Shown here: in pieces, positions 1 to 64,000 of the stretch | How positions within the stretch are numbered: the stretch's first letter is position 1 | Layout: each line of letters opens with the position of its first letter | IMG/VR virus record: IMGVR_UViG_3300042564_000781 | Coordinates: 32,001-96,000 of that record | DNA length: 64,000 bases | DNA from: a virus | Direction: 5' to 3' (one strand) | Notes under the pieces: generated by a model | The model's database searches: none | The model's input: the letters and a program-made list of their open reading frames with translations, nothing else | What the model was told of the DNA's origin: nothing | Translations under genes and position numbers: made by a program

Positions 1-2696
1 GTAGAATAGCTTCAGAAGAAGCAGGTGATAAATCAGGGCCTAACACAGGTGTTGGCAAAACTGATGCAGCCTCTAAAGATGTAAAAGATTTTAATGCATT
101 ACTTAACGGCAACCAAAAACAATCTGATGCTGCTCTTAAAGTTTTAGAAAAGATTGCTAATGAGAAATCTATGTCTAAAGAAGATGTAGTTAAAGGTGCA
201 ATGGCAAACAAAGGTGCAGGCATGGCCGACCTTGTTAGTCAGATTAAGAAAGAGTTGCCTGCTACTGAACAGCCTGGATATAAAGATGCAAAGAAAGCAG
301 AGTTAGAAAAATCAACAGGAAAATTAGTCAATCCTGGTAGTGAAAAACCTGTGTTAGAAGGAGTTGGCGCAGGGATTGATGCACTAGGCGGATTGTTTAG
401 GTCTGCTAGTCCAGGTTTTGTTTCTGTTGTTGGCGGTGTTGAAGTTACTGGAGTTAAAGCTAAAGCAGTTGGTGGCATAATTGAAAAACCTGAACTTATT
501 CTTGCAGGTGAAGCTGGCCCCGAAGCAATTTTTAATAAAACACAACTTGAAAGTTACACTGCTAAGATTATGGGAGCAGCAGCTGGTGCAATGCCCAAGA
601 TGGATGCTCCTAAGTTAGATTTGTCTAGCATGTCTAAATCAATTAGCACTAGTATTAGTTCTGTTAGTGGAGGCGGTGAAACTACTACTAAACGAGTACA
701 AAATGACAGTAGTAAAGATGCTGAAAAAGAATTAGCCTCTATTAAAGAACAGATGCAAGCTGAACGAAATGCTCTTAGAGAAAAGTTAAAAGCTCAAATA
801 GGTGACGGAAGTAAACTAGGTGGCGGGTCAGTCGCCAAAGAAATGCGAACTGGAGACGAAGGTAAAGGAATAGCTGAAAAGTATAAAGCTATGATGGAGC
901 CGTTACAGAAACAAATTGATGCTGGAATCAGTTTTGAAACTACTAAGAAAGCAGCAGCCATTGAAGAAACTACTAAAATGGTTAGTGAGCAATTGGCAAT
1001 TACTAAAACTAGTAATAGTACACTGGCCGATATGTACAAAGATGATAGTAAATCTAAACTAGATATTGCTAAGAAAACTAACGCTGATGCATTTAAAGAA
1101 GCTGATTTAGCTAAAGGAGTAATTGGCACTTCAGTAAAAGGTATGAGTGAAGACATGATCAGCTCTATGATACCAAAAGGTGCAAAGATTGAAGATTATT
1201 ATGTCGATATGAACGACAAGATACAAAGTTATTCAGCTGATACTGTGGCAAAAATGGAAAAAACTGCTAAAGATTCTGCTAATGTAGTTGAGTCATATTC
1301 AACTACAATATCTTCATCTAGTAAAAAAATGGCAACAGATATAGCAAGTTCATTACCCGGCACAACATCTAAGACTATGGCTGCACCATCAGCAATGCAA
1401 TCAGTTACGTCAATGGGGAAAATGACACTAAACGATGATCAACGTAAAATCTTTGATGAAATGATGTCGTTAAATGACAAACAAGCTAACGAAAAATTAG
1501 AATCTCTTAAAGCAGAAGAAGCAGCAGCAAACGCAGCTAATAAAGCTGCATATACAGCAAGAGATGCGTTAGAAGAAAGATATGAAGCAGAAGGCAAGAG
1601 CTTAAAAGATCTATCATCGGAAGATAAAAAACGATACGACGAACTTACTGCTCAGATGAATCAAACAGTTAACGGCGCTGACAAGGCTCGAGAATCAATT
1701 GCCGCTGCTGAACGTGCTGAATCAACTAGACAAAATTTACAAAAAATGGGTTATGATGTTTTGACTCAGCAAGAAGAAGCCAAAGTAAAAATTGTTGAAA
1801 CCAACGCTGAACAAATTAAATCTTACATAGCTGAATCACTTCCAGTTAAAGATATGGCTGCTAAACAAGAAGAATTCCAATCTCAGTTTACAGAAAGTCA
1901 ACAAAAGATCCTTGACGACTACAAAGGTTATAGCGAAGGTAATCGTGTTGCCCACGCCGAAGCTATGGAATCTGGTATTAAAGAAGATACTGAAACTGCA
2001 AAAATAATTGCTGATCGAATTTCTAAAATGAAAGCTGACATTGGAGATAGACAAGCTACAGAAGAAGAAACGGCAGAACTTGCAAATCAAGAAGCAAACA
2101 AAAAACTGTTTGAACGTCGAGTTGGCGAAAAAACAGAAATGCTTGATATTATGCAGAATTTAGAAGGCTACAGTGCTAAACGTGAATTAGAACTCAAACA
2201 GAAAACAGCTAAAGATGTTACTGCTGAAGATAAGAAAACTGATGCAATTACTGCAGCCGCTAAAGCCGCCTGGGACTCAGCTGTTCCGGAAAAATTAAAC
2301 ACTTCGGTTGTATCAGAAGCACCAAAACGCAAAGTAATGAGCACAGCAGACATGATGGCAGGTGGAATGGACATTGGCCCTAACGGTATGCCAATTATGA
2401 AAAAGATTGATACTGCTAAAAATAGTATACCAGCTAAGCCTGCAGATGCAGATGCCGCCAGAGAAGACGCAAAATTCAAAAGACAAGCTGAAGAGAAAAA
2501 AGCAGAAGCTGCTAAAACGGCTGAAAAAAAGCCCGATGCTAAAGCAGCAACTAAAGAATCTACTCTCTCTGACGTGGTATCGGCGCTGAATACGTTAAAT
2601 AAACAGATGGGCCAACTAATAGCAGTCAGTGAAGAAGGCCATAAATCTACAACCAAAGCTACTAAAAGCACTGCTGGTAACATATACGCGAGATAA
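1..2696 (+). CDS. Tape-measure/baseplate-hub-like protein, 5'-truncated
   Basis: Frame is open from position 3, so the gene starts left of the window (ATG 171 is internal). Long Ala/Lys/Glu helical sequence with GGIIEKPELILAGEAGPEAI motif typical of tape-measure C-terminal regions; directly precedes the portal. Confidence 0.55.
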   Translation, partial: RIASEEAGDKSGPNTGVGKTDAASKDVKDFNALLNGNQKQSDAALKVLEKIANEKSMSKEDVVKGAMANKGAGMADLVSQIKKELPATEQPGYKDAKKAELEKSTGKLVNPGSEKPVLEGVGAGIDALGGLFRSASPGFVSVVGGVEVTGVKAKAVGGIIEKPELILAGEAGPEAIFNKTQLESYTAKIMGAAAGAMPKMDAPKLDLSSMSKSISTSISSVSGGGETTTKRVQNDSSKDAEKELASIKEQMQAERNALREKLKAQIGDGSKLGGGSVAKEMRTGDEGKGIAEKYKAMMEPLQKQIDAGISFETTKKAAAIEETTKMVSEQLAITKTSNSTLADMYKDDSKSKLDIAKKTNADAFKEADLAKGVIGTSVKGMSEDMISSMIPKGAKIEDYYVDMNDKIQSYSADTVAKMEKTAKDSANVVESYSTTISSSSKKMATDIASSLPGTTSKTMAAPSAMQSVTSMGKMTLNDDQRKIFDEMMSLNDKQANEKLESLKAEEAAANAANKAAYTARDALEERYEAEGKSLKDLSSEDKKRYDELTAQMNQTVNGADKARESIAAAERAESTRQNLQKMGYDVLTQQEEAKVKIVETNAEQIKSYIAESLPVKDMAAKQEEFQSQFTESQQKILDDYKGYSEGNRVAHAEAMESGIKEDTETAKIIADRISKMKADIGDRQATEEETAELANQEANKKLFERRVGEKTEMLDIMQNLEGYSAKRELELKQKTAKDVTAEDKKTDAITAAAKAAWDSAVPEKLNTSVVSEAPKRKVMSTADMMAGGMDIGPNGMPIMKKIDTAKNSIPAKPADADAAREDAKFKRQAEEKKAEAAKTAEKKPDAKAATKESTLSDVVSALNTLNKQMGQLIAVSEEGHKSTTKATKSTAGNIYAR

Positions 2697-2701
2697 CAAA
2701 C

Positions 2702-4423
2702 ATGTCATGGAAAAAGTATTTTACACCTGCGTCAGTTAACACTGATTCCGGAAACTATAGCCCAATAGGAAACAGTTCATCTCGTCCGGGCCCAGCCCAA
2801 GCAAACTACTCTAGTTTCTTACCAGACGTCTACACAGGTGCTCCTAATCGTATTGATCGCTATTTGCAGTACGATACAATGGACATGGACAACGAAGTCA
2901 ATGCAGCCCTAGACATTCTAGCAGAATTCTGCAGTCAAAAGAACAAAGAAAACAACACACCATTTAGTTTATTCTATAGAAATAAAGCTACAAATAGTGA
3001 AATTGCTATCCTTCGAGAGTACCTACAGCAGTGGTGTAAGCTACAAAAATTTGAAACTAGAATCTTCCGTATCGTGCGTAACGTGTTCAAATACGGCGAT
3101 GCGTTCTTTGTTCGCGATCCTGAAAATAAGAAATGGATGTACATTGACACTGGCAAGATTACCAAGATCATTGTGAATGAAAGTGACGGTAAAGCACCAG
3201 AACAGTATGTTATCCGTGACCTAAATCCTAACTTCCAGCACTTAGTTGTTACACAGATCAATCCTAATTCTCAAAATACCAACAACCGCGGAACATCATT
3301 TGTTGCTGGCGGAGCAGCCGCTCGCGGCCAGCCTGGCGCATATCCAAGTAGTCAAAGTTCACGATTTAGTAGCGGACAGGACGAAGTTGCTGTTGATGCA
3401 AAGCATGTTATACATTTAAGTTTATCAGAAGGTCTTGACAACAATTATCCATTTGGTAATAGCTTGTTAGAAAGCATTTTTAAAGTTTACAAACAGAAAG
3501 AACTGCTTGAAGATGCTATCATTATCTATCGTATACAACGTGCTCCAGAACGTAGAATCTTTTATATTGACGTGGGAAATATGCCAAGTCATTTGGCTAT
3601 GAGCTTTGTTGAGCGTGTAAAGAACGAAATACATCAAAGACGTATTCCAAGTTCAACAGGTGGAGGCAACAACGTTGTTGATAGTGCCTACAATCCGTTA
3701 AGTATCAACGAAGACTACTTCTTTCCGCAGACAGCAGAAGGTCGTGGAAGTAAAGTAGAAACACTTCCGGGCGGTACTAACTTAGGTGAAATTGATGACT
3801 TAAAGTACTTTACTAACAAGTTATTCCGTGGCCTACGTATTCCGTCAAGCTACTTGCCAACAGGCGCAGATGACAGCCAATCACAATATAACGACGGACG
3901 AGTTGGTACTGCATACATTCAAGAACTGCGTTTTAACAACTATTGCCAGCGTTTACAAAGTCTAATGCAGGATGTTTTTGACCAAGAATTTAAATTATAT
4001 TTGAATGAACGTGGTGTAAACATTGACTCAAGTTTGTTTGAAGTACAGTTTCAAGCACCACAGAACTTTGCTACCTATCGTCAAGCAGAGCTAGATGGAC
4101 AACGTGTACCACAGTTCCAAACTATGAGTCAGATCCCATTCATGAGCAAGCGTTTTGCTATGAAACGCTTCTTAGGTATGAGCGATGAAGAGATGGCGGA
4201 AAATGAGCGCATGTGGGCTGAAGAGAATGGAAAAGGCAGTGCTATTCCTACTGACAGCTCAGGCGAACTACGTGGCGCAGGCATTAGTTCAGCAGGTATT
4301 GAAAGTGACTTAGGTGACTTATCTGATGACACTGCTCCCCCAGAAGTTGGCGGAGCAGACATTACAGGTGGCATGCCTGCGGCTCCTGGTGCGGCACCGG
4401 CAGCAATGCCACCGGTAGCATAA
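2702..4423 (+). CDS. gp20: Portal vertex protein (T4 gp20-like)
   Basis: Motifs LLEDAIIIYRIQRAPERRIFYIDVGNMP, EDYFFP, GRGSKVETLPGG.NLGEIDDLKYF characteristic of the T4 gp20 family. Confidence 0.95.
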   Translation: MSWKKYFTPASVNTDSGNYSPIGNSSSRPGPAQANYSSFLPDVYTGAPNRIDRYLQYDTMDMDNEVNAALDILAEFCSQKNKENNTPFSLFYRNKATNSEIAILREYLQQWCKLQKFETRIFRIVRNVFKYGDAFFVRDPENKKWMYIDTGKITKIIVNESDGKAPEQYVIRDLNPNFQHLVVTQINPNSQNTNNRGTSFVAGGAAARGQPGAYPSSQSSRFSSGQDEVAVDAKHVIHLSLSEGLDNNYPFGNSLLESIFKVYKQKELLEDAIIIYRIQRAPERRIFYIDVGNMPSHLAMSFVERVKNEIHQRRIPSSTGGGNNVVDSAYNPLSINEDYFFPQTAEGRGSKVETLPGGTNLGEIDDLKYFTNKLFRGLRIPSSYLPTGADDSQSQYNDGRVGTAYIQELRFNNYCQRLQSLMQDVFDQEFKLYLNERGVNIDSSLFEVQFQAPQNFATYRQAELDGQRVPQFQTMSQIPFMSKRFAMKRFLGMSDEEMAENERMWAEENGKGSAIPTDSSGELRGAGISSAGIESDLGDLSDDTAPPEVGGADITGGMPAAPGAAPAAMPPVA

Positions 4424-4426
4424 ATA
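4419..4426 (+). promoter_or_regulatory. T4-type late promoter CATAAATA
   Basis: 7/8 match to TATAAATA overlapping the portal stop codon, 5 nt before ATG 4432. Confidence 0.6.
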
Positions 4427-4431
4427 CTACT

Positions 4432-4671
4432 ATGATACTTAGAGAATTATTTTATGCTGATAAAGATATGCAGGCCATTTCAAATGACCTGCAATATTCA
4501 GCCAGCCAAGACGATAGTCCTTTGAAAAGAAAAGATACTCGTAAGACAAGATTAACCTTACGACAGATCAACGAACTAAGAAAAGCTTCTGAAAGCCATA
4601 TATTAGAACAAGAAAAAGATTTAGAACTTGTACAGCAAATGTACATGACGCCGGCTGCACCGCCCGCGTAA
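4432..4671 (+). CDS. Small head-cluster protein (79 aa)
   Basis: ORF between portal and core genes; basic segment RKDTRKTRLTLRQINELRK; function inferred from position only. Confidence 0.7.
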   Translation: MILRELFYADKDMQAISNDLQYSASQDDSPLKRKDTRKTRLTLRQINELRKASESHILEQEKDLELVQQMYMTPAAPPA

Positions 4672-4752
4672 TAAATAACTCGATGACGATTTTTTCTAAA
4701 ATCGTCTAAAATTCCACCATTATAACGTTTATATTACAATTAAGTGTAAATA
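4670..4752 (+). promoter_or_regulatory. Intergenic region with two late-promoter-like motifs and a hairpin
   Basis: AATAAATA 4670-4677, 9-bp stem GACGATTTT/AAAATCGTC 4685-4706, TGTAAATA 4745-4752; AGGAG SD before ATG 4789. Confidence 0.5.
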
Positions 4753-4788
4753 TATCGACAGCCTTTACAATCTAATTAGGAGACAAAC

Positions 4789-5667
4789 ATGACTGATCGT
4801 TCAAAGTTCGAACAGATGCTAGAGCATCTTGTTAATGAAGAAAGTGATAAAGCCAAAGAGCTTTTCCATCAACTAGTAGTTGAAAAATCTCGTGAAATCT
4901 ACGAAAACATTTTAGCAGACGACTTCACAACTGAAGCCGACGGCGATGACGAGGAAGAAGACGACCTTGAAGAAGCAACTAAAGACGAAGATGATGAAGA
5001 TATGGAAGAAAGTTTTGGCTTTGCTGAAGGTGACGATGAAGAAGACACAGGTGACATTGGCGGCGACGCCGGTGACGACTTTGTAAGCGACATCGATGCT
5101 GGTGACGAAGGTGACGAAGAAGGCATGGGCGGCGAAGGCGATATTGAAGATCGCGTAGTTGACCTAGAAGATGCACTTGACGACCTACGTGCCGAATTTG
5201 AAGCATTAATGGGCGACGAAGAAGGCGGCGACATGGGCGGAATGGACGACATGGGCGGCGATGATATGGGTGCTGGCGACATGGGCGGAATGGACGACAT
5301 GGGCGGCGAAGAAGAATTAGAAGACAGCTTCATGCGTGAGTACGTAGAGAAAGTTGGCAACCCAAAGCATGGCGACAACGGCGCAAACACCAAGTCAGTT
5401 ATGGCAAAAGCAAACAATATGGGCGGTACAACTGCTAATATCGTAAAAGGTGGTGAGAGCACAACAGGCGGCACAAAAGGCGGCTTGTTAAATCCATCAA
5501 CTAAAGAAGAAAACTTTGGTAACGTTAATGTCCCAGGCGGTAACGCAGGTAAGACAGCGTTTAAGAAGAAAGAAGCTGGACACGGCGCTGAGAAAAAAGC
5601 AACTGGCGACAATGGCGACAGAAGTGCTGATAGCCCGTTAAATGGCGCTCCTAGAAGAGCAAAGTAA
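4789..5667 (+). CDS. Acidic prohead core/scaffold-like protein
   Basis: Very Asp/Glu-rich middle, Gly/Lys-rich C-terminus, located between portal and protease like T4 core proteins gp67/gp68. Confidence 0.65.
   Translation: MTDRSKFEQMLEHLVNEESDKAKELFHQLVVEKSREIYENILADDFTTEADGDDEEEDDLEEATKDEDDEDMEESFGFAEGDDEEDTGDIGGDAGDDFVSDIDAGDEGDEEGMGGEGDIEDRVVDLEDALDDLRAEFEALMGDEEGGDMGGMDDMGGDDMGAGDMGGMDDMGGEEELEDSFMREYVEKVGNPKHGDNGANTKSVMAKANNMGGTTANIVKGGESTTGGTKGGLLNPSTKEENFGNVNVPGGNAGKTAFKKKEAGHGAEKKATGDNGDRSADSPLNGAPRRAK
5227..5309 (+). repeat. 35-bp direct repeat (48-nt period) encoding GDMGGMDDMGG
   Basis: GGCGACATGGGCGGAATGGACGACATGGGCGGCGA at 5227-5261 and 5275-5309. Confidence 0.9.
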
Positions 5668-5677
5668 GTAGATAAAG

Positions 5678-6304
5678 ATGAACTATCTTCGAGAAAACCT
5701 GAGTTTCGACCAAGCGAGAGTAGTCGTTGAATCCGATGGCGAGAATGGAAAGAACCTTTACATGAAGGGAATTTTCATTCAAGGCGACAAGAGGAATCAG
5801 AATCAGCGTGTTTATCCTGGAAGAGAGATTGCCAGGGCTGTCAAAACCCTGAACGATCAAATTGCAGGTGGGTACTCAGTACTTGGCGAAGTAGATCATC
5901 CAGATGACTTAAGAATCAACCTTGACCGTGTGAGCCATATGATCACAGAAATGTGGATGGATGGCGCAGACGGTTACGGAAAATTAAAAATCTTAGCAAC
6001 ACCTATGGGACAACTAGTGAAAACTATGTTAGAAAGTGGCGTGAAGTTAGGAGTATCAAGCCGCGGATCCGGAAATGTCAGCGATGGCAGTTCCGGTGAA
6101 GTATCAGATTTTGAGATTATCACAGTTGATGTGGTAGCTCAACCTAGTGCCCCTGGCGCATACCCTACACCAATTTATGAACACCTGATGAATAGTCGCG
6201 GTGGTTATAACAGCTTACGCATAGCGCAAGAGGTTAAAGGTGACCCTAAAGCACAAAAATATCTCAAAGAGAGCTTATTAGGTATAATAAGCAAACTCCA
6301 ATAA
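5678..6304 (+). CDS. gp21: Prohead core protease (T4 gp21-like)
   Basis: GIFIQGD.RNQNQRVYP, LGEVDHP, VSH, LGVSSRGSG, DVVAQPSAPGAY motifs of the gp21 protease family. Confidence 0.93.
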   Translation: MNYLRENLSFDQARVVVESDGENGKNLYMKGIFIQGDKRNQNQRVYPGREIARAVKTLNDQIAGGYSVLGEVDHPDDLRINLDRVSHMITEMWMDGADGYGKLKILATPMGQLVKTMLESGVKLGVSSRGSGNVSDGSSGEVSDFEIITVDVVAQPSAPGAYPTPIYEHLMNSRGGYNSLRIAQEVKGDPKAQKYLKESLLGIISKLQ

Positions 6305-6317
6305 AGAGGAGAATCAC

Positions 6318-7412
6318 ATGTTGGACGCACTAAAGAATTTGTTTGAAAACAACGTGGTTTCGGAAGAGATCAAAGAATCTATTGAGGCTGCTTGGGAAGC
6401 TCGCATTGTCGAGAACCGCACACAAGTAACTCAACAGCTACGTGAAGAATTTGCTCAACGCTATGAACATGACCGTCAGGTTATGGTCGAAGCAATTGAC
6501 CGCATGTTAGGCGATCAGTTGAAAGAGGAAATTCAGCAGTTTGTAGAAGATCGTAATCAATTAGCAGAAGCTAAGGCAAAGTATGCAGTAAAAATGCACA
6601 ACGATGCTAACCTAATGAAAGAGTTTGTTACTCGTCAATTAGCTAGTGAAGTTAAAGAATTACACGAAGATCAAGTACAAATGGCTTCTAAGTTTCACAC
6701 ACTTGAGAAGTTTGTCGTAGAAGCTTTGGCTCAAGAAATCGCAGAGTTCCATACAGACAAGCAAGACATTGCAGAAATGAAGGTACGTTTGGTACGCGAA
6801 GGCCGTCAGGCACTAGCTTCCATGAAGGAACAATTCATTAAACGTGCAGCTACGTTGGTCGAGAATACAGTTGAAAAGACTCTTACCAAAGAGATTGGTC
6901 AATTGAAAGAAGACATCGAAGCAGCTCGTCGTAACGATTTTGGTCGTAAATTATTCGAAGCTTATGCAAGCGAATATCAAAACAGTTACTTAAACGAAAA
7001 ATCAGAAACAGCTAAATTGCTCAAAGTCATAGACAAGAAAGATCTACAAGTTGCAGAGGCTCATCACGCTGTAGCACAAGCAACTCAGATCCTAGAAAGC
7101 AAGGAAGCACAAGTTAAAGCTCTAATGGAGAGCAAAGACCGTCAAGAAATTATGAATGAATTAGTAGCACCTTTGGGCAACACCCAGAAAGCTATTATGA
7201 CAGAATTACTTGAGAGTGTACAAACTGGCAAACTACGCAGTAGTTTTGACAAGTACCTTCCAGCAGTTATTGCTGGCGAAGCTCCACAGAAGAAGAAGGC
7301 ACTAGTAGAGGCAAAAGAAGTCACAGGCAACAAAGAAACCCACAGCGTCGGTAGCAGCGAGCACGAAAGTAATATTTTCAATATGCGTCGTCTAGCTGGA
7401 ATTAAACATTAA
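6318..7412 (+). CDS. gp22: Prohead scaffold protein (T4 gp22-like)
   Basis: Long Glu/Lys/Gln coiled-coil between protease and capsid genes; GRKLFEAYASEY motif; GAGGAG SD. Confidence 0.8.
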   Translation: MLDALKNLFENNVVSEEIKESIEAAWEARIVENRTQVTQQLREEFAQRYEHDRQVMVEAIDRMLGDQLKEEIQQFVEDRNQLAEAKAKYAVKMHNDANLMKEFVTRQLASEVKELHEDQVQMASKFHTLEKFVVEALAQEIAEFHTDKQDIAEMKVRLVREGRQALASMKEQFIKRAATLVENTVEKTLTKEIGQLKEDIEAARRNDFGRKLFEAYASEYQNSYLNEKSETAKLLKVIDKKDLQVAEAHHAVAQATQILESKEAQVKALMESKDRQEIMNELVAPLGNTQKAIMTELLESVQTGKLRSSFDKYLPAVIAGEAPQKKKALVEAKEVTGNKETHSVGSSEHESNIFNMRRLAGIKH

Positions 7413-7426
7413 TTAGGAGAAAATAA

Positions 7427-8596
7427 ATGTCAGAACTACTAACAGGCCGTTGGGCAGAAACAAAAGAAGCACTTCTTGAAGGCCTTCAAGGCACTAAGAG
7501 ATCTGTAATGGCATCTACACTAGAGAACACACGTAAGTATCTAGCTGAGAGTGCAAGTACAGGTGCTACTTCTGCCGGAAACGTCGCAACATTAAATCGT
7601 GTGATCCTTCCAGTGATCAGACGTGTCATGCCAACAGTTATTGCTAACGAGTTGGTCGGTGTACAACCAATGACTGGACCAGTTGGTCAAATCCATACGC
7701 TACGTGTTCGCTACAGCGACACAGTTAGCGGCACATTTGGCGCTAACGCTGGTGAAGAAGCACTAAGCCCATTCAAGATTGCTGAAGGTTATTCCGCAAG
7801 CAATGGCTCTGCTGCTACTGCTGCATCAACTGCATCCCTAGAAGGTGCGGCTGGTAAGCGTATGAGCATCCAGATCTTGAAACAAACAGTTGAAGCTAAG
7901 ACACGTAAGTTATCAGCTCGCTGGACATTCGAAGCTGCTCAAGATGCACAAGCCCAACAAGGTATTGACATCGAAGCAGAAATCATGGCTGCTCTTGCAC
8001 AAGAGATCACAGCTGAGATTGACCAAGAAGTTCTTGGTTCTTTAGCAACTTTAGCTGGTTCACAGAACTTGCAGGCTTATAACCAAGCTGCTGTTTCTGG
8101 TACTGCTACATTCGTTGGTGACGAACATGCTGCTCTTGCAGTTATGATCAACCGCGTTGCTAACACTATCGCCCAGCGTACACGTCGTGGTGCTGGTAAC
8201 TGGGCAGTTGTAAGCCCAACAGCATTGACAGTTCTTCAGTCTGCTACTACAAGCGCATTCGCTCGTACAACAGAAGGCACATTCGAAGCACCTACAAACA
8301 CTAAGTTTGTTGGTACATTGAACAATGCTATGAAGATCTATGTAAACACTTATGCACAGAATGATGATGTATTAGTTGGTTACAAAGGTGCTAACGAAAG
8401 TGATGCAGCAGCATTCTATTGCCCATACATTCCATTGATGAGCAGTGGTGTTGTTCTAGATCCAGCAACATTCGAACCAGTCGTATCATTCATGACACGT
8501 TATGGTTATGTAGAGTTAAGCAACACTGCTTCTTCTCTAGGTAATGCAGCTGACTATCTAGGCAAAGTTACATTAACTGGCCTAGCATTTAGCTAA
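7427..8596 (+). CDS. gp23: Major capsid protein (T4 gp23-like)
   Basis: LVGVQPMTGPVGQI, VEAKTRKLSARWTFEAAQD, EITAEIDQE, FYCPYIPL, FMTRYG motifs. Confidence 0.97.
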   Translation: MSELLTGRWAETKEALLEGLQGTKRSVMASTLENTRKYLAESASTGATSAGNVATLNRVILPVIRRVMPTVIANELVGVQPMTGPVGQIHTLRVRYSDTVSGTFGANAGEEALSPFKIAEGYSASNGSAATAASTASLEGAAGKRMSIQILKQTVEAKTRKLSARWTFEAAQDAQAQQGIDIEAEIMAALAQEITAEIDQEVLGSLATLAGSQNLQAYNQAAVSGTATFVGDEHAALAVMINRVANTIAQRTRRGAGNWAVVSPTALTVLQSATTSAFARTTEGTFEAPTNTKFVGTLNNAMKIYVNTYAQNDDVLVGYKGANESDAAAFYCPYIPLMSSGVVLDPATFEPVVSFMTRYGYVELSNTASSLGNAADYLGKVTLTGLAFS

Positions 8597-8602
8597 TCAA
8601 CT

Positions 8603-8652
8603 TACCGCAAGGTACGTTACTTACAAAGGACTCTTCGGAGTCCTTTCTCTTT
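8603..8652 (+). terminator. Intrinsic terminator after capsid gene, with upstream GCAA mini-hairpin
   Basis: AAAGGACTC-TTCG-GAGTCCTTT (8625-8646, C(UUCG)G loop) followed by CTCTTT; TACC-GCAA-GGTA at 8603-8614. Confidence 0.85.
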
Positions 8653-8656
8653 ATGT

Positions 8657-8664
8657 GATAAATA
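8657..8664 (+). promoter_or_regulatory. Late promoter GATAAATA
   Basis: Directly after the terminator and 87 nt upstream of ATG 8752. Confidence 0.7.
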
Positions 8665-8672
8665 CTTTGTAT

Positions 8673-8734
8673 GATTTACACAGGGTAGATCTTATGCGGA
8701 AATCCAACCGCGTACAGCCTAGAACGCTGTTTTT
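8673..8734 (+). promoter_or_regulatory. Candidate structured 5' leader (three adjacent hairpins)
   Basis: GATTTAC/GTAGATC 8673-8691, TATGCGG/CCGCGTA 8693-8714, ACAGC/GCTGT 8714-8730 then a T-run before the AAGGAG SD. Confidence 0.45.
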
Positions 8735-8751
8735 CTTAAGGAGAAATTAAA

Positions 8752-9954
8752 ATGGGACGTCCTTTAAATAAAAAATATTTTGGTAACCGCAACACAGGTT
8801 CCGCAAGCACCGCAGCTGATAATTCTATCGGTGGTGGAGCAGTTGCTAGTGTTACATTAAACGCATTAGGCGCATATACAACTCGCCCAACAATTACATT
8901 TGCAGTGCCAACACTACCAGGTGGTGTTCGTGCTACTGGTACTATTACTTCTGAAGTTGTTAGTGCCGCAGTCAGCGGTACACAAACTCGTGCTTATCCA
9001 ACAGCCGCAGCCGCAATTGGTTTCAATACTGCCGGTTCGACCTTTACAGCAACCGTAACCAGCGCCGCTCTAACAACTGTAGTTCGCGCAAGTGCTACAA
9101 CAATAGGTTTTGATGCTGCCAGCGCAAACCTTGCCATAAGTGGTAACAGTATTCACATTACAGGCGCAAGTATCACAGGTACATTATCAATTGGTGGTGT
9201 AGCAATTGCCGCTGGTCAAATTTATTATACAGGTGCTCCAAGTACCACTACATCAGCAACATTGTATGCCACATATGCTGACGCAGTTTCTGCAACTAAC
9301 CCATTAACTATTGTTGCTGGTACAGGCGTTGGCGGTGCAACATTTACACACGGTGTTACATTTGGTGCAGTGACAGCATTAACTCCAGTTGCTCGTGGTT
9401 CATATGAAGCATTAGTTGCAAGCGGCGATGCTGTAGTTGCTACAGCTGGTGTAGGTTCTGGACTAACAATCACTCCAACATATCGTGCTAAAGCAGTTGT
9501 CATTACAGAAGCAGGTTCTGGATACACAGCAGCACCAACACCGACATTTACACAATCAGTAACAGCTACATCAGTTAACATGTTAGTTGACAGTGGTAAC
9601 ATTCGTACAACTGGAAATCAAGAAAATGCTATTTTGATGACAGCATTCTTAACTGGTGGATCAGCATTACCAGTTGACATTATTAAACAAGTATCTACTA
9701 ACCGTTTTAGAGTAACTGATGGTACACTTACTGGTATTGTTAAATTAACAGATTCATTAGCCAATGCCGCAGGTGAAGGCAGCGTTCGGTTACTTGACAC
9801 AGATGGCGGCACATATTTTGCTACTAAACTTACAGCACGTAAAGCTGTTATTACTCGTGGCACTGGCACACAAACAGCATTTGTTACAGGTACATCAGTT
9901 CCGTGGAACATGACTGCTGCAACTGCAACATCATTGTTAATCGATAACGCTTAA
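8752..9954 (+). CDS. Virion structural protein, possible head decoration/fibre
   Basis: Thr/Ala/Gly-rich beta-type protein immediately after the capsid gene with its own late promoter; ITEAGSGYTAAP motif common in T4-like structural proteins. Confidence 0.6.
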   Translation: MGRPLNKKYFGNRNTGSASTAADNSIGGGAVASVTLNALGAYTTRPTITFAVPTLPGGVRATGTITSEVVSAAVSGTQTRAYPTAAAAIGFNTAGSTFTATVTSAALTTVVRASATTIGFDAASANLAISGNSIHITGASITGTLSIGGVAIAAGQIYYTGAPSTTTSATLYATYADAVSATNPLTIVAGTGVGGATFTHGVTFGAVTALTPVARGSYEALVASGDAVVATAGVGSGLTITPTYRAKAVVITEAGSGYTAAPTPTFTQSVTATSVNMLVDSGNIRTTGNQENAILMTAFLTGGSALPVDIIKQVSTNRFRVTDGTLTGIVKLTDSLANAAGEGSVRLLDTDGGTYFATKLTARKAVITRGTGTQTAFVTGTSVPWNMTAATATSLLIDNA

Positions 9955-9962
9955 TTAGGTCT

Positions 9963-9978
9963 GGGGACTTCGGTCCCC
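9963..9978 (+). other. Intercistronic C(UUCG)G hairpin
   Basis: GGGGAC-TTCG-GTCCCC with no U-tract; more likely an mRNA stability/processing hairpin than a terminator. Confidence 0.7.
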
Positions 9979-9993
9979 TACTAAGGATAATAG

Positions 9994-11073
9994 ATGTCAA
10001 AGATATTAAAAATTACCGATGGTGATTATAAGATTAAAACCAGAAACTATGGCAGTATCACTTTAGATACTGGCATTGAAGTGGGTGAAGTAATTGTTAC
10101 TGGTTCCTTGACAGTACGAGGGAATACAACAACAGTTAATTCTGAAACTTTAACTATTGTTGACCAACGTATTGAACTTAATGTTGGCGAATCTGGGCCG
10201 GGAGTAACAACTAAACCAACTGACACTAGTTTAGAGTCAGGAATTTTAATCCATCGTGGTGCTAATAATACTGCTGCTAGTAGAGATGTTCTAGTAGTGT
10301 TCAAAGAAGTAGAGCCAGGCTTCCCATCAACTGCCATTGCCGGGCGCGGCACAATACAATTCAAATATTCTAACGGCGATCCAGTTGCTATCAGCACTAA
10401 CAGTATTAGTGTGCCAGGTAACGGAAATCTTGGATTGATTAATGCAGGTAATGGTTATGTTACAGTATCTGGTACTACTAATTATGAACTCAATGCGTTT
10501 AGTTATACTGCATGGAATCTCGCTGGCAGTCCACGTGCAGCATATGCTATTCCTAACGCATTGATAACAGTAGTTGACGATGACGTTATACCAAATGCAA
10601 AAGGTCTGGTGGACTTTGTTGATGCATCACTTTACTATTATAGAAGTCCTTTGCTATCAGAAGGCGATACTACAGTAAGAACATACGATGCCCAGGCACC
10701 TTTCTTAAATTCACCTAGTAGAATTGAGTTTACAGTTGACGGCAGTTTAAGAGGAAAATTTATTGCCACAGGATTAGATGTTGATAATGTTAATATTTTT
10801 ACAAATACTATTAATAACGCAACTAACAATTTAATTTTATCTGCTACAACTACTAATACTGTAGAAGTCAATGCATTGTTACAGTTAAATAATCAAGCAA
10901 GTGATATAACCGTAGCAGTAACAACTGCAACTCAAATATATACAAAAGCTGCTGAAGGTCCTGGACGTACTGGAATTTATTTTACCAACGATACAGCCTA
11001 TGGAGCAAACGCATATAACAACGATGAATTAGTAAGTAAGAACAGAGCAGTATTGCTAAGTATCTTACTATAA
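9994..11073 (+). CDS. Virion structural/fibre protein
   Basis: VTGSLTVRGNTTTVNSETLTIVD fibre motif; hydrophobic C-terminus RAVLLSILL. Confidence 0.65.
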   Translation: MSKILKITDGDYKIKTRNYGSITLDTGIEVGEVIVTGSLTVRGNTTTVNSETLTIVDQRIELNVGESGPGVTTKPTDTSLESGILIHRGANNTAASRDVLVVFKEVEPGFPSTAIAGRGTIQFKYSNGDPVAISTNSISVPGNGNLGLINAGNGYVTVSGTTNYELNAFSYTAWNLAGSPRAAYAIPNALITVVDDDVIPNAKGLVDFVDASLYYYRSPLLSEGDTTVRTYDAQAPFLNSPSRIEFTVDGSLRGKFIATGLDVDNVNIFTNTINNATNNLILSATTTNTVEVNALLQLNNQASDITVAVTTATQIYTKAAEGPGRTGIYFTNDTAYGANAYNNDELVSKNRAVLLSILL

Positions 11074-11082
11074 GGAAAGAAC

Positions 11083-11415
11083 ATGGCGATTAAAAATACA
11101 GCAATTCCAGCAACAACTGATACGGCAATTTATACTAGTAGCGGAAATAATGCTATTACAACTATCATTGTATGCAATACTAATACAACTCCTACTACTG
11201 GAGATAGAACATTAACATTGTATGCAGTAGAACACTCTGGTGCAGCCGTAGGAACTCCTAGTACTGGAAATATGATAGTTCAAACTTTAACAATTCCTGC
11301 AGGGGATACTATAAGTTTTGATCAAGAAAAAATGGTGTTAGCTGACTTTGATAGTGTTGTAGCTTATGCCAGCGGAACTGGAATAACAGCAACAGTAAGT
11401 ACATTACCGGTATAA
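11083..11415 (+). CDS. Small virion protein (110 aa), paralog family A copy 1
   Basis: Shares YT / IIVCN / IPAG / MVL pattern with the 22227 and 41964 proteins. Confidence 0.7.
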   Translation: MAIKNTAIPATTDTAIYTSSGNNAITTIIVCNTNTTPTTGDRTLTLYAVEHSGAAVGTPSTGNMIVQTLTIPAGDTISFDQEKMVLADFDSVVAYASGTGITATVSTLPV

Positions 11416-11419
11416 GACA

Positions 11420-12178
11420 ATGAGATTTTTAAAAACGTTAACACTCAATCGTAGATCAGTTTATGATGACAGATTAGCTATCAATACTGATAGCGAAGTC
11501 ATTATGAATACTACTGCGTCACTGTTAGTACCTTACGGAACTACTGGCGAACGTACTAGTGACGTTAACGGCATGGTCCGATACAATGCCACTACGAAAG
11601 AATTTGAAGGATATCAAGGCGGCGTAGCAGGAGCAACAGGTGGAGGTCAATGGCGTCCTTTTAGATTTAAAGAACCTAATGGTGTTGTTTTACAAGATGT
11701 TGGACCAGCTGATGGACCAACGGATACTCAAACTGTATTTGGTCCATTAACGCCTGATCCATTTTTATACGCTACCCACCAATCTGATATAGATACAAAT
11801 TCAGTACTGTACCCTTCAGGTTGGGTTGCTGGCCAAATGGCTAAAAATATACTAGTAATTACTGAAACTATTGTGCAACTAGGTGGTGTAAACTTTAACA
11901 TTGTACAAGATCCAACTACTACTGGAACAGGCGATGAAATTACAACCGGTGCATTTGTAGACGGCGTTGAGTATGTAATTACTAATGTAGGCGATACCGA
12001 CTTCATTGCATTGGGTGCAAGTGCAAATACAGTTGGGGTCGTTTTCACTACTGCACCAGCAAGCGGTGGTGGCAACGGCACTACAGGTAAAGTAAGAAAG
12101 ACAGGCACATACTTAGAGTTTTACACTGCGGTTCCTGCAGGCCGTTCTGTGCATATTATTCACAACCTAAACCAATAA
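11420..12178 (+). CDS. Virion structural protein
   Basis: LVPYGTTGER...GMVRYNATTKEFEGY motif also found in the neighbouring fibre C-termini. Confidence 0.65.
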   Translation: MRFLKTLTLNRRSVYDDRLAINTDSEVIMNTTASLLVPYGTTGERTSDVNGMVRYNATTKEFEGYQGGVAGATGGGQWRPFRFKEPNGVVLQDVGPADGPTDTQTVFGPLTPDPFLYATHQSDIDTNSVLYPSGWVAGQMAKNILVITETIVQLGGVNFNIVQDPTTTGTGDEITTGAFVDGVEYVITNVGDTDFIALGASANTVGVVFTTAPASGGGNGTTGKVRKTGTYLEFYTAVPAGRSVHIIHNLNQ

Positions 12179-12186
12179 CAATCTAC

Positions 12187-12194
12187 TATAAATA
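12187..12194 (+). promoter_or_regulatory. Late promoter TATAAATA
   Basis: Exact T4 late consensus, followed by GGAG SD and ATG 12212. Confidence 0.8.
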
Positions 12195-12211
12195 GTGTAT
12201 TGGAGCTGAAT

Positions 12212-15200
12212 ATGGCGAATGCACTAGGTAGAATTTCTGGTCAATTATTAAAAAATAACCTAACCCGCAACGGCCAGGATCTTGTATTTGACGATCTTGG
12301 CACTACTGATCCCGTATTAAAACTCAATGTAACTAATCGTTATGTTAGCATTAACTCTGACACTACATTAAGAGATTTATTTGTTAACGAAAAGATACGT
12401 ACTACTAATTTAATATCTGTAGATCGATTAAACGATCCGTTAGACGCATCCCCTCTCAAATTAAGCATTAGTGGAACTACCATTATTTCTAGAGATAATC
12501 TTAATTTTTCCGCAGCCACGCAAGTAAATGCAAACATTATTCATACTGATAACATACGTATTGATAACAGGGTAATATCAACTAGAACTCTTAATACAAC
12601 TTTAGATTTTAGTCCAGCAGGATCATTAGACATTTATAATGTGTTAAATGTCACTGGTAACTTACGAGCATGGGATGCTGGACCTGGAACTGGAAATATT
12701 ACCCTAGACGGTAATATTACGTTTGGCAGCACAGACCAATCTGGAACTAATGCAGATACCATTTCGTTTAATGCAGATATCAATACTGATATTAATCCTA
12801 ATCTAGATGAAACATATCGGTTAGGATCTACTACACAACGTTGGGAAGGGTTATATACTGAACTAATTAATGGTGAACAGGTATCAACAATAGGACTATC
12901 TTCCAGCGGCGTTAATTTAGTATTGAGACCTGGAAAAAGTTGGTACGTTGCTACTAACGGGTCAGACACAAATGTTGGCAATCATCAGAGTGGCCCCTTT
13001 GCCACAATTAAACATGCGCTCGACGAATCATCTGCCGGCGACACTGTTTACATTTATCCAGGAACCTATACAGAACAATTTCCGCTAACGGTCCCAGTTG
13101 GGGTAGCTGTTAAAGGTACCGGCATTCGCTCAGTAACGGTGCAACCTACTGCGCTTACACAGTCAAACAATGCGTTTTTACTCAACGGTGAAACTACTGT
13201 TAGTGATTTAACCGTTAAGGATTTTTATGCTCCAGGTTACGCATTTAGTTTTGCTCCTGGATTTACTGTATCTACCCGTAGTCCTTATGTACAAAATATA
13301 ACAGTACTCACAAAAGGTAGTGTTACATCGCCAACTGATCCGAGAGGATTTGACGAAGGTGATGCAGGCGGCGGCGCCTATGTTGACGGTAGTCTGGCAA
13401 CATCAGCTAGTAAAGAAGCTAGTATGTTGTTCCACAGTGTAACATTTATTACCCCGGGTGTAGATGCTCTAACAATGACCAACGGTGTTCGTGTAGAGTG
13501 GTTAAACTCGTTTACTTACTTTGCTAATAAAGGTCTATATGCAACAAACGGTACACTGGGGTTTGGCAGTTCTGTTGTAGGTTTTGACAGCATCGTAGGA
13601 TTTTACGGACAAAACGGAGTTGTATTAACTGGCGATGGCTCTAAAACTGTCACCGTCAATGTTTCTCTTACTGGTCTAATTACTATTGTTAGCATAGACG
13701 TTGGTGCTGTATCCGGATATTATATATCAACTGGTGGCACAACCTGGGTTGTTACTTTAGGAAAGTTTGGCGCTGAACTACGTAGTATAGGATCTGCAAA
13801 CGTCTATGGTAACTACGGCGCCGAAGCAGATGGTGCAAGTACACTAATGTACTTGATACAGCATAATTTTGCCTATATTGGAACTGGAAAAGATTTTAGT
13901 AATGATATATCGTTAGTAATTCAAGCCAACGAAACAGTAGAACTTAATAGCGGAAAAATATATTATCAAGGTTATAATAGAGGCAAGTGGAGAGTAGGCG
14001 ACGCATTTAGTGTTGATCATGCAACTGGTATAATATCTATTAACGGAGTTTCAGTAAGTGCTGGAGGTGTTACATCGATTAATTTTCTTAACGGCACAGA
14101 CGAAACAGTTATTAATTCTAGACAAGTAACTACCGGTAACGTTAAATTTAGCAATAATTTAATAACAACTTTATCGGGCCCAATTAATTTAGTCGGCGGC
14201 ACCGGAGAGATTAACTTAAATGCTAACACATCTGTAACTGATAACTTAGATATTACTGGCAATCTCAACACTGACGGTACTCTAACTATTGGTAATGCAT
14301 ACATTGACATTGTTAGATTTGAAGCTCCTGTAGAATTTGATCTACGTCCCAAAACAGATGACGATTATACTCTAGGTGGTCCAACAAACAAACGTTGGGA
14401 CTTTGTATACCTAGACACTTCGTACATCGGCAACTACAAATTAGAAAATGCTACTATCTCAACAGTAGCAGGCAGTGCTGACGTTGAGCTAAGAGCTGAC
14501 GGTGCCGGAAGAATTTTTGTAAATCAAGACAATGCTGAATTTGATCAAGATTTAACAGTTGACGGTACAACTACTTTAAAAACTACAATAATAACCGGCG
14601 AGCTAACACAATACGGTGATTACTTACAAACAGGTAACACTCTACAAACTGGTAATAGAGAGATTACCAATACATTAGATGTAACTAACAACGTATATTT
14701 TGATAACATAAACATTGTTGACAATAGAATTCTTACCACAAATTCTAATGACAATTTAGAATTACGTGCAGTTGGTTCAGGCATTGTAGTGTTCAATGAT
14801 AATACACAGTTTAGTCAAGCAGCCCTATTTGGTACATTAGAAACCAATGGACTAACCAACTCTGGAACGATTACATCAGACATTTTTACAGACGGTGATA
14901 TAGAGATTAATGACAACTATATTACTACGACTGTGGGTAATAACGATCTTAGACTAGTCCCTAACGGCACAGGAAAAGTATCATTACCTTTAGATCCTGT
15001 AGCAATAACTCAAAAGTTAACTGTAGAAGACGATGCTATACTAAAAAATGTTGCAATCAACGGAGATCTAGATCACCTAGGTAATACTACGCAAACAGGT
15101 AACGTAGTTCAAACTGGAAACTTTGAGCTATCAACGGATCTAACAGTCACGGGAACCGATGCATTCTTTACAGATGTACGTATAATTAACAATCGTATTG

Positions 15201-16213
15201 CAACATCAACAGGAAGTAATAACTTAGAGCTACGTGCCAACGGCACTGCAATTATTAAAATTGCAGATAGTGCTGCTTTTGGACAACCACTAACTGTTAA
15301 CGGCGTCACAACAACTTCTACAATTAGTGCTACAACTGGAACAATCACATCAGATATATTCTCAGATAGTGATATAGAAATTAACGACAATTATATCACA
15401 ACCACTGTTGGAAATAACAATTTAATTTTAGCAGGTAGTACTACTGGCGGTCCTAAACTTGAACAAATTAAATTTAATGCAAGCACTATTAGTACAGAAA
15501 CTACCAATCAAGGATTTACCTTAACAATTCCTAGTGGCAATCTTAATATTAACGCAGCCACTGCCTTAAAAGTTCCAGTTGGAACCACAATAGATCGTCC
15601 AACATTGACCCAAGGTGAGTTTAGATTTAACTCAACTGACAATTTATTTAGAGGATACAGTTCAGCTACAGTTAGTTTTGCAGGAGTATATTCTGCAGAC
15701 AGACGGACTTCAGTGCTAGCGCACCCAACAAATAATACACTATTGTTTACTACTAATACCTTAAACAATATGACGGTTAGTGCATCTGGGTTAACTGTAA
15801 ACTCACTCACTGTTGATAACAATACAACATTTGCAACTAACATAATTTCAACAGCAGTTACTAATAATGACTTGTTCTTAACTCCTAATGGTCTAGGCAA
15901 GGTAGTGATAGATGACATTTCATTATTAAGCAATGAAATTATTAACTCGGCCAATACCGCACTAGTCTTACAAAACACTGGAAGTGGATATGTAAGATTT
16001 GGAGGCACAGGTGGTATTGCACTACCTGCTGGTCCTACAGTAGTTGACACTACTGGAGTAGAACTAGGTGACCTTCGCTATAATACAGACTTGAGCATTC
16101 CAGAAATATTTAACGGAGTTGACTATGTTGGCTTTGTTTCAGAAAATGCCGCACTGCTCAGCGCAGACGAAGTCCAAGAGATTACCAATCTTTGGGCCCT
16201 TGTAATCGGTTAA
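12212..16213 (+). CDS. Long tail fibre/appendage protein (1333 aa), paralog of 16333
   Basis: Start moved from TTG 12200 to ATG 12212 (SD, paralog alignment). YVATNGSD...PFATIKHAL...VYIYPGTYTE pectin-lyase-like entry motif and repeated I.T...N.DL.L...GTG shaft units. Confidence 0.75.
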   Translation: MANALGRISGQLLKNNLTRNGQDLVFDDLGTTDPVLKLNVTNRYVSINSDTTLRDLFVNEKIRTTNLISVDRLNDPLDASPLKLSISGTTIISRDNLNFSAATQVNANIIHTDNIRIDNRVISTRTLNTTLDFSPAGSLDIYNVLNVTGNLRAWDAGPGTGNITLDGNITFGSTDQSGTNADTISFNADINTDINPNLDETYRLGSTTQRWEGLYTELINGEQVSTIGLSSSGVNLVLRPGKSWYVATNGSDTNVGNHQSGPFATIKHALDESSAGDTVYIYPGTYTEQFPLTVPVGVAVKGTGIRSVTVQPTALTQSNNAFLLNGETTVSDLTVKDFYAPGYAFSFAPGFTVSTRSPYVQNITVLTKGSVTSPTDPRGFDEGDAGGGAYVDGSLATSASKEASMLFHSVTFITPGVDALTMTNGVRVEWLNSFTYFANKGLYATNGTLGFGSSVVGFDSIVGFYGQNGVVLTGDGSKTVTVNVSLTGLITIVSIDVGAVSGYYISTGGTTWVVTLGKFGAELRSIGSANVYGNYGAEADGASTLMYLIQHNFAYIGTGKDFSNDISLVIQANETVELNSGKIYYQGYNRGKWRVGDAFSVDHATGIISINGVSVSAGGVTSINFLNGTDETVINSRQVTTGNVKFSNNLITTLSGPINLVGGTGEINLNANTSVTDNLDITGNLNTDGTLTIGNAYIDIVRFEAPVEFDLRPKTDDDYTLGGPTNKRWDFVYLDTSYIGNYKLENATISTVAGSADVELRADGAGRIFVNQDNAEFDQDLTVDGTTTLKTTIITGELTQYGDYLQTGNTLQTGNREITNTLDVTNNVYFDNINIVDNRILTTNSNDNLELRAVGSGIVVFNDNTQFSQAALFGTLETNGLTNSGTITSDIFTDGDIEINDNYITTTVGNNDLRLVPNGTGKVSLPLDPVAITQKLTVEDDAILKNVAINGDLDHLGNTTQTGNVVQTGNFELSTDLTVTGTDAFFTDVRIINNRIATSTGSNNLELRANGTAIIKIADSAAFGQPLTVNGVTTTSTISATTGTITSDIFSDSDIEINDNYITTTVGNNNLILAGSTTGGPKLEQIKFNASTISTETTNQGFTLTIPSGNLNINAATALKVPVGTTIDRPTLTQGEFRFNSTDNLFRGYSSATVSFAGVYSADRRTSVLAHPTNNTLLFTTNTLNNMTVSASGLTVNSLTVDNNTTFATNIISTAVTNNDLFLTPNGLGKVVIDDISLLSNEIINSANTALVLQNTGSGYVRFGGTGGIALPAGPTVVDTTGVELGDLRYNTDLSIPEIFNGVDYVGFVSENAALLSADEVQEITNLWALVIG

Positions 16214-16224
16214 AACCCAAAACA

Positions 16225-16232
16225 GCTAAATA
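16225..16232 (+). promoter_or_regulatory. Late promoter-like GCTAAATA
   Basis: TAAATA core at start of the 119-nt intergenic region. Confidence 0.6.
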
Positions 16233-16240
16233 CAATTACT

Positions 16241-16315
16241 GTAAAAGTTGGCAAACTTTTACGATATTAAACTGTGGTAAACCCGCAATGCAAGGTGGTT
16301 AACCGTGAAACACGG
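16241..16315 (+). promoter_or_regulatory. Candidate structured 5' leader (three hairpins)
   Basis: GTAAAAGTT/AACTTTTAC 16241-16262, TGTGG/CCGCA 16273-16287, CCGTG/CACGG 16303-16315 before AAGGAG SD. Confidence 0.45.
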
Positions 16316-16332
16316 GGTCTAAAGGAGCACTC

Positions 16333-19300
16333 ATGAGCCAGCTTGGTCGTATTTCCGGTCAATTATTAAAAGACAACCTAACCCGCAACGGCCATGACTT
16401 AACGTTTGACAAGATTGTAGATGCTGATCCACTTGTAGCTAAAGACGGACTGCTTCATTTAGACGTTACTAACCGCAGAGTTGGTATTAATACTGAAACA
16501 CCAGAATACGATTTAGACGTAGACGGTACAACAAGAACAACTGAGTTAGAAGTTACAACTCAAGCAGATATTGCTGACTTAACATTTACCACTGACACCA
16601 TTACCAGCAATACTGGCATACTAAATCTAGCCAACGGCACCGGTGATCAGATTAATTATCAAGCAAAACTAGTAGTTGATAATGTTGAACTTGAAAATAA
16701 TGTTATCTCAACTAACGCAGGCGCAAATTTAGAATTACGTCCAGATGGCACAGGCACGGTGGACATCTATGCAGACACTAATGTCTATGGTAATGTCTAT
16801 GTAACAGGTAATATTCGTGCAGACGGCAACATTACTGTTGGTGATGCAAATACAGACAACATCACAATTAACGCTGATGTTAACAGCAATATTATTCCTG
16901 ACGCTGATATTACATACCAATTAGGTAATGGCGGCACTGGCTATGTTGCAGATACAGAATTTACACTAGGTGACGTTGTAGTTACAGTAAGCGGATCAGG
17001 AACAATAGTAACATTATCAATCCCTGCAGCTGGCCCTACCTGGGTAGATACACTGACTGATAACGACATTGGTAAATCTTACCAATTAGCTATAGACGGT
17101 ACACCGGGAAGCTACTCAGTAACCACATCAGGCGTATGGTCTGGCACAAATCCACAAGTAGTATCGACAACAAATGACGGTCTATTAGACGGCACGTATA
17201 ATGTTAGCTCGATTAGGTTTGATCAAAAGCGTTGGGTAGACGTATGGGTTAAAAATTTATATACTGATGCTATTGTAACTGGAGACATCACAGTTGACAG
17301 CATTAATTTGAATTTAGTACAGGGTAAGATCTATTACGTTTCCACAAACGGTTCAGATACTAATGCAGGGCAGCATCAAAACGATCCGTTTGCCTCTGTT
17401 AAACATGCCTTAAGTATAGCTACTGCTGATGATACTGTTTACATCTATCCAGGTACTTATACTGAACAATTTCCCCTAACTGTCCCAACGGGAGTAGTAG
17501 TCAAGGGCACTGGCATTCGTTCAGTAAAAATTGTTCCTACTACAGCTACACGTTATAATGATGCGTTTTTACTTAATGGTGAAACAACTGTTGAAGACGT
17601 GACCATTGCAGATTACTTCAGCGGCGGAAACTATTTTGCAGTTACCTCAGCAGGCGTTGGCGAAACAGTAATGAATGTTGGCACTGCACCATTTGCTCAC
17701 ACATGGGTAAGTAGCGGAACTATTAATATTTCTGGTACAGCGTATAGTATCATTGCTGCTGTATACTCTCACACTACCGGAGTATTAACAGTAAATCATG
17801 TAGGCCCAGATGCAACCAGTGCAAGCCCCGTGTTCTTATCCGGACTAATATTCAGCTGCAATGGTGGCAATAGAGTGTTTCCAGATAATGGATATGCATT
17901 CCGTTTTGCAACAGACTTTGCAGTCTCTAGTCGTAGTCCATACATTCGAAATATTACAGTTCTAACCAAAGGCAGTGTAACTAGTTTATCAGACCCACTA
18001 GGTTACGATGCAGGAGATGCTGGTAAAGGCGCCTACATTGACGGTGCTTATGCAACATCTGTGAGCAAAGAAGCCAGCATGTTATTCCACTCTGCGACAT
18101 TTATCTGTCCGGGTGTTGATGTAATTGTTGCTACTAACGGTGCTCGAGTAGAATGGTTAAATTCATTCACCTACTATGCAAATCGCAGCATGTATCTGTA
18201 CAGCAGTGCAGACGGATTTGCTAGTGACGGTAAGACAAGAGTTAAGATCGTCAACACAACAGGCACCTGGGCAGTTGGTAATACATTAAGCTACTATGAC
18301 ACAGACGGTACAACGGTATTAGCCTCAGGTATTATTGAAAGTATCGACGGTGATTTTTACAATATTGATACTCGTGTATTAGGATTTGAACAAATACAAG
18401 ACCGTGCTGGTAAGACAATAACAGTTCACGGCAATGCAAAACTTAGCACATCTGTTAAGAAATTTGGCACAGCAAGTTTAGCATTAGATGGTACTGGCGA
18501 TTATCTTTCTGTTGCAAGCCAGCCTGACTTTGCTTTTCCGTCAACTATATCAAGAATTGCTAAAACAATTACTGCCAACGGTAATGCCGCAGTCAGCGCA
18601 ACAGAAAGTAAGTTTGGCGGAAGCAGTATTGCGTTTGACGGCACAGGTGACTATCTCAGCATTGCTACAGATACAGATTATGGATTTGGCACAGGCGATT
18701 TTACTATTGAAGGCTGGTTCTATAAAACAGTAGTAGCTACACAATACTTGTTTGATACAAGAACAACTCTAAATGAAAATTCAATTGCCGTTCAGTCCAA
18801 TGGTTCGGGAAGTTTAAGATTATTTGTAAATGGCGCATTTGTACTAACATCTAGTAATGCTCATACTAACAATGCTTGGAATCATCTTGCTATCTGTCGC
18901 GCTGGCGGCGTAACAAGATTCTTTATAAATGGTGTGGTATCTACTACTACCCACACTGACGCAACCAACTATGGAACTACTAAGCCTCTAGTAGTGGGTG
19001 CTCAATACAACGGTACAACAGCATTTGCTGGTTATATCGATGACTTTAGAGTAAGCAATACTGCAAGATATACTGCAACATTTACCCCTAGTGCTGTAGT
19101 ATTCACTAACGACGTTAATACTAAATTATTAGTTCATGGAGATACAGACATCTCCGATGACGTTGGCGGAACAATAACTAGTTTTACAATTGAATCTTGG
19201 ATTTATAATACTGGCGGCCAAAGTGCTGTCCAGGTAATTTTTGATTTTAGAACAGCAACTCCACAAGCAGCTCCATTTTTAAATATTCAAGCCGGCGGTA

Positions 19301-22221
19301 GCTTACTATATTTTGTAAACGGAGTGTCAGCTATATCAGGTGGAACCATAGCATTAAACACTTGGACACACGTTGCCGTTGCTAGAAACGGAACAAGCAC
19401 TAAATTATTTGTTAACGGAACACAAGTTGGTAGTACATATACCGACATTACCAATTACATTCAATGTCCGCTAGTTATTGGCGCACGTTTTGATGGAACT
19501 CTTGGATTTAATGGCTACATTGATGACGTAAGAATTAGCAAAGGTGTAGCACGTTATACCACAACATTCCCAGTACCTACAGCACAGCTGACCGGCGACC
19601 TAAGCACAGTATTATTGATTACCTGCAACGGCACAAATAACAGTACTGCCATTGCAGACAACGGTATTACTCTACAAGACCTAAGAACATCAGCGGGCGG
19701 CACTGCTAGCATTATAGATTTTGCTGACTACTCAGACTTCGGCGTCGAGGTACGATCAATTGGTTCAGCTGCTGTCTACGGAAACTATGGTATCTACGGT
19801 GACGGTCCAGGCGTCATTGCCTACCTAATTGGACAGAACTTAGCCTACATTGGCAACGGTAAAGACACTACTAACGATCCTCTTACAGTTATACAGGCCA
19901 ATGAAGTTGTTGAACTCGATGGTGCAAAGATTTTCTATAACAGTGTGGACCATAAAGGTGATTTCCGTATTGGAGATTTATTCTATGTTAACCAAGCCAC
20001 TGGTGAAGTTAGCTTTACGAACTCAAATGTTACTATTGGCACAAGCCTAACATTTGATGACGGTAGCGGCAATATAACTTACTTAGACGCCACTAAGATC
20101 GAAACTGGTGATTTTAGAATCAGCGGTAATACGATTCAGACATTAACACAAGATTTTAATGTTGACGCTGCTAGCAATCAAATCAACCTACAGAGCAATG
20201 TAACAGTTACTGGTAACTTAGAAGTAACTGGCGATGTTACAGTTGGCGGCAATGTAACTATTGGTAATGAGTCAACTGATGTTGTAAGATTTGTTGCAGG
20301 TGTTGACAGTGATATTTTACCTGCACTGGACAGCCAGTATGATCTAGGTACTAGTACAGAGCGATGGAGTACACTGTATTCTACAACCTTAGTTAATGCT
20401 GATATTCAAATTAGTACTAATGTTATTACAACTACTAATTCTAATTTAGATCTAACTCTGCAAGCTAACGGCACTGGTAGAATTTACGTACCGTCTAATA
20501 ATGTTGAGATTACTAACAATTTAACAGTTAACGGAACTACAAATCTAGCAACTACTAACATTGGTGTTGTTGGAACTCCCGCAACAGTTACACACGTCGG
20601 TGGAGTAACACAAACTGGAGACTTGTTCCAAACTGGTAACACTGAAATTACCGGCACACTAACAGTTGGATCAACTGCTCAGTTTGAAGATATTCAAATT
20701 GACAACAATATTATTACTACTACATTAGGTAATAACGATTTAGTACTAGAAGCTGCCGGCACAGGTAAAGTTATTGTTCCAGTAGACAATGCTGAAGTAA
20801 CTGGAACCCTTACTGTAGTCGGAACAACTAGTACCACTACTATTAATAACACCGGAACAGTTACATCTGGTATTTTTAGCACCGGCAATATACGAATTAC
20901 CACAAACAATATTACTACTACTGTAGCTGATACTGATCTTGTGCTAGAAGCTAGTGGCACCGGCAGAATTTATGTTCCCCTTAATGATGTTACTCTAGGT
21001 AAAACACTAACTGTTACAGGCTTAACTACGTTAGTTGATACTGACATTACTGGAACACTAACACACATTGGAGCCACAACAAGAACTGGCGATGTTACTC
21101 AAACAGGTAGTTATACGCTAAATGGAAACTTAACAGTTTCAAATATTGCACAATTTAAAGATGTTAATATTACCAACAATGTAATTACTACTACATTGAC
21201 TAACAGTAATTTACAATTAGGTGCAGCAGGCACTGGTATTATTTCTGTACCAACTAACAATGTTACCATTGATAATAATCTAACAGTTACTGGTACTACT
21301 TTTACTGCTAATATTAACAACAGCGGCACAGTCACAGCTGGAACATTCAGCACTGGTAATATTAGTATCAATGGCAATACTATTCAGACCACTGTTGGCA
21401 GTAGCAACCTACAACTGCAAGCCGCCGGCACTGGTTATATTGTATTAGAACAATTTGACGTACAAGAAAATGAAATAAGAATTAATACCGGCTCTGACAT
21501 GGTACTAACACCTAACGGCATTGGTATTGTCACAGTTAACTCTACACAAAGCATTAAATTACCAGTGGGTAATACTGCTGCTCGTCCAACAGGCGCTGCC
21601 GGTATGGTGCGATTTAATAGTCAACTGACTCGCTACGAAGGATACGACGGCACAAATTGGATTAGACTAGATGGCGTTGAAGATGCAGACGGCAATACAA
21701 AGATCACTGCTGAATTAACACCAGGTGCAAACGATAACACTATTCGTTTTTACACTAACAATACACAAGTTGCTGACCTAACGTCGACTAGATTGAATGT
21801 TATTAACGTAGATGTTGACGTAATAAACATTAATAACAATGTTATATCAACTACTACAACTGATACTAATTTAGTACTTGCACCAAATGGTACCGGGTCG
21901 TTGCGCACAGGTAATTTTTCTATCAACGGAAGTACAGTTACAAATACTGTAAATAACAGTATAACATATTTTAATCAAACTGGCGATGGATATGTTAAGA
22001 TCAACAGCACCGGTGGATTTGTAATCCCGGCAGGATTAACAACTCAAAGACCTCCGTTGTTTGATGTTGGCATGATGAGATATAACACTGACCCAGGTAA
22101 CTTCCGTGTTGAAGTATGGGATGGTGGCAACTGGGTTAATGCAGGACAAGCAGCAGGTGGCGGAGTAACACTTGCAGAAGCACAAGACATCGGAATTGTC
22201 AGTGCAATTATATTTGGATAA
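16333..22221 (+). CDS. Long tail fibre/appendage protein (1962 aa) with two LamG/concanavalin-like domains
   Basis: Collinear with the 12212 protein; FDGTGDYL...FTIE.W...W.H.A..R...YIDD.R.S LamG signatures twice. Confidence 0.8.
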   Translation: MSQLGRISGQLLKDNLTRNGHDLTFDKIVDADPLVAKDGLLHLDVTNRRVGINTETPEYDLDVDGTTRTTELEVTTQADIADLTFTTDTITSNTGILNLANGTGDQINYQAKLVVDNVELENNVISTNAGANLELRPDGTGTVDIYADTNVYGNVYVTGNIRADGNITVGDANTDNITINADVNSNIIPDADITYQLGNGGTGYVADTEFTLGDVVVTVSGSGTIVTLSIPAAGPTWVDTLTDNDIGKSYQLAIDGTPGSYSVTTSGVWSGTNPQVVSTTNDGLLDGTYNVSSIRFDQKRWVDVWVKNLYTDAIVTGDITVDSINLNLVQGKIYYVSTNGSDTNAGQHQNDPFASVKHALSIATADDTVYIYPGTYTEQFPLTVPTGVVVKGTGIRSVKIVPTTATRYNDAFLLNGETTVEDVTIADYFSGGNYFAVTSAGVGETVMNVGTAPFAHTWVSSGTINISGTAYSIIAAVYSHTTGVLTVNHVGPDATSASPVFLSGLIFSCNGGNRVFPDNGYAFRFATDFAVSSRSPYIRNITVLTKGSVTSLSDPLGYDAGDAGKGAYIDGAYATSVSKEASMLFHSATFICPGVDVIVATNGARVEWLNSFTYYANRSMYLYSSADGFASDGKTRVKIVNTTGTWAVGNTLSYYDTDGTTVLASGIIESIDGDFYNIDTRVLGFEQIQDRAGKTITVHGNAKLSTSVKKFGTASLALDGTGDYLSVASQPDFAFPSTISRIAKTITANGNAAVSATESKFGGSSIAFDGTGDYLSIATDTDYGFGTGDFTIEGWFYKTVVATQYLFDTRTTLNENSIAVQSNGSGSLRLFVNGAFVLTSSNAHTNNAWNHLAICRAGGVTRFFINGVVSTTTHTDATNYGTTKPLVVGAQYNGTTAFAGYIDDFRVSNTARYTATFTPSAVVFTNDVNTKLLVHGDTDISDDVGGTITSFTIESWIYNTGGQSAVQVIFDFRTATPQAAPFLNIQAGGSLLYFVNGVSAISGGTIALNTWTHVAVARNGTSTKLFVNGTQVGSTYTDITNYIQCPLVIGARFDGTLGFNGYIDDVRISKGVARYTTTFPVPTAQLTGDLSTVLLITCNGTNNSTAIADNGITLQDLRTSAGGTASIIDFADYSDFGVEVRSIGSAAVYGNYGIYGDGPGVIAYLIGQNLAYIGNGKDTTNDPLTVIQANEVVELDGAKIFYNSVDHKGDFRIGDLFYVNQATGEVSFTNSNVTIGTSLTFDDGSGNITYLDATKIETGDFRISGNTIQTLTQDFNVDAASNQINLQSNVTVTGNLEVTGDVTVGGNVTIGNESTDVVRFVAGVDSDILPALDSQYDLGTSTERWSTLYSTTLVNADIQISTNVITTTNSNLDLTLQANGTGRIYVPSNNVEITNNLTVNGTTNLATTNIGVVGTPATVTHVGGVTQTGDLFQTGNTEITGTLTVGSTAQFEDIQIDNNIITTTLGNNDLVLEAAGTGKVIVPVDNAEVTGTLTVVGTTSTTTINNTGTVTSGIFSTGNIRITTNNITTTVADTDLVLEASGTGRIYVPLNDVTLGKTLTVTGLTTLVDTDITGTLTHIGATTRTGDVTQTGSYTLNGNLTVSNIAQFKDVNITNNVITTTLTNSNLQLGAAGTGIISVPTNNVTIDNNLTVTGTTFTANINNSGTVTAGTFSTGNISINGNTIQTTVGSSNLQLQAAGTGYIVLEQFDVQENEIRINTGSDMVLTPNGIGIVTVNSTQSIKLPVGNTAARPTGAAGMVRFNSQLTRYEGYDGTNWIRLDGVEDADGNTKITAELTPGANDNTIRFYTNNTQVADLTSTRLNVINVDVDVININNNVISTTTTDTNLVLAPNGTGSLRTGNFSINGSTVTNTVNNSITYFNQTGDGYVKINSTGGFVIPAGLTTQRPPLFDVGMMRYNTDPGNFRVEVWDGGNWVNAGQAAGGGVTLAEAQDIGIVSAIIFG

Positions 22222-22226
22222 AGAAC

Positions 22227-22556
22227 ATGGCATCATTTTTTAGAAACAAGGTAGCTAAGGAAATAGGCACAACACCTGTAGAAGTATTGGCAACTTCAGG
22301 AGCCAATCGTATGACTATCATTGGGTTGAGTCTGGCAAATTTAACATCAGGGATTGTGTTAATTGACATCACATTAACTGACGATGCTAGTGTAACTGGT
22401 TACTATGCTAAACAAGTATTAGTGCCACCTAACTCAAGTTTGCGAGTAGTTAATGGCGGAGAAAAATTAATTTTATCAACCAATAATAGTTTAAGTATCA
22501 CTGCAAATTTTGAAGATGCAATAGACGCAATTATTAGTTACGTAGAACTAATATAA
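22227..22556 (+). CDS. Small virion protein (109 aa), paralog family A copy 2
   Basis: IIGLSLAN / VPPNSSL / EKLIL pattern; follows a fibre ending in a hydrophobic tail. Confidence 0.7.
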   Translation: MASFFRNKVAKEIGTTPVEVLATSGANRMTIIGLSLANLTSGIVLIDITLTDDASVTGYYAKQVLVPPNSSLRVVNGGEKLILSTNNSLSITANFEDAIDAIISYVELI

Positions 22557-22565
22557 GGAATTATT

Positions 22566-22943
22566 ATGACATATTATATTGGACAAACTAGCGCACTAGC
22601 TGATGTGCTTGGAGAAGGAAATCCTAGGTACTTTTATGCAATTCGTCGAGACGATGACGGCCTATTATTCTTTGCTAAGATTGATCAACTTACTGATCTA
22701 GGAACTATTATAGTTAACAACTCAGGCCTAACAGAAGATGACTATACAGATTTTGAATATGGTGTAGATTTCTTTGACGGGCGACTAGCAGAAGATCACT
22801 CGAGACCATACAGCAACCTACAATGGGATCAATACCGCTGGGACAGCAAGAATGTATATTATTACATTAATACTGCTGGAGAATTTGTTGTGCGTATTAA
22901 TCAAGCATACGTATATCCTCCAGAATTAATCGTAACCCCATAA
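22566..22943 (+). CDS. Hypothetical virion-associated protein (125 aa)
   Basis: Clean ORF with AAGGA SD within the structural operon; Tyr/Asp-rich. Confidence 0.7.
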   Translation: MTYYIGQTSALADVLGEGNPRYFYAIRRDDDGLLFFAKIDQLTDLGTIIVNNSGLTEDDYTDFEYGVDFFDGRLAEDHSRPYSNLQWDQYRWDSKNVYYYINTAGEFVVRINQAYVYPPELIVTP

Positions 22944-22953
22944 TTAATTAACG

Positions 22954-22961
22954 TGTAAATA
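22954..22961 (+). promoter_or_regulatory. Late promoter-like TGTAAATA
   Basis: Intergenic, 18 nt before ATG 22980. Confidence 0.6.
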
Positions 22962-22979
22962 GAGAACAAGGAATATAAA

Positions 22980-25900
22980 ATGGCAGCAGAATTTAAAATT
23001 GGCAGACTACGATATACATGGAAAGGTGTATGGGCAACAGCAACTTTCTATAACAGGGATGCTGTCGCATCGTATAACGGTAAGACTTATGTGTGTATAG
23101 TACCGCATACCTCTGGCGATTTTTATGACGATTACGAAAATGTAGAACCAAGCGGAGAAATTAAACCTTACTGGGTAATAATGTTGGAAGGTACTAGCTG
23201 GAAAGGCGAATGGCAACCTAATACATTATATACTTTGGGCGCAATTGTATTATATGGCGGAAGCGTGTACAAGAGAATAGTAAACGGCCTGTCAGATGCA
23301 ACATTTAATCCAGCTAGTTGGGAAGTTTACACAACTGTTAATAGTACATGGATTGGCAACTATTCTACTAATCAGTTTTATAAAGTTGGAGACACTGTTA
23401 AGTACGGTGGAATTGTTTATAGTTGTATAACACAGCATACTTCATCTAACTCTATAACATATCCTACATATAGTAATTGGGAAATTTTAGATGTTGGAAT
23501 TGAATATAGGGGCACCTGGACATCTACTAATACATCATATAAGATCAATGACCTTGTTAAATACGGACCCGACTTATGGATCTCAAGACAAGATCATAGT
23601 TCGTCACTTCCATTTAATGCAACTATAGATCCGCTAAACACTACTGCAACTTGGCAATTATGGTTGCCCGGTATTGATTACAGTGCAGCCACTACATGGT
23701 CAGCAACAGTAGTATACCAACCAGGTAATACTGTCAAGTACGGTGGCTATTCTTATATAAATTTAATTGTTAATAATCTTAACATTGTACCATCTACCAA
23801 CGTAGACGGACTAAATCCAGAATGGCAGTTATTGACTACTGGATATGATTTTAACGATGATTGGTTAAGTGGCGTTTCTTATAAAATTGGGTCAGTAGTA
23901 CGCCGAGCCGGCAATCTGTTCGAAGCATTGCAAGATAATTTATCTCAAGATCCTACTGAGTTAATAACAACTACCACATATACCGAGTTAGGTAGTAGCG
24001 GAACAACGCTAATAGTCAACAACACTACTAACATCTTCCCTGGCATGATTATTTCAGGACAAGGATTTGATAAAGGTCAATTTGTTACATCAGTTGAGGA
24101 TGGTACTACATTAATAATCAGTCAAGCCCCATATCCTACTTTAATAGACGGGCAATCATTGGCATTTTCCGGAGTTAACGGAAATTATTGGGTACCACTT
24201 GTACCTGGAACTCGATGGAGGAATCGATGGGCTGCTACTGAAAATTATGTTGTAGGTGATCTAGCTGTATGGGTTAATGTTACCTATAGATGTATTAAAA
24301 CACACATATCTGAAATAACAAAACGCCCCGATATTAATTCTGGAATCTATTGGGTAGTTGAACTAAATCATGATTACTATAATGTACTGAATATTAAAGG
24401 TGACATAATTGTTAGCACTGACGGTACCAATAACGCACTTGCAATTGGATCTGAAGGATATTTGTTAAAATCAGTAACCGAAATCCCTACATGGGCAAAC
24501 GTATTCCAGTCTCCTGCATTGTATTATGTTGCACCATCAGGCTCCGATGCCTTAACCAGTGGTGATACGTGGGATAATCCTTATAAAACAATTAAGTATG
24601 CCTGTGAGCGAATTGCCGCCGGAACACTAAATTCGTCAGCAACACTATTATTAAAACAAAATAAAACTTTTATAGTAGAAGAAACATACGGACCAGCAGT
24701 ACAATCAATTACAACAACACCTCTCGACCTTATACAAACTAAAAGAGATATTAGATCTCTAGTCGATGCAATCACATATGATCTAGCAAGAGGCGGCAAC
24801 AGTCAGACTGTTGCATTTACTCTTTCATTTTTTGACGAACAGTACAGCTATAAATTTATTACGCCCAGAGTTTCCTCTTCAATTACTGTTCTTATAACAG
24901 CCTTTAATCGAGTGTTTACACTAATCTCTGATATTTTAAATAATATAATAGTTGATCCAACGTTTCAAACAATTTATCCGCAGATAACAGGCACTGTTGC
25001 CGGACTATCCCAAGCCCTAACGTCAGTACAATCATTTCAAAACATAGTTATTACTGCTCTAATTAATGAAAATATCAACAGTATACCTGCTCGAAATCAA
25101 GGTCTTACTGCAACTTTAATGGTTAAGACCGGAGCCTACCATGAAGAATTACCAATTGTAATTCCCGCTAATACAGCACTTAATGGAGATGAACTCAGGG
25201 GTGTAATAGTTTACCCGAAGACAATTATTAATACTATTGCAACTAGATCATTTTCCGCAACAAATTTATTTAGAGTAAATACAACAGAAGGAATGATTAA
25301 CAATACCGCAGTTCAGTTTGTATCAGTTAATCCAGTGTCCGGATTTAATACTGTATTCGGCGGAGTTGTTGCCGGAACAACTTATTATGTAATTGGCAGC
25401 TCCATCACAAGCACTCAATTTTCAGTAAGTGCAATTCCAGGCGGCCCTCCAGTTACGCTATCAAATGCTACTAGTCAAATGAAAGTATTTGGCGGCGATG
25501 CATTAAAGGACATGTTCCGTGTTCAAAATGGTTCAGGTATTAGAAACATGACATTATCTGGGCTGCTAGGCACACTTACAGCACCAAATTCATTTACTAC
25601 ACGTCGTCCGACTGGTGGAAGTTTTGTAAGTTTAGATCCCGGAACCGGCATAGCCGATACCACAGCTCATATTTACAGAAGAAGTCCATATATTCAAAAT
25701 GTAACGACTTTTGGTACAGGATGTGTTGGTTTAAAAATCGACGGCAGCTTGCACGCCCTTGGCAACAAGTCTATAGTGTGTAACGACTTTACACAAATTG
25801 TAAGTGACGGAGTTGGTATATACTGCACTGGACCCGGCGCACTTTGCGAAGCAGTGTCAGTATTTTCATATTATGCATATGCTGGATACTTATCCGAAGC

Positions 25901-28900
25901 AGGCGGCCGTATACGTGCTACTAACGGCAACAGCTCATATGGTAACTTTGGAGTTATTGCTGAAGGATTTGATACTACTGAAATCCCATCAGTTGGCACG
26001 GTATTTAATAGATACTACGAAGCCAGTGCAACTCCTATTAGTGCATTGGGCGCAACTGCTAACATTTTGAAGCTTCAATACAGTCATGCTGGGCAGGAAT
26101 ATATAACATCAACAACTAACTTGCTACAATATAGTAATTCATTTACTAACTGGACAAGTGACGGTAATATTACCCTAATCCAGTCAATACTATCCCCGTT
26201 TGCTAATCAATCAGATGCATGGATTGCAACCGGTAATACCTCTGGAACTAACAGTAGCTATTTTTCAAAATCAATTACTATTGCACCATCGGGAGAAATA
26301 TATACTAACATTGCTGGTATTAATATTACCGGCGGTGGCTTAGGAGCAACATTTGATATTATAGTAACTAGTACGCAATATACAGTGACTATTAACAATG
26401 GAGGTACTGGATATGTTGCAACAAATCAGATTCGTATACTTGGCTCTCAACTAGGCGGAATTTCCGGAGTTAATGATCTAATTATTACAGTTACTGAACT
26501 ATCAGGAACTACTATTACGACAATTACCTCAATTGGAGTAGTACAGATTGGTAGTGTACAACCATATACTGCAAGCATTTTCTGCAAACAGGGCACATCA
26601 ACTACGTTTGATCTTGTAGCTACCTTTAGTGGTTATTCTGCAGCATCGAGTAGTATCAGTTACAACTTTAACACAAATACTATAACTCCGGGTAGTGCAA
26701 CAGGCGGCATGACTCCTGTTGTATTTTCTGCAACGCCTATATCAACTAATCCTGGATGGGTTAGATTATCATTTAGATTCTATGATGTATCCGGATTAAA
26801 CAATACTCTTAAATTGACAATCTACCCAAGATCGCAACTAGGTAATAGCAGCTATACACTAATATACGGAGCACAGTTAGAATTAGGCACCCGCACCGGG
26901 TTTTATCAAGAAACAACTACTGGAAGATATACAGCGTATGCAAATTATGACGTTGTAGGAGCAGGATCCGGAGTTGATTTAGTTGCAGACGAAATTAGAG
27001 ACCGTGGCATATATCAAACTCGTATATTAGAAGTTAACGGAGTTACCGGCGGAGTTGGACATAGACTATCTACTAATAATGCACAAGCAGGCACTGACTC
27101 AACAATTACTATTGCTGGTTCAGATATTGCCGGCCCTAAGGACTATCTTGGAATGCGAGTATTTGTTAATAGCGGCTTAGGAGCAGGCCAATATGGAGCA
27201 ATTTCAGCGTTTGACGCAGAATTAAAAATTGCATCAGTATTAAAAGAATCTTTTACTCAATTAGAAATAACAACAAGTTCAAGTATTGGTAATATTTTTA
27301 CGTTAGCACCAAGTGCTGATGTGTATTCATTATATAATAATCAACCAGTACAATTTGTTCCTACTACCTACGACACTATTGTAACATTGGTAGGACAAAG
27401 TTCAGTAGAGGCAACTAGTACAATAGGAGGTCAAACTAATACTATGTATGTGACCAGCACAGCGCAGCTGACTGTTAACATGCCGGTAACATTTTCAGGA
27501 ATAACCTATGGTGGCGTAACTTCAAATTTCACATATTATATAATTGCAATCCTTAACGAAAATGAAATTCAATTAGGCTTAACAGTAGGCGGCATAGCTA
27601 TCTTCTTAAATAATGATGACGGCAGCATGTCATTAAACTATCCGTCAAATACTGGGTATTTAGGTGCGCCGACTACTAATATGGATATAAATTTGCCAAT
27701 ATATTTTACAGGCGCAGTATTGTCAGAGATCGAAGCTAGTACTGATTATTTCATTAATGATGTCATTGACATTAATAATTTTACTATATCAGACACGTTA
27801 GTAACTCCTACTGCTACAAGCACCACAGCTATTAGTAATACCGTTACTGTAGATACAAGTGATACGTTAGTTCCGTTAAATCCTATTAAATTTGCAGGAA
27901 CTGCATTCGGCTCAATCTTACCAAGCACTAAGTATTATATAAACCACATTGTTGACTCTACAAACATTACTATTTCTCTCGGTACATTAACTACTACTGC
28001 AACTGCTACTCAAAATGAAGGAGAGTTAATAACAGTTGGAGATACTACTGGATTTGCTATTGGAAATGCAATTAAATTTACAGGAACTACGTTCGGCGGT
28101 ATTGTTAACGATCGAATATATTATATTTCGTACATTAATAACGCTACATCACTAATCGTTAGTTCATCGTCGTCGGCATTATCTATTACTGCAACTAATA
28201 CATCAACTAGCATCAACATTAGTGGAACCGTCTACAATAATGTTTTAACATTGATATCATCGAGTAATTTAACACCAATGTATCCTGTAACATTTTCAGG
28301 GACTACATTTGGAAGTATCACAGCAGGTACTACGTATTTTATAAGTAGGATTTATGACTCAACTCGTATATCAATTACTAATTCGATTATTTCAGTAACT
28401 GCAATTGAAACATCAGCAACCTCTAACTTAATACATGTCGAGTCTACTGCCGGATTTGTTGCAGGCAACCCAATAATATTTGGAGGAGTATCATTTGGTG
28501 GTATAGTTTCAGGGCAATTATACTATATTTCTGCAGTTAACTCACCCACAGACTTTACAATTAGTACAACGCCAACTGGATCAGCAGTGGTATTAACGGC
28601 CGGCACCGGAAGTATTACAGCAAGAACTCCTGCAGTAAATACTACAGTAACTACAGCAACTGGTTCGATGATTGGAACTACTAGGGCTAGTGCTAGTCCA
28701 GTATTATTAACTTCTGCAATTGGGCTGTGTATTGTTAGGACAACCAGCTCAACAATCACTTTATCAACTGCTACGGGCCTATTAACCGGTACATCAACTA
28801 CCGTAAAGAAACAATTCACTAGTGATGCAGGCTCTATGGTAGGTACTTTTAGTGTACCTATACTTGGTGGTATTACTCAAGGAATCACCTACTACGTCCG

Positions 28901-31088
28901 TACTATTACACCGGGTGTATCAAATACATTTACAATAACAGCTACAAGTGGCGGCGGGACTAATGTAACACTAACAGATACAGTAGGTTCTATGAAGATA
29001 GGGCAGATAGGCTGGGATCATATAAATCCAGGAACACCATTAGTAGCATCGTTTGACTCCACATCTGTGTACAGTATTGAGCCACGAATTATATATTCTA
29101 AACCCAATTTTACATCAACTAGCTCATTAGCTACTACACAAGCAGTTGGGGTTTCTTATGTTGATATAGGATACGGCGGCGGTAAATTTACCGGACTTGC
29201 TAATGCTGATTCGACATTAACAGTTAGTGAAGATGGAGTACTATGGACACCACAATCATTACCATCTTCTGCAACATGGTCTAGTATTGCTTACGGAAGC
29301 AGTTATTGGGTGATTATATCATCCGGGGGTAGTGGTATTTCTGGCTCTAAAGTATTATACTCAAATAGCAATTTAGCAACATGGAAAACATCCTACTTGC
29401 CAAGTATTGGAAATTGGAGTAAAGTAGCGTACGGAAACGGAAAATTTGTTGCTATCACAAGCAATTCTGCAAGTTCGTCGTACTCATTAAATTTTGGCGC
29501 TACTTGGGTAGCAGGCACAGGATTACCTAATACTACATGGTCAGGACTAACATATGGCGCTGGCACATTTGTTGCAGTAGCAACAGGCGGAACTCAGGCT
29601 GCAAGAAGTACTGATGGAATTACATGGGCATCTAGCACATTACCTAATTCAACTGCATGGTCGGGCGTTGCGTATGGAAACGGAAGATTCGTTGCAGTGT
29701 CATCAACTTTATCTAAAGCAGCATATAGCCTAGATGGGATTACATGGAGTCAATCATTATACAGTGTGCTCGGAACTAATATTGCCTATGGAAACGGAGT
29801 ATTTATTTTAGCAGGAGATGACCCATTTTGTTATACAAGCGAAGATGGAATTGTATGGACCAAAACAGCAGTCGTTCCGGGTGTTGGACGAATGGTGTAT
29901 GGATTATATGGTGTAAACGGAAGATTTGCATCAGTTAGTGGCCAGGATACGGCAATGGTAATTACTGCAGGCAGTCAGACTAAAGCAAGAGCCAGTGTTG
30001 CTGGTGGAAAAATTATAGAGATTAACGAATGGGATCCAGGTTCAAATTATATAAATTCCCCAACAGTAACCATAGTCGATGCTAATGCTACAGTTTTAAC
30101 AGCAACGTCGCCACTACTTGGCTCTGGTGTATTAGGAAATCCTACATTTATTAATCGAGGCACAGGATATAATACTAATACTACTACTATTACAATTACA
30201 GGAGATGGGTATGCTGAACGTTTTCAAACTGGTCTAGGAATCATTATTAGCAATTTGATAGTATTGCCAGTAGCCGGTGATAATCTTGCAATCGCTGGGA
30301 ACGACACAATCTATAAAGTAACGTCTGCAACACTATTAGATGGATCAATTACTCCAAACATTATTGCTGAAGTATTTGTGTCACCTGAAATAACAGTTGG
30401 CTTATCACCTAATCAGGGAGTGCCTGTATCAATCAGGACAAAATACAGTCAAGTACGATTAACTAATCATGACTACTTGAACATTGGATACGGAAACTTT
30501 GAAGAATCAAATTATCCATTGCTACCAGCAAGCACAGTATTGTCGCAAGAGAATGAGGCAGTTGATGCTAACTATGGCCGTGTGTTTTATTCTTCAACAG
30601 ACCAAGACGGTAACTTCCGAGTTGGTAAACTATTTGCGGTTGAGCAGGCTACTGGTATTATTACGCTAAGTGCTAGTCAATTTGGACTAAGCGGACTAAA
30701 TGAACTTAAAATTGGTGGCGTTGCAGTCGGCGGCAACAGTGTTATTATTACACAGTTTAGTACAGACTCTACGTTTGTTGCAAATTCTAATAGCATTGTG
30801 CCAACACAAAAAGCAATTAAGGCATACTTAGGTGCAAAATTAACACAGGGTGGATCTAATACATTTACCGGGCAATTAATTGCTGGTACTGTGTTAGTCG
30901 GCGGACCTGATAAGATTGCCAGTACTATTGTTGAAGGTAACGATGGATGGCATATAAACATGCCAAATACAGTCGATGTAACGGGTGTAAATGACGGGAA
31001 CGGCGGCGGCGCTGGCGGCTGGGATGGCGACGGAATGGCAATGGCATTCTTTCAAATGTCCTTTGCCCCAGGAAGTGCTGATCAATAA
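22980..31088 (+). CDS. Giant virion structural protein (2702 aa), paralog of 31138
   Basis: N-terminal W.G.W...T.Y..GD.V.YGG..Y.C...H repeats (CBM5/12-like), beta-helix-like core, nested beta repeats, YGNG.FVAV...S.DGITW propeller repeats, C-terminal KYSQVRLT.HD...STDQDGNF domain. Confidence 0.8.
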   Translation: MAAEFKIGRLRYTWKGVWATATFYNRDAVASYNGKTYVCIVPHTSGDFYDDYENVEPSGEIKPYWVIMLEGTSWKGEWQPNTLYTLGAIVLYGGSVYKRIVNGLSDATFNPASWEVYTTVNSTWIGNYSTNQFYKVGDTVKYGGIVYSCITQHTSSNSITYPTYSNWEILDVGIEYRGTWTSTNTSYKINDLVKYGPDLWISRQDHSSSLPFNATIDPLNTTATWQLWLPGIDYSAATTWSATVVYQPGNTVKYGGYSYINLIVNNLNIVPSTNVDGLNPEWQLLTTGYDFNDDWLSGVSYKIGSVVRRAGNLFEALQDNLSQDPTELITTTTYTELGSSGTTLIVNNTTNIFPGMIISGQGFDKGQFVTSVEDGTTLIISQAPYPTLIDGQSLAFSGVNGNYWVPLVPGTRWRNRWAATENYVVGDLAVWVNVTYRCIKTHISEITKRPDINSGIYWVVELNHDYYNVLNIKGDIIVSTDGTNNALAIGSEGYLLKSVTEIPTWANVFQSPALYYVAPSGSDALTSGDTWDNPYKTIKYACERIAAGTLNSSATLLLKQNKTFIVEETYGPAVQSITTTPLDLIQTKRDIRSLVDAITYDLARGGNSQTVAFTLSFFDEQYSYKFITPRVSSSITVLITAFNRVFTLISDILNNIIVDPTFQTIYPQITGTVAGLSQALTSVQSFQNIVITALINENINSIPARNQGLTATLMVKTGAYHEELPIVIPANTALNGDELRGVIVYPKTIINTIATRSFSATNLFRVNTTEGMINNTAVQFVSVNPVSGFNTVFGGVVAGTTYYVIGSSITSTQFSVSAIPGGPPVTLSNATSQMKVFGGDALKDMFRVQNGSGIRNMTLSGLLGTLTAPNSFTTRRPTGGSFVSLDPGTGIADTTAHIYRRSPYIQNVTTFGTGCVGLKIDGSLHALGNKSIVCNDFTQIVSDGVGIYCTGPGALCEAVSVFSYYAYAGYLSEAGGRIRATNGNSSYGNFGVIAEGFDTTEIPSVGTVFNRYYEASATPISALGATANILKLQYSHAGQEYITSTTNLLQYSNSFTNWTSDGNITLIQSILSPFANQSDAWIATGNTSGTNSSYFSKSITIAPSGEIYTNIAGINITGGGLGATFDIIVTSTQYTVTINNGGTGYVATNQIRILGSQLGGISGVNDLIITVTELSGTTITTITSIGVVQIGSVQPYTASIFCKQGTSTTFDLVATFSGYSAASSSISYNFNTNTITPGSATGGMTPVVFSATPISTNPGWVRLSFRFYDVSGLNNTLKLTIYPRSQLGNSSYTLIYGAQLELGTRTGFYQETTTGRYTAYANYDVVGAGSGVDLVADEIRDRGIYQTRILEVNGVTGGVGHRLSTNNAQAGTDSTITIAGSDIAGPKDYLGMRVFVNSGLGAGQYGAISAFDAELKIASVLKESFTQLEITTSSSIGNIFTLAPSADVYSLYNNQPVQFVPTTYDTIVTLVGQSSVEATSTIGGQTNTMYVTSTAQLTVNMPVTFSGITYGGVTSNFTYYIIAILNENEIQLGLTVGGIAIFLNNDDGSMSLNYPSNTGYLGAPTTNMDINLPIYFTGAVLSEIEASTDYFINDVIDINNFTISDTLVTPTATSTTAISNTVTVDTSDTLVPLNPIKFAGTAFGSILPSTKYYINHIVDSTNITISLGTLTTTATATQNEGELITVGDTTGFAIGNAIKFTGTTFGGIVNDRIYYISYINNATSLIVSSSSSALSITATNTSTSINISGTVYNNVLTLISSSNLTPMYPVTFSGTTFGSITAGTTYFISRIYDSTRISITNSIISVTAIETSATSNLIHVESTAGFVAGNPIIFGGVSFGGIVSGQLYYISAVNSPTDFTISTTPTGSAVVLTAGTGSITARTPAVNTTVTTATGSMIGTTRASASPVLLTSAIGLCIVRTTSSTITLSTATGLLTGTSTTVKKQFTSDAGSMVGTFSVPILGGITQGITYYVRTITPGVSNTFTITATSGGGTNVTLTDTVGSMKIGQIGWDHINPGTPLVASFDSTSVYSIEPRIIYSKPNFTSTSSLATTQAVGVSYVDIGYGGGKFTGLANADSTLTVSEDGVLWTPQSLPSSATWSSIAYGSSYWVIISSGGSGISGSKVLYSNSNLATWKTSYLPSIGNWSKVAYGNGKFVAITSNSASSSYSLNFGATWVAGTGLPNTTWSGLTYGAGTFVAVATGGTQAARSTDGITWASSTLPNSTAWSGVAYGNGRFVAVSSTLSKAAYSLDGITWSQSLYSVLGTNIAYGNGVFILAGDDPFCYTSEDGIVWTKTAVVPGVGRMVYGLYGVNGRFASVSGQDTAMVITAGSQTKARASVAGGKIIEINEWDPGSNYINSPTVTIVDANATVLTATSPLLGSGVLGNPTFINRGTGYNTNTTTITITGDGYAERFQTGLGIIISNLIVLPVAGDNLAIAGNDTIYKVTSATLLDGSITPNIIAEVFVSPEITVGLSPNQGVPVSIRTKYSQVRLTNHDYLNIGYGNFEESNYPLLPASTVLSQENEAVDANYGRVFYSSTDQDGNFRVGKLFAVEQATGIITLSASQFGLSGLNELKIGGVAVGGNSVIITQFSTDSTFVANSNSIVPTQKAIKAYLGAKLTQGGSNTFTGQLIAGTVLVGGPDKIASTIVEGNDGWHINMPNTVDVTGVNDGNGGGAGGWDGDGMAMAFFQMSFAPGSADQ

Positions 31089-31107
31089 AATTGAAATATT
31101 AAACTAA

Positions 31108-31115
31108 GATAAATA
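31108..31115 (+). promoter_or_regulatory. Late promoter GATAAATA
   Basis: Intergenic, 22 nt before ATG 31138. Confidence 0.7.
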
Positions 31116-31137
31116 TAATGTAAAAGGACGAAAGCAA

Positions 31138-34100
31138 ATGGCTGAATTTAAACTAGGTAGAATTAGATTTGTATGGAAAGGTCAGTGGACCGTTGGAACT
31201 CCATATCTAATAGATGACGTGGTAAGCAACGGCGGAAAGAGTTATATTTGTGTTGTAAATCACACTGCTTCTAGTCTTTTCGATACTGATTTGGACTATC
31301 CAGGAGTACCAAGATGGGAAATTGTCGCCGACGGAACACAATGGAATGGCAACTGGGAACCAGAGACATATTACAATCCGGGTGCAGTTGTCAAATACGG
31401 TGCATTAGTTTATATTTGTAAAACTGGTCACACATCGGCTACATATGTAGCACCTACTTATTTGGGACTAGAAGACGATCAAGTAAACTGGGAATTGTTT
31501 GCTACTTCATTTAGCTGGGAAGGCACTTGGACAACTGCTACTCGATATAGACTTAATGATTTTGTAGTTTACGGCGGCACTACCTATGTATGTAATACTC
31601 CGCATATTTCTGCTGCAATCTCAGCAAGCATAACGGCAACTAATTTTACAGTCCTTGCCGGAACTGCTACCCTAACATTTGCATCAAAAGTAGTTGCACC
31701 ATATGCTGTAGGAGCAACAATTACCTTAGCAGGCTTTAGTCCAGCAGCTACTACTTCTCCAGCAAATAATATTAATACAACCTTTACTGTATTAACCTGC
31801 ACTACAACCCAATTAACATTTGCGCTAACAGGTACATATACTAATTCGGTATTAGGTACTGTATCCGGAACAAGCCAGTTGGGATTAGAACTTGACGCAG
31901 CAAAATGGGATACGTTTAATCAAGGAATTACCTATCTAGGAGATTGGAATTCTGCAAGCCTTCCAGGCGGAGCCAATGTTAGATATAAGCAAAACGATAT
32001 TGTAAAATGGGGAGCAGATCTATGGATCTGTATAACCCCACATACGTCAACCGGAGCAACAATAGACACTAGTAAGTTTAGTGTGTTTGTTAATGGATTC
32101 CAATTTGAAAATAGTTGGAATAATTCAACAGTATATCAAATAGGAGATACAATAACGTACGGCGGCTATTCGTATATTGCTAAAACAAATCATACCAACA
32201 AACAACCAACTAGTAATCCTAGTGACTGGGCTGTATTTACTACGGGTATTAATTTTGTAGGTGAATATGATGAAACTACTAATTATCGAGTTGGCGATCT
32301 TATTCGTAACGGTGCATACACATATATTGCTAGACTTGATAGTTTAGCGCAAACCCCTGTATCAGCAACTACTTACTGGGCAAGATTGAATAGTGGATTA
32401 CGCTGGACTAACACACCTGAAACTTATCTAGCAGTTGATTCAGTTGCTGTGTTACCCGGAGTAGGTAGCGGTGCTAAATTTGATGTTACTCGCACTGGCA
32501 CTGTGTATAATGTTACGCTAACTTCAGGACAGGCTGGAATAAATTATGCGGCTCTTGATCGAATTAAAATTCTTGGCAGCAACCTCGGCGGCATTAGTCC
32601 AGCCAATGATATTACAATTACTGTTGTAACAGTTTCAACTAGCGCAGTTGCAACATTTACAGCATCTGGTCGATCAGTAACCTGGACAGTTGACACAGAT
32701 TACTTATTAGGCGACACTGCATCATTTGGTGCGAATAGTTATATCTGCATTGATGCACATACTTCAAGTTCACTAAACAGACCAGATGCTGACGCACAGG
32801 GAGACTATTGGAATCTGTTAACAGCTGGTTCAGAATATAATATTCTTACAACCACAGGTGATCTAGTATACTACGGCGACAACGGCCCTGAAAGACTGCC
32901 GGTTGGAACAAACGGCCAAGTGTTACGAAGCCAAGACGGCGTTCCAGTCTGGGCCAACTACGGATTAATTAATAACTTAGTGTTTGTAGGACCATTGGGC
33001 CGAGATGTTGCTTACCCTGATGCTGGCTCAACGATTGACCAACCTTGGAAAAGTGTAAGGTATGCAGCTAAACAAGTTGAAGAAGGATACTTAAATCCGC
33101 AAGCTAAGATGCTGTTAGTTAAAAACAAACAGTTTATGATGAAAGAAATTACCAACTGGGTAAATTATACTTATACTGTTAGAATTTCAGCCGCTGATTC
33201 CTTAGACGACATATTCACCTGTATCACTACTGTTAATCTAGTAGTAAATATGCCTATTAGTTTTACTGGAACAATTGGAGGAGTTACAGCAGGTGTAACT
33301 TATTATGTTAAAACTATTGTTAACGGTACAACATTTACAATTTCAGACTTGTCTGGAGGTACATTACGTCAGTTAACTACCGGCTCGGGCACAATGACTG
33401 GATCATTGGTGTATGACTATGCGTTCTGCGAACGAGATACTGGATTAATTGTTGACGCATTAATTCATGATATTACACACGGAGGCACCGGCAAAATTAC
33501 TGCTGCCGCAAAAGCATACTATACTGCCGCAGGTAACGCTTACATTAATAACAATTTTGGTGCACAAACTACACAAACCGTTGCAGCATACACTTATCTA
33601 AGTACCCTAGTAGAAAAAATCCTTGGCAATATTGCTTGGAGAAATTACCAAGCAATGAATGGAATTACATCAGGTGTAATTCAAATAGTTGATACTTCAT
33701 TTACTGCCGAAGCAGGCACTTCTATCACAGCAGCTGAATTACTGTCAATTATTACAAACGGCATTCTTGCAGGGTCAGTAACCGCTATACCTGTTGCAAT
33801 TTATCCTAATACTACTATTTCAGTTAAAACTGGAACGTTCACAGAAGTGCTACCAATTGTGATTTCTCCATATACTGCGGTAGTAGGAGATGAATTACGT
33901 AGTTCAGTTATTCAACCAGCTACTGCAAATCCATTGTTAGCTACTGATAAAGCAAAAACTACATCAGCATTGAATCGTATTGCCTCAGTAGCCGGCGATA
34001 TTGTGCAAAACATCGTAGTAACTCCTACAGTAGGAAATACTGAAACACAATATTATGTCGGCGGATATGCGGGTAGTGGAACAACATCAACTGCTGTTGG

Positions 34101-37100
34101 AGCAAAAACTACTGTTATATCAACAATTTTATCAGGCGGCCTTGGCTCAGTTCCATCAACTGTAATTTCAGATCCTGCCGGATATGATGCTGGATATTTA
34201 AATGCACGTAGATTAGTTGTAGCTAACAAGGCATTCTTACAAGCAGAAATTAGTGCATGGATTAATGTACAAATAGCAGGTAATATTGCTCCGTTTGTTG
34301 GATTCACTTATGGTGGCACTGATCAAACAAACTGTGAACGAGATGTAGGGTATATTGTCGATGCTCTACGATACGATTTAACCTATGGCGGGAACTTGGA
34401 AACTATTGTAGCTGCTCGAGCATACTATTCTTATGGATCATATGTTGGTGACTCTGCTTCAAAGCTTCGTGCGTTAGCAGTACAAAATCGTATTAAGAGT
34501 ATCATTGATAATATTGCCGTCGGAGATAATTCAGGCTGGACTAAGTCTGTAGGCAATGCACTTAACCAGGATGATTCGTTACCACACGGATCTGTACCAG
34601 CGGGCGCATTTGCACAAGCACGTATCCAAGAAATATACAATACAATTGACACAGGGGTAACTCCAGATACAATTGAACCTCCGACTAGTTGGGTTAGCAA
34701 TGATCTTGTTCTAGCTAAAATAGCAATTACAAATTTAAAGGCTGGCATACAAGCTGGAGCAATTGAGTACATTAGTACAAAGTATCCAACATTAACATAC
34801 AACACAGTCACTTGTTCTCGAGATGTTGGCTATATGGTTGATGCTGTAGCATACGATGTAATGTTTGGTAGTAATTTTAGATCTATTACGGCTGGTAGAA
34901 GTTACTATAGAGCAACAGCATCTGCACAGTATGTAATTGCAAACCAACTAGCAGCGACATTAGATACTATAACATATATTGACACAGCGATTAGACAAAT
35001 AACAACCGGTCAATCTGGCTCAGTTGGTAGCACATTAGCTGTTTCGAGAGTAGAGACTAGTGCCAATACTATGTATGATATTATTGCTAGCGGGTTAGGA
35101 TCTATACCAACACTAGTATTACCAACACCAACTGGCGGCACCGGCAATGCATATGACAGCAATTATTTAAATGCCCGACAACAAATTGTAGAAAACTACG
35201 CATTCATCAAAGCTGAAATTGCTCAATATCTAAATGTTAACTATAATGCTGTTTGGGTAGCACTTGGTGCAACTGGCCAGGCAGGATGTGCTCGAGATAT
35301 TGGCTACATCTTAGACGGAGTACGCTATGATATTACCTACGGTGGTAACTTACAATCACTAATTGTAGGTAGTGCATACTATTCAAATTACGTTTTAGCT
35401 ATTGGGTCTGGTGAGCTTACTGCAACAGTTGCGGCCTACACTAGAATTAAAACAATCGTTGGACAAATTGCACAACGTCAAACAGTAACACCTACTGTGG
35501 GTTATAGTGGTCCTTCACAATATTTAGGCGGTACCGGTGACCTAGTAGGTACCGCTGCAACCTTTGCTCAAGATCGGGTACAAGACGTTATTGATTGGGT
35601 TAGCAACGGTTACGCTAATGCAACTATTACGCCAAGTATTGCTTGGGCTAGTTCTGCACTACAAACAGCATTTGCAGAAGTTCAAGCAAAGAGATCTGAG
35701 ATACAAGCTGATACGCTATGGTGGGTCTACAAGAATTATCAAAACTTAAACTTTAATGCTGATTTATGTTCTAGAGACGCGGGCTATATTGTTGATGCGC
35801 TAAGTTATGACTTAGTATTTGGCAGTAACTTTGCTGCAATCACAGCAGGAAGAAGTTATCAACGTGCAACACCGTCGGCCCAAGTGGTAGCAACAGTACA
35901 GCGGCAAGCTGAATTAGGTTCAGTTAATTTTATCAAATATAAAGTTAAGCATATTGCAGCCTCGGGCGCAGTAGCACAGATTAATGCAATTGTTTCTGAT
36001 GTGACTGGATTTATTAATGGCGGAGCAATTCCTCGAGTACAATGGACTAATCCATCAACGATTACCAGTGCATATGCTGCTGCGACCGTATTGTTAAGAG
36101 ACAATGCACCATTTATTCAAGCAGAAATCACAGCATGGATCAATGTACAAATTGCGGCCAACGCTTCTGGATTTGTTGGATTACAATTCAGCAGATCAGC
36201 TTGCGAAAGAGATGTAGGTTTAATTATTGAAGCACTAGTATACGATTTAACCTATGGTTACGGTGTTGGTAATATTGGTAAAATTGCTACACTGATTGCA
36301 GGTAAAGCATATTACTCTGCACTAACAAGCGTATTACAAATAGATTCAGGCGACTCAACAGCTACAATTGCAGCTTATAACAGATTAAAGGCTGTTGCAC
36401 AGAGTGTAGTTCAAGACACCGCAGTAACTCCAAGTGCAGGTAATTCTGTATCTCAAGTAAGAGCAGTTACCGGCCAGACAGTTGGGTCAGTTGCTACTGC
36501 TACATCTGTAGGCACATTGGTTGATGTTATCACCAATATAATTACCAACGGTCTTACAACCGGTGTTCCTCAGATAACTATTTCTGCGGTTGCTGGCGGC
36601 ACAACATTTACTAGCGGAACACATAACCTTGCAGTAGGAGATGTTGTTATACCACAATCTACTCCAACTACAGGTAACGGTGGATTTGGCCTAGTTAGCG
36701 GAACAAGATACTATGTTGCATCTACACCGTTAGGCACAACATTTACATTGGCTGCATATCAAGGCGGTGCCGCAATTACTACCTTTACTAACGGTACAGG
36801 ATTAACTATCGCTGCTGAGATTAACAACTTACCAAGTACAAGTTGGGTATCTGCATCTTTAGTTACTTTACGTAATGCATTACAATCAAATAAAGCAACT
36901 ATTAAAAATCAGATTACACAATATATTGCTACTAACTATACTACGTTAGTATACAATTCTTCAACATGTGAAAGAGACGTTGGCTTGATTGTTGACTACA
37001 TTGCCTACGATATGATGTTTGACAGTAACTATCTAACAATAACCTCAGCAAGAAGCTATTTTAGAGCCCAGGCCTCGCTAGTAGTTGGAGCACAAAAAAC

Positions 37101-40100
37101 AGCAACTGTTGCATCTTATAGATATCTAAAAACTTTATTACTAACAGTTGTAGCTAATGATGCTACAGCAACTCGAAAAATTAAAGTGCTGATGGATATC
37201 ATTATCAACACAATGTTAAATGGTATAGGTTCTACATCAGAAGTAACTGGTACCATAACTTATAAAAATAATATTGGATTGTATAACGCAGCAGAGTCTC
37301 TAAGATTGAATAAAGAATTCTTAGCAAGCGAAGCTACGTCATGGATTAGTGCAAACTTTGGCGGAACTGTGACAACAACTACTGCAACTACTAACCTGTT
37401 TACTACTAGCTCAGCGCACAATCTAATAGTAAGCGACCCTATTAGATTCACTGGGTCTATTATTACAAGTAGCGGAGTAACGCAGAATACTACATATTAT
37501 GTATTAACAACACCTTCTGCTACTACGTTTACACTAAGTACATCACAAACTCTTCCTATTCCAGTTGACGTAACTGCTAACGGAAGCGGCTCAATGACTG
37601 TAAATTATGCGTTTGATGTAACTTCTTGTAAGAGAGACATGAAAGAATACATCGATGGTATCATCTATGATTTAAGTTATACTGGTAACTATCGTTCATT
37701 ACGTGCTGCAGAATTGTATAACAACGCAGTAAGCGGATCGACACTCGCTAATATGTTCTATGTTAGCAACGGTACAGGTTTAAGAAACTGTACATTAACC
37801 GGATTAAACGGAACACTAACAGAAGAAAATGAATACGGAACTAAACGACCAACTGCAGGCGCATATGTTGCATTAAATCCAGGATTTGGCCCAAATGATA
37901 GCAATGTATGGGTTCAAACAAGATCACACTATTCACAAAACGTTACTATGTTTGGTACCGGATGTAGTGGTGCTAAGATTGACGGCGCAATACATGCCGG
38001 TGGCAATCGAAGCATGGTTAAAAACGACTTTACAACAATTCTAAGCGACGGATTGGGCGTATGGGTTACGGGTGCTAATTCATTAACTGAATTAGTTTCA
38101 GTGTTTAACTACTACGGATATGCAGGGTACTTAGCAGAGCTAGGCGGTCGTATCCGTGCTACTAATGGTAACAGCTCATATGGTACGTACGGTACCATAG
38201 CTGAAGGAACTGACACTTACGAACAACCAATTTTTGCAGTCGTTGACAATAGACAACAAGATGCAGTTATAAGCAATGTTGTAGTAAATGGTGTTTTAGG
38301 GACAATTCTTCGTGTAGAGTACTCTAATGCCGGCGTTAATCATACTAATGCAGATATTGGAATTAGTGGCGATGGCATTAATGTAGTAACAATCACTAAC
38401 GAATTCCGTGATGGTGGTGTATTCAATACTAGAATTTTTGATCCTAATGATGGTAGTGCTACAGCAGACTATCCAGGGTATGGCGGATCAAACTATGTAA
38501 ATGCTATTAATGCTGCACAGGGTGGTTCTCTAGGTGAGTTAACTATTGCTAACTCTGATGTTGCATTAGCAACCGCATATCCTACTATGAGAATTATGAT
38601 AACTGCTGGTACAGGTGTTGGTCAATATGCTAATATCTTAGATTACAACAACGGTACCAAACTAGTAAAAATTTATAAAGATAGTTTTGCTACGTTAACT
38701 GTTACTGGCACTGCTGTTACCAACAATCTTTTAACGGTTGCAAGTACTGCTACATTATTTGCAGGAATGTCAATTTACTTAGGCACAACAGTTAACGGAC
38801 TAACTGATAACACTTTGTATTACGTCAGAACTGCTAACTTCTCTAGTACGCAATTCTCTGTAAGTTTAACAGGCGCTGCAGGAACCGCAGTAACTATTAC
38901 TACAACTACTGCTAGCGGATTAACTATTCCGTTGTACGCCGCAGGATGGGATCATGCTGTTCCAGGAACAACAGTTTCTAATGCAATTGACTTAACTTCT
39001 AGTTATATTATCGAACCGCGTATTAGCTATACTGCTCCTGGATATACTGCAACTACAAGAACAGTACCTGCTAATACATACATTGGCTCAACATTTGGTA
39101 ATAATAAATTTGTTGCAATTGGCAACACTGGCACTGCTACAGCCTATAGCCTAGATGGAAAAACATGGGCATCGGGCGGAGTATTGCCAGTCAGTGCCAA
39201 CTGGGGAGATGTTATCTTTGGTGGCGGATCTGGTGTAGTAGCTTCGATCACAGTAGGTGGTTTAGGCGGTGTCGGAGCAATCTTAACACCTATTATGGGA
39301 ACTGCTAACAGCATTGGACTGCCGGGCGCTGACCAAGTAGTCGGAGTCACTATTGTCGACGGTGGCCGAAACTATACAACTGCTCCAACAATTGTGTTTA
39401 CTCCAACAAATGGCGGCCTGGGGGCAGTTGCAGTGTGTACTGTGTTAAATGGAAAAATTGATGCAATCTATATTGATAACGTAGGTTATCCAGGCACTAG
39501 TAACGGTTCAGGTTATAATTCTCCTCCTATTGTAACTGCAGATTCTAGTAAAATTACTAAGATGATAACAAGCCAGTGGGGAAGAAACTATACAACTCCG
39601 CCAACTGTTACAGTAAGCGCACCAGTCAGTGCTACTGCATGGTCTAGTGGTGATGCCGCAACCAGCGGCAATTACTATTCTCATGCTAACGTAGTTGGTT
39701 TAGTAACAACAACTAACTACTACCAAGCAGGTGCCACAGGCACGTTTGGCTCAGTAGCACCTACATTCCAAACAGGAACTGGCGCAAGCGGAACATACGG
39801 TGTTGCATTAACTTATGTAGGAACCTTAGCAACTGGAACTGCTGTTTTGACTAATTCTGGCGTAAGCAGCATAACTATAACAGAACCGGGGCAGGGTTAT
39901 ACAAGTACACCTACAATTTCTGTAGTAGATACTTCTGCTAAGTTTGTTGCAATTTCAGGCAGCGGATCAGTTGATGCTGCATATTTGCTAGCTAGCTCAG
40001 CTAACACCGCATCATGGACAGCAGGCAATAATTTACCTACATCTACTATGACAGGAATTGCATATGGAGTTCTTAACGGAGTTAGCACATATGTAGTAGT

Positions 40101-41946
40101 AGGCGGAACCGGATCTAGTTCAGCAGCTTCTAGTGTAACTGGAATATCTTGGACTACACGTTCATTGCCAACATTAGGATCTGGTAACTACTCAGCAGTG
40201 GCTTTTGGTAACGGACAGTTTGTAGCAATATCAACAGGTTCTACCCTAGCAACCGCAACAAGCACAAACGGCACTACATGGGTAGCCGGAGGTAACTTGC
40301 CATCAGGATTTACTACTGGTACAAGCATTACCTACGGTAATGGACGTTTTGTAGCAATTTGTTCAGCATCTGGAACAGCAACTGCCTACAGTATTGACAA
40401 CGGTACTACATGGAGAAGCTACGGTGTTGGATTACCATCTACACAGACATGGTCCAAAATTAAATATGGTCAAGGACAATTTATAGCAATTGCTACAGGT
40501 AGTACAGTATGTGCTACAAGCCCAGACGGTATCAACTGGACACTACGTACTATGCCAGGTAGCTCGTCTACTTGGTCAACACTATCATTTGGTAATATAA
40601 ACTCTAGACCGTTATGGATTGCTATGAGTTCAACTAGTGGACAAAATGCAGCTTCTATTAATACCGGAGCACAAGCACTAGGACGTATAGCTGTAGCATC
40701 GGGCACAATGACTGAGGTTAGAATGGTTGAACCGGGCAGTGCATATCCTCAGGGAACTGTAACAGCAACTACTGATATTACTAACTTGATTACTGCAGAT
40801 ACTACAGAAAACTTGATTGATAGTCAACCAATTGTATTTTCAAATTGTAACGGCAGTGGCATTGTAACTGAAAAATTATATTATGTAATTGGATCAACTG
40901 TAACTAGCACACAATTTAAGGTTAGTCTAGTGGCAGGAAGTAGCACAGCAGTGGTATTAACCTCAGCTACTGGGTTAACTGGTACTTATAAAGCTGGACC
41001 GATTATAACACAGTTTGATCCTAACAAGGTTATAACAGCATCACTAAACCCACGCACTGGCAACGGTGTACTGGCTAACCCAAGTTTTTACAATAGAGGA
41101 AACACGTTTACCACAGCAACTGGTACATCTGCAGGTGACGGTAATGCTGATCTATATCAGCCTAGTACATTTATTGCCGTTAGAAACTTACACAGAGTAC
41201 CAGCAGCTGGGTCAAATGTGGTATTTGGTTCTTTACCAAGTACCTGGTATAAATTAGTTGCAGCAACAAATGTTCTAGGCAATGCTGGAGAGTATACTGC
41301 TACATTCCAAATTAGCCCAGGAATTAGTGTATTAGAAGCGCCAATTGATGCAGATTTAATAACTACTACTATTAAGTATAGTCAAGTTCGTTTAACTGGA
41401 CATGACTTCTTGTATATTGGTACTGGAAATCAAGCACAGACTAACTATCCGTTTGTTGACCCTACTACTGCTAGTATTGCGGCGCAAACTAATAGTTCAG
41501 GTGGAGGGCGTGTGTTCTTTACAAGTACTGACCAAGACGGAAACTTTAACGTTGGTAACTTGTTTGGAGTTCAACAGTCAACCGGTACTGCTACATTGAA
41601 CGCCGATGCGTTTAACTTATCGGGATTACAATCCTTACAGTTAGGCGCATTGAATATTGGTGTTGGATCAGCAATTATTACACAGTTTAGTACAGATCCG
41701 TATTTTACTGCAAACAGTGATAATATTGTACCTACACAGCGAGCAATTAAATCTTATATTACAGCCCAGATTGGTGGCGGACAGAGCTCATTAAATGTAA
41801 ATACCCTAACAGCAGGTGTTGTGTATATTGCTAATGATTCTATTTCAACAACCAGTGGCGGTCAGTTAAATATAAAAGCAAAAATGAATTTTACAGGTGG
41901 AATTGACGGTGCTCCAGTAGCATTGGGATTCTTTTTACAACGATAA
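31138..41946 (+). CDS. Giant virion structural protein (3602 aa) with eight CxRD helical repeats
   Basis: Same N-terminal repeats, core and C-terminal domain as the 22980 protein, plus eight C-x-R-D...YD repeats at 33427-37700. Confidence 0.8.
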   Translation: MAEFKLGRIRFVWKGQWTVGTPYLIDDVVSNGGKSYICVVNHTASSLFDTDLDYPGVPRWEIVADGTQWNGNWEPETYYNPGAVVKYGALVYICKTGHTSATYVAPTYLGLEDDQVNWELFATSFSWEGTWTTATRYRLNDFVVYGGTTYVCNTPHISAAISASITATNFTVLAGTATLTFASKVVAPYAVGATITLAGFSPAATTSPANNINTTFTVLTCTTTQLTFALTGTYTNSVLGTVSGTSQLGLELDAAKWDTFNQGITYLGDWNSASLPGGANVRYKQNDIVKWGADLWICITPHTSTGATIDTSKFSVFVNGFQFENSWNNSTVYQIGDTITYGGYSYIAKTNHTNKQPTSNPSDWAVFTTGINFVGEYDETTNYRVGDLIRNGAYTYIARLDSLAQTPVSATTYWARLNSGLRWTNTPETYLAVDSVAVLPGVGSGAKFDVTRTGTVYNVTLTSGQAGINYAALDRIKILGSNLGGISPANDITITVVTVSTSAVATFTASGRSVTWTVDTDYLLGDTASFGANSYICIDAHTSSSLNRPDADAQGDYWNLLTAGSEYNILTTTGDLVYYGDNGPERLPVGTNGQVLRSQDGVPVWANYGLINNLVFVGPLGRDVAYPDAGSTIDQPWKSVRYAAKQVEEGYLNPQAKMLLVKNKQFMMKEITNWVNYTYTVRISAADSLDDIFTCITTVNLVVNMPISFTGTIGGVTAGVTYYVKTIVNGTTFTISDLSGGTLRQLTTGSGTMTGSLVYDYAFCERDTGLIVDALIHDITHGGTGKITAAAKAYYTAAGNAYINNNFGAQTTQTVAAYTYLSTLVEKILGNIAWRNYQAMNGITSGVIQIVDTSFTAEAGTSITAAELLSIITNGILAGSVTAIPVAIYPNTTISVKTGTFTEVLPIVISPYTAVVGDELRSSVIQPATANPLLATDKAKTTSALNRIASVAGDIVQNIVVTPTVGNTETQYYVGGYAGSGTTSTAVGAKTTVISTILSGGLGSVPSTVISDPAGYDAGYLNARRLVVANKAFLQAEISAWINVQIAGNIAPFVGFTYGGTDQTNCERDVGYIVDALRYDLTYGGNLETIVAARAYYSYGSYVGDSASKLRALAVQNRIKSIIDNIAVGDNSGWTKSVGNALNQDDSLPHGSVPAGAFAQARIQEIYNTIDTGVTPDTIEPPTSWVSNDLVLAKIAITNLKAGIQAGAIEYISTKYPTLTYNTVTCSRDVGYMVDAVAYDVMFGSNFRSITAGRSYYRATASAQYVIANQLAATLDTITYIDTAIRQITTGQSGSVGSTLAVSRVETSANTMYDIIASGLGSIPTLVLPTPTGGTGNAYDSNYLNARQQIVENYAFIKAEIAQYLNVNYNAVWVALGATGQAGCARDIGYILDGVRYDITYGGNLQSLIVGSAYYSNYVLAIGSGELTATVAAYTRIKTIVGQIAQRQTVTPTVGYSGPSQYLGGTGDLVGTAATFAQDRVQDVIDWVSNGYANATITPSIAWASSALQTAFAEVQAKRSEIQADTLWWVYKNYQNLNFNADLCSRDAGYIVDALSYDLVFGSNFAAITAGRSYQRATPSAQVVATVQRQAELGSVNFIKYKVKHIAASGAVAQINAIVSDVTGFINGGAIPRVQWTNPSTITSAYAAATVLLRDNAPFIQAEITAWINVQIAANASGFVGLQFSRSACERDVGLIIEALVYDLTYGYGVGNIGKIATLIAGKAYYSALTSVLQIDSGDSTATIAAYNRLKAVAQSVVQDTAVTPSAGNSVSQVRAVTGQTVGSVATATSVGTLVDVITNIITNGLTTGVPQITISAVAGGTTFTSGTHNLAVGDVVIPQSTPTTGNGGFGLVSGTRYYVASTPLGTTFTLAAYQGGAAITTFTNGTGLTIAAEINNLPSTSWVSASLVTLRNALQSNKATIKNQITQYIATNYTTLVYNSSTCERDVGLIVDYIAYDMMFDSNYLTITSARSYFRAQASLVVGAQKTATVASYRYLKTLLLTVVANDATATRKIKVLMDIIINTMLNGIGSTSEVTGTITYKNNIGLYNAAESLRLNKEFLASEATSWISANFGGTVTTTTATTNLFTTSSAHNLIVSDPIRFTGSIITSSGVTQNTTYYVLTTPSATTFTLSTSQTLPIPVDVTANGSGSMTVNYAFDVTSCKRDMKEYIDGIIYDLSYTGNYRSLRAAELYNNAVSGSTLANMFYVSNGTGLRNCTLTGLNGTLTEENEYGTKRPTAGAYVALNPGFGPNDSNVWVQTRSHYSQNVTMFGTGCSGAKIDGAIHAGGNRSMVKNDFTTILSDGLGVWVTGANSLTELVSVFNYYGYAGYLAELGGRIRATNGNSSYGTYGTIAEGTDTYEQPIFAVVDNRQQDAVISNVVVNGVLGTILRVEYSNAGVNHTNADIGISGDGINVVTITNEFRDGGVFNTRIFDPNDGSATADYPGYGGSNYVNAINAAQGGSLGELTIANSDVALATAYPTMRIMITAGTGVGQYANILDYNNGTKLVKIYKDSFATLTVTGTAVTNNLLTVASTATLFAGMSIYLGTTVNGLTDNTLYYVRTANFSSTQFSVSLTGAAGTAVTITTTTASGLTIPLYAAGWDHAVPGTTVSNAIDLTSSYIIEPRISYTAPGYTATTRTVPANTYIGSTFGNNKFVAIGNTGTATAYSLDGKTWASGGVLPVSANWGDVIFGGGSGVVASITVGGLGGVGAILTPIMGTANSIGLPGADQVVGVTIVDGGRNYTTAPTIVFTPTNGGLGAVAVCTVLNGKIDAIYIDNVGYPGTSNGSGYNSPPIVTADSSKITKMITSQWGRNYTTPPTVTVSAPVSATAWSSGDAATSGNYYSHANVVGLVTTTNYYQAGATGTFGSVAPTFQTGTGASGTYGVALTYVGTLATGTAVLTNSGVSSITITEPGQGYTSTPTISVVDTSAKFVAISGSGSVDAAYLLASSANTASWTAGNNLPTSTMTGIAYGVLNGVSTYVVVGGTGSSSAASSVTGISWTTRSLPTLGSGNYSAVAFGNGQFVAISTGSTLATATSTNGTTWVAGGNLPSGFTTGTSITYGNGRFVAICSASGTATAYSIDNGTTWRSYGVGLPSTQTWSKIKYGQGQFIAIATGSTVCATSPDGINWTLRTMPGSSSTWSTLSFGNINSRPLWIAMSSTSGQNAASINTGAQALGRIAVASGTMTEVRMVEPGSAYPQGTVTATTDITNLITADTTENLIDSQPIVFSNCNGSGIVTEKLYYVIGSTVTSTQFKVSLVAGSSTAVVLTSATGLTGTYKAGPIITQFDPNKVITASLNPRTGNGVLANPSFYNRGNTFTTATGTSAGDGNADLYQPSTFIAVRNLHRVPAAGSNVVFGSLPSTWYKLVAATNVLGNAGEYTATFQISPGISVLEAPIDADLITTTIKYSQVRLTGHDFLYIGTGNQAQTNYPFVDPTTASIAAQTNSSGGGRVFFTSTDQDGNFNVGNLFGVQQSTGTATLNADAFNLSGLQSLQLGALNIGVGSAIITQFSTDPYFTANSDNIVPTQRAIKSYITAQIGGGQSSLNVNTLTAGVVYIANDSISTTSGGQLNIKAKMNFTGGIDGAPVALGFFLQR
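33427..37700 (+). repeat. Eight protein-level repeats with motif C-x-R-D-x-G-[YL]-[IM]-[VLI]-D-A-x-x-Y-D
   Basis: Cys codons at 33427, 34333, 34813, 35287, 35767, 36202, 36967, 37627; uninterrupted spacings of 160, 158, 160 and 145 aa. Confidence 0.9.
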
Positions 41947-41963
41947 TTTTGGAGAAATAAAAA

Positions 41964-42296
41964 ATGGCAACAGGAAGATTAGGTAATATTGCGGTAGGTG
42001 TGGCAACTAACGCAACGGCATACACCGTGCCGGCGGGATTCTACACAGTTTGTAATGTGACGTTAGTGAATCGAAACGCAACAGCAGTTAGGATTCGAGT
42101 AGCAATGACAACTTCGGGTGGCGCTACGCCAACACCAAACCCACAAGAATGGTTAGAATATGATACTATTGTTGTGCCAGGCGGTGTGTTCGAGCGAACT
42201 GGTCTGGTATTAAATTACGGACTAAATATAGTGGTATATTCAGATGCTGCAAATGTTGGGTGTACAGTATATGGCATCGAAACTTCAACAGTATAA
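41964..42296 (+). CDS. Small virion protein (110 aa), paralog family A copy 3
   Basis: YTVPAG / VTLVNRN / VPGG.FERTGLVL pattern; GGAG SD. Confidence 0.7.
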   Translation: MATGRLGNIAVGVATNATAYTVPAGFYTVCNVTLVNRNATAVRIRVAMTTSGGATPTPNPQEWLEYDTIVVPGGVFERTGLVLNYGLNIVVYSDAANVGCTVYGIETSTV

Positions 42297-42309
42297 TAGG
42301 TGAGATAAT

Positions 42310-44382
42310 ATGGCACGTTTTAACACTACACAATCGACAATTTCAGTAACGGAGGCTACTACACTAACCTACGTACTTGATAAGTCTACAATTTTATTAT
42401 CCGGCACAGCAGGTTACACCTTAACATTATCGACCCCAGTACCATTTCCGGGCACAATTCAAAGTATATACAACTCCACAGGTGGCAATGTAACTATTCA
42501 AACATCAGCTGGAAATATAATTGGTAATGGATTTACGGCTGCTACTACTCAAATTATTCCAAATAATACCACTTATACTCTAACATCAAATGGCACAGAT
42601 TATATTATTACTAATAATCAAGGTGGTCCAATTTCGGTTACAGCTGGTACATTTAGTGGTGCATTAACTGCAAACAGTACAGTATCGTTAAGTCCGGCAA
42701 ACGCAAACGTAACAGCTAGTCCAACAGGATCTGGTACTGTTACTATTGCTCCAGCAACTGCTGGTACAATCAATAATGTAGCAATTGGCGGCACTACTAG
42801 AGGCGCCGGTAATTTTACTACACTAGATGCTAATGCAGCAGTGGGATTAAGCCCATCAAATGCTACTGTAACAATCAGTCCAACTGGTACTGGTACAGTA
42901 GCAATGAGTCCTGCTACTACCGGTAACATTAATAACACAAACATTGGTGGTACTACTCGGGCCGCAGGCGCATTTACCACACTAGGTTCAAATGCACAAG
43001 TGACCATGACTGGTGGCACAACCAGTACTACTACTGGCACTGGTCAAGTAGTTGTAACAGGCGGTGTAGGTGTCAGTGAAAATTTAAACGTTGGCGGTAC
43101 AATTACATCAGCATCCAGCGGCATACAAAATACCCCAATTGGTGGTACTACTCGAGCAGCAGGAGCATTTACTACATTAGCAGCTAACTCAACAATTACA
43201 ATGTCGGGTGCAGCTACTTTTTCTAGTACTATCATTGTACCTGAACCATCAAGTTCAACTCACGCAGCATCTAAAAACTATGTTGATACTAAAATTTCTT
43301 GGTCAACACCTTCAACAATTTATCTTACTAAAACGACTGGTTCAATGTCCTATGCTTTTGCAGCGGGCAACATTGCTGGAGATTCAGTTTCATATAGTTT
43401 AATATCTGGTTCAGTACCAGCAGGCATGAGCCTAGCATCAAATGGTCTTCTTAGTGGGACTCCGTCTGCAACATCAAATACTACTTACACGTTTACTTTA
43501 CGAGCAACTGGCGGATCGCCTACGCAAAACGTTGATAGGGCATTTACCTTTTATCTTATAATACCGCCTCCAGTAGGCCAAATTTTGTATGAAGGATCTC
43601 AAAGCGGTACCAATGGCGGTGTAACAGCATATACATGGGTTGCACCTGCTGGTGTTTCCACAGTGAGTGTGGCTGTAATTGGCGCAGGCGGTGGCGGCTA
43701 TTATGGGTGGGCTGTGTGCGGCGGATCAGGCGGCGGCATGGCATGGGGAGCAGGAATACCTGTCACCCCAGGGTCCAGTTACACAGTTCAAGTTGGAGAC
43801 GGTGGCTGCTGGAGCGGCAACGGTGGCGGATATTCATGTTTTCCAAACTTTATGGGCGGCGGCGGTCGTTGCGGATGTTGCCAAGGATGTTGCGCCTATG
43901 GCGGTTCGTACACTGCTGCCTGCGGTAGTAGTGGTATGGTAGCGTATCCAGATACAGCCGGAGGTGGCGGTGGCGCTGGCGGTTATGGCCCAACTAACTG
44001 TAATGCAGCCACTTCTGGATATCGAGGATGCTACGGCGGTGGTGGCAGCGCAACCAGCCACCACTCATCAACTCACGGCACAGGAGGCGGTGGCGGCACA
44101 GGCATCCTTGGCCAAGGTACAGACGGTGCATGTGGCAATCCCGGCACAGGCCATGGTACATCAGGCGGTGCCGGCCAAGGTGGATCCGGCGGAACTTGTG
44201 GCAAATACGGAGAACCATATTCAAACGGTCAGGGTAACGGATTTGCCTGCGGTGGCAACTATGGTGGCGGCGGAGGCGGAGGCGGAACCGGCCAAGGCGG
44301 CGGCTGGGGCGGCAAAGGTGCAGTCCGTATCATTTGGGGACCGGGCCGATCATATCCAAGCACTGGTACAGCTAATCAATAA
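42310..44382 (+). CDS. Tail fibre/adhesin with Ig-like domain and Gly/Cys-rich tip
   Basis: Three IGGTTR.AG.FTTL repeats, SGSVPAGMSLASNGLLSGTP Ig-like motif, then WVAPAGV..VSVAVIGAGGGG...GGKGAVRIIWG glycine-rich domain with 14 Cys. Confidence 0.75.
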   Translation: MARFNTTQSTISVTEATTLTYVLDKSTILLSGTAGYTLTLSTPVPFPGTIQSIYNSTGGNVTIQTSAGNIIGNGFTAATTQIIPNNTTYTLTSNGTDYIITNNQGGPISVTAGTFSGALTANSTVSLSPANANVTASPTGSGTVTIAPATAGTINNVAIGGTTRGAGNFTTLDANAAVGLSPSNATVTISPTGTGTVAMSPATTGNINNTNIGGTTRAAGAFTTLGSNAQVTMTGGTTSTTTGTGQVVVTGGVGVSENLNVGGTITSASSGIQNTPIGGTTRAAGAFTTLAANSTITMSGAATFSSTIIVPEPSSSTHAASKNYVDTKISWSTPSTIYLTKTTGSMSYAFAAGNIAGDSVSYSLISGSVPAGMSLASNGLLSGTPSATSNTTYTFTLRATGGSPTQNVDRAFTFYLIIPPPVGQILYEGSQSGTNGGVTAYTWVAPAGVSTVSVAVIGAGGGGYYGWAVCGGSGGGMAWGAGIPVTPGSSYTVQVGDGGCWSGNGGGYSCFPNFMGGGGRCGCCQGCCAYGGSYTAACGSSGMVAYPDTAGGGGGAGGYGPTNCNAATSGYRGCYGGGGSATSHHSSTHGTGGGGGTGILGQGTDGACGNPGTGHGTSGGAGQGGSGGTCGKYGEPYSNGQGNGFACGGNYGGGGGGGGTGQGGGWGGKGAVRIIWGPGRSYPSTGTANQ

Positions 44383-44405
44383 TAGAATAACGAGGATAAT
44401 TACTA

Positions 44406-44960
44406 ATGAAAATATATGTAAAGATTGATGAGAATGGAGATCCTGCATCATACCCAATAACCCAAGAAAATTTAAATCATGTCTTTGGAATGGGTACCGA
44501 CTGGGATGACGAATTTGCCTTGACGCAAGGGTTTTCTGTAGTTAATAATTCTGAAATGCCCGCACTTGAAACATACACCGAAGTTACAAAAGGTGAAATT
44601 GTTAAAAACGCCCAAGGTAAAATTGAGCAGATGTGGTCTGTTACGGAAATTTCACGAGAAGAAAAAATAAGAAGATGGATTCTAGGCCCACGAGAATATT
44701 ACTTAATATCTTGCGACTGGACTCAACTCCCTGATGCTCCAATTAGTGATGAAGAAAGGGCACAATGGACAATTTATCGAGCAGCTCTCAGGAACATTAC
44801 CGATACTACTGATATTGATATCTTAAAAGATAGAATTGATGTACCCTGGCCAGAGCCGCCGACAAAACCGTCAAAAGATACCAAGTATGCAATAGCTCCA
44901 CCACCGCTACCAAGATTGGATCCACTTGCACTAATAATACCACCAGTAGAACCGGTATAA
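44406..44960 (+). CDS. Tail fibre assembly chaperone
   Basis: CDWTQLPDAP...W..YR.ALRNI...WPEPP motif typical of phage tail assembly chaperones; follows the fibre gene. Confidence 0.8.
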   Translation: MKIYVKIDENGDPASYPITQENLNHVFGMGTDWDDEFALTQGFSVVNNSEMPALETYTEVTKGEIVKNAQGKIEQMWSVTEISREEKIRRWILGPREYYLISCDWTQLPDAPISDEERAQWTIYRAALRNITDTTDIDILKDRIDVPWPEPPTKPSKDTKYAIAPPPLPRLDPLALIIPPVEPV

Positions 44961-44968
44961 TTATTAAT

Positions 44969-44997
44969 AAAAAACGGACTGTATAGTCCGTTTTTTT
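44969..44997. terminator. Bidirectional intrinsic terminator
   Basis: AAAAAA-CGGACT-GTAT-AGTCCG-TTTTTTT between convergent genes. Confidence 0.9.
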
Positions 44998-45001
44998 ATG
45001 A

Positions 45002-46171
45002 TCAAGAAAAATATTTGTACCCTAAATTTTTATCCCAGTTAATCCAGTGTCTAATGTACCATCTTGCAACAGACCTTTCTTGAATAATTTTTCCATTAGA
45101 AATACATGATTTTATATCTTTAACAGTCTCAGCCCATCGTTGATCAGTTTGCAATTTATTAGTAGTAGTAGCAACCGTAGTTTTCCAAAATTCACTATCA
45201 AAAGTTGAGCCACCGTGATATGCAAAATTAATAAAATTTTCAATATCCTGTGCAGCTTCAGTTAGTCTATAGTTAACATCATCTATTGAACATTGCCCAT
45301 AAATGTAATCAGTTAAGTTTCTCATAACTGTACTGTAAAAATAGCCGGATAGCGCCTCCATCGGTTCAAAGAACAATGCGGCATTACCATTTTTAATTAT
45401 GCGTCCATTAAAAAAACTTTTTGCATAGTAGCTGTTAAATTTAAACTCTTTTAGATTTAAATCTGTAGTATTAAAGATTTTTTCAATATCCGCTACTGCA
45501 TCTTCTCTTGAAGTAATTTTATCGTTATACAAGTAACCCCAACCTTGTCTAGTAGTTAACGGAATACCAAACATCCAACCGTTGGCATGTGCTTGATGAA
45601 TTGTAGTTCCCCATGTGCCTGGTTCATTTATGACGTTTACTAAGCAGTGATTAACAGGATCATTAATGACATTGTAATCTGTTAGGTCTTTTGGAGTTCC
45701 TCTACAGTCGATTACAAAATCAAAATGGTGGCTGACATTGTCAACAGTAACAGTTGCTAGATTAACAGTACTAGTAAGATCAGTAACTGATCCTTCTATT
45801 GTTTTAAATCTATCGCCCCATATTTTTTTAAATCGACCAAAACAAAAATTTTTTAATTTACCATTGTTAAAATGCATAGCATATTGCGGTGGATGCATTA
45901 GGGAAGTAAAGTCTGTATCTCTCCAATTCTTCCAAGTAACTCCTAATTTTAGTGTAGCATCTAGCTTGTCTGCATCTTCTAGTAGTGTAAAGCCAGCGCC
46001 TTCGAACAGCACTGTAGGAAATCCTGGATCCATCGATTCACCTATTTCTAGAATTTTTACATTCGGATCGTATATTGCAGTAACAGTGTCATCCTCATTA
46101 CCTAGCCAACGAAGTGCATGACTCAATGAGGTTATACCAGCAGTACCTACACCTATAACAGCTATTTTCAT
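45002..46171 (-). CDS. Flavin-dependent (tryptophan) halogenase-like protein, short form
   Basis: VIGVGTAG FAD motif, IGES, ATLKLG (catalytic Lys position), WMFGIPL, FFEPMEA. Confidence 0.8.
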   Translation of the reverse strand: MKIAVIGVGTAGITSLSHALRWLGNEDDTVTAIYDPNVKILEIGESMDPGFPTVLFEGAGFTLLEDADKLDATLKLGVTWKNWRDTDFTSLMHPPQYAMHFNNGKLKNFCFGRFKKIWGDRFKTIEGSVTDLTSTVNLATVTVDNVSHHFDFVIDCRGTPKDLTDYNVINDPVNHCLVNVINEPGTWGTTIHQAHANGWMFGIPLTTRQGWGYLYNDKITSREDAVADIEKIFNTTDLNLKEFKFNSYYAKSFFNGRIIKNGNAALFFEPMEALSGYFYSTVMRNLTDYIYGQCSIDDVNYRLTEAAQDIENFINFAYHGGSTFDSEFWKTTVATTTNKLQTDQRWAETVKDIKSCISNGKIIQERSVARWYIRHWINWDKNLGYKYFS

Positions 46172-46896
46172 AATTCTTTTCCAGTTGGGTTATCAAAGAT
46201 TACATAATTATGCCACTCGGGGTGATCATTATGCTCAAACAAATTAACAAATTCTGACAGAGAAATATCGAAAGCAAGGGTAATTCGTTCGGAGTTAGTT
46301 GTACTATGATGCGGAGTAGTGTAGTGCGGAATATTATGTTGAAATAGTGTAATTTTTCCTATCCGATTATAACTAACATATATTTCTGGATCGTTAATTT
46401 GATTTATTGGATTTATATAAACTGTACTAGTATCTTCACATTGCACTGTCACGTGCCCGCCTAAATATGACCATTCATCGGTTGAGTGGATATGCGGACA
46501 CATTTCTTCACTTTCTCGCATTACATTGGCCCAGCATTGTATCATAACATTTGATCTAGGCACATTATATGCTTGAAGAAATTCTAAATATTTCTCATGT
46601 ATTTGAACTTTTAATTTTTCTATCTCTGGTTCTGTCCATGAAAACACATTAAATGACTTCCAGCGCGAGGTTAAACTATCATTACCTAATCCGGTATACG
46701 CAGCAGTTGTTGGCGGAGTTGTGTTAATAATTATCTTTTCTTTTTCTAAGATTATATTTGCAATTTTTTTAAAATCTATACCCTCAATAAAGTTTTCAGC
46801 AAATATATAATGGTAAATTGGGGCAAACGGACTCTTAGGAGGTTTGCTTTTAAATTCTGAGAATTTCCAATTACTATCTCGTACAGTACCATTCAT
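46168..46896 (-). CDS. 2OG-Fe(II) oxygenase family protein
   Basis: CWANVMR...PHIH...IPHYT...ERITLAFD. Confidence 0.75.
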   Translation of the reverse strand: MNGTVRDSNWKFSEFKSKPPKSPFAPIYHYIFAENFIEGIDFKKIANIILEKEKIIINTTPPTTAAYTGLGNDSLTSRWKSFNVFSWTEPEIEKLKVQIHEKYLEFLQAYNVPRSNVMIQCWANVMRESEEMCPHIHSTDEWSYLGGHVTVQCEDTSTVYINPINQINDPEIYVSYNRIGKITLFQHNIPHYTTPHHSTTNSERITLAFDISLSEFVNLFEHNDHPEWHNYVIFDNPTGKEL

Positions 46897-46916
46897 AATA
46901 ACGTAGCCTTGTTGTA

Positions 46917-46968
46917 CAGTTACTTATCAGGAATTCTCACTCCTTGTTAACATCGTGATAAGTAACTG
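46917..46968. promoter_or_regulatory. 13-bp inverted repeat forming divergent late-promoter-like GATAAGTA motifs
   Basis: CAGTTACTTATCA 46917-46929 and TGATAAGTAACTG 46956-46968, 26-nt spacer, each reading outward toward ATG 46896(-) and 46984(+). Confidence 0.65.
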
Positions 46969-46983
46969 CATAGAGGAATACAA

Positions 46984-48573
46984 ATGCCTAAAAAAATCGA
47001 AAATATTGTAGTAGTTGGCGGCGGCAGCGCAGGTTGGATGACTGCTGCCACCTTAATTAACTTTTTTCCAAATAAGAAAATAACAGTAATAGAAAGTCCA
47101 GATGTTCCAATTGTAGGTGTTGGTGAAAGCACACTAGGCGGTATTAGGCATTGGATGCATGCCTTAGGAATAGACGAACAAGATTTTATGAAGTATACTA
47201 ACGCTTCTTATAAAATGAGCATTAAATTTACCGATTTTTATAATAAGGATGCAGGGTCATTTCACTACCCGTTTGGTACTCCTGTGGGAGATGACGTAGG
47301 AGGCGGTGTAAAAGATTGGCAGGCTAAAAAGGTATTTTATCCTGAAACCCCAGTTGAAGATTATTGCAGAACGTATTTTTCAACAATGCCAATCATAGAA
47401 AATAATAAATTTACTAATGATCCCACCGGCTTTGATAATTATAGACCTGACACAGATGTAGCATATCATTTTGAATCAGTTCTATTTGGTAAATGGTTAT
47501 GTGATCATTATTGTATTCCCCGCGGCGTAATCCGTATTCAAGATACTGTTTCCAACATTAAAACTTCAGACTCTGGCATAGAAAAATTAATTATGGAGAA
47601 TGGTGACGAAATAGTTGCTGATTTGTTTGTTGACTGCACTGGATGGAAAAGTATGCTATTAGGCGAAGCACTAGCGGAACCTTTTATTTCTTATGCAGAT
47701 ATGTTACCTAACAATCGTGCATGGGCTGTGCAAGTTCCCTACGTAGAAATTGAAAAAGAATTAGAACCCTACACAAATTGTACGGCTATCAATAACGGAT
47801 GGTGTTGGAATATTCCGTTATGGAGTAGACTTGGTACCGGGTATGTTTACAGTGATAAATTTGTTAGCCCTGAAGATGCTAAGGAAGAATTTAAACAGTA
47901 TCTAATGAGCGACAAAATGACTGTGCCACGAACTAAAGAGCAGGTAGAAGCGTTAACTTATAAAGATATTACTATGCGTATTGGAATCCACGAACGCACT
48001 TGGGTTAAAAATGTAGTTGCAATTGGATTAAGTGCAGGGTTTATTGAACCTCTTGAAAGTAACGGATTATTTACTGTACATGAATTCCTATTTAAAGTAG
48101 TTGCAACATTGGATCGAGAAGGATACGTAACACAATGGGATCGAGATGTATATAATTCTGCAACCTTGGAATTATATAACAATTTTGCAGAATTTGTAGC
48201 AATGCATTATGCATTAAGTATTAGAGATGATACAGAATATTGGAGAACAATTTCCAATAAAACATTTAGTCCAAAGATGACAAAACTAATACCAACTCTT
48301 GGAAAAGGGTTCCATGATCTAGCAAATAGAAAAATGTTTTATTTCAATCATGGAGATTTTGGCGGAATACATTGTGTAGCAACTGGTATGCATTTTTTTG
48401 TTATGAGTAAACTTAATACTATTTTTGCATCACATGTTTTTAGAACTGATGTTAAATCACAAGTAGATACCTTTGTTTCTAGACGACGCAATCTTCAGAC
48501 AAAATGGCAAGATGTTGCAAAAAATCTGCCTTCGTTATTTCAATATTTAAAAACAAACATACATAATGAGTGA
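46984..48573 (+). CDS. Flavin-dependent tryptophan halogenase family protein
   Basis: VVGGGSAGW, VGVGEST, ASYKMSIKF (PrnA K79 position), intact WCWNIP motif, GFIEPLES. Confidence 0.9.
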   Translation: MPKKIENIVVVGGGSAGWMTAATLINFFPNKKITVIESPDVPIVGVGESTLGGIRHWMHALGIDEQDFMKYTNASYKMSIKFTDFYNKDAGSFHYPFGTPVGDDVGGGVKDWQAKKVFYPETPVEDYCRTYFSTMPIIENNKFTNDPTGFDNYRPDTDVAYHFESVLFGKWLCDHYCIPRGVIRIQDTVSNIKTSDSGIEKLIMENGDEIVADLFVDCTGWKSMLLGEALAEPFISYADMLPNNRAWAVQVPYVEIEKELEPYTNCTAINNGWCWNIPLWSRLGTGYVYSDKFVSPEDAKEEFKQYLMSDKMTVPRTKEQVEALTYKDITMRIGIHERTWVKNVVAIGLSAGFIEPLESNGLFTVHEFLFKVVATLDREGYVTQWDRDVYNSATLELYNNFAEFVAMHYALSIRDDTEYWRTISNKTFSPKMTKLIPTLGKGFHDLANRKMFYFNHGDFGGIHCVATGMHFFVMSKLNTIFASHVFRTDVKSQVDTFVSRRRNLQTKWQDVAKNLPSLFQYLKTNIHNE

Positions 48574-49174
48574 AATAATTCCGTTATTTTCAGTTCCTGT
48601 ATATACAACAACTCTTGATATTCCGGAGCAGAAATTTCAGCACGTTCTTAATTATTGTAAAGAATTAAAATTTTATCAAAACGCCGGCCACAATTTTGCA
48701 AGCCACAATCGAGACATTTTGTCTGAACCAATGTTTGCAGAAATTAGGGAGTTGATACAAACCGAAATTAATCATTATACTAAAAATATAATGATGTGGG
48801 ATTCTAACGAATTTTATATTACACAGTCGTGGGTTAATGTTAACCCAAAAGATACCGAACATCATATACATTACCACTATAATAGCATTATTAGTGGCAC
48901 ATTTTATTTACAAACTAGCGATAATGACAATATTGTTTTTCATAGAAGATCTGAAGTGGCCCTATTAAATATGGAGAGAAGTTCTTTCAACATATGGAAT
49001 AGTGACTTTTGGAAAGTGCAGGTAAAAAATAACTCAATTGTGTTATTTCCGTCGCCGCTCTATCATAGTGTTGATAAGAATGAAACTGAATACGAACGAG
49101 TAAGTATTGCGTTTAATGTATTTGCTCGCGGTGAATTTGGAACTGAAAAAGGTTTGACCTATTTAAAACTATAA
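48566..49174 (+). CDS. 2OG-Fe(II) oxygenase (TIGR02466-like)
   Basis: QSWVN...HIHYHYNSIISG...LFPS.LYHSV...RVSIAFN. Confidence 0.85.
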   Translation: MSEIIPLFSVPVYTTTLDIPEQKFQHVLNYCKELKFYQNAGHNFASHNRDILSEPMFAEIRELIQTEINHYTKNIMMWDSNEFYITQSWVNVNPKDTEHHIHYHYNSIISGTFYLQTSDNDNIVFHRRSEVALLNMERSSFNIWNSDFWKVQVKNNSIVLFPSPLYHSVDKNETEYERVSIAFNVFARGEFGTEKGLTYLKL

Positions 49175-49178
49175 TTAT

Positions 49179-50120
49179 ATGAAACGATCAACAGTATTTT
49201 TAATTAATGGAGGTGCAGGAAGGGTATTATGTTCAATTCCTGCATTAGAGTTATACGAACAAGAAAATCCTAACGATGATTTTGTTATAATTGTCGAACA
49301 CGGGATAAATTTTTTTAAAGGACATCCAACACTATACAAGCGATGTTTTGAGTTTCATCATAAAAATTTATTTCATGATAAAATTAAAGATCGAGTCTAT
49401 AAATTCCCAGAACCTTATCAAGTATGGGAATACTATAATAATTTAGCCACAATTTCGCAAGCATTTGATATTGCTATAAACAACAAGGGAGTAAGGAAGT
49501 TGTTACCACCTACTATTGTATTATCTAATAGTGAACTAACTGGGTCTATAGAAACAATTAATCTTATTAAAAAAGACAAAGGAAATAAAAAAACAATAGT
49601 ATTTCAGCCATTTGGTAGAGGCACAAATCTGCACAATACTGGCATAGGTGTAGATACTTTTGGAAAATCATTTTTCATAGGAGATGTAGCAACAATTATT
49701 AGATCGTTGCAACAACAGTATATAGTTGTGTTGATGTGTGAGCACGACATTAACTTTAAAGAAGCAGGTTACGAAAATGTAGATACAGCCCAGATTACAG
49801 GGTTATCATTGCGTCAGTGGTTTGCCATTATTAATGCATCGGATTATTTTTTAGGATGCGATAGTGTGGGACAACATGCGGCATTTGGTCTAAATAAAAA
49901 AGCAACAGTTATACTAGGCAGCACATTTAAAGAAAATGTATCATATCCTGATTACGGCGGGTTTGATATTTTAGATTTTGGAGAAGGTAAAAAAACTTAC
50001 TCTCCTATAAGATTGTGCAATGATGAAGTTGCAGATTTAACTAACGAATCGATTATGAAATTAACTACTGATCAACTTAACCAAGTTGTACAATCTGTTA
50101 AAACAAATATAGAGGAATAA
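49179..50120 (+). CDS. Glycosyltransferase, GT9 (heptosyltransferase)-like
   Basis: N-terminal GGAGRVLCSIPAL and C-terminal FLGCDSVGQHAAFGL resembling the GT9 DSG..H.A.A motif. Confidence 0.7.
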   Translation: MKRSTVFLINGGAGRVLCSIPALELYEQENPNDDFVIIVEHGINFFKGHPTLYKRCFEFHHKNLFHDKIKDRVYKFPEPYQVWEYYNNLATISQAFDIAINNKGVRKLLPPTIVLSNSELTGSIETINLIKKDKGNKKTIVFQPFGRGTNLHNTGIGVDTFGKSFFIGDVATIIRSLQQQYIVVLMCEHDINFKEAGYENVDTAQITGLSLRQWFAIINASDYFLGCDSVGQHAAFGLNKKATVILGSTFKENVSYPDYGGFDILDFGEGKKTYSPIRLCNDEVADLTNESIMKLTTDQLNQVVQSVKTNIEE

Positions 50121-50123
50121 CAT

Positions 50124-50732
50124 ATGGACTATGAAATATTTCCACTCTTTCCGTCAGTAATATATAAAAAAAATCTTGCATTTGAACTTACACAGCCAGA
50201 ATTAAATGCTATTTACTCAACCGATATGCATTTACAGGCATTGGGTAATAATACATCATTTGATAGTAGATTATTAGATAATCCAGTATTTTCTAGGTTG
50301 AAGAAAGTTTGTTTAGATCATGCTCAAATATATTACACCGAAGTTATGAAATACGATTATAAATTGCATATGACAAACTCTTGGTTAAATGTAACGCAAG
50401 AAAATCAATCTCACAATGCACATAATCATAATAACAGCATAGTGTCCGGAGTATTGTACATAAAAACTAAAGATAGTACTCCGTCAATTACATTTTGTAG
50501 ATTAACTCCGCCATTACTACTAAATGTAAACGCAAGCGAATACAATTTTTTTAATTCATTAGAATGGGAATTACCTGTTGAAGATAATTGTATTGTTATT
50601 TTTCCATCACAATGTTTTCACTATGTGAAAAAAAATGTAACTTTGAATGAACGAATTTCTATTGCATTTAATACATTTGTTAAAGGCAATATTAGAGCTG
50701 AATGGTCTGGCGCAGATTTAGAGTTAGGATAA
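50124..50732 (+). CDS. 2OG-Fe(II) oxygenase (TIGR02466-like), paralog of 48566
   Basis: NSWLN...HNAHNHNNSIVSG...IFPS..FHYV...RISIAFN. Confidence 0.85.
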   Translation: MDYEIFPLFPSVIYKKNLAFELTQPELNAIYSTDMHLQALGNNTSFDSRLLDNPVFSRLKKVCLDHAQIYYTEVMKYDYKLHMTNSWLNVTQENQSHNAHNHNNSIVSGVLYIKTKDSTPSITFCRLTPPLLLNVNASEYNFFNSLEWELPVEDNCIVIFPSQCFHYVKKNVTLNERISIAFNTFVKGNIRAEWSGADLELG

Positions 50733-50735
50733 AAT

Positions 50736-52559
50736 ATGAATAAACAACCAGTATGGATTGCAGGATTTGCCAGAGGACATAACGCCGGGGTGTGTTTGTT
50801 AAAAGATGGTGAAATTGTATTTTCTGTAGAAGAAGAAAGGCTTACTAGATGCAAATACGACGGAGGTCCGTTTGCTAGTATACTTAAAATTTTAGAGTAC
50901 ACTGATAAACTTGATTATATGGTGTTTTCTCACACTACTCCCTTAGACACCGCAGGTAATATAGAATTTACTGGGGATAATATATATGTTGGGTTTGCTA
51001 GAAAACTAGGATTAATTAGCAGGGCACATAATTTTGGTAAACATCCTCAAGTTATTGACATGTGTAATATACATCATAAATTACATGCTGCATGTGCATT
51101 TTATCGATCTGGATGGGAGTCTGCCACTGCATTAGTAGTAGACGGCGCTGGAACATTTTTCCCTACAGTTATTGATAATATAGATATTACCACTTGGGAA
51201 ACAGAATCAATTTTTAGTTGTAAGTATCCTGCAGAAATTAAAACGCACTACAAACACCATGCTACTAAATTTAACATTATTCCAAAATTAGAACCTGCAA
51301 TGGACAGTGAGTGGATTAGCGAGCCCGGAAATACATACGAGGCATTGTTTTCAGACAGGGCAGGTATTGTAAAAGTGTACGAGGCTGCATCGCTGTATTG
51401 CGGATTTCAAGAAATTGAAGCTGGAAAAACTATGGGGTTATTTCCATACGGACAGCCATCTACTGAAATTCCTGCACTATTTATTGATGAAGGCCCTAGG
51501 TCATTATCTAATAGAAATTTAGTTATACCAACTTATCCGGCCGGAGCAAAAATTAATAAACTTGCAGCCCCTTATTTAGACAACATAGCTGTTGCAGACG
51601 AAGATGTTAGTTTACTTCAAAATAGACGAGATGTGGCATATGCTACACAAATTCAAACTCAAGCTGAAGTTGTTAAGCTAATTAAGAAAGCAGTTAGTAT
51701 GACAGGTAATAAGCGTGTAGTAATCAGTGGCGGCTACGGCTTAAACTGTGTTGCTAACTATCACTATCTTGATGCACTAAAAGATGATGGTATCGAAATT
51801 TATGTAGAGCCAATTAGCAATGATGCTGGCACTGCAATGGGTGCTGCTATGTTTTTATGGCGCCATGTAAGCCAAGATACGACTATTAGAAAATTTGAAA
51901 CTTTATACTTAGGACCTAAACATAATTATACTGTTGATTATGTTATAGACACAGCACATGCTAGTGATGTAGAAATTATTGATGCGTATTATAGTGATGT
52001 AGTTAATCTATTAATTAACAAAAATATTGTAACAATTTATCAAGGGCAATCTGAAAACGGCCCACGTGCGCTAGGTAATCGAAGTGTGCTATTTGATCCG
52101 CGATTTGTTGACGGTAAAGACTATGTTAATGAAGTTAAACATAGAGAATACTTCCGTCCTTTTGCTGGCAGTATTTTACATGAATACGCACACGAGTGGT
52201 TTGATCTAAGAGGTATGGATAGCAGCCCACATATGATGTATGCAGTAAATTGTCGACCTGGCATTGCAGAAAAGATACCTAGTATTATTCATGTTGACGG
52301 TAGTTGCCGCATACAAACTGTTACAGAACAACAAAATTTTCATTACTATAATTTAATTAAAGAATTCTATAATCAAACTGGATGTCCTATTATATTTAAT
52401 ACTAGTTTTAACTTAGGAGGAGAGCCATTAGTTGAAACACTAGAAGATGCTATTTGGACATTACAAAATTCTGATATTGAATATTTGTTTCTGCCAGAAT
52501 TTAATAAATTAATTACAGTAAAAATAAATCACAGGAAAGAGAATAACTATGTCAGATAA
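50736..52559 (+). CDS. Carbamoyltransferase (NodU/CmcH/TobZ family)
   Basis: EEERLTR.K, HH.LHAACAFY.S, DGAG, GPRALGNRS, VKHREYFRPFA, HVDGSCRIQTV, NTSFNLGGEP. Confidence 0.93.
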   Translation: MNKQPVWIAGFARGHNAGVCLLKDGEIVFSVEEERLTRCKYDGGPFASILKILEYTDKLDYMVFSHTTPLDTAGNIEFTGDNIYVGFARKLGLISRAHNFGKHPQVIDMCNIHHKLHAACAFYRSGWESATALVVDGAGTFFPTVIDNIDITTWETESIFSCKYPAEIKTHYKHHATKFNIIPKLEPAMDSEWISEPGNTYEALFSDRAGIVKVYEAASLYCGFQEIEAGKTMGLFPYGQPSTEIPALFIDEGPRSLSNRNLVIPTYPAGAKINKLAAPYLDNIAVADEDVSLLQNRRDVAYATQIQTQAEVVKLIKKAVSMTGNKRVVISGGYGLNCVANYHYLDALKDDGIEIYVEPISNDAGTAMGAAMFLWRHVSQDTTIRKFETLYLGPKHNYTVDYVIDTAHASDVEIIDAYYSDVVNLLINKNIVTIYQGQSENGPRALGNRSVLFDPRFVDGKDYVNEVKHREYFRPFAGSILHEYAHEWFDLRGMDSSPHMMYAVNCRPGIAEKIPSIIHVDGSCRIQTVTEQQNFHYYNLIKEFYNQTGCPIIFNTSFNLGGEPLVETLEDAIWTLQNSDIEYLFLPEFNKLITVKINHRKENNYVR

Positions 52560-53211
52560 TATGTCTAAGGTAAGATATAACGAACTTCCAAATATTGGTG
52601 TGTTGTCGGATCAAGTTCCGACTGATATGCTAGCCATGTTAAATTTAGAAATACAAGAACTAATCACAAGTGATTTTAAATCACAGCAACAATTCAACCA
52701 TAAGTTGCTCGGCCATATGAAACATGAATACGATCTATCTAATTGTATTTCTAGAATTGAACCTTATATTTTAAATTTAGTTAATATGTATGATCAACAA
52801 TGGAATTTGCTTGAACATTACGACGACTCTGGCAGTAGCATAGTTAAGTATCTAAAATTAACAGATTTATGGGTAAACATTCAAAAAAAACACGAATTTA
52901 ATCCTCCCCATGAGCATACGGGCATTGCAAGTTTTGTTATATGGATCAATATTCCATATGACTTAGCAGCTGAAGAAGCATATTTTCCTATAGTTAGCGG
53001 CGGCCCCAACGCTAATAGAACATCTAAATTTACATTTCATTATTCAAATTTAATGGGGCAACACCGACATTTTATGATTGAAGTAGATAAGAATCACGAA
53101 GGGACAATTATATTATTCCCGTCAAAATTAAATCACAGTGTAAATCCTTTTTACACAAGTGACGGTTACAGGATATCCGTGGCCGGAAATGTTAGGTCGG
53201 TGCTACCATGA
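52549..53211 (+). CDS. 2OG-Fe(II) oxygenase family protein
   Basis: LWVN.QKKHEFNPPHEH...LFPSKLNHSVNPF...RISVAGN. Confidence 0.8.
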   Translation: MSDNMSKVRYNELPNIGVLSDQVPTDMLAMLNLEIQELITSDFKSQQQFNHKLLGHMKHEYDLSNCISRIEPYILNLVNMYDQQWNLLEHYDDSGSSIVKYLKLTDLWVNIQKKHEFNPPHEHTGIASFVIWINIPYDLAAEEAYFPIVSGGPNANRTSKFTFHYSNLMGQHRHFMIEVDKNHEGTIILFPSKLNHSVNPFYTSDGYRISVAGNVRSVLP

Positions 53212-53834
53212 AAATAATAGACAACGCACTTTCCCTGTCAGTTCTTAATTTATTAGAAAATAAAATTTTAGAATATGACTTTCCTTGGCACTATAGTCCA
53301 ATTACGTATCCTTTTGGAAAACTTACTAGTACCAATCCTCACCCTTTTAATTTTACAAATTATCCAATTATTGACGGACAAACTCAGAATGACATCGGAG
53401 TATTACTACAACCTATACTGTTTGACTGTATAGATAAAATAGGGCAACCTGCAGATCAAATATTTAGAGTGCGAGTAGTACTACAGCCGCGTACTTGCGG
53501 CCAATATACTAACGATCCGCATATTGATCTACCATTTCCTCATCGAGTGGGAATATTATATCTAACTGATTCAAATTCTCCTACAGTAATATATAACGAA
53601 AAATACGATTTTAATTTAGACAAATCAAAATATGAAGATTTTGCTTCAGCAAGTTTTGAATATTTTAAAGAAAATTATCTAGGAAAGGAAACGGTATTAC
53701 AAACTGTAACTCCTCAACGAAATAGATTGTTAGGGTTTGATGGCGGACACTATCATGCGAGCGCGACTCCCAACGATGTAGATCGTCGCGTAATAATAAA
53801 TATTGCCTACGGAATGGCAAAGGATGCCCAATAA
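53208..53834 (+). CDS. 2OG-Fe(II) oxygenase family protein (HxD type)
   Basis: FPWHY...PHID...ILYL...NRL..FDG..YHAS..P...RRVIINI. Confidence 0.8.
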   Translation: MKIIDNALSLSVLNLLENKILEYDFPWHYSPITYPFGKLTSTNPHPFNFTNYPIIDGQTQNDIGVLLQPILFDCIDKIGQPADQIFRVRVVLQPRTCGQYTNDPHIDLPFPHRVGILYLTDSNSPTVIYNEKYDFNLDKSKYEDFASASFEYFKENYLGKETVLQTVTPQRNRLLGFDGGHYHASATPNDVDRRVIINIAYGMAKDAQ

Positions 53835-55316
53835 ATGACTTATAAAATTACAGTAGTAGGCGGAGGCACCGCCGGTGTTATGGCAGCAACATATTTCAAG
53901 TCTTATTGGGGCGACCTAGTTGATGTTACTATGATATATGATCATAAGAAACCCGGAATAGGTGTTGGCGAAAGTCTGACTCCTATTTTTGACAACTATT
54001 TAAAAACAGTTGGCATAACCACCGTTGAGCTGATACAGAACTGCAATGCAACTATTAAACTAGGTTTAAAATTTAAAAACTGGACGCACGAAGGCAGCGA
54101 GTGGCATCATAGCTTTCCAATTAATCAAGCAATTAATGCTACTGATCCTACAATTGCAGACTTTAATGCAGTAGATGCGTATGATATATTGCACGACCAA
54201 TATGAAAATTCATACAACTATGATAGTTTTTACTATGATAATAATTTAATATTCGGGGTAGATAATTTGTCTTATAGACATGCCATGCACATAGATGCTA
54301 ATCTTGTTGGAAGATATATTGAATCAAAATTCAAAGATAAAATTAATATTGTTGACGGCATTGTGCAACAAGTTAATGTTGAACATAGAGAAATTACAAA
54401 TTTAGTATTAGCATCGGGCGATACTATTACTAGTGATTTGTTCATAGATGCATCTGGTTTAGAGTATGCACTAATTAAACATTTAAATCCAGAATGGATT
54501 GACGTAACTGATCAGCTACCAACTAACCGTACAATCCCTAACCCATTGTTTAAAGATTTTGATTATATTCCCCCTTATACTACGGCTGACGCAACAAAGA
54601 ACGGATGGATACTAGATGTTCCATTATCTAATAGACGAGGTACTGGATATGTATATTCGTCAGAATTTACATCCGACGAAGAGGCTAAAAAAGACTTTAA
54701 CCAATGGCTATTAAAAACACACGGTACTGAATTAGCAAGTGATCGAGTTATTAAGTTTAATAACGGATACTGGAAGGAACAATGGATCGGTAACTGTATT
54801 GCTATTGGATTAGCAAGCGGATTTGTAGAACCTCTTGAAGCAACTAGTTTGCATAATACATACAGTCAATTAGATACTATAACTAGTACGCATTCATTAA
54901 TTAAATGTCAAATTGATTCCGATGCTTATAATATATTTTCAACACGTATGTATGAAAACAGTGTTGAGTATATTAGGTTTTTTTATCATACAAAAAGAAC
55001 CGACTCTGAATTTTGGAAATATTTAACTAACAATACACCAAAATGGTTACAAGATTTAGATACTAAGTTATTAAATGCATTTCCGGGGCCCCGAGATTTC
55101 CCTAAGATAGGAATGTTTGGTTCTAGCAGCTATACATCTATTGGGTACGGCCACGGAAGATTTACGAAACAAGGAATTGAAAGATATCTAACGTCTAAAC
55201 ACATGATGCAACATGCTAAACATGCATCGGAACAAATAAAGAAAATTAAATTAGATTTAAGAAAACACGCAGTTAATCACAAACAATGGATTGATTACAT
55301 TAAATCAAGTCAATGA
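53835..55316 (+). CDS. Flavin-dependent tryptophan halogenase family protein
   Basis: VVGGGTAG, IGVGESL, ATIKLGLKFKNW, GWILDVPL (degenerate WxWxIP), GFVEPLEAT. Confidence 0.88.
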   Translation: MTYKITVVGGGTAGVMAATYFKSYWGDLVDVTMIYDHKKPGIGVGESLTPIFDNYLKTVGITTVELIQNCNATIKLGLKFKNWTHEGSEWHHSFPINQAINATDPTIADFNAVDAYDILHDQYENSYNYDSFYYDNNLIFGVDNLSYRHAMHIDANLVGRYIESKFKDKINIVDGIVQQVNVEHREITNLVLASGDTITSDLFIDASGLEYALIKHLNPEWIDVTDQLPTNRTIPNPLFKDFDYIPPYTTADATKNGWILDVPLSNRRGTGYVYSSEFTSDEEAKKDFNQWLLKTHGTELASDRVIKFNNGYWKEQWIGNCIAIGLASGFVEPLEATSLHNTYSQLDTITSTHSLIKCQIDSDAYNIFSTRMYENSVEYIRFFYHTKRTDSEFWKYLTNNTPKWLQDLDTKLLNAFPGPRDFPKIGMFGSSSYTSIGYGHGRFTKQGIERYLTSKHMMQHAKHASEQIKKIKLDLRKHAVNHKQWIDYIKSSQ

Positions 55317-55749
55317 TATCAGTAACTGTTTGTATCTTGCTTTGAATAATTCGATTTCGCAAACTAAGATCTAGTCCTTTATGCACAGGTTTAGGTAAAC
55401 TTTCTAAATTAAACCATCCCCATGCAACGTGCTCGTCGCTGAGTTTGGGGATAAATTCTTCATCTACAATACAGAAGTATGTGTGAAAATTAAACATACT
55501 ATCATTGCTAACAAATCGTTCAAGTGGAATAGTCTTTTTAATATCAGGCATTGCACCTAATTCTTCTTCAATTTCTCGTTGTAGACCCTGCCACGCAGAT
55601 TCGTTAGAATGATTAGTACCCCCGACTAACCCCCAACGTCCTGCATGTTTACCTTCAGACTTTTGCAGCAATAAAAATCTTTTTGTTGTTCGTGCGCAAA
55701 TTAACGCACCGGAACAATCAATTAGTTCGTTTATAATTCTAACCTCCAA
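55300..55749 (-). CDS. Nudix hydrolase
   Basis: WGLVGG.....ES...GLQREIEEELG Nudix box; start codon uncertain (TTG 55749 or ATA 55734). Confidence 0.85.
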   Translation of the reverse strand: MEVRIINELIDCSGALICARTTKRFLLLQKSEGKHAGRWGLVGGTNHSNESAWQGLQREIEEELGAMPDIKKTIPLERFVSNDSMFNFHTYFCIVDEEFIPKLSDEHVAWGWFNLESLPKPVHKGLDLSLRNRIIQSKIQTVTDIIDLI

Positions 55750-57311
55750 CTTCCGCGTCTGTAGTCACCGTCAAAACTTTTCACCCAATTAACGCCATTC
55801 CATTTGTATTGTACTAGTGTATAGATGTTTGTTTGATAAATCAAGTTTTCTGAGTTTTCGCCTGCTGAAAATACTACCCACCATTTATTGCCATCCCATT
55901 CAATAATATCGTTTGCTTCTGCAATAAAGTCAGTGCCGTCATCATTTTTCCAAGCATCTGGACCGTCTTCATTTAGATTTAATACATAGGTAACTGTGCT
56001 ACCTACAGGTATAAATGCAGCAAGAATAATAACATAATTACCATCTCTTTCTATAGGCGTAATCAAACCTACTTCAACTCCGTTGACGAACACATGACAA
56101 TCATTTACTTTATCAAACTCAACTGATGTACTAATTCTTTGTATTTTTAATCCAGTAACAAACGTATCACGGACACCGCCACCAATATTGTCAATAATTA
56201 AGTATCTAGTACCAAGTACTAAATTGCTTGGACCTGTAGTTGTAGGGTCAATTACTGCGTCAAAACTACCCCATTGACCCGATAATCTAGTAGGGCCAGC
56301 AACCATGTCATTAGTGGGAAATGTGCCGTCATCCCAGTTAACTATCATTTCAGATTCATCTAACGGATTTATACTTAGGTAGCCAACAACTTCACTGCCG
56401 TCAGGTTGCAACAAATAAATCTTTGCTAGTCCAGCAGTATATTTTCCAGGATGCTGTTGTAGTATCACCTGCCAATTTAACCATACTCCGGGTTGCGTAC
56501 TACTGACTAATTTAATTTTGCCTTCTGATACAACAATGTCAAAGTTACCCAGTGTAGTCTTTGCACTTGCAATAGAGTTTGCTGGATATGATTGCCCTGC
56601 ATCAACATACACACCTAATCCGTCAATGTATGAATCGCTCATTCCAGAACTATCAAATGTGCTTGAAATAATATTAGTAACAACGCCTAACTTCTTAACT
56701 TTTGCAGGAGGAGTAATCCATATAGGAGTAGTAAGTGTTAGTGTAGCAACATCAATCTGCGTAGCAGTACCCATCGGAACTGTGCGACTACTAAAACTAA
56801 CATCACCAAGGTCAACAACGGTTAATGATGTCCAGTCAACAAAGTTATCAGTTGTTTGTATTTCTAAACTCGGATTAAACAATACTAGGATTTGTTCAAG
56901 AATTTGTAATTTTTGTTCTGTACTAGTTGACCAGATGTCTGCTTTAACTGATAACTTAAATGGAGTTGGCATTAGTCGTTCAACAGTATAGTTTTGTCCT
57001 TGGGTGCTAGTATAGTTTCCATTTTCGTCAATGTCGCGTTCACGAATATGCATCTTACTAACCAGTGTTGCATCTCCTAAACGAGTATTGTCAAGATCAA
57101 GATCAGTAATGTATATTGCAATCCTCGGAGCACTTTGTAAAGTATTTTCTGAGTTTTGATTAACAATAGTCGCTGCTTGACGGTCCTGGTCGCCATACAT
57201 AACCGGCACACGCACTAGTGTACCATCTCCGTATCTAACAACAAAATTGCTTAGTAGTCTAACTATCTGTAATAAGTATCGGCGTATCTGGCCGTCATAA
57301 AAATATTGCAT
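55731..57311 (-). CDS. gp15: Tail sheath stabilizer/completion protein (T4 gp15-like) with C-terminal extension
   Basis: YFYDGQIRRY, VPVMYG, PTPFKL, QILEQILVLFNP motifs; adjacent to neck genes. Confidence 0.75.
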   Translation of the reverse strand: MQYFYDGQIRRYLLQIVRLLSNFVVRYGDGTLVRVPVMYGDQDRQAATIVNQNSENTLQSAPRIAIYITDLDLDNTRLGDATLVSKMHIRERDIDENGNYTSTQGQNYTVERLMPTPFKLSVKADIWSTSTEQKLQILEQILVLFNPSLEIQTTDNFVDWTSLTVVDLGDVSFSSRTVPMGTATQIDVATLTLTTPIWITPPAKVKKLGVVTNIISSTFDSSGMSDSYIDGLGVYVDAGQSYPANSIASAKTTLGNFDIVVSEGKIKLVSSTQPGVWLNWQVILQQHPGKYTAGLAKIYLLQPDGSEVVGYLSINPLDESEMIVNWDDGTFPTNDMVAGPTRLSGQWGSFDAVIDPTTTGPSNLVLGTRYLIIDNIGGGVRDTFVTGLKIQRISTSVEFDKVNDCHVFVNGVEVGLITPIERDGNYVIILAAFIPVGSTVTYVLNLNEDGPDAWKNDDGTDFIAEANDIIEWDGNKWWVVFSAGENSENLIYQTNIYTLVQYKWNGVNWVKSFDGDYRRGSWRLEL

Positions 57312-58612
57312 TATAAATCTGCCTTAGGTTTAAGTGCTTTACTCAATGCTTGACGTTCTGCAACATTCTCACCAGCGATGTTATCAGTTGCTGTATTATT
57401 AATAAACCCAGTTCTGAAAGTTTGTTTAGTATCGGTATTTGACAAGGTAGTACGAATCGCATCTTCACGTTTAACCCAACGTGATCCGTCATATCTAAAT
57501 AATCTATTGGGTAAAAAGTCAGTTCTTAAGAAGAAGTCGCCGTCAATAGCACCTGCAGGAAAGGCAATTCCGTGCCCAAAATCAACACCATTAGGGGGAA
57601 TGCCATCACCTAACAAGTATCCGCTATAGCCAGTACGATTTGGTCTAGCCCCGATTCTACTTGCATCCATCTGCATACTAGAAGCATCTGGCGGAGTTGT
57701 TGCATCGTCTACTGTGATAAGTGCAGGGTTACCAAACTCGTCAGCAGATAGTGAATAAAATTGTTGGGTTTCATAACCACTCTTAGGAGCATTGGCTTCT
57801 GCTTGGTCAAGAATAGCATCATTGATCTCAAGACTTTTTGTCTGTGTACTTAAAATGCTTTGTATAGTGGCGCCAGAGTATACACTAAAGTAACTGGCAT
57901 TTGGCGGAGCTCTGCCTGTAGTAGCTGCGGTAACTTGATACAGTGTGCCTTGATAGCGAATAATTTCTCCAACTGCATATGTTGTTGTTGGACTATAATC
58001 TCCTGTAAAGTTAGCATCTTTATCTGTAGGAGTTTTAAGAATGTCTGAGTACTGTTGTTGATCAGCAATCTTGCCTAATTTTAATCTGTATAGGTGTGGG
58101 TACCATGTGCGACTAAATCCTTCGGCGGCACGTCCAACTTCACTAACAACAAAGAATCTCGGAAGGGCTTGGTCAGCATCATTAAGTGCAAACTCATCGC
58201 GTAAGTGCGGCAGTTCTACCACATCACCTGCTAGCGGTTTACGTCCCACTAACTTGATAAAATCATTAATATGCACAGTCATAAAAACTGTGTCATTGTC
58301 AATGAACAAACCAAACTGACTTAGGTTAAAGTCAATGTCAGATACGTTATAAACGCCACGTACTGTATAAATTGAGCTGTCATACTTTCTATCACGATTT
58401 TCAAGGAACAATAAATCTTGTATATTTGTTTCTTTTACAGCATCGTACATAGGCATATCCGCAGTACTTTCACCTGTTAGGGGATTTTTAGGTCCTAAGT
58501 ATTTGTGCAGATATATGTCAGTACCGCCTACCTGAAACATCTCAGATATACTGCGATCGTGAAATTTGTAATCATTGCCTTTCTCGGGCTTGTAAAGGGA
58601 TAAACGTGGCAT
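57311..58612 (-). CDS. gp14: Neck protein (T4 gp14-like) with C-terminal extension
   Basis: Start reassigned to ATG 58612 (MPRLSLY). LFLENRDRKYD, LSQFGLF, GDVVELP; CBM-like YAVGEIIRYQGTLY segment; between gp13 and gp15. Confidence 0.65.
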   Translation of the reverse strand: MPRLSLYKPEKGNDYKFHDRSISEMFQVGGTDIYLHKYLGPKNPLTGESTADMPMYDAVKETNIQDLLFLENRDRKYDSSIYTVRGVYNVSDIDFNLSQFGLFIDNDTVFMTVHINDFIKLVGRKPLAGDVVELPHLRDEFALNDADQALPRFFVVSEVGRAAEGFSRTWYPHLYRLKLGKIADQQQYSDILKTPTDKDANFTGDYSPTTTYAVGEIIRYQGTLYQVTAATTGRAPPNASYFSVYSGATIQSILSTQTKSLEINDAILDQAEANAPKSGYETQQFYSLSADEFGNPALITVDDATTPPDASSMQMDASRIGARPNRTGYSGYLLGDGIPPNGVDFGHGIAFPAGAIDGDFFLRTDFLPNRLFRYDGSRWVKREDAIRTTLSNTDTKQTFRTGFINNTATDNIAGENVAERQALSKALKPKADL

Positions 58613-58619
58613 AGTACAA

Positions 58620-58635
58620 TATTTAGCGATAAATA
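58620..58635. promoter_or_regulatory. Back-to-back late promoters GCTAAATA(-) and GATAAATA(+)
   Basis: TATTTAGC|GATAAATA imperfect 16-bp palindrome between divergent gp14 and gp13. Confidence 0.7.
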
Positions 58636-58650
58636 AGATGGGAGATACAA

Positions 58651-59412
58651 ATGTCAGACAATCCACAACAGGTTAAACAGCAAGTTTTTGATTATTGCCG
58701 CGCCATGCTAGGTGACGGTATGATTGACGTTGAGCTTGATCCAATTCATTATGAAACAGCATTAGATCGTGCGCTAACACGATTCCGCCAACGTAGTCCA
58801 AATGCAGTAGAAGAAAGCTACAGTTTCTTAACACTTGAGAAAGATAAAAATGATTACATACTGCCTGCAGAAATTATTAATGTTCAGTCTGTTTTTAGAA
58901 GAACATTGGGATCAAGAACTGGAGGTGGAACTGGAACAAACTTTGAGCCTTTCAATCTTGCGTACACTAACACGTATCTGTTAAACAGCACCATGCTGGG
59001 TGGTATTGCTACCTACTTTATGTTTGCTAGTTATCAAGAAATGATTGGTAAAATGTTCGGAGCATACATTGAATTCCAATGGATTCCTACAAGCCGCACA
59101 CTAAGAATACTACAACGTCCATTTAGTGAAGGCGAAGTAATAGGTCTACGCACACAGAATTTTAGACCAGATTATCTTATCATTGACGACATTTATGCTA
59201 AACAATGGATACGTGACTATTCACTAGCTAACTGTAAAATGATGTTAGGTGAGGCACGCTCTAAATTTGCATCTATCGCTGGACCACAAGGTGGCGGTGC
59301 GCTAAATGGTAATGACTTAAAGTCGGCTGGTAAAGAAGAACTAGCCGCATTAGACAAAGAATTAGAAACCTTAATCAGTGGTGGCACTGGTTATGCTTTT
59401 ATTATAGGTTAA
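58651..59412 (+). CDS. gp13: Neck protein (T4 gp13-like)
   Basis: YCRAMLG..MIDVEL, WIRDYSLA.CK..LGEARSKF, GG.ALNG, C-terminal F.IG. Confidence 0.8.
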   Translation: MSDNPQQVKQQVFDYCRAMLGDGMIDVELDPIHYETALDRALTRFRQRSPNAVEESYSFLTLEKDKNDYILPAEIINVQSVFRRTLGSRTGGGTGTNFEPFNLAYTNTYLLNSTMLGGIATYFMFASYQEMIGKMFGAYIEFQWIPTSRTLRILQRPFSEGEVIGLRTQNFRPDYLIIDDIYAKQWIRDYSLANCKMMLGEARSKFASIAGPQGGGALNGNDLKSAGKEELAALDKELETLISGGTGYAFIIG

Positions 59413-59414
59413 TT

Positions 59415-59711
59415 ATGAAAGTATACGAAATTATTTCAGAGTCAGCTGCGTGGAGACGCAAAGAAGGCAAGAGTAAAAAGGGTGGACTTAATGCCAAAGG
59501 TGTAGCCAGCTATCGTCGTGAGAACCCAGGTAGCAAACTACAGACAGCAGTTACTACTAAACCTAGTAAATTAAAAGCAGGCAGCAAAGCAGCCAAACGT
59601 CGTAAATCATTCTGTGCTAGAATGGGAGGTGTTGACGGTCCAATGAAAAAGCCCAACGGCAAACCAACTCGTAAAGCACTGGCACTAAGAAAATGGAATT
59701 GTGAAGAATGA
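59415..59711 (+). CDS. Highly basic small protein, probable internal head protein
   Basis: GGLNAKGVASY, RRKSFCARM, ALRKWNC; N-terminal MKVYEIISE leader. Confidence 0.7.
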   Translation: MKVYEIISESAAWRRKEGKSKKGGLNAKGVASYRRENPGSKLQTAVTTKPSKLKAGSKAAKRRKSFCARMGGVDGPMKKPNGKPTRKALALRKWNCEE

Positions 59712-60085
59712 AAGTCTACGACATTATTACAGAAGTAGCTCAACCTAAGCCAACTAAACGTCAAAGTCAGTCTAGTAAAGGTATGAATATCTACGGCGAT
59801 AAAGAAAAGGCTGACAGCACCTATGTGTCATTTAAATTAGGGCAAGCAATGGCCTGCACCGACGGCAAAACTAAGCCAGACATCGATGCCAAAAGTTGGT
59901 TTGGTAAAAAGAAAACAGTACATCCATATACCAAAGAAGAGCAAGATATGTTTGTTCAAGCTGCTAAAGCAGTGGGCGCAGACTACACTGATTTAAATCA
60001 CGGTGACATGCAAAGCAGAGAATTGGACAGCACTAATAAAACTAGTCCAGTTGCTAAGATTAAAACGAACAAATACGGCGTATAA
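59708..60085 (+). CDS. Small protein, probable internal head protein
   Basis: ATGA-coupled; N-terminal MKVYDIITE nearly identical to the upstream gene's leader. Confidence 0.65.
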   Translation: MKVYDIITEVAQPKPTKRQSQSSKGMNIYGDKEKADSTYVSFKLGQAMACTDGKTKPDIDAKSWFGKKKTVHPYTKEEQDMFVQAAKAVGADYTDLNHGDMQSRELDSTNKTSPVAKIKTNKYGV

Positions 60086-60090
60086 ATCTC

Positions 60091-60119
60091 TTGACCATGT
60101 AATCTATTTGTTATATAAT
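60091..60119 (+). promoter_or_regulatory. Sigma70-type promoter TTGACC-N17-TATAAT
   Basis: -35 at 60091-60096, -10 at 60114-60119, ATG at 60125. Confidence 0.75.
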
Positions 60120-60124
60120 AGATT

Positions 60125-60640
60125 ATGAGACAAATAATTGATAATTTTTTGCCAACTGATGAATTCAAAGCATTTCAATCAGAGATAATAAGTGATTTTT
60201 TCCCGTGGCATCTAGACACGGTATTGAACTACGATATTCCTAAATTAGTTGACGTTTTAGACAACTGGCAACTAGTACATTCGTTTTATCATCCACGGCA
60301 TTACTCACCTTCATTTAGATTGATAGAACCAATTATAGCTAGACTTCAACCGGATCTCCGTGTACTGTTAAAAGCAAAAGTAAATTTAAATCCACGAGCC
60401 GAAAAAATTAAAATACATGGGTATCACTGTGACGTACCGTGGTCTGACGTGACTGCGATATCAAAAACTGCTGTGTTATATATTAACAGCAACAATGGCT
60501 TTACTATATTCGAAAAAGACGGTGAAAAAATTAATAGTGTGGCTAATCGAATGGTAATATTCTCAGCAGATGATCGACACAGCGGTACTACCTGTACTGA
60601 TCAACAATTTCGTGTTGTATTAAATTTAAATTTTATTTAA
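60125..60640 (+). CDS. 2OG-Fe(II) oxygenase family protein (HxD type)
   Basis: FPW, GYHCD, AVLYINSNNGFT, NRMVIF, HSGTTCTD..FRVVLNLN. Confidence 0.8.
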   Translation: MRQIIDNFLPTDEFKAFQSEIISDFFPWHLDTVLNYDIPKLVDVLDNWQLVHSFYHPRHYSPSFRLIEPIIARLQPDLRVLLKAKVNLNPRAEKIKIHGYHCDVPWSDVTAISKTAVLYINSNNGFTIFEKDGEKINSVANRMVIFSADDRHSGTTCTDQQFRVVLNLNFI

Positions 60641-60648
60641 GGACTTTT

Positions 60649-61344
60649 ATGATTATAGGTGTATGCGGATTTATCGGGTCTGGCAAAGATACGGTTGCTG
60701 ACTATCTTACAAATTTTCATGGCTTCCGACGAGAATCATTTGCCAACAGTTTAAAAGATGCGGTAGCCCATGTGTTTGGTTGGGATCGAACCATGTTAGA
60801 AGGCCGCACTAAATCTGCACGTGAATGGCGCGAACAAGTAGATCCGTGGTGGAGTGAACGTTTAAATATGCCTAATCTTACTCCGCGTTGGGTATTGCAG
60901 TATTGGGGTACAGAAGTGTGCCGCAAAAGTTTCCATGACGATATATGGATTGCTTCGCTAGAAAATAAACTACGTAATAGTACCGACGATATTGTTATTA
61001 GCGATTGCCGCTTTCCTAACGAAATTAAATCAATTAAAGATGCAGGTGGTATTGTAGTACGTGTTCATCGAGGTCCAGAGCCAGAATGGTATCAAGATGC
61101 AATAAACGTAAACGAAGGCCGTGGCAATATGAGTTGGTTATTAAGCACCGACAAACTTAAAAGATTAGGCATTCATGCTAGCGAAACTGCCTGGGTTGGA
61201 ACTAAGTTTGACCTAGTACTTGATAACAATGCTACTATTGATGACTTGTTTGCACAGGTTAAAAGTCTGGTTTTAGAGAACCCTGCTTCCACTGAAACCC
61301 TTCCTTGTGAAGAGTCCTCTGACAGTTTGCACACACTGTCTTGA
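60649..61344 (+). CDS. Deoxynucleoside monophosphate kinase (T4 gp1-like)
   Basis: IIGVCGFIGSGKDT P-loop, FANSLKD, PRWVLQYWGTEV.R, ISDCRFPNE, HASE. Confidence 0.92.
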   Translation: MIIGVCGFIGSGKDTVADYLTNFHGFRRESFANSLKDAVAHVFGWDRTMLEGRTKSAREWREQVDPWWSERLNMPNLTPRWVLQYWGTEVCRKSFHDDIWIASLENKLRNSTDDIVISDCRFPNEIKSIKDAGGIVVRVHRGPEPEWYQDAINVNEGRGNMSWLLSTDKLKRLGIHASETAWVGTKFDLVLDNNATIDDLFAQVKSLVLENPASTETLPCEESSDSLHTLS

Positions 61345-61600
61345 GATTAGCAGGGCGGGAGTTGTTTAGATTTCCGTCCACATGGAATACGTTAAACTGT
61401 TCTCGGTGTTTGCTTTTATATCCACACTTATCACAGTCTGACTTCATTCGATAACCGTCCCTATACCACTTAGGTTCTCCACTGCGTATTCCGCCGTGAT
61501 GCAGACATGCTTCGCATCGTTTACGATAATATATACGTCCGTTCTTAACATAGTTAACGGCAGCGGGTCTTAAACCGCAAATACACAGAGGTCTTGTCAT
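61259..61600 (-). CDS. Zinc-finger HNH-like protein
   Basis: CxC, CEAC, CDKC, FHVDGNLNN...NLKTVCANCQ; probable start ATG 61600 just after a TATAAATA; overlaps the kinase 3' end by 86 nt. Confidence 0.75.
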   Translation of the reverse strand: MTRPLCICGLRPAAVNYVKNGRIYYRKRCEACLHHGGIRSGEPKWYRDGYRMKSDCDKCGYKSKHREQFNVFHVDGNLNNSRPANLKTVCANCQRTLHKEGFQWKQGSLKPDF

Positions 61601-61605
61601 ACACA

Positions 61606-61613
61606 TATTTATA
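61606..61613 (-). promoter_or_regulatory. Late promoter TATAAATA (minus strand)
   Basis: TATTTATA on + strand, 5 nt from ATG 61600. Confidence 0.7.
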
Positions 61614-61670
61614 CCGGACCTTTTTGCCCCCTTTTCTTAGGTGTATTAGCAGCTATTTTTAACCAAATGC

Positions 61671-61678
61671 TATAAATA
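61671..61678 (+). promoter_or_regulatory. Late promoter TATAAATA
   Basis: Exact consensus upstream of AGGAG SD and ATG 61711. Confidence 0.8.
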
Positions 61679-61710
61679 CATGTAGAACAAGAACCTTAGG
61701 AGATTCCAAA

Positions 61711-64000
61711 ATGGCATTAAGTTCACCAGGCGTACAAGTCAGCGTAATTGACGAATCATTTTATACACCAGCAGAACCTGGCACAGTCCCATTGATTGTG
61801 GTAGCGACAGCTGAGAACAAACAAAACGGCGGAGGCACCGGCATCGCCCCGGGAACACAAGTTGCCAACGACGGAACAGTGTATTTGCTAACAAGTCAGA
61901 AAGACCTAGCAGATACTTTTGGAGACCCAGTTTTCAAGACTGACTCTAATAACAATCCTATCCATGCAGGCGAGCAAAACGAATACGGTTTGCAAGCAGC
62001 CTACAGTTTACTAGGTGTTAGCAATCGTGCATTTGTAGTGCGAGCAAATGTTGATCTTGATCAACTAAATGCCAGCGCAGATGCACCGTCAGCTAATCCA
62101 GCAAACGGTACATATTGGTTAGATACACAAAATACAGCATTTGGTATTTTTGAATGGAACGATGCCGCAGCAACTGCTGGCGGTCAGATGTTTGTTGCAA
62201 AAACACCGATTGTTATTACTGATCAAAATCAAATTAGTGGATACGGCACTGCGGGACAATTACCAAAAACGTCAGTTGGTGCAATTGGTAACTATGCAAT
62301 AGATGCAACAGCTACTCCGGTCTCTGCATTCTACAAAAACACAGCAGGCGATTGGGTCAAAGTTGGTAGCAACGACTGGCAAGAAAGCATACCTACAGTA
62401 ACAGGTGACGCTTTTGTATCAGCTACAAATACTGAAACATTCCTTATCAATACTAACAGCATTGCAATTAGCGCAGGCGGTGCAAGCGGTATTGATGGCG
62501 TAATTGAAGACATCAACAATGCAGCCATTGCTGGTATCAGTGCAGTTAAATCAACAACTGGTAATAGAATTCAAATTTATTCAACAGGTGTAGCAGTGAC
62601 GATTGCAGCCGGTACAGCAACATTAGCTAATCTTGGACTAACTGCTGGAGTGTATCAAGCACCTAAGTTAGCAATTGACAAGCATACAGCAGTTCCGCAG
62701 TGGAAACATGCATCTAATGCGGCAAACGTTGCAGCAACAGGTTCTGTATGGATCAAGACAACTGAGCCGAACGCAGGCGCACGTTGGAGAGTCAAACGTT
62801 TCAACGCAGGTACAGCATTATGGGAAGCAGCTGAAGCTCCAATCTACGGAACGGCAGCATCAGCATTGAAGGGATTAGACACAGCTGGCGGCGGTTTAAA
62901 CCTAGCCGTTGGTACATTGTTTACTAAATCCAATTCAACTGACATCAGTACTTCAGAAGCTGATTTTGTAGTATACCGTCGTAAAGCAGGCGGTGCAACT
63001 ACAATTACTTCAGCAGTTATTACTAGCACCACTTTTGACGCTACTCCTGACTATACATTTACCCTACGGGAAAGTATTGTAGGTCAAGAAGCAATTTCAG
63101 CTGCATCTGCCACTATAACAGTTAACTGTGCTGGTGCAGCAGGCGATGCAGATGTATTTGCCGCAGCAATTAACACTGCCGGCCTAGTAAATGTTCAAGC
63201 ATCAGTTGATGCAAGCAACCGAGTGGTAATTACTCACACTAAAGGTGGCGACATTCAAATTGATCAAACTGCTGGTACTATTTTTGCCGATGCTGGATTC
63301 ACAACTAATTTTTATGCGTCTCCAACAGAGTCAACTACACACGATTATGTAGCCAGTAACTGGGAACCACTAAGTTATACAGCAGGTGCAGATGCTCCTA
63401 TGGCATTGGCAGCAGACGGCGCACTATGGTATAGTTCAGTAATTGATGAAATTGATATCATGGTTCACAATGGTACAACATGGGTTGGCTACGCTAGTGT
63501 TACTGGCACAGATCCAGCAGGTCCGTTAGTTAGTGCAACTGCACCAGAAACACAAAGCGATGACTCAACATTAGTTACTGGCGATCTATGGATTGACACT
63601 AGCGACATTGAAAACTTCCCAACAATTTACAAATACAACGCAGACTTAGCAGTAGGTCAACGTTGGGTATTAGTTGATAAGACTGATCAATCAACAGAAG
63701 ATGGCATCTTATTTGCAGATGCTCGCGCAGGCGCCAACGGTGGCTCAGCTACTGCATATCCTGACTCAACTATTATTGAATTGCTAGATAGCGCCTTCTT
63801 AGACTTTGATGCTCCAGATCCTGCACTATATCCACGTGGTATGTTGTTATGGAACCTACGCCGTAGTGGATTCAACGTTAAGAAATTTGTACGTAACTAC
63901 GTTGACCTAGCTGGCGACAACGGTCGTCAAGGTGGCGCATCAATGGCTGCTTACTACCCACATCGTTGGGTAACTGAAAGTGCTAACCAAGCTGACGGTT
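61711..64000 (+). CDS. gp18: Tail sheath protein (T4 gp18-like), 3'-truncated; missing from ORF track
   Basis: ATG 61711 gives MALSSPGVQVSVIDES...LLTSQKDLADTFGDP...EYGLQAAYSLLGVSNRAFVVRA; same frame still reads HRWVTESANQADG at the window end. Confidence 0.9.
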   Translation, partial: MALSSPGVQVSVIDESFYTPAEPGTVPLIVVATAENKQNGGGTGIAPGTQVANDGTVYLLTSQKDLADTFGDPVFKTDSNNNPIHAGEQNEYGLQAAYSLLGVSNRAFVVRANVDLDQLNASADAPSANPANGTYWLDTQNTAFGIFEWNDAAATAGGQMFVAKTPIVITDQNQISGYGTAGQLPKTSVGAIGNYAIDATATPVSAFYKNTAGDWVKVGSNDWQESIPTVTGDAFVSATNTETFLINTNSIAISAGGASGIDGVIEDINNAAIAGISAVKSTTGNRIQIYSTGVAVTIAAGTATLANLGLTAGVYQAPKLAIDKHTAVPQWKHASNAANVAATGSVWIKTTEPNAGARWRVKRFNAGTALWEAAEAPIYGTAASALKGLDTAGGGLNLAVGTLFTKSNSTDISTSEADFVVYRRKAGGATTITSAVITSTTFDATPDYTFTLRESIVGQEAISAASATITVNCAGAAGDADVFAAAINTAGLVNVQASVDASNRVVITHTKGGDIQIDQTAGTIFADAGFTTNFYASPTESTTHDYVASNWEPLSYTAGADAPMALAADGALWYSSVIDEIDIMVHNGTTWVGYASVTGTDPAGPLVSATAPETQSDDSTLVTGDLWIDTSDIENFPTIYKYNADLAVGQRWVLVDKTDQSTEDGILFADARAGANGGSATAYPDSTIIELLDSAFLDFDAPDPALYPRGMLLWNLRRSGFNVKKFVRNYVDLAGDNGRQGGASMAAYYPHRWVTESANQADG

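Follow-up and report, generated by a model that had tools for sequence, protein, structure and literature searches.

Phycobiliprotein-type globin domains strung along a giant baseplate/tail-fibre protein of an uncultured myovirus

A giant baseplate/tail-fibre protein of a large (about 370 kb), uncultured myovirus carries eight divergent phycobiliprotein-type globin cores that lack the X-Y hairpin. The protein, 3602 aa in length, is encoded in the window, a 64,000-nucleotide stretch of viral DNA, and its gene has baseplate wedge genes on one side and fibre assembly genes on the other. In cyanobacteria, red algae and cryptophytes, phycobiliproteins serve as antenna proteins of photosynthesis. 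Structural and sequence-profile comparisons both backed the tandem array of such domains in a virion-type protein that had been proposed from the sequence. The repeats are predicted to adopt the phycobiliprotein-type globin fold, and their helix E retains the three bilin-holding residues of the Cys84 site (Cys, Arg and Asp). Since this fold is combined with the pigment-attachment residues, the virus particle may carry bile pigments; that the units bind bilin is plausible, with a probability of about 0.45.

Eight C-x-R-D motifs were located where the sequence-only reading had placed them, at residues 764, 1066, 1226, 1384, 1544, 1689, 1944 and 2164 (nt 33427 to 37627), with the flanking residues that it quoted; 2000 shuffles of the 3602-aa protein gave a mean of 0.024 such motifs per protein. 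Spacings between the motifs were 302, 160, 158, 160, 145, 255 and 220 aa. The proposed period of 145–160 aa holds for copies 2–6, and the longer gaps (302, 255 and 220 aa) contain inserted beta-type segments. Cys, Arg and Asp are indeed invariant, together with G, Y, D and Y, in the six central units, which align at 26–39% identity, and the CARDIGY string noted in copy 4 occurs identically in CpcA chains of the PDB. Copies 2–8 alternate, as described, between a Y-G-G-N type (A) and an F-x-S-N type (B), giving A B A B A B A. As a family rule, the alternation was rejected: adjacent pairs numbered AA 229, AB 70, BA 74 and BB 27, counted with crude motif classes into which 122 of 706 units do not fall. 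A unit profile produced 11 matches in the 3602-aa ORF, with units 1 and 8 split or partial (Table 1).

Table 1. Coordinates of the giant ORF, its repeat units and related features (window positions)
Feature	Position	Strand	Basis
Giant tail-fibre/baseplate-type structural protein, 3602 aa	31138..41946	+	PHROGs tail fibre families 9851 (E 2.7e-152), 4527, 5342
N-terminal region, six CBM_5_12 carbohydrate-binding repeats	31156..32787, bounds approximate	+	Pfam PF02839, E 1.1e-30, 6 stretches within aa 1-650
Unit 1 (Cys764), A-type; beta-type insert splits first helices from C.RD helix	33100..33771	+	Profile matches 33100-33312, 33403-33765; HMM envelope aa 756-878
Unit 2 (Cys1066), A-type phycobiliprotein-like globin domain	34183..34677	+	Profile E 3.6e-52; AF2 model
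Unit 3 (Cys1226), B-type	34681..35118	+	Profile E 1.1e-46; ApcE match in two-unit AF2 model
Unit 4 (Cys1384, CARDIGY), A-type	35152..35631	+	AF2 pLDDT 97.3; VIA-align to 5aqd_M
Unit 5 (Cys1544), B-type	35635..36066	+	Profile/HMM matches
Unit 6 (Cys1689), A-type	36061..36564	+	Profile/HMM matches
Unit 7 (Cys1944), B-type, beta-type insert before it	36835..37260	+	Profile/HMM matches
Unit 8 (Cys2164), partial: first helices, beta-type insert, C.RD helix, then non-helical region	37276..37734	+	Matches 37276-37383 (profile positions 5-40), 37603-37734 (positions 34-77); HMM envelope aa 2157-2199
C-terminal tail-fibre homology	41347..41769	+	Best stretch of phrog_9851, aa 3404-3544
Further Cys-less unit (T-K-R-D ... 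Y-D ... G-G-N) in neighbouring 2702-aa fibre-type ORF 22980-31088	24636..25067	+	Profile match E 1.3e-15

AlphaFold models of units 2+3 (AF2; pLDDT 90.9, pTM 0.88) and of unit 4 (pLDDT as in Table 1) were all-helical, in agreement with the helical character read from the sequence, and their predicted fold was a phycobiliprotein-type globin core. When the models were compared with 48,161 chains using VIA-align, the top eight matches were phycobiliproteins in both cases, with Z-scores of 12.6 to 14.0 for units 2+3 and of 12.7–14.8 for unit 4, the globin-type core (helices A to H) of the latter superimposing at 2.1–2.5 Å over 117–143 residues. The best match of unit 4 was phycoerythrin beta (5aqd_M; Z 14.8, 143 residues at 2.4 Å), and that of the two-unit model, over unit 3 (model residues 172–304), was the bilin-binding domain of the core-membrane linker ApcE (Z 14.0, rmsd 2.1). 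Foldseek likewise listed mostly phycobiliproteins (36 of the 37 matches listed in one search), with TM-scores of 0.52–0.73 and no match at E ≤ 0.001 for either model.

The sequence comparisons led to the same family. A profile of six window units searched against the PDB retrieved C-phycocyanin alpha first (E 0.0022), the first 19 matches all being phycobiliproteins, and placed the Cys-x-Arg-Asp-x-Gly-Tyr of helix E in register with Cys84-x-Arg86-Asp87. With a 121-unit profile, phycobiliproteins accounted for 33 of 34 matches at E ≤ 1, and no haem globin was among them. Profile–profile comparison with CpcA and CpcB by hhalign gave a probability of 89.1 (E 2.2e-6), again with C-x-R-D on the CpcA motif. 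Among single units, PF00502 was the sole recurrent Pfam family (12 of 121 at E ≤ 10, the lowest E being 0.0025; the runner-up family matched 3 of 121). No PF00502 match was obtained with the whole 3602-aa protein at E ≤ 1, with the six-frame translation of the record or with unit 4 alone, and the Pfam gathering score was not reached; the identity of the units to CpcA and other phycobiliproteins is about 12–22%. No match was found for the whole protein by phmmer against the PDB or for the region by blastn against phages, and a protein atlas search gave no usable match.

According to the VIA-align tool note, Z-scores of about 14 can be reached by helical models without kinship, and the E-values to phycobiliproteins are all weak (0.002–0.2), as would be expected if an unrelated helical bundle had converged on a globin-like shape and matched C-x-R-D by chance. 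We nevertheless regard such convergence as highly improbable, because structure without sequence, HMM searches of PDB sequences and profile–profile alignment are three independent lines that arrive at the same family and register, and because the aligned stretch includes the upstream B helix besides the motif. Sensor globins and photocobilin domains followed closely behind phycobiliproteins in the structure lists (Z 10–12.5), which would accord with the binding of haem or a different cofactor, as sensor globins do, or with a metal site; disulfides formed by the single conserved Cys of each unit might also link chains and so lock a multimeric fibre. These uses seem improbable, given that the motif is the bilin triad and that the profile matches are almost exclusively phycobiliproteins.

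The two subtypes had been likened to the alpha and beta subunits of phycocyanin, an analogy that was abandoned. The hhalign probability to CpcA was 88.9 for subtype A and 76.2 for subtype B, compared with 3.1 and 1.8 to CpcB; both subtypes thus resemble CpcA and do not divide into alpha and beta types. Whole-unit structural alignments begin at phycobiliprotein residue 31–49, the N-terminal X-Y helical hairpin being absent, and in the two-unit model the helices of the next unit follow directly after the preceding unit. Without this hairpin, the alpha–beta monomer interface is missing. Complex prediction with three copies of the two-unit piece returned a score of 0.00, which has no bearing on a trimer or an (alpha-beta)3-like ring.

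At the Cys84 site of phycobiliproteins, Cys forms the thioether, Arg holds a propionate and Asp holds the pyrrole nitrogens. Conservation of the Cys among homologues, on which the sequence-only reading depended, was borne out: across 1,570 units from 151 proteins, retention was 92.7% for Cys, 94.8% for Arg and 98.5% for Asp, although between-unit identity in the family is only about 20–40%. If the units bind bilin, each would take up a linear tetrapyrrole covalently during protein folding in the infected cell, either autocatalytically or with the help of a lyase from the host or, in phages that encode one, of a CpeT-type lyase of their own, and each chain in the virion would then hold as many as eight pigments. 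It is more speculative that the pigmented array would make the adsorption apparatus responsive to light.

Alternatively, a captured phycobiliprotein gene may have become a pigment-free rigid helical spacer or rod, in which C-x-R-D and Y-D are kept for folding or inter-domain packing; this has a substantial chance of being right, albeit one short of even. The loss of the X-Y hairpin and of the alpha/beta logic favours it, as does the number of units per protein (8 here, up to 34 elsewhere in the family), which is expected of a length-setting repeat; phycobiliproteins, in contrast, are not fused in tandem inside a virion protein. Conservation across the family peaks at a second Asp (99.6% of the 1,570 units), which follows the Cys by 14 residues; the four CpcA/CpcB sequences compared have Cys or Ala at this position. 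Furthermore, in the Cys-less unit of the neighbouring ORF, Thr replaces Cys and Arg-Asp is kept. Taken with this near-invariant Asp, the Thr-for-Cys unit suggests that the motif may serve the fold rather than a pigment. However, packing alone hardly explains why a single free Cys is so widely kept at the exact attachment position together with both chromophore-contacting residues.

The sequence-only reading saw no lyase or reductase gene in the window, and the same was true of the whole 120,667-base record (33% complete) and of 16 related records, all of them fragments (two being 62% and 71% complete), in which no CpeT, haem oxygenase, bilin reductase, psbA/D or NblA was found; CpeS, for which only the phage's own record was searched, was not found there. 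This too favours a pigment-free repeat. No separate lyase is needed for bilin attachment in ApcE, and such lyase-free attachment would fit a phage that has no lyase gene. Like the phage protein, ApcE (e.g., 4xxi_A) holds a phycobiliprotein-type domain within a long multi-domain protein, and it was among the best structural matches of the units (Z 13.5–14.0, rmsd 2.1–2.2). It differs in having a single such domain, located inside the phycobilisome, and in using a Cys at another position, whereas the phage units keep the Cys84-type position.

Gene order was examined in six isolates with units, from six genera. In each of them cpeT, a putative bilin lyase gene, sits immediately upstream of the gene that bears the units, 0.3–1.5 kb away on the same strand, which argues against a purely structural role. 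A significant CpeT match was present in 17 of 19 unit-bearing isolates examined, the exceptions being S-ShM2 and P-SSM7, and none of the 17 cpeT-positive phages lacked units. Once selection bias was removed, the co-occurrence was weak (Fisher p = 0.06, 11 phages), and a single lineage may account for the three phages without units. A comparison of 16 cyanomyovirus genomes lists cpeT in 12 and calls its role "unresolved" (PMC3037559). Lyases of the CpeT/CpcT type are known to act on Cys153/155 of beta subunits rather than on Cys84 (PMC10452541). P-SSM2 is described as carrying bilin synthesis genes (PMC2984593), and by profile it has no units. That it makes bilins without units favours pigment-free reuse, and it leaves phage ho1, pebS and pcyA unsupported as loaders of the units.

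Among isolates, the unit family appears to occur only in cyanophages, a confinement that counts against pigment-free reuse. Only 74 of 50,697 phage records were positive by tblastn, all of them cyanophages; units were present in 19 of 22 cyanomyoviruses examined and, by profile, in 14 of 17, versus none of the four non-cyanophage relatives T4, Atu_ph07, CBB and PA5oct. A tblastn search of plasmids returned noise only (E = 6), and a search with unit 4 at near lengths found no stand-alone single-domain form, only one fragment. When 185,579 species genomes were scanned with a pattern that ends in D/E and cannot match CpcA, three loci were confirmed, each on a contig of 50–73 kb from a metagenome bin (Crocinitomicaceae, Rhodobacteraceae). 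The contigs are probably of phage origin, and thus give no sign of a cellular home for the family.

Among known systems, the window protein is also close to giant proteins of T4-like cyanophages, named "short tail fibre", "baseplate wedge" or "virion structural" (PHROGs 9851, 4527 and 5342; T4-GC734, GC969). These have repeats of the same family within an equally giant protein, but are only 22–37% identical to the window protein. Their bearers are cyanomyoviruses of 174–200 kb, mostly with CpeT, whereas the window phage has no cpeT in its 120 kb record. In its head genes this phage is similar to non-cyanophage jumbo phages (Rak2/Atu_ph07-like), and its portal is closest (47–50% identity) to jumbo phages of Proteobacteria, so a cyanobacterial host should not be assumed. 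The unit-bearing ORF of S-SM1 (T4-GC969) is reported among the proteins detected in purified virions (PMC3037559), and the window protein is a putative virion component.

In the literature covered, which lies outside subscription journals, we found no description of such phycobiliprotein-like domains in phages. Incorporation of a large viral family of these domains into the particle would represent a novel use of the fold, and would make testable why many cyanomyoviruses carry cpeT and how some cyanophage adsorption depends on light without host photosynthesis. Even if pigment-free, it would be a clear case of a host antenna protein made into a viral structural repeat. A broader proposal, that cyanophage particles carry covalent bile pigments on phycobiliprotein-derived arrays in their baseplate/fibre proteins, loaded by the cpeT lyase and serving as a light sensor that gates adsorption, we consider unlikely. 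Light-dependent adsorption has been reported for S-PM2, P-HM1 and P-HM2, and adsorption in the dark for P-SSM2. The first three phages all have units, and a virus-borne light sensor would explain their behaviour as well as that of the unit-less P-SSM2. We estimated that a suspension of 1e12 particles per ml with 144 bilins per virion (8 units × 3 chains × 6 fibres, the copy numbers being guessed) would have an absorbance of about 0.02, a level at which pigmentation of the virion could have escaped notice.

The 3602-aa protein encoded by the unit-bearing giant open reading frame (ORF) contains exactly eight C-x-R-D motifs, at aa 764, 1066, 1226, 1384, 1544, 1689, 1944, and 2164, against a chance expectation of 0.024 motifs per shuffle (mean of 2000 shuffles of the protein). 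Their number and sequences agree with the copies quoted in the sequence-only reading. The motifs are spaced by 302, 160, 158, 160, 145, 255, and 220 aa, and beta-type segments are inserted in the long gaps. The long spacings arise because short beta-type inserts interrupt units 1, 7, and 8 between their first helices and the C-x-R-D helix. The three inserts (aa 706–745, 1823–1880, and 2098–2135) are alike, with the pattern ..F-T-G....G-V/L..G-T-x-Y-Y-V.....T-F-T-L/I... By eye, aa ~890–925 (after unit 1) and 2200–2450 (after unit 8) resemble right-handed beta-helix strands (e.g. N-C-T-L-T-G-L-N-G); neither region matched Pfam at E ≤ 0.1. The six central units share 26–39% identity, and C, R, D, G, Y, D, and Y are invariant in their alignment. 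A family profile gave 11 matches within the ORF, with units 1 and 8 split or partial. The protein also carries six CBM_5_12 repeats (Pfam) at its N-terminus and matches PHROG tail-fibre families 9851, 4527, and 5342. In the neighbouring fibre-type ORF, five CBM_5_12 repeats are accompanied by a single phycobiliprotein-like unit, where Thr replaces the attachment Cys while the Arg, the Asp, and the Y-D...G-G-N motif are retained.

Features located in the window (blank cells, nothing reported)
Feature	Position	Strand	Basis
Unit-bearing giant ORF, 3602 aa	31138-41946	+	ORF calling
Neighbouring fibre-type ORF, 2702 aa	22980-31088		
Extra Cys-less unit, T-K-R-D, in the 2702-aa ORF	24636-25067		profile match
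Portal	2702-4423		
gp7-like baseplate protein	16333-22221		
Tryptophan halogenase	46984-48573		
Three tryptophan-halogenase-like, four 2OG-Fe(II) oxygenase, and one carbamoyltransferase gene	45002-55316		
Endonuclease V (denV-like), first gene	53208-53834		
Endonuclease V (denV-like), second gene	60125-60640		

The fold of the units was modelled using AlphaFold2. The pair of units 2 and 3 (aa 1015–1340; 33-row alignment from IMG/VR relatives) was predicted to be all-helical with pLDDT 90.9 and pTM 0.88, and unit 4 (121-row alignment of single units) reached pLDDT 97.3 and pTM 0.91. Foldseek returned no PDB match at E ≤ 0.001 for either model. Phycobiliproteins nonetheless prevailed in its lists, with TM 0.52–0.73 and a best E of 0.1 (pair) or 0.018 (unit 4), and made up 36 of the 37 rows listed for unit 4. 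Independently of Foldseek, VIA-align compared both models with all 48,161 chains, and phycobiliproteins took places 1–8 for both. The best match was the ApcE bilin-binding domain for the pair (Z 14.0, rmsd 2.1 Å, 118 residues) and phycoerythrin beta for unit 4 (Z 14.8, rmsd 2.4 Å, 143 residues), followed below the phycobiliproteins by bilin-binding photocobilin domains (Z 10.2–12.5) and then sensor globins (Z ~9–11). Helical models can score Z 14 without kinship; therefore, structure by itself is not decisive on this point.

Sequence comparisons were consistent with the structural ranking. The Pfam Phycobilisome domain (PF00502) was not found in the whole 3602-aa protein (E ≤ 1) or in the six-frame translation of the full viral record. 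However, 12 of 121 units compared with Pfam one by one matched this family (best E 0.0025), against at most three units for any other family. When a profile of six units from the window was searched against all PDB sequences, C-phycocyanin alpha chains (CpcA) ranked first (E 0.0022), matches 1–19 were all phycobiliproteins, and so were 34 of the 44 at E ≤ 10; for the 121-unit profile, the proportion was 33 of 34 at E ≤ 1. The alignments obtained with the six-unit profile span helices B to E and place C-x-R-D-x-G-Y on Cys84-x-Arg86-Asp87-x-Gly-Tyr. The same register was obtained by hhalign against two CpcA and two CpcB (C-phycocyanin beta) genes of Acaryochloris marina plasmid pREB3 (probability 89.1, E 2.2e-6, 54 columns). 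As three independent kinds of comparison concur on family and register, we consider the units homologous to phycobiliproteins, with a probability of about 0.9. Convergence on a similar helical fold, which high Z scores would tolerate, is very improbable. Thus, the VIA-align ranks, the PDB profile searches, and the hhalign register bear out the earlier proposal of an array of phycobiliprotein-fold domains: the repeats are real, phycobiliprotein-derived globin domains that retain the bilin-attachment triad.

The units nevertheless depart from canonical phycobiliproteins. In VIA-align, the whole unit aligns from phycobiliprotein residue ~31–49 through to the end; therefore, the X-Y hairpin is missing, the element with which phycobiliproteins build the alpha-beta monomer. 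Furthermore, subtypes A (Y-G-G-N) and B (F-x-S-N) both match CpcA (probability 88.9 and 76.2) but reach only 3.1 and 1.8 against CpcB, which rules out fused alpha and beta subunits and, with the absent hairpin, removes the alpha/beta-pair analogy drawn from sequence. Alternation of the subtypes does occur in units 2–8, but not as a rule of the family: crude motif classes in 151 family proteins gave adjacent-pair counts of AA 229, AB 70, BA 74, and BB 27. Strict alternation characterises the 3602-aa protein and its near kin (family protein P0008: AABABABAo).

A HMMER search of 1.84 billion representative proteins retrieved 782 clusters at E ≤ 0.001 and 350 at E ≤ 1e-30, mostly giant proteins (1,000–6,400 aa) containing as many as 34 units. 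Among 1,570 units aligned by HMM, the Cys, Arg, and Asp are conserved at 92.7%, 94.8%, and 98.5%. The most conserved residue of these units, from 151 proteins, is a second Asp at Cys+14 (99.6%, exceeding the Cys); in a helix, this residue would point to the same side as the Asp of the motif. The compared CpcA/CpcB sequences have Cys or Ala at this position. At least 594 related stretches were found in IMG/VR. When 185,579 prokaryote species genomes were scanned for the motif, no more than three loci were confirmed, and these lie on metagenome-bin contigs. BFVD yielded 24 structural matches at E ≤ 0.001, all to proteins of uncultured Caudovirales or of Synechococcus phages; they bear the names tail fibre, tail, or structural protein, never that of a phycobiliprotein. 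No description of such domains in phages was found in the open literature.

Among isolates, tblastn with units 2–5 matched 74 of 50,697 phage records, all 74 from cyanophages. The more sensitive unit profile detected four units each in P-HM1 and P-HM2 (E down to 3.4e-26), units in Syn9, P-RSM4, Syn33, Syn19, S-SSM5, P-SSM7, S-ShM2, S-SM1, S-WAM1, S-CREM1, and Syn1, a weak match in P-SSM4 (1e-5), and none in P-SSM2, S-SM2, S-SSM7, T4, Atu_ph07, CBB, or PA5oct. The unit-bearing ORFs of isolates span 3,381–7,312 aa; that of S-SM1, T4-GC969, was found in purified virions according to PMC3037559. In S-PM2 (NC_006820.1, 165928–177267), 16 tRNA features are drawn inside a giant 'short tail fiber' CDS that is an uninterrupted open frame over the 3155 codons covered and bears a tRNA-style locus tag; these features look like an annotation or coordinate error.

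Whether the units carry pigment was approached through gene content, with a control genome positive in each search. PF00502 and CpeS were not found in the viral record; CpeT, haem oxygenase, ferredoxin-dependent bilin reductase, psbA/psbD, and NblA were not found in the record and 16 relatives, all fragments (81–270 kb). The earlier remark that the window lacks a lyase or reductase gene thus holds and extends to all 17 fragments. This absence of bilin, lyase, and psbA genes argues against bilin binding in this phage, and so does P-SSM2, which makes bilins (PMC2984593) yet has no units. Pigment-free structural reuse of the domains is nearly as probable as covalent bilin binding.

A possible link to bilin attachment comes from cpeT, a putative lyase gene. 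In six isolates of six genera (S-PM2, S-RSM4, S-CAM4, S-WAM2, Syn1, and S-H9-1), it precedes the giant gene with the units by 0.3–1.5 kb in the same orientation, with only tRNA genes and small ORFs between; in the other unit-bearing phages it is located elsewhere. In S-H9-1 (MW117966.1, 32008–32511, minus strand), this cpeT is unannotated and falls in an annotation gap immediately upstream of the fibre gene that carries the units (PF06206 E 3.9e-43). Units and cpeT occur together in 17 of 22 cyanomyoviruses examined, units without a significant CpeT match in two (S-ShM2 and P-SSM7), cpeT without units in none, and neither in three. The one-sided Fisher p was 0.0065 for all 22, 10 of which were chosen for having units, and 0.06 for the 11 taken by accession alone; the three phages with neither may form a single lineage, and these phages share a conserved gene order. 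The association is a lead, not proof. T-type lyases act on Cys153-type sites of beta subunits (PMC10452541), whereas the phage units conserve the Cys84-type site. PMC3037559 describes what phage cpeT does as unresolved and regards the role of pebS/pcyA as a mystery. In P-SSM4 (NC_006884.2, 16642–17064), a CpeT-like ORF scores above the PF06206 cut-off, at odds with the statement in the review PMC2984593 that cpeT is not found in this phage. Taken together, putative covalent bilin binding by the units has somewhat less than an even chance, and another ligand or another use of the Cys is improbable.

According to PMC6628666, adsorption fails in the dark for P-HM1 and P-HM2, and for S-PM2 in work cited there, but not for P-SSM2; the paper proposes light-sensitive receptors or tail fibres. 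Units are present in all three light-dependent phages and absent from P-SSM2, although four phages are only an anecdote. A light-sensing role in adsorption would be a bold extension and seems unlikely.

The window is a phage structural module with genes for portal, prohead protease, major head protein, gp7-like baseplate wedge proteins, two giant fibre-type proteins, fibre assembly, and sheath. Next comes a cluster of genes for tryptophan halogenase, 2OG-Fe(II) oxygenase, and carbamoyltransferase, of a type known from cyanomyovirus variable regions. The record is a 120,667-base IMG/VR fragment estimated at 33% completeness; for two related records, of 270 kb and 219 kb, the completeness rating is 71% and 62%, so the genome should be near 370 kb. 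Affinities are mixed: the portal is closest (47–50% identity) to those of Proteobacteria-infecting jumbo phages such as Atu_ph07, CBB, and PA5oct, whereas cyanophages account for 397 of 459 records matching the gp7-like baseplate protein and 54 of 65 matching the tryptophan halogenase. The two endonuclease V genes are separate and lie less than 7 kb apart.

What the first reader, a model, noticed from the sequence alone, without database searches (positions are those of the whole stretch)
45002..55316. Late-expressed tailoring-enzyme island beside the fibre tip: candidate virion-modification system
Seen: ten consecutive genes encode 3 halogenase-like flavoproteins, 5 2OG-Fe(II) oxygenases, a GT9-like glycosyltransferase and a carbamoyltransferase, embedded between the fibre tip/chaperone and the neck/tail completion genes, visibly more AT-rich than the flanks and with no scaffold-building (NRPS/PKS) or nucleotide-synthesis gene. 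Known: 2OG oxygenases create hydroxyls; GT9 and NodU/CmcH/TobZ enzymes glycosylate or O-carbamoylate hydroxyls; a cyanophage flavin halogenase (VirX1) is active; phage carbamoyltransferases can also modify 5hmC in DNA. Inference: position and late-type promoters favour a hydroxylate-glycosylate/carbamoylate plus halogenate pathway acting on virion proteins or the host surface rather than general auxiliary metabolism.
Basis: partly seen in the sequence, partly recalled or inferred. Interest (0 to 1): 0.85.

Follow-up and report, generated by a model that had tools for sequence, protein, structure and literature searches.

The report
Phage fibre-tip-linked tailoring enzyme island
A giant uncultured lake-water T4-like phage carries ten intact tailoring-enzyme genes directly behind its glycine- and cysteine-rich tail-fibre tip; gene clusters of this kind are already known from cyanophages, and their target, possibly the phage's own fibre tip, has never been measured.

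Summary
Ten contiguous intact genes (45002-55316) encode 3 flavin halogenases (one close to VirX1), 5 2OG-Fe(II) oxygenases, a GT9-fold transferase and a TobZ/NodU-type carbamoyltransferase. They lie between a fibre tip plus chaperone and the neck genes, and are AT-rich.

- **GT9 plus carbamoyltransferase pair.** The pair is phage-specific and fibre-linked. The carbamoyltransferase lies within 3 ORFs of the GT9-like gene in 74 of 79 related viral loci. A Cys-rich tip gene lies within 10 kb in 74 of 79.
- **Halogenase/oxygenase array.** It is not tied to such tips: 2 of 30 GT9-less halogenase loci have one. It matches the published Syn9 gp40-54 type.
- **Late promoters.** These are not supported. 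A terminator hairpin separates the island from the fibre operon. The island's main control region lacks the late motif; one motif precedes the last halogenase.

Most likely (about 0.45) the pair puts a carbamoylated sugar on the fibre tip, and the merged array may add further modifications. Rivals are host-envelope remodelling, small-molecule tailoring, and hot-spot accretion.

This scan found the same system more than 12 times on other DNA, and the cluster types have been in print since 2010. This is a new member of a known kind.

The parts
42310..44382 (+). Fibre tip protein (690 aa). The N-terminal part has Ser/Thr-rich repeats. C-terminal residues 415-690 form a Gly_rich_2-type domain with 31-43% Gly and up to 9 Cys per 100 aa. 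Candidate acceptor.
   Evidence: Composition and sequence. Alignments A4/A5. 7 of 8 aligned C-terminal domains hit Pfam Gly_rich_2 (best 3.3e-12; the window's own 0.043 over positions 4-225 of 226). phrog_4474.
44406..44960 (+). Tail-fibre assembly chaperone (184 aa).
   Evidence: Pfam Phage_tail_APC 1.7e-12. phrog_4912 tail fiber assembly.
44961..45001 (.). Bidirectional terminator-like hairpin (A-run, 6-bp G+C-rich stem, T-run) between the fibre operon and the island.
   Evidence: Sequence. RNA fold -14.7 kcal/mol, z -3.56, 0 of 200 shuffles as good.
45002..46171 (-). Short flavin-dependent halogenase (389 aa). GxGxxG, the motif lysine and the EP.E motif are present. The tryptophan motif is degenerate (W.F.IP).
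   Evidence: Pfam Trp_halogenase 2.9e-29. phrog_2928 2.1e-68. PDB PrnA 1.2e-16. Motifs read.
46168..46896 (-). 2OG-Fe(II) oxygenase (242 aa), divergent member.
   Evidence: 2OG-FeII_Oxy_5 at 25.7 bits against a cut-off of 27. phrog_81 1.6e-18.
46897..46983 (.). Divergent control region of both island operons. It holds a perfect 13-bp inverted repeat (46917-46929 and 46956-46968) and no late motif.
   Evidence: only 2 perfect copies in the window. Arms conserved in L011 and L091 (one arm of L091 differs by one base) while the flanks drift. RNA fold z -5.25.
46984..48573 (+). VirX1-type flavin-dependent halogenase (529 aa). All motifs are intact, including W.W.IP.
   Evidence: Pfam 6.2e-102. VirX1 6qgm 5.5e-102, with the motif lysine aligned residue by residue.
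48566..49174 (+). 2OG-Fe(II) oxygenase, TIGR02466 / 2OG-FeII_Oxy_5 family (202 aa).
   Evidence: The nearest solved structures are uncharacterised proteins 2rg4 and 3bvc.
49179..50120 (+). GT9-fold glycosyltransferase of a phage-only subfamily (phrog_8954, 313 aa).
   Evidence: phrog_8954 5.4e-111. AF2 model pLDDT 89.4. Foldseek top hits are GT9: 3tov, WaaF, WaaC, TibC, TM 0.54-0.67. 27 of 31 relatives hit PF01075 weakly. Motif alignment to WaaC.
50124..50732 (+). 2OG-Fe(II) oxygenase, TIGR02466 family (202 aa).
50736..52559 (+). O-carbamoyltransferase of the TobZ/NodU/CmcH type (607 aa), with a Kae1-like and a YrdC-like domain.
   Evidence: Carbam_trans_C 6.9e-57 and Carbam_trans_N 8.6e-27. 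PDB 7xb6, NovN-type, GdmN and TobZ at 1e-52 to 1e-41.
52549..53211 (+). 2OG-Fe(II) oxygenase (220 aa).
   Evidence: 2OG-FeII_Oxy_5 3.9e-11. phrog_81.
53208..53834 (+). 2OG-Fe(II) oxygenase of the family mislabelled 'denV' (208 aa).
   Evidence: phrog_274 1.3e-32. H105-x-D107...H183...R194 conserved. 10 of 13 relatives hit 2OG-FeII_Oxy_3. Atlas lead.
53796..53802 (+). The only + strand T4-type late-promoter motif (ATAAATA) inside the island, 33 nt before the last halogenase.
53835..55316 (+). Flavin-dependent halogenase (493 aa). GxGxxG, the motif lysine and the EP.E motif are present. The tryptophan motif is degenerate (W.L.VP).
   Evidence: Pfam 1.9e-85. PDB tryptophan halogenases 1e-50. Motifs read.

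Best explanation
The island is two modules fused into one locus of the phage's host-recognition cluster.

Module A is the GT9-fold transferase (49179-50120) plus the TobZ-type carbamoyltransferase (50736-52559). This is a phage-only pair that travels with Cys-rich, Gly_rich_2-type receptor-binding fibre tips and their chaperones. Inferred mechanism: during virion assembly the transferase puts a sugar, probably a heptose from ADP-heptose, on the tip or a neighbouring fibre protein. The carbamoyltransferase then O-carbamoylates that sugar through carbamoyl-AMP.

Module B is a Syn9 gp40-54-type array of three halogenases and five 2OG oxygenases. In this lineage it has been interleaved with module A in the same operon. 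Inferred, with less weight: it hydroxylates and halogenates the same target (side chains or the sugar).

Shown: the enzyme families, intact motifs, operon structure and synteny. Inferred: the donor sugar, the acceptor, and every chemical step.
For: Pair linkage.
- In 79 viral loci anchored on the GT9-like gene, the carbamoyltransferase is 1-3 ORFs away in 74. The other 5 end 1-2 ORFs downstream.
- The 79 loci fall into 50 clusters at 90% identity and 15 at 70% identity of the GT9-like protein.
- Fibre-type genes lie within 10 kb in 77 of 79, and on both sides in 37.
- A Cys-rich ORF lies within 10 kb in 74 of 79, and 1-3 ORFs away in 66.
- In 8 loci the cassette is on the opposite strand to the nearest recognised chaperone.

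Co-variation with tips.
- In halogenase-anchored loci, Cys-rich ORFs go with GT9 (7 of 8) and not with its absence (2 of 30). Fisher p = 2e-5, but the loci are not phylogenetically independent.
- The genes upstream in typical loci alternate Gly_rich_2 tips and Phage_tail_APC chaperones. The window's tip carries the same domain.
- Two further tip-anchored relatives (73% and 61% identity) have the whole island next to the chaperone, in one of them on the opposite strand.

Wider distribution.
- Isolates of three genera (S-SSM7, S-CAM3, P-SSM2) keep the pair among fibre genes.
- Distant relatives of the transferase in 29 Vibrio phage records; in K479, the one inspected, it sits directly before a 1643-aa tail protein.
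- The subfamily was found in only 10 contigs of the 185,579-species genome set. 9 of the 10 carry phage fibre genes or the carbamoyltransferase; the tenth is 894 bases.

Chemistry.
- The fold matches include TibC, a protein O-heptosyltransferase.
- A 94%-complete 345-kb relative encodes an HldE-type kinase plus an adenylyltransferase domain.
- VirX1 has an open active site and no known natural substrate (passages of PMC8407142).
- No scaffold-building genes lie on the 120.7 kb held.
Against: - No modification has been observed on any virion.
- The island is separated from the fibre operon by a terminator hairpin. Its main control region lacks the late motif used before the structural genes, so co-expression with fibre genes is not shown.
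- GT9 enzymes normally act on LPS cores.
- The motif position that aligns with WaaC Asp13 is an invariant Arg in this family (weak alignment at 8.8% probability), so the chemistry may differ.
- No heptose genes lie on the part of this genome that is held. Only 21 of 79 related loci have them nearby.
- Halogenase/2OG arrays occur without Cys-rich tips in 28 of 30 GT9-less loci. 13 of 38 halogenase loci show no recognisable fibre or neck gene.
- The fibre-to-neck junction is a published hypervariable region (PMC7029224, passages), so position alone is weak evidence.
- All synteny counts rest on the best 80 of 521 relatives and on my own ORF calls and phmmer labels.
Confidence: 0.45

Rival explanations
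1. Host-envelope remodelling. The GT9-like enzyme and carbamoyltransferase add a carbamoylated (hepto)sugar to a host LPS or other surface glycan during infection, for example to block superinfection or to stop released virions re-binding debris. The oxygenases and halogenases serve other ends.
For: GT9 structures of LPS heptosyltransferases WaaC and WaaF are among the best fold matches. Published readings call these 'LPS genes' (PMC3037559, passages) and propose O-chain modification by transferases of the host recognition cluster (PMC7029224, passages). ADP-heptose genes accompany the pair in 21 of 79 loci. The Pseudomonas LPS inner core carries a carbamoylated heptose (recalled, from no call).
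Against: The pair co-varies with Cys-rich fibre tips, not with other LPS genes. The subfamily is phage-only. The position aligned with the WaaC catalytic Asp is Arg (weak). Marine picocyanobacterial LPS is reported to lack heptose (recalled, from no call).
Confidence: 0.2
2. Small-molecule tailoring. The halogenases and oxygenases, and possibly the transferases, modify a host metabolite or peptide into a halogenated, hydroxylated secondary metabolite, as proposed for the Syn9 array.
For: Iyer et al. 2010 proposed this for Syn9 gp40-54 (PMC2938197, passages). VirX1 halogenates small aromatics in vitro (PMC8407142, passages). Carbamoyltransferase relatives in the PDB act on antibiotics: TobZ, GdmN and the novobiocin enzyme. 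Halogenase arrays occur away from Cys-rich tips.
Against: No NRPS, PKS, precursor-peptide or export gene lies on the 120.7 kb held. The enzymes are interleaved with the fibre-linked pair. 25 of 38 halogenase loci lie by fibre or neck genes.
Confidence: 0.15
3. Hot-spot accretion. The fibre-to-neck junction tolerates insertions. On this reading the ten genes are unrelated auxiliary genes (2OG turnover, repair, assorted functions) with no common target.
For: The region is a published hypervariable island (PMC7029224). Island content varies widely among relatives. GC is lower than in the flanks. The 2OG genes have been read as 2OG or nitrogen-stress or repair genes (PMC3037559).
Against: Gene junctions are tight and operon-like. 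The order halogenase, oxygenase, GT9-like, carbamoyltransferase recurs in relatives whose VirX1-type halogenase is 54-92% identical to the window's. The GT9-carbamoyltransferase adjacency holds in 74 of 79 loci, including loci where the cassette is on the opposite strand to the nearest chaperone.
Confidence: 0.15
4. DNA or nucleotide hypermodification. Oxygenases hydroxylate a base, and the transferases glycosylate or carbamoylate it.
For: NUDIX and dNMP kinase genes lie nearby. A second, Kae1-only carbamoyltransferase-like gene sits in the replication module.
Against: The oxygenases are TIGR02466 and P4H-like families, not TET/JBP or AlkB. No base hydroxymethylase was seen on the 120.7 kb held. 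The pair is tied to fibre tips, not to replication genes. NUDIX abuts gp15 in relatives whatever the island content.
Confidence: 0.05

Closest known systems
Cyanomyovirus 'LPS gene' string T4-GC 302-308 (P-SSM2 PSSM2_307-313, S-SSM7 SSSM7_120-133, S-CAM3 gp154-148; Sullivan et al. 2010, PMC3037559)
   Same: Homologues of the GT9-like protein (42-47% identity) and of the carbamoyltransferase (46-59%) are adjacent and lie among fibre genes before gp13.
   Different: Those strings carry ADP-heptose synthesis genes, a cupin and an epimerase. None of these is on the 120.7 kb held here. This island carries three halogenases and five oxygenases instead.
Syn9/Syn10 gp40-gp54 array: two Trp-type halogenases (one is VirX1) plus ten tandem dioxygenases (Iyer et al. 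2010, PMC2938197)
   Same: Tandem halogenases and several unrelated 2OG oxygenases lie downstream of a fibre gene. The window's 529-aa halogenase matches VirX1 at 5.5e-102.
   Different: The part of Syn9 read (gp34-gp61) shows no annotated GT9-like gene or carbamoyltransferase, and Syn9 is not among the records matching either protein. Here the two modules are interleaved in one operon. Published reading: secondary metabolites, not virion proteins.
Bacterial autotransporter heptosyltransferases TibC/AAH (PDB 4rap, 4rb4)
   Same: GT-B/GT9-like fold, TM 0.54-0.61 to the model. They are the precedent for O-heptosylation of a repetitive surface adhesin.
   Different: About 10-12% identity. The phage protein is about 70-80 residues shorter than the TibC chains matched (313 aa against 383-390). 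TibC's iron site and dodecamer were not tested. No acceptor is shown.
LPS heptosyltransferases WaaC/WaaF (GT9)
   Same: Best fold class. The C-terminal D-(S/T)-x-G-x-H nucleotide-sugar motif aligns.
   Different: The window's protein fails Pfam PF01075. The position aligned with WaaC Asp13 is an invariant Arg (weak alignment; the role of Asp13 is recalled). The subfamily is phage-only.
Host recognition cluster of pelagi- and cyanomyophages (Zaragoza-Solas et al. 2020, PMC7029224)
   Same: A hypervariable block between the fibre genes and the neck genes that mixes fibres with transferases.
   Different: That paper proposes host O-chain modification. It does not describe the pairing with Cys-rich tips in the passages read.
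Virus-encoded modification of virion fibres: mimivirus collagen hydroxylase/glycosyltransferase, mycobacteriophage virion glycosylation (recalled, from no call)
   Same: Hydroxylation and/or glycosylation of the virus's own surface proteins by enzymes encoded beside structural genes.
   Different: Unrelated enzyme families. No halogenation or carbamoylation is known there. Nothing is shown here.

Membership tests
Flavin-dependent (Trp-type) halogenases | Pfam Trp_halogenase above the gathering score | tested here: met
   102.7, 342.2 and 287.9 bits against a cut-off of 21 for the three proteins.
Flavin-dependent (Trp-type) halogenases | N-terminal GxGxxG and the chloramine-forming lysine | tested here: met
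   GxGxxG was read in all three. The lysine of the 529-aa protein aligns with the VirX1 motif lysine. In the other two the same motif was read by eye only.
Flavin-dependent (Trp-type) halogenases | WxWxIP motif (motif as given in PMC8407142) | tested here: inconclusive
   Strict in the 529-aa protein. Degenerate in the 389-aa (W.F.IP) and 493-aa (W.L.VP) proteins.
2OG-Fe(II) oxygenase superfamily | Pfam model above cut-off | tested here: inconclusive
   Met for 48566, 50124 and 52549 (71.5, 66.6 and 43.7 bits against 27). 46168 scores 25.7 against 27. 53208 has no hit.
2OG-Fe(II) oxygenase superfamily | Metal triad H-x-D...H and the 2OG-binding Arg in the 53208-53834 family | tested here: met
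   H105, D107 and H183 are nearly invariant and R194 is invariant in 13 sequences. 10 of 13 hit 2OG-FeII_Oxy_3.
Glycosyltransferase family 9 | Pfam PF01075 match | tested here: not met
   No hit for the window's protein at E <= 1. 27 of 31 relatives hit weakly, best 6.2e-6. A profile against PDB sequences found nothing.
Glycosyltransferase family 9 | GT-B fold closest to GT9 structures | tested here: met
   Most top Foldseek hits are GT9 (3tov, 1psw, 2gt1, 4rap; one NDH-PSI chain at rank 6), E 1e-8 to 5e-7, TM 0.54-0.67.
Glycosyltransferase family 9 | Catalytic Asp of the N-terminal loop (WaaC Asp13; its role is recalled) | tested here: inconclusive
   hhalign places an invariant Arg there, but the alignment probability is 8.8%.
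BAHT protein heptosyltransferases (TibC/AAH) | Iron-binding site, dodecamer, adhesin acceptor | not tested
TobZ/NodU/CmcH O-carbamoyltransferases | Kae1-like and YrdC-like domains both present | tested here: met
   Carbam_trans_N 94.9 bits against 24. Carbam_trans_C 192.1 bits against 27. Solved relatives at 1e-52 to 1e-41.
NodU equivalog (NCBIfam NF041651) | Score above the equivalog cut-off | tested here: not met
   136.2 bits against a cut-off of 1000.
Cyanomyovirus T4-GC 302-308 string | GT9-like gene next to the carbamoyltransferase among fibre genes | tested here: met
   In the window one oxygenase gene lies between them.
Cyanomyovirus T4-GC 302-308 string | ADP-heptose synthesis genes in the string | tested here: not met
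   None on the 120.7 kb held, which is rated 33% complete. A 345-kb relative has a kinase and an adenylyltransferase elsewhere in its genome.
Syn9 gp40-54-type array | Tandem Trp-type halogenases with several distinct dioxygenases | tested here: met

The most novel reading that the evidence does not exclude
All ten enzymes act on the phage's own receptor-binding tip. The Gly/Cys-rich Gly_rich_2 domain would leave the cell hydroxylated, halogenated on Trp/Tyr, glycosylated and carbamoylated. That would be a ribosomal adhesin tailored like a natural product, the first halogenated virion protein, and the long-sought natural substrate of VirX1-type viral halogenases.
Probability: 0.15. Interest if true: 0.85.

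Novelty: new member of a known kind. Interest (0 to 1): 0.45.

Why it matters
Three puzzles remain open: cyanophage 'LPS genes' (2005-2010), the Syn9 dioxygenase/halogenase array (2010) and the viral halogenase VirX1 (2019). None has a known target. My searches of the held papers found none that reports phage fibre heptosylation or a natural VirX1 substrate.

The linkage shown here points to one concrete, cheap experiment: mass spectrometry of the Gly_rich_2 fibre tips of cultured carriers. If the tips are decorated, post-translational chemistry would become a new variable in phage host range and in the arms race at the cell surface of the ocean's and lakes' main primary producers.

The genes themselves are ordinary members of published cluster types, and this scan has reported the same system repeatedly.

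Tried and rejected
Searches that gave nothing useful.
- Near-identity DNA search of the island in the phage collection: no match.
- Sequence searches of the GT9-like protein, its profile and the fifth oxygenase against PDB sequences: nothing meaningful.
- tblastn of the tip domain against phages: only 3 short Pelagibacter-phage matches, probably because of the low-complexity filter.
- Anchoring viral loci on the tip domain: only 2 full-length relatives out of 10 loci.
- Fused (longer) forms of the GT9-like protein: none found, which is weak evidence.
- The unknown 270-320-aa ORFs that lie between the pair in many relatives: unrelated to the GT9-like family by hhalign, with no Pfam or PHROG hit.
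- Sigma-70-type promoter scan: at chance level, 77 found against 74.6 expected.
- Aeromonas phage HJ05 context: all genes hypothetical.

Expression.
- No RNA holder was listed among 24 lake-water runs.
- Doron 2016 (Syn9) and Lin 2016 (P-SSM2) are not held.
- The supplement of PMC7238727 lists ortholog groups. My term look-ups in it found no expression class for these genes.

Tools not available.
- Complex prediction of the transferase with the tip domain: not available.
- Structure prediction of the tip domain: not accepted. The tip's fold therefore rests on Pfam only.

Reading rejected.
- The reading of 53208-53834 as T4 endonuclease V.

Full report
**What the window is.**
The window is bases 32001-96000 of a 120,667-base IMG/VR virus record that CheckV rates 33% complete. 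It encodes T4-type baseplate, fibre, neck, sheath, terminase and replication genes. Its nearest cultured relatives, at under 60% protein identity, are the cyanomyoviruses S-SSM7, Sf-FS3, S-CAM3, S-CAM1 and P-SSM2. The island DNA occurs in 24 lake-water DNA runs of 24 studies, 7 of them marked as possible sources. A relative with the same island type is a 345-kb record rated 94% complete. This is therefore a giant freshwater T4-like phage. Its host is not shown.

**The observation.**
Ten ORFs fill 45002-55316: two on the minus strand, then eight on the plus strand with overlapping or 1-5-base junctions.
- Pfam, PHROGs and NCBIfam give three Trp-type flavin halogenases, four clear or near-threshold 2OG-Fe(II) oxygenases and a two-domain carbamoyltransferase.
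- The 529-aa halogenase matches VirX1 at E 5.5e-102, with the motif lysine aligned.
- The 208-aa protein at 53208 falls in phrog_274, labelled 'DNA endonuclease V'. A 13-sequence alignment keeps H-x-D...H...R, and 10 of 13 members hit 2OG-FeII_Oxy_3. It is a fifth oxygenase, and the label is a historical misnomer.
- The 313-aa protein at 49179 has no Pfam hit. 27 of 31 relatives hit Glyco_transf_9 weakly. Its AlphaFold model (pLDDT 89.4) finds GT9 structures first: 3tov, WaaF, WaaC, and the protein heptosyltransferase TibC, at TM 0.54-0.67.
- GC is 0.31-0.38 in the island, against 0.42-0.49 just upstream and about 0.40 overall.

**The flanks.**
The 690-aa protein at 42310 ends in a 276-residue domain with 31-43% Gly and up to 9 Cys per 100 residues. 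Seven of eight aligned copies of this domain hit Pfam Gly_rich_2; the window's own copy scores E 0.043 over almost the whole profile. A Phage_tail_APC chaperone follows it. To the right lie NUDIX, gp15, a structural protein and gp13.

**Transcription signals.**
ATAAATA is depleted in the window: 11 sites against 29 expected. Eight plus-strand sites lie 6-112 nt before plus-strand starts, mostly of structural genes, so the phage does use the T4-type late motif. Inside the island the motif occurs on the plus strand once, 33 nt before the last halogenase; one more match lies on the minus strand at 51478.

The 87-bp divergent region that must hold the promoters of both island operons has no late motif. 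It carries instead a perfect 13-bp inverted repeat that is unique in the window. Relatives keep it (one arm of L091 differs by one base) while their flanks drift, and it folds well as RNA (z -5.25). Between the chaperone and the island lies a bidirectional terminator-like hairpin (z -3.56).

Among relatives, 1 of 41 VirX1-type halogenase ORFs and 23 of 79 GT9-like ORFs have the motif within 100 nt upstream, against 36 of 59 for a small fibre gene. 'Late-expressed' is therefore not shown for this island. I could not reach the two transcriptome papers that might settle it for relatives.

**Synteny of the transferase pair.**
A pattern scan of IMG/VR with the GT9-like alignment confirmed 521 relatives, and the best 80 loci were kept. 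I called ORFs and labelled them by phmmer against proteins of the window, S-SSM7 and P-SSM2.
- 79 loci had the GT9-like ORF.
- 74 of them had the carbamoyltransferase 1-3 ORFs away. The other 5 end within 2 ORFs.
- 77 had fibre-type genes, 37 of them on both sides.
- 21 had heptose-synthesis genes.
- Only 2 had a halogenase.
- The 79 loci represent 50 clusters at 90% identity and 15 at 70% identity.

The genes upstream of the pair are alternating Gly_rich_2 tips and tail-fibre chaperones. A Cys-rich ORF (7 or more Cys in some 100 residues) lies in 74 of 79 loci, and 1-3 ORFs from the transferase in 66.

The subfamily appears in only 10 contigs of the 185,579-species genome collection. 9 of the 10 carry phage fibre genes or the carbamoyltransferase and are binned into unrelated MAGs; the tenth is an 894-base fragment. 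Distant relatives of the transferase occur in 29 Vibrio phage records; in K479, the one inspected, the gene sits directly before a giant tail protein, with no carbamoyltransferase.

**Synteny of the halogenase array.**
38 loci were anchored on the VirX1-type halogenase.
- 25 show fibre or neck genes.
- 20 show window-type oxygenases.
- 15 show a carbamoyltransferase.
- 8 show the GT9-like gene.
- 8 have a chaperone directly beside a halogenase.

Cys-rich ORFs occur in 7 of the 8 loci with GT9 but in 2 of the 30 without (Fisher p = 2e-5; the loci are related, so this is not a clean probability).

The full combination of halogenase, oxygenase, GT9-like gene and carbamoyltransferase goes with the long tip690-type tip. 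Across the two locus sets, which share contigs, 9 of 10 locus rows with both a halogenase and GT9 hold that tip, and the tenth is cut at the chaperone. Two further tip-anchored relatives show the same, in one of them with the transferase-halogenase block on the opposite strand. All of these may be one clade.

**Reading.**
The island is two modules.
- The transferase pair is a constant companion of Cys-rich Gly_rich_2 tips in many lineages, whatever the orientation. I think it most likely decorates the tip or a neighbouring fibre protein with a carbamoylated sugar.
- Heptose is the best guess for that sugar, for four reasons: the GT9 fold, the conserved D-S-x-G-x-H motif, nearby heptose genes in 21 of 79 loci, and HldE-type genes in the 345-kb relative. 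This genome's held part has none.
- The family carries an invariant Arg where WaaC has Asp13 (weak alignment; the role of Asp13 is recalled). The acceptor chemistry may therefore differ from LPS enzymes.
- The halogenase/oxygenase array is the Syn9 gp40-54 type. It is not tip-dependent. Its interleaving with the pair here suggests, but does not show, a shared target.

**Literature.**
Sullivan et al. 2010 list these genes and call the heptose set 'LPS genes' of unknown role (passages). Iyer et al. 2010 describe the Syn9 array and propose secondary metabolites (passages). Zaragoza-Solas et al. 2020 define the host recognition cluster and propose host O-chain change (passages). A 2021 review says VirX1 has an open active site and lists no gene cluster for it (passages). 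My searches found no paper that reports a modified cyanophage fibre or phage fibre heptosylation.

**Earlier notes of this scan.**
Notes from this scan describe the same system on more than 12 other stretches of DNA, with the same reading. They gave me the Cys-rich-tip lead and the pointers to these papers, which I tested or read myself.

**Verdict.**
This is a new freshwater member of published cluster types, with an unproven but sharply testable target.

Noticed in passing
window 46917-46929 and 46956-46968: Perfect 13-bp inverted repeat in the divergent control region of the island. It is unique in the window, kept in two relatives (one arm of L091 differs by one base) while their flanks drift, and forms a strong RNA hairpin (z -5.25). 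It could be an operator or a leader structure; which is unknown.
   Followed up: partly
window 53208-53834 and 60125-60640; S-SSM7 SSSM7_124, P-SSM2 PSSM2_324: The cyanophage gene family annotated 'denV / DNA endonuclease V' (phrog_274) has the 2OG-Fe(II) oxygenase triad and hits 2OG-FeII_Oxy_3. The public label looks wrong.
   Followed up: yes
G000:C1:116800-117744 (outside the window): A 314-aa protein with only the Kae1-like N-domain of carbamoyltransferases, lying between the primase and the gp41-like helicase. S-SSM7 has a similar short 'nol' gene inside its island.
   Followed up: no
window 55300-55749: A NUDIX hydrolase gene abuts gp15 at the edge of the fibre cluster, here and in many relatives, whatever the island content. 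A link to ADP-sugar turnover is conceivable but untested.
   Followed up: partly
window 22980-31088 and 31138-41946: Two giant fibre proteins (2702 and 3602 aa) with CBM_5_12 carbohydrate-binding repeats near the N-terminus. A third CBM_5_12 lies in the 451-aa structural protein at 57311-58666.
   Followed up: no
L016:9128-9961 and similar loci: A carbon-nitrogen hydrolase (nitrilase-superfamily) gene sits directly before the GT9-like gene in many relatives. It is absent from this window.
   Followed up: no
L016:10929-11861, L036:10998-12799, L023:8734-9552: Conserved 270-320-aa ORFs between the GT9-like gene and the carbamoyltransferase in 40 of 79 loci. They have no Pfam or PHROG hit and no relation to the GT9-like family.
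   Followed up: partly
L132-L141: Ten contigs filed under bacterial and archaeal MAGs (Chitinophagales, Neomarinimicrobiota, Methanobacteriota and others); nine carry phage fibre genes or the carbamoyltransferase and one is an 894-base fragment. This looks like mis-binned phage DNA.
   Followed up: partly
window 46984-48573: The VirX1-type halogenase gives weak NCBIfam hits, far below cut-off, to QhpG and LodB, which I recall as flavoenzymes that modify protein-bound tryptophan. This is only a reminder that this fold can take protein substrates.
   Followed up: no
L073:17107-17979: A radical SAM gene and further P4H-type oxygenases follow the transferase pair in one lineage.
   Followed up: no
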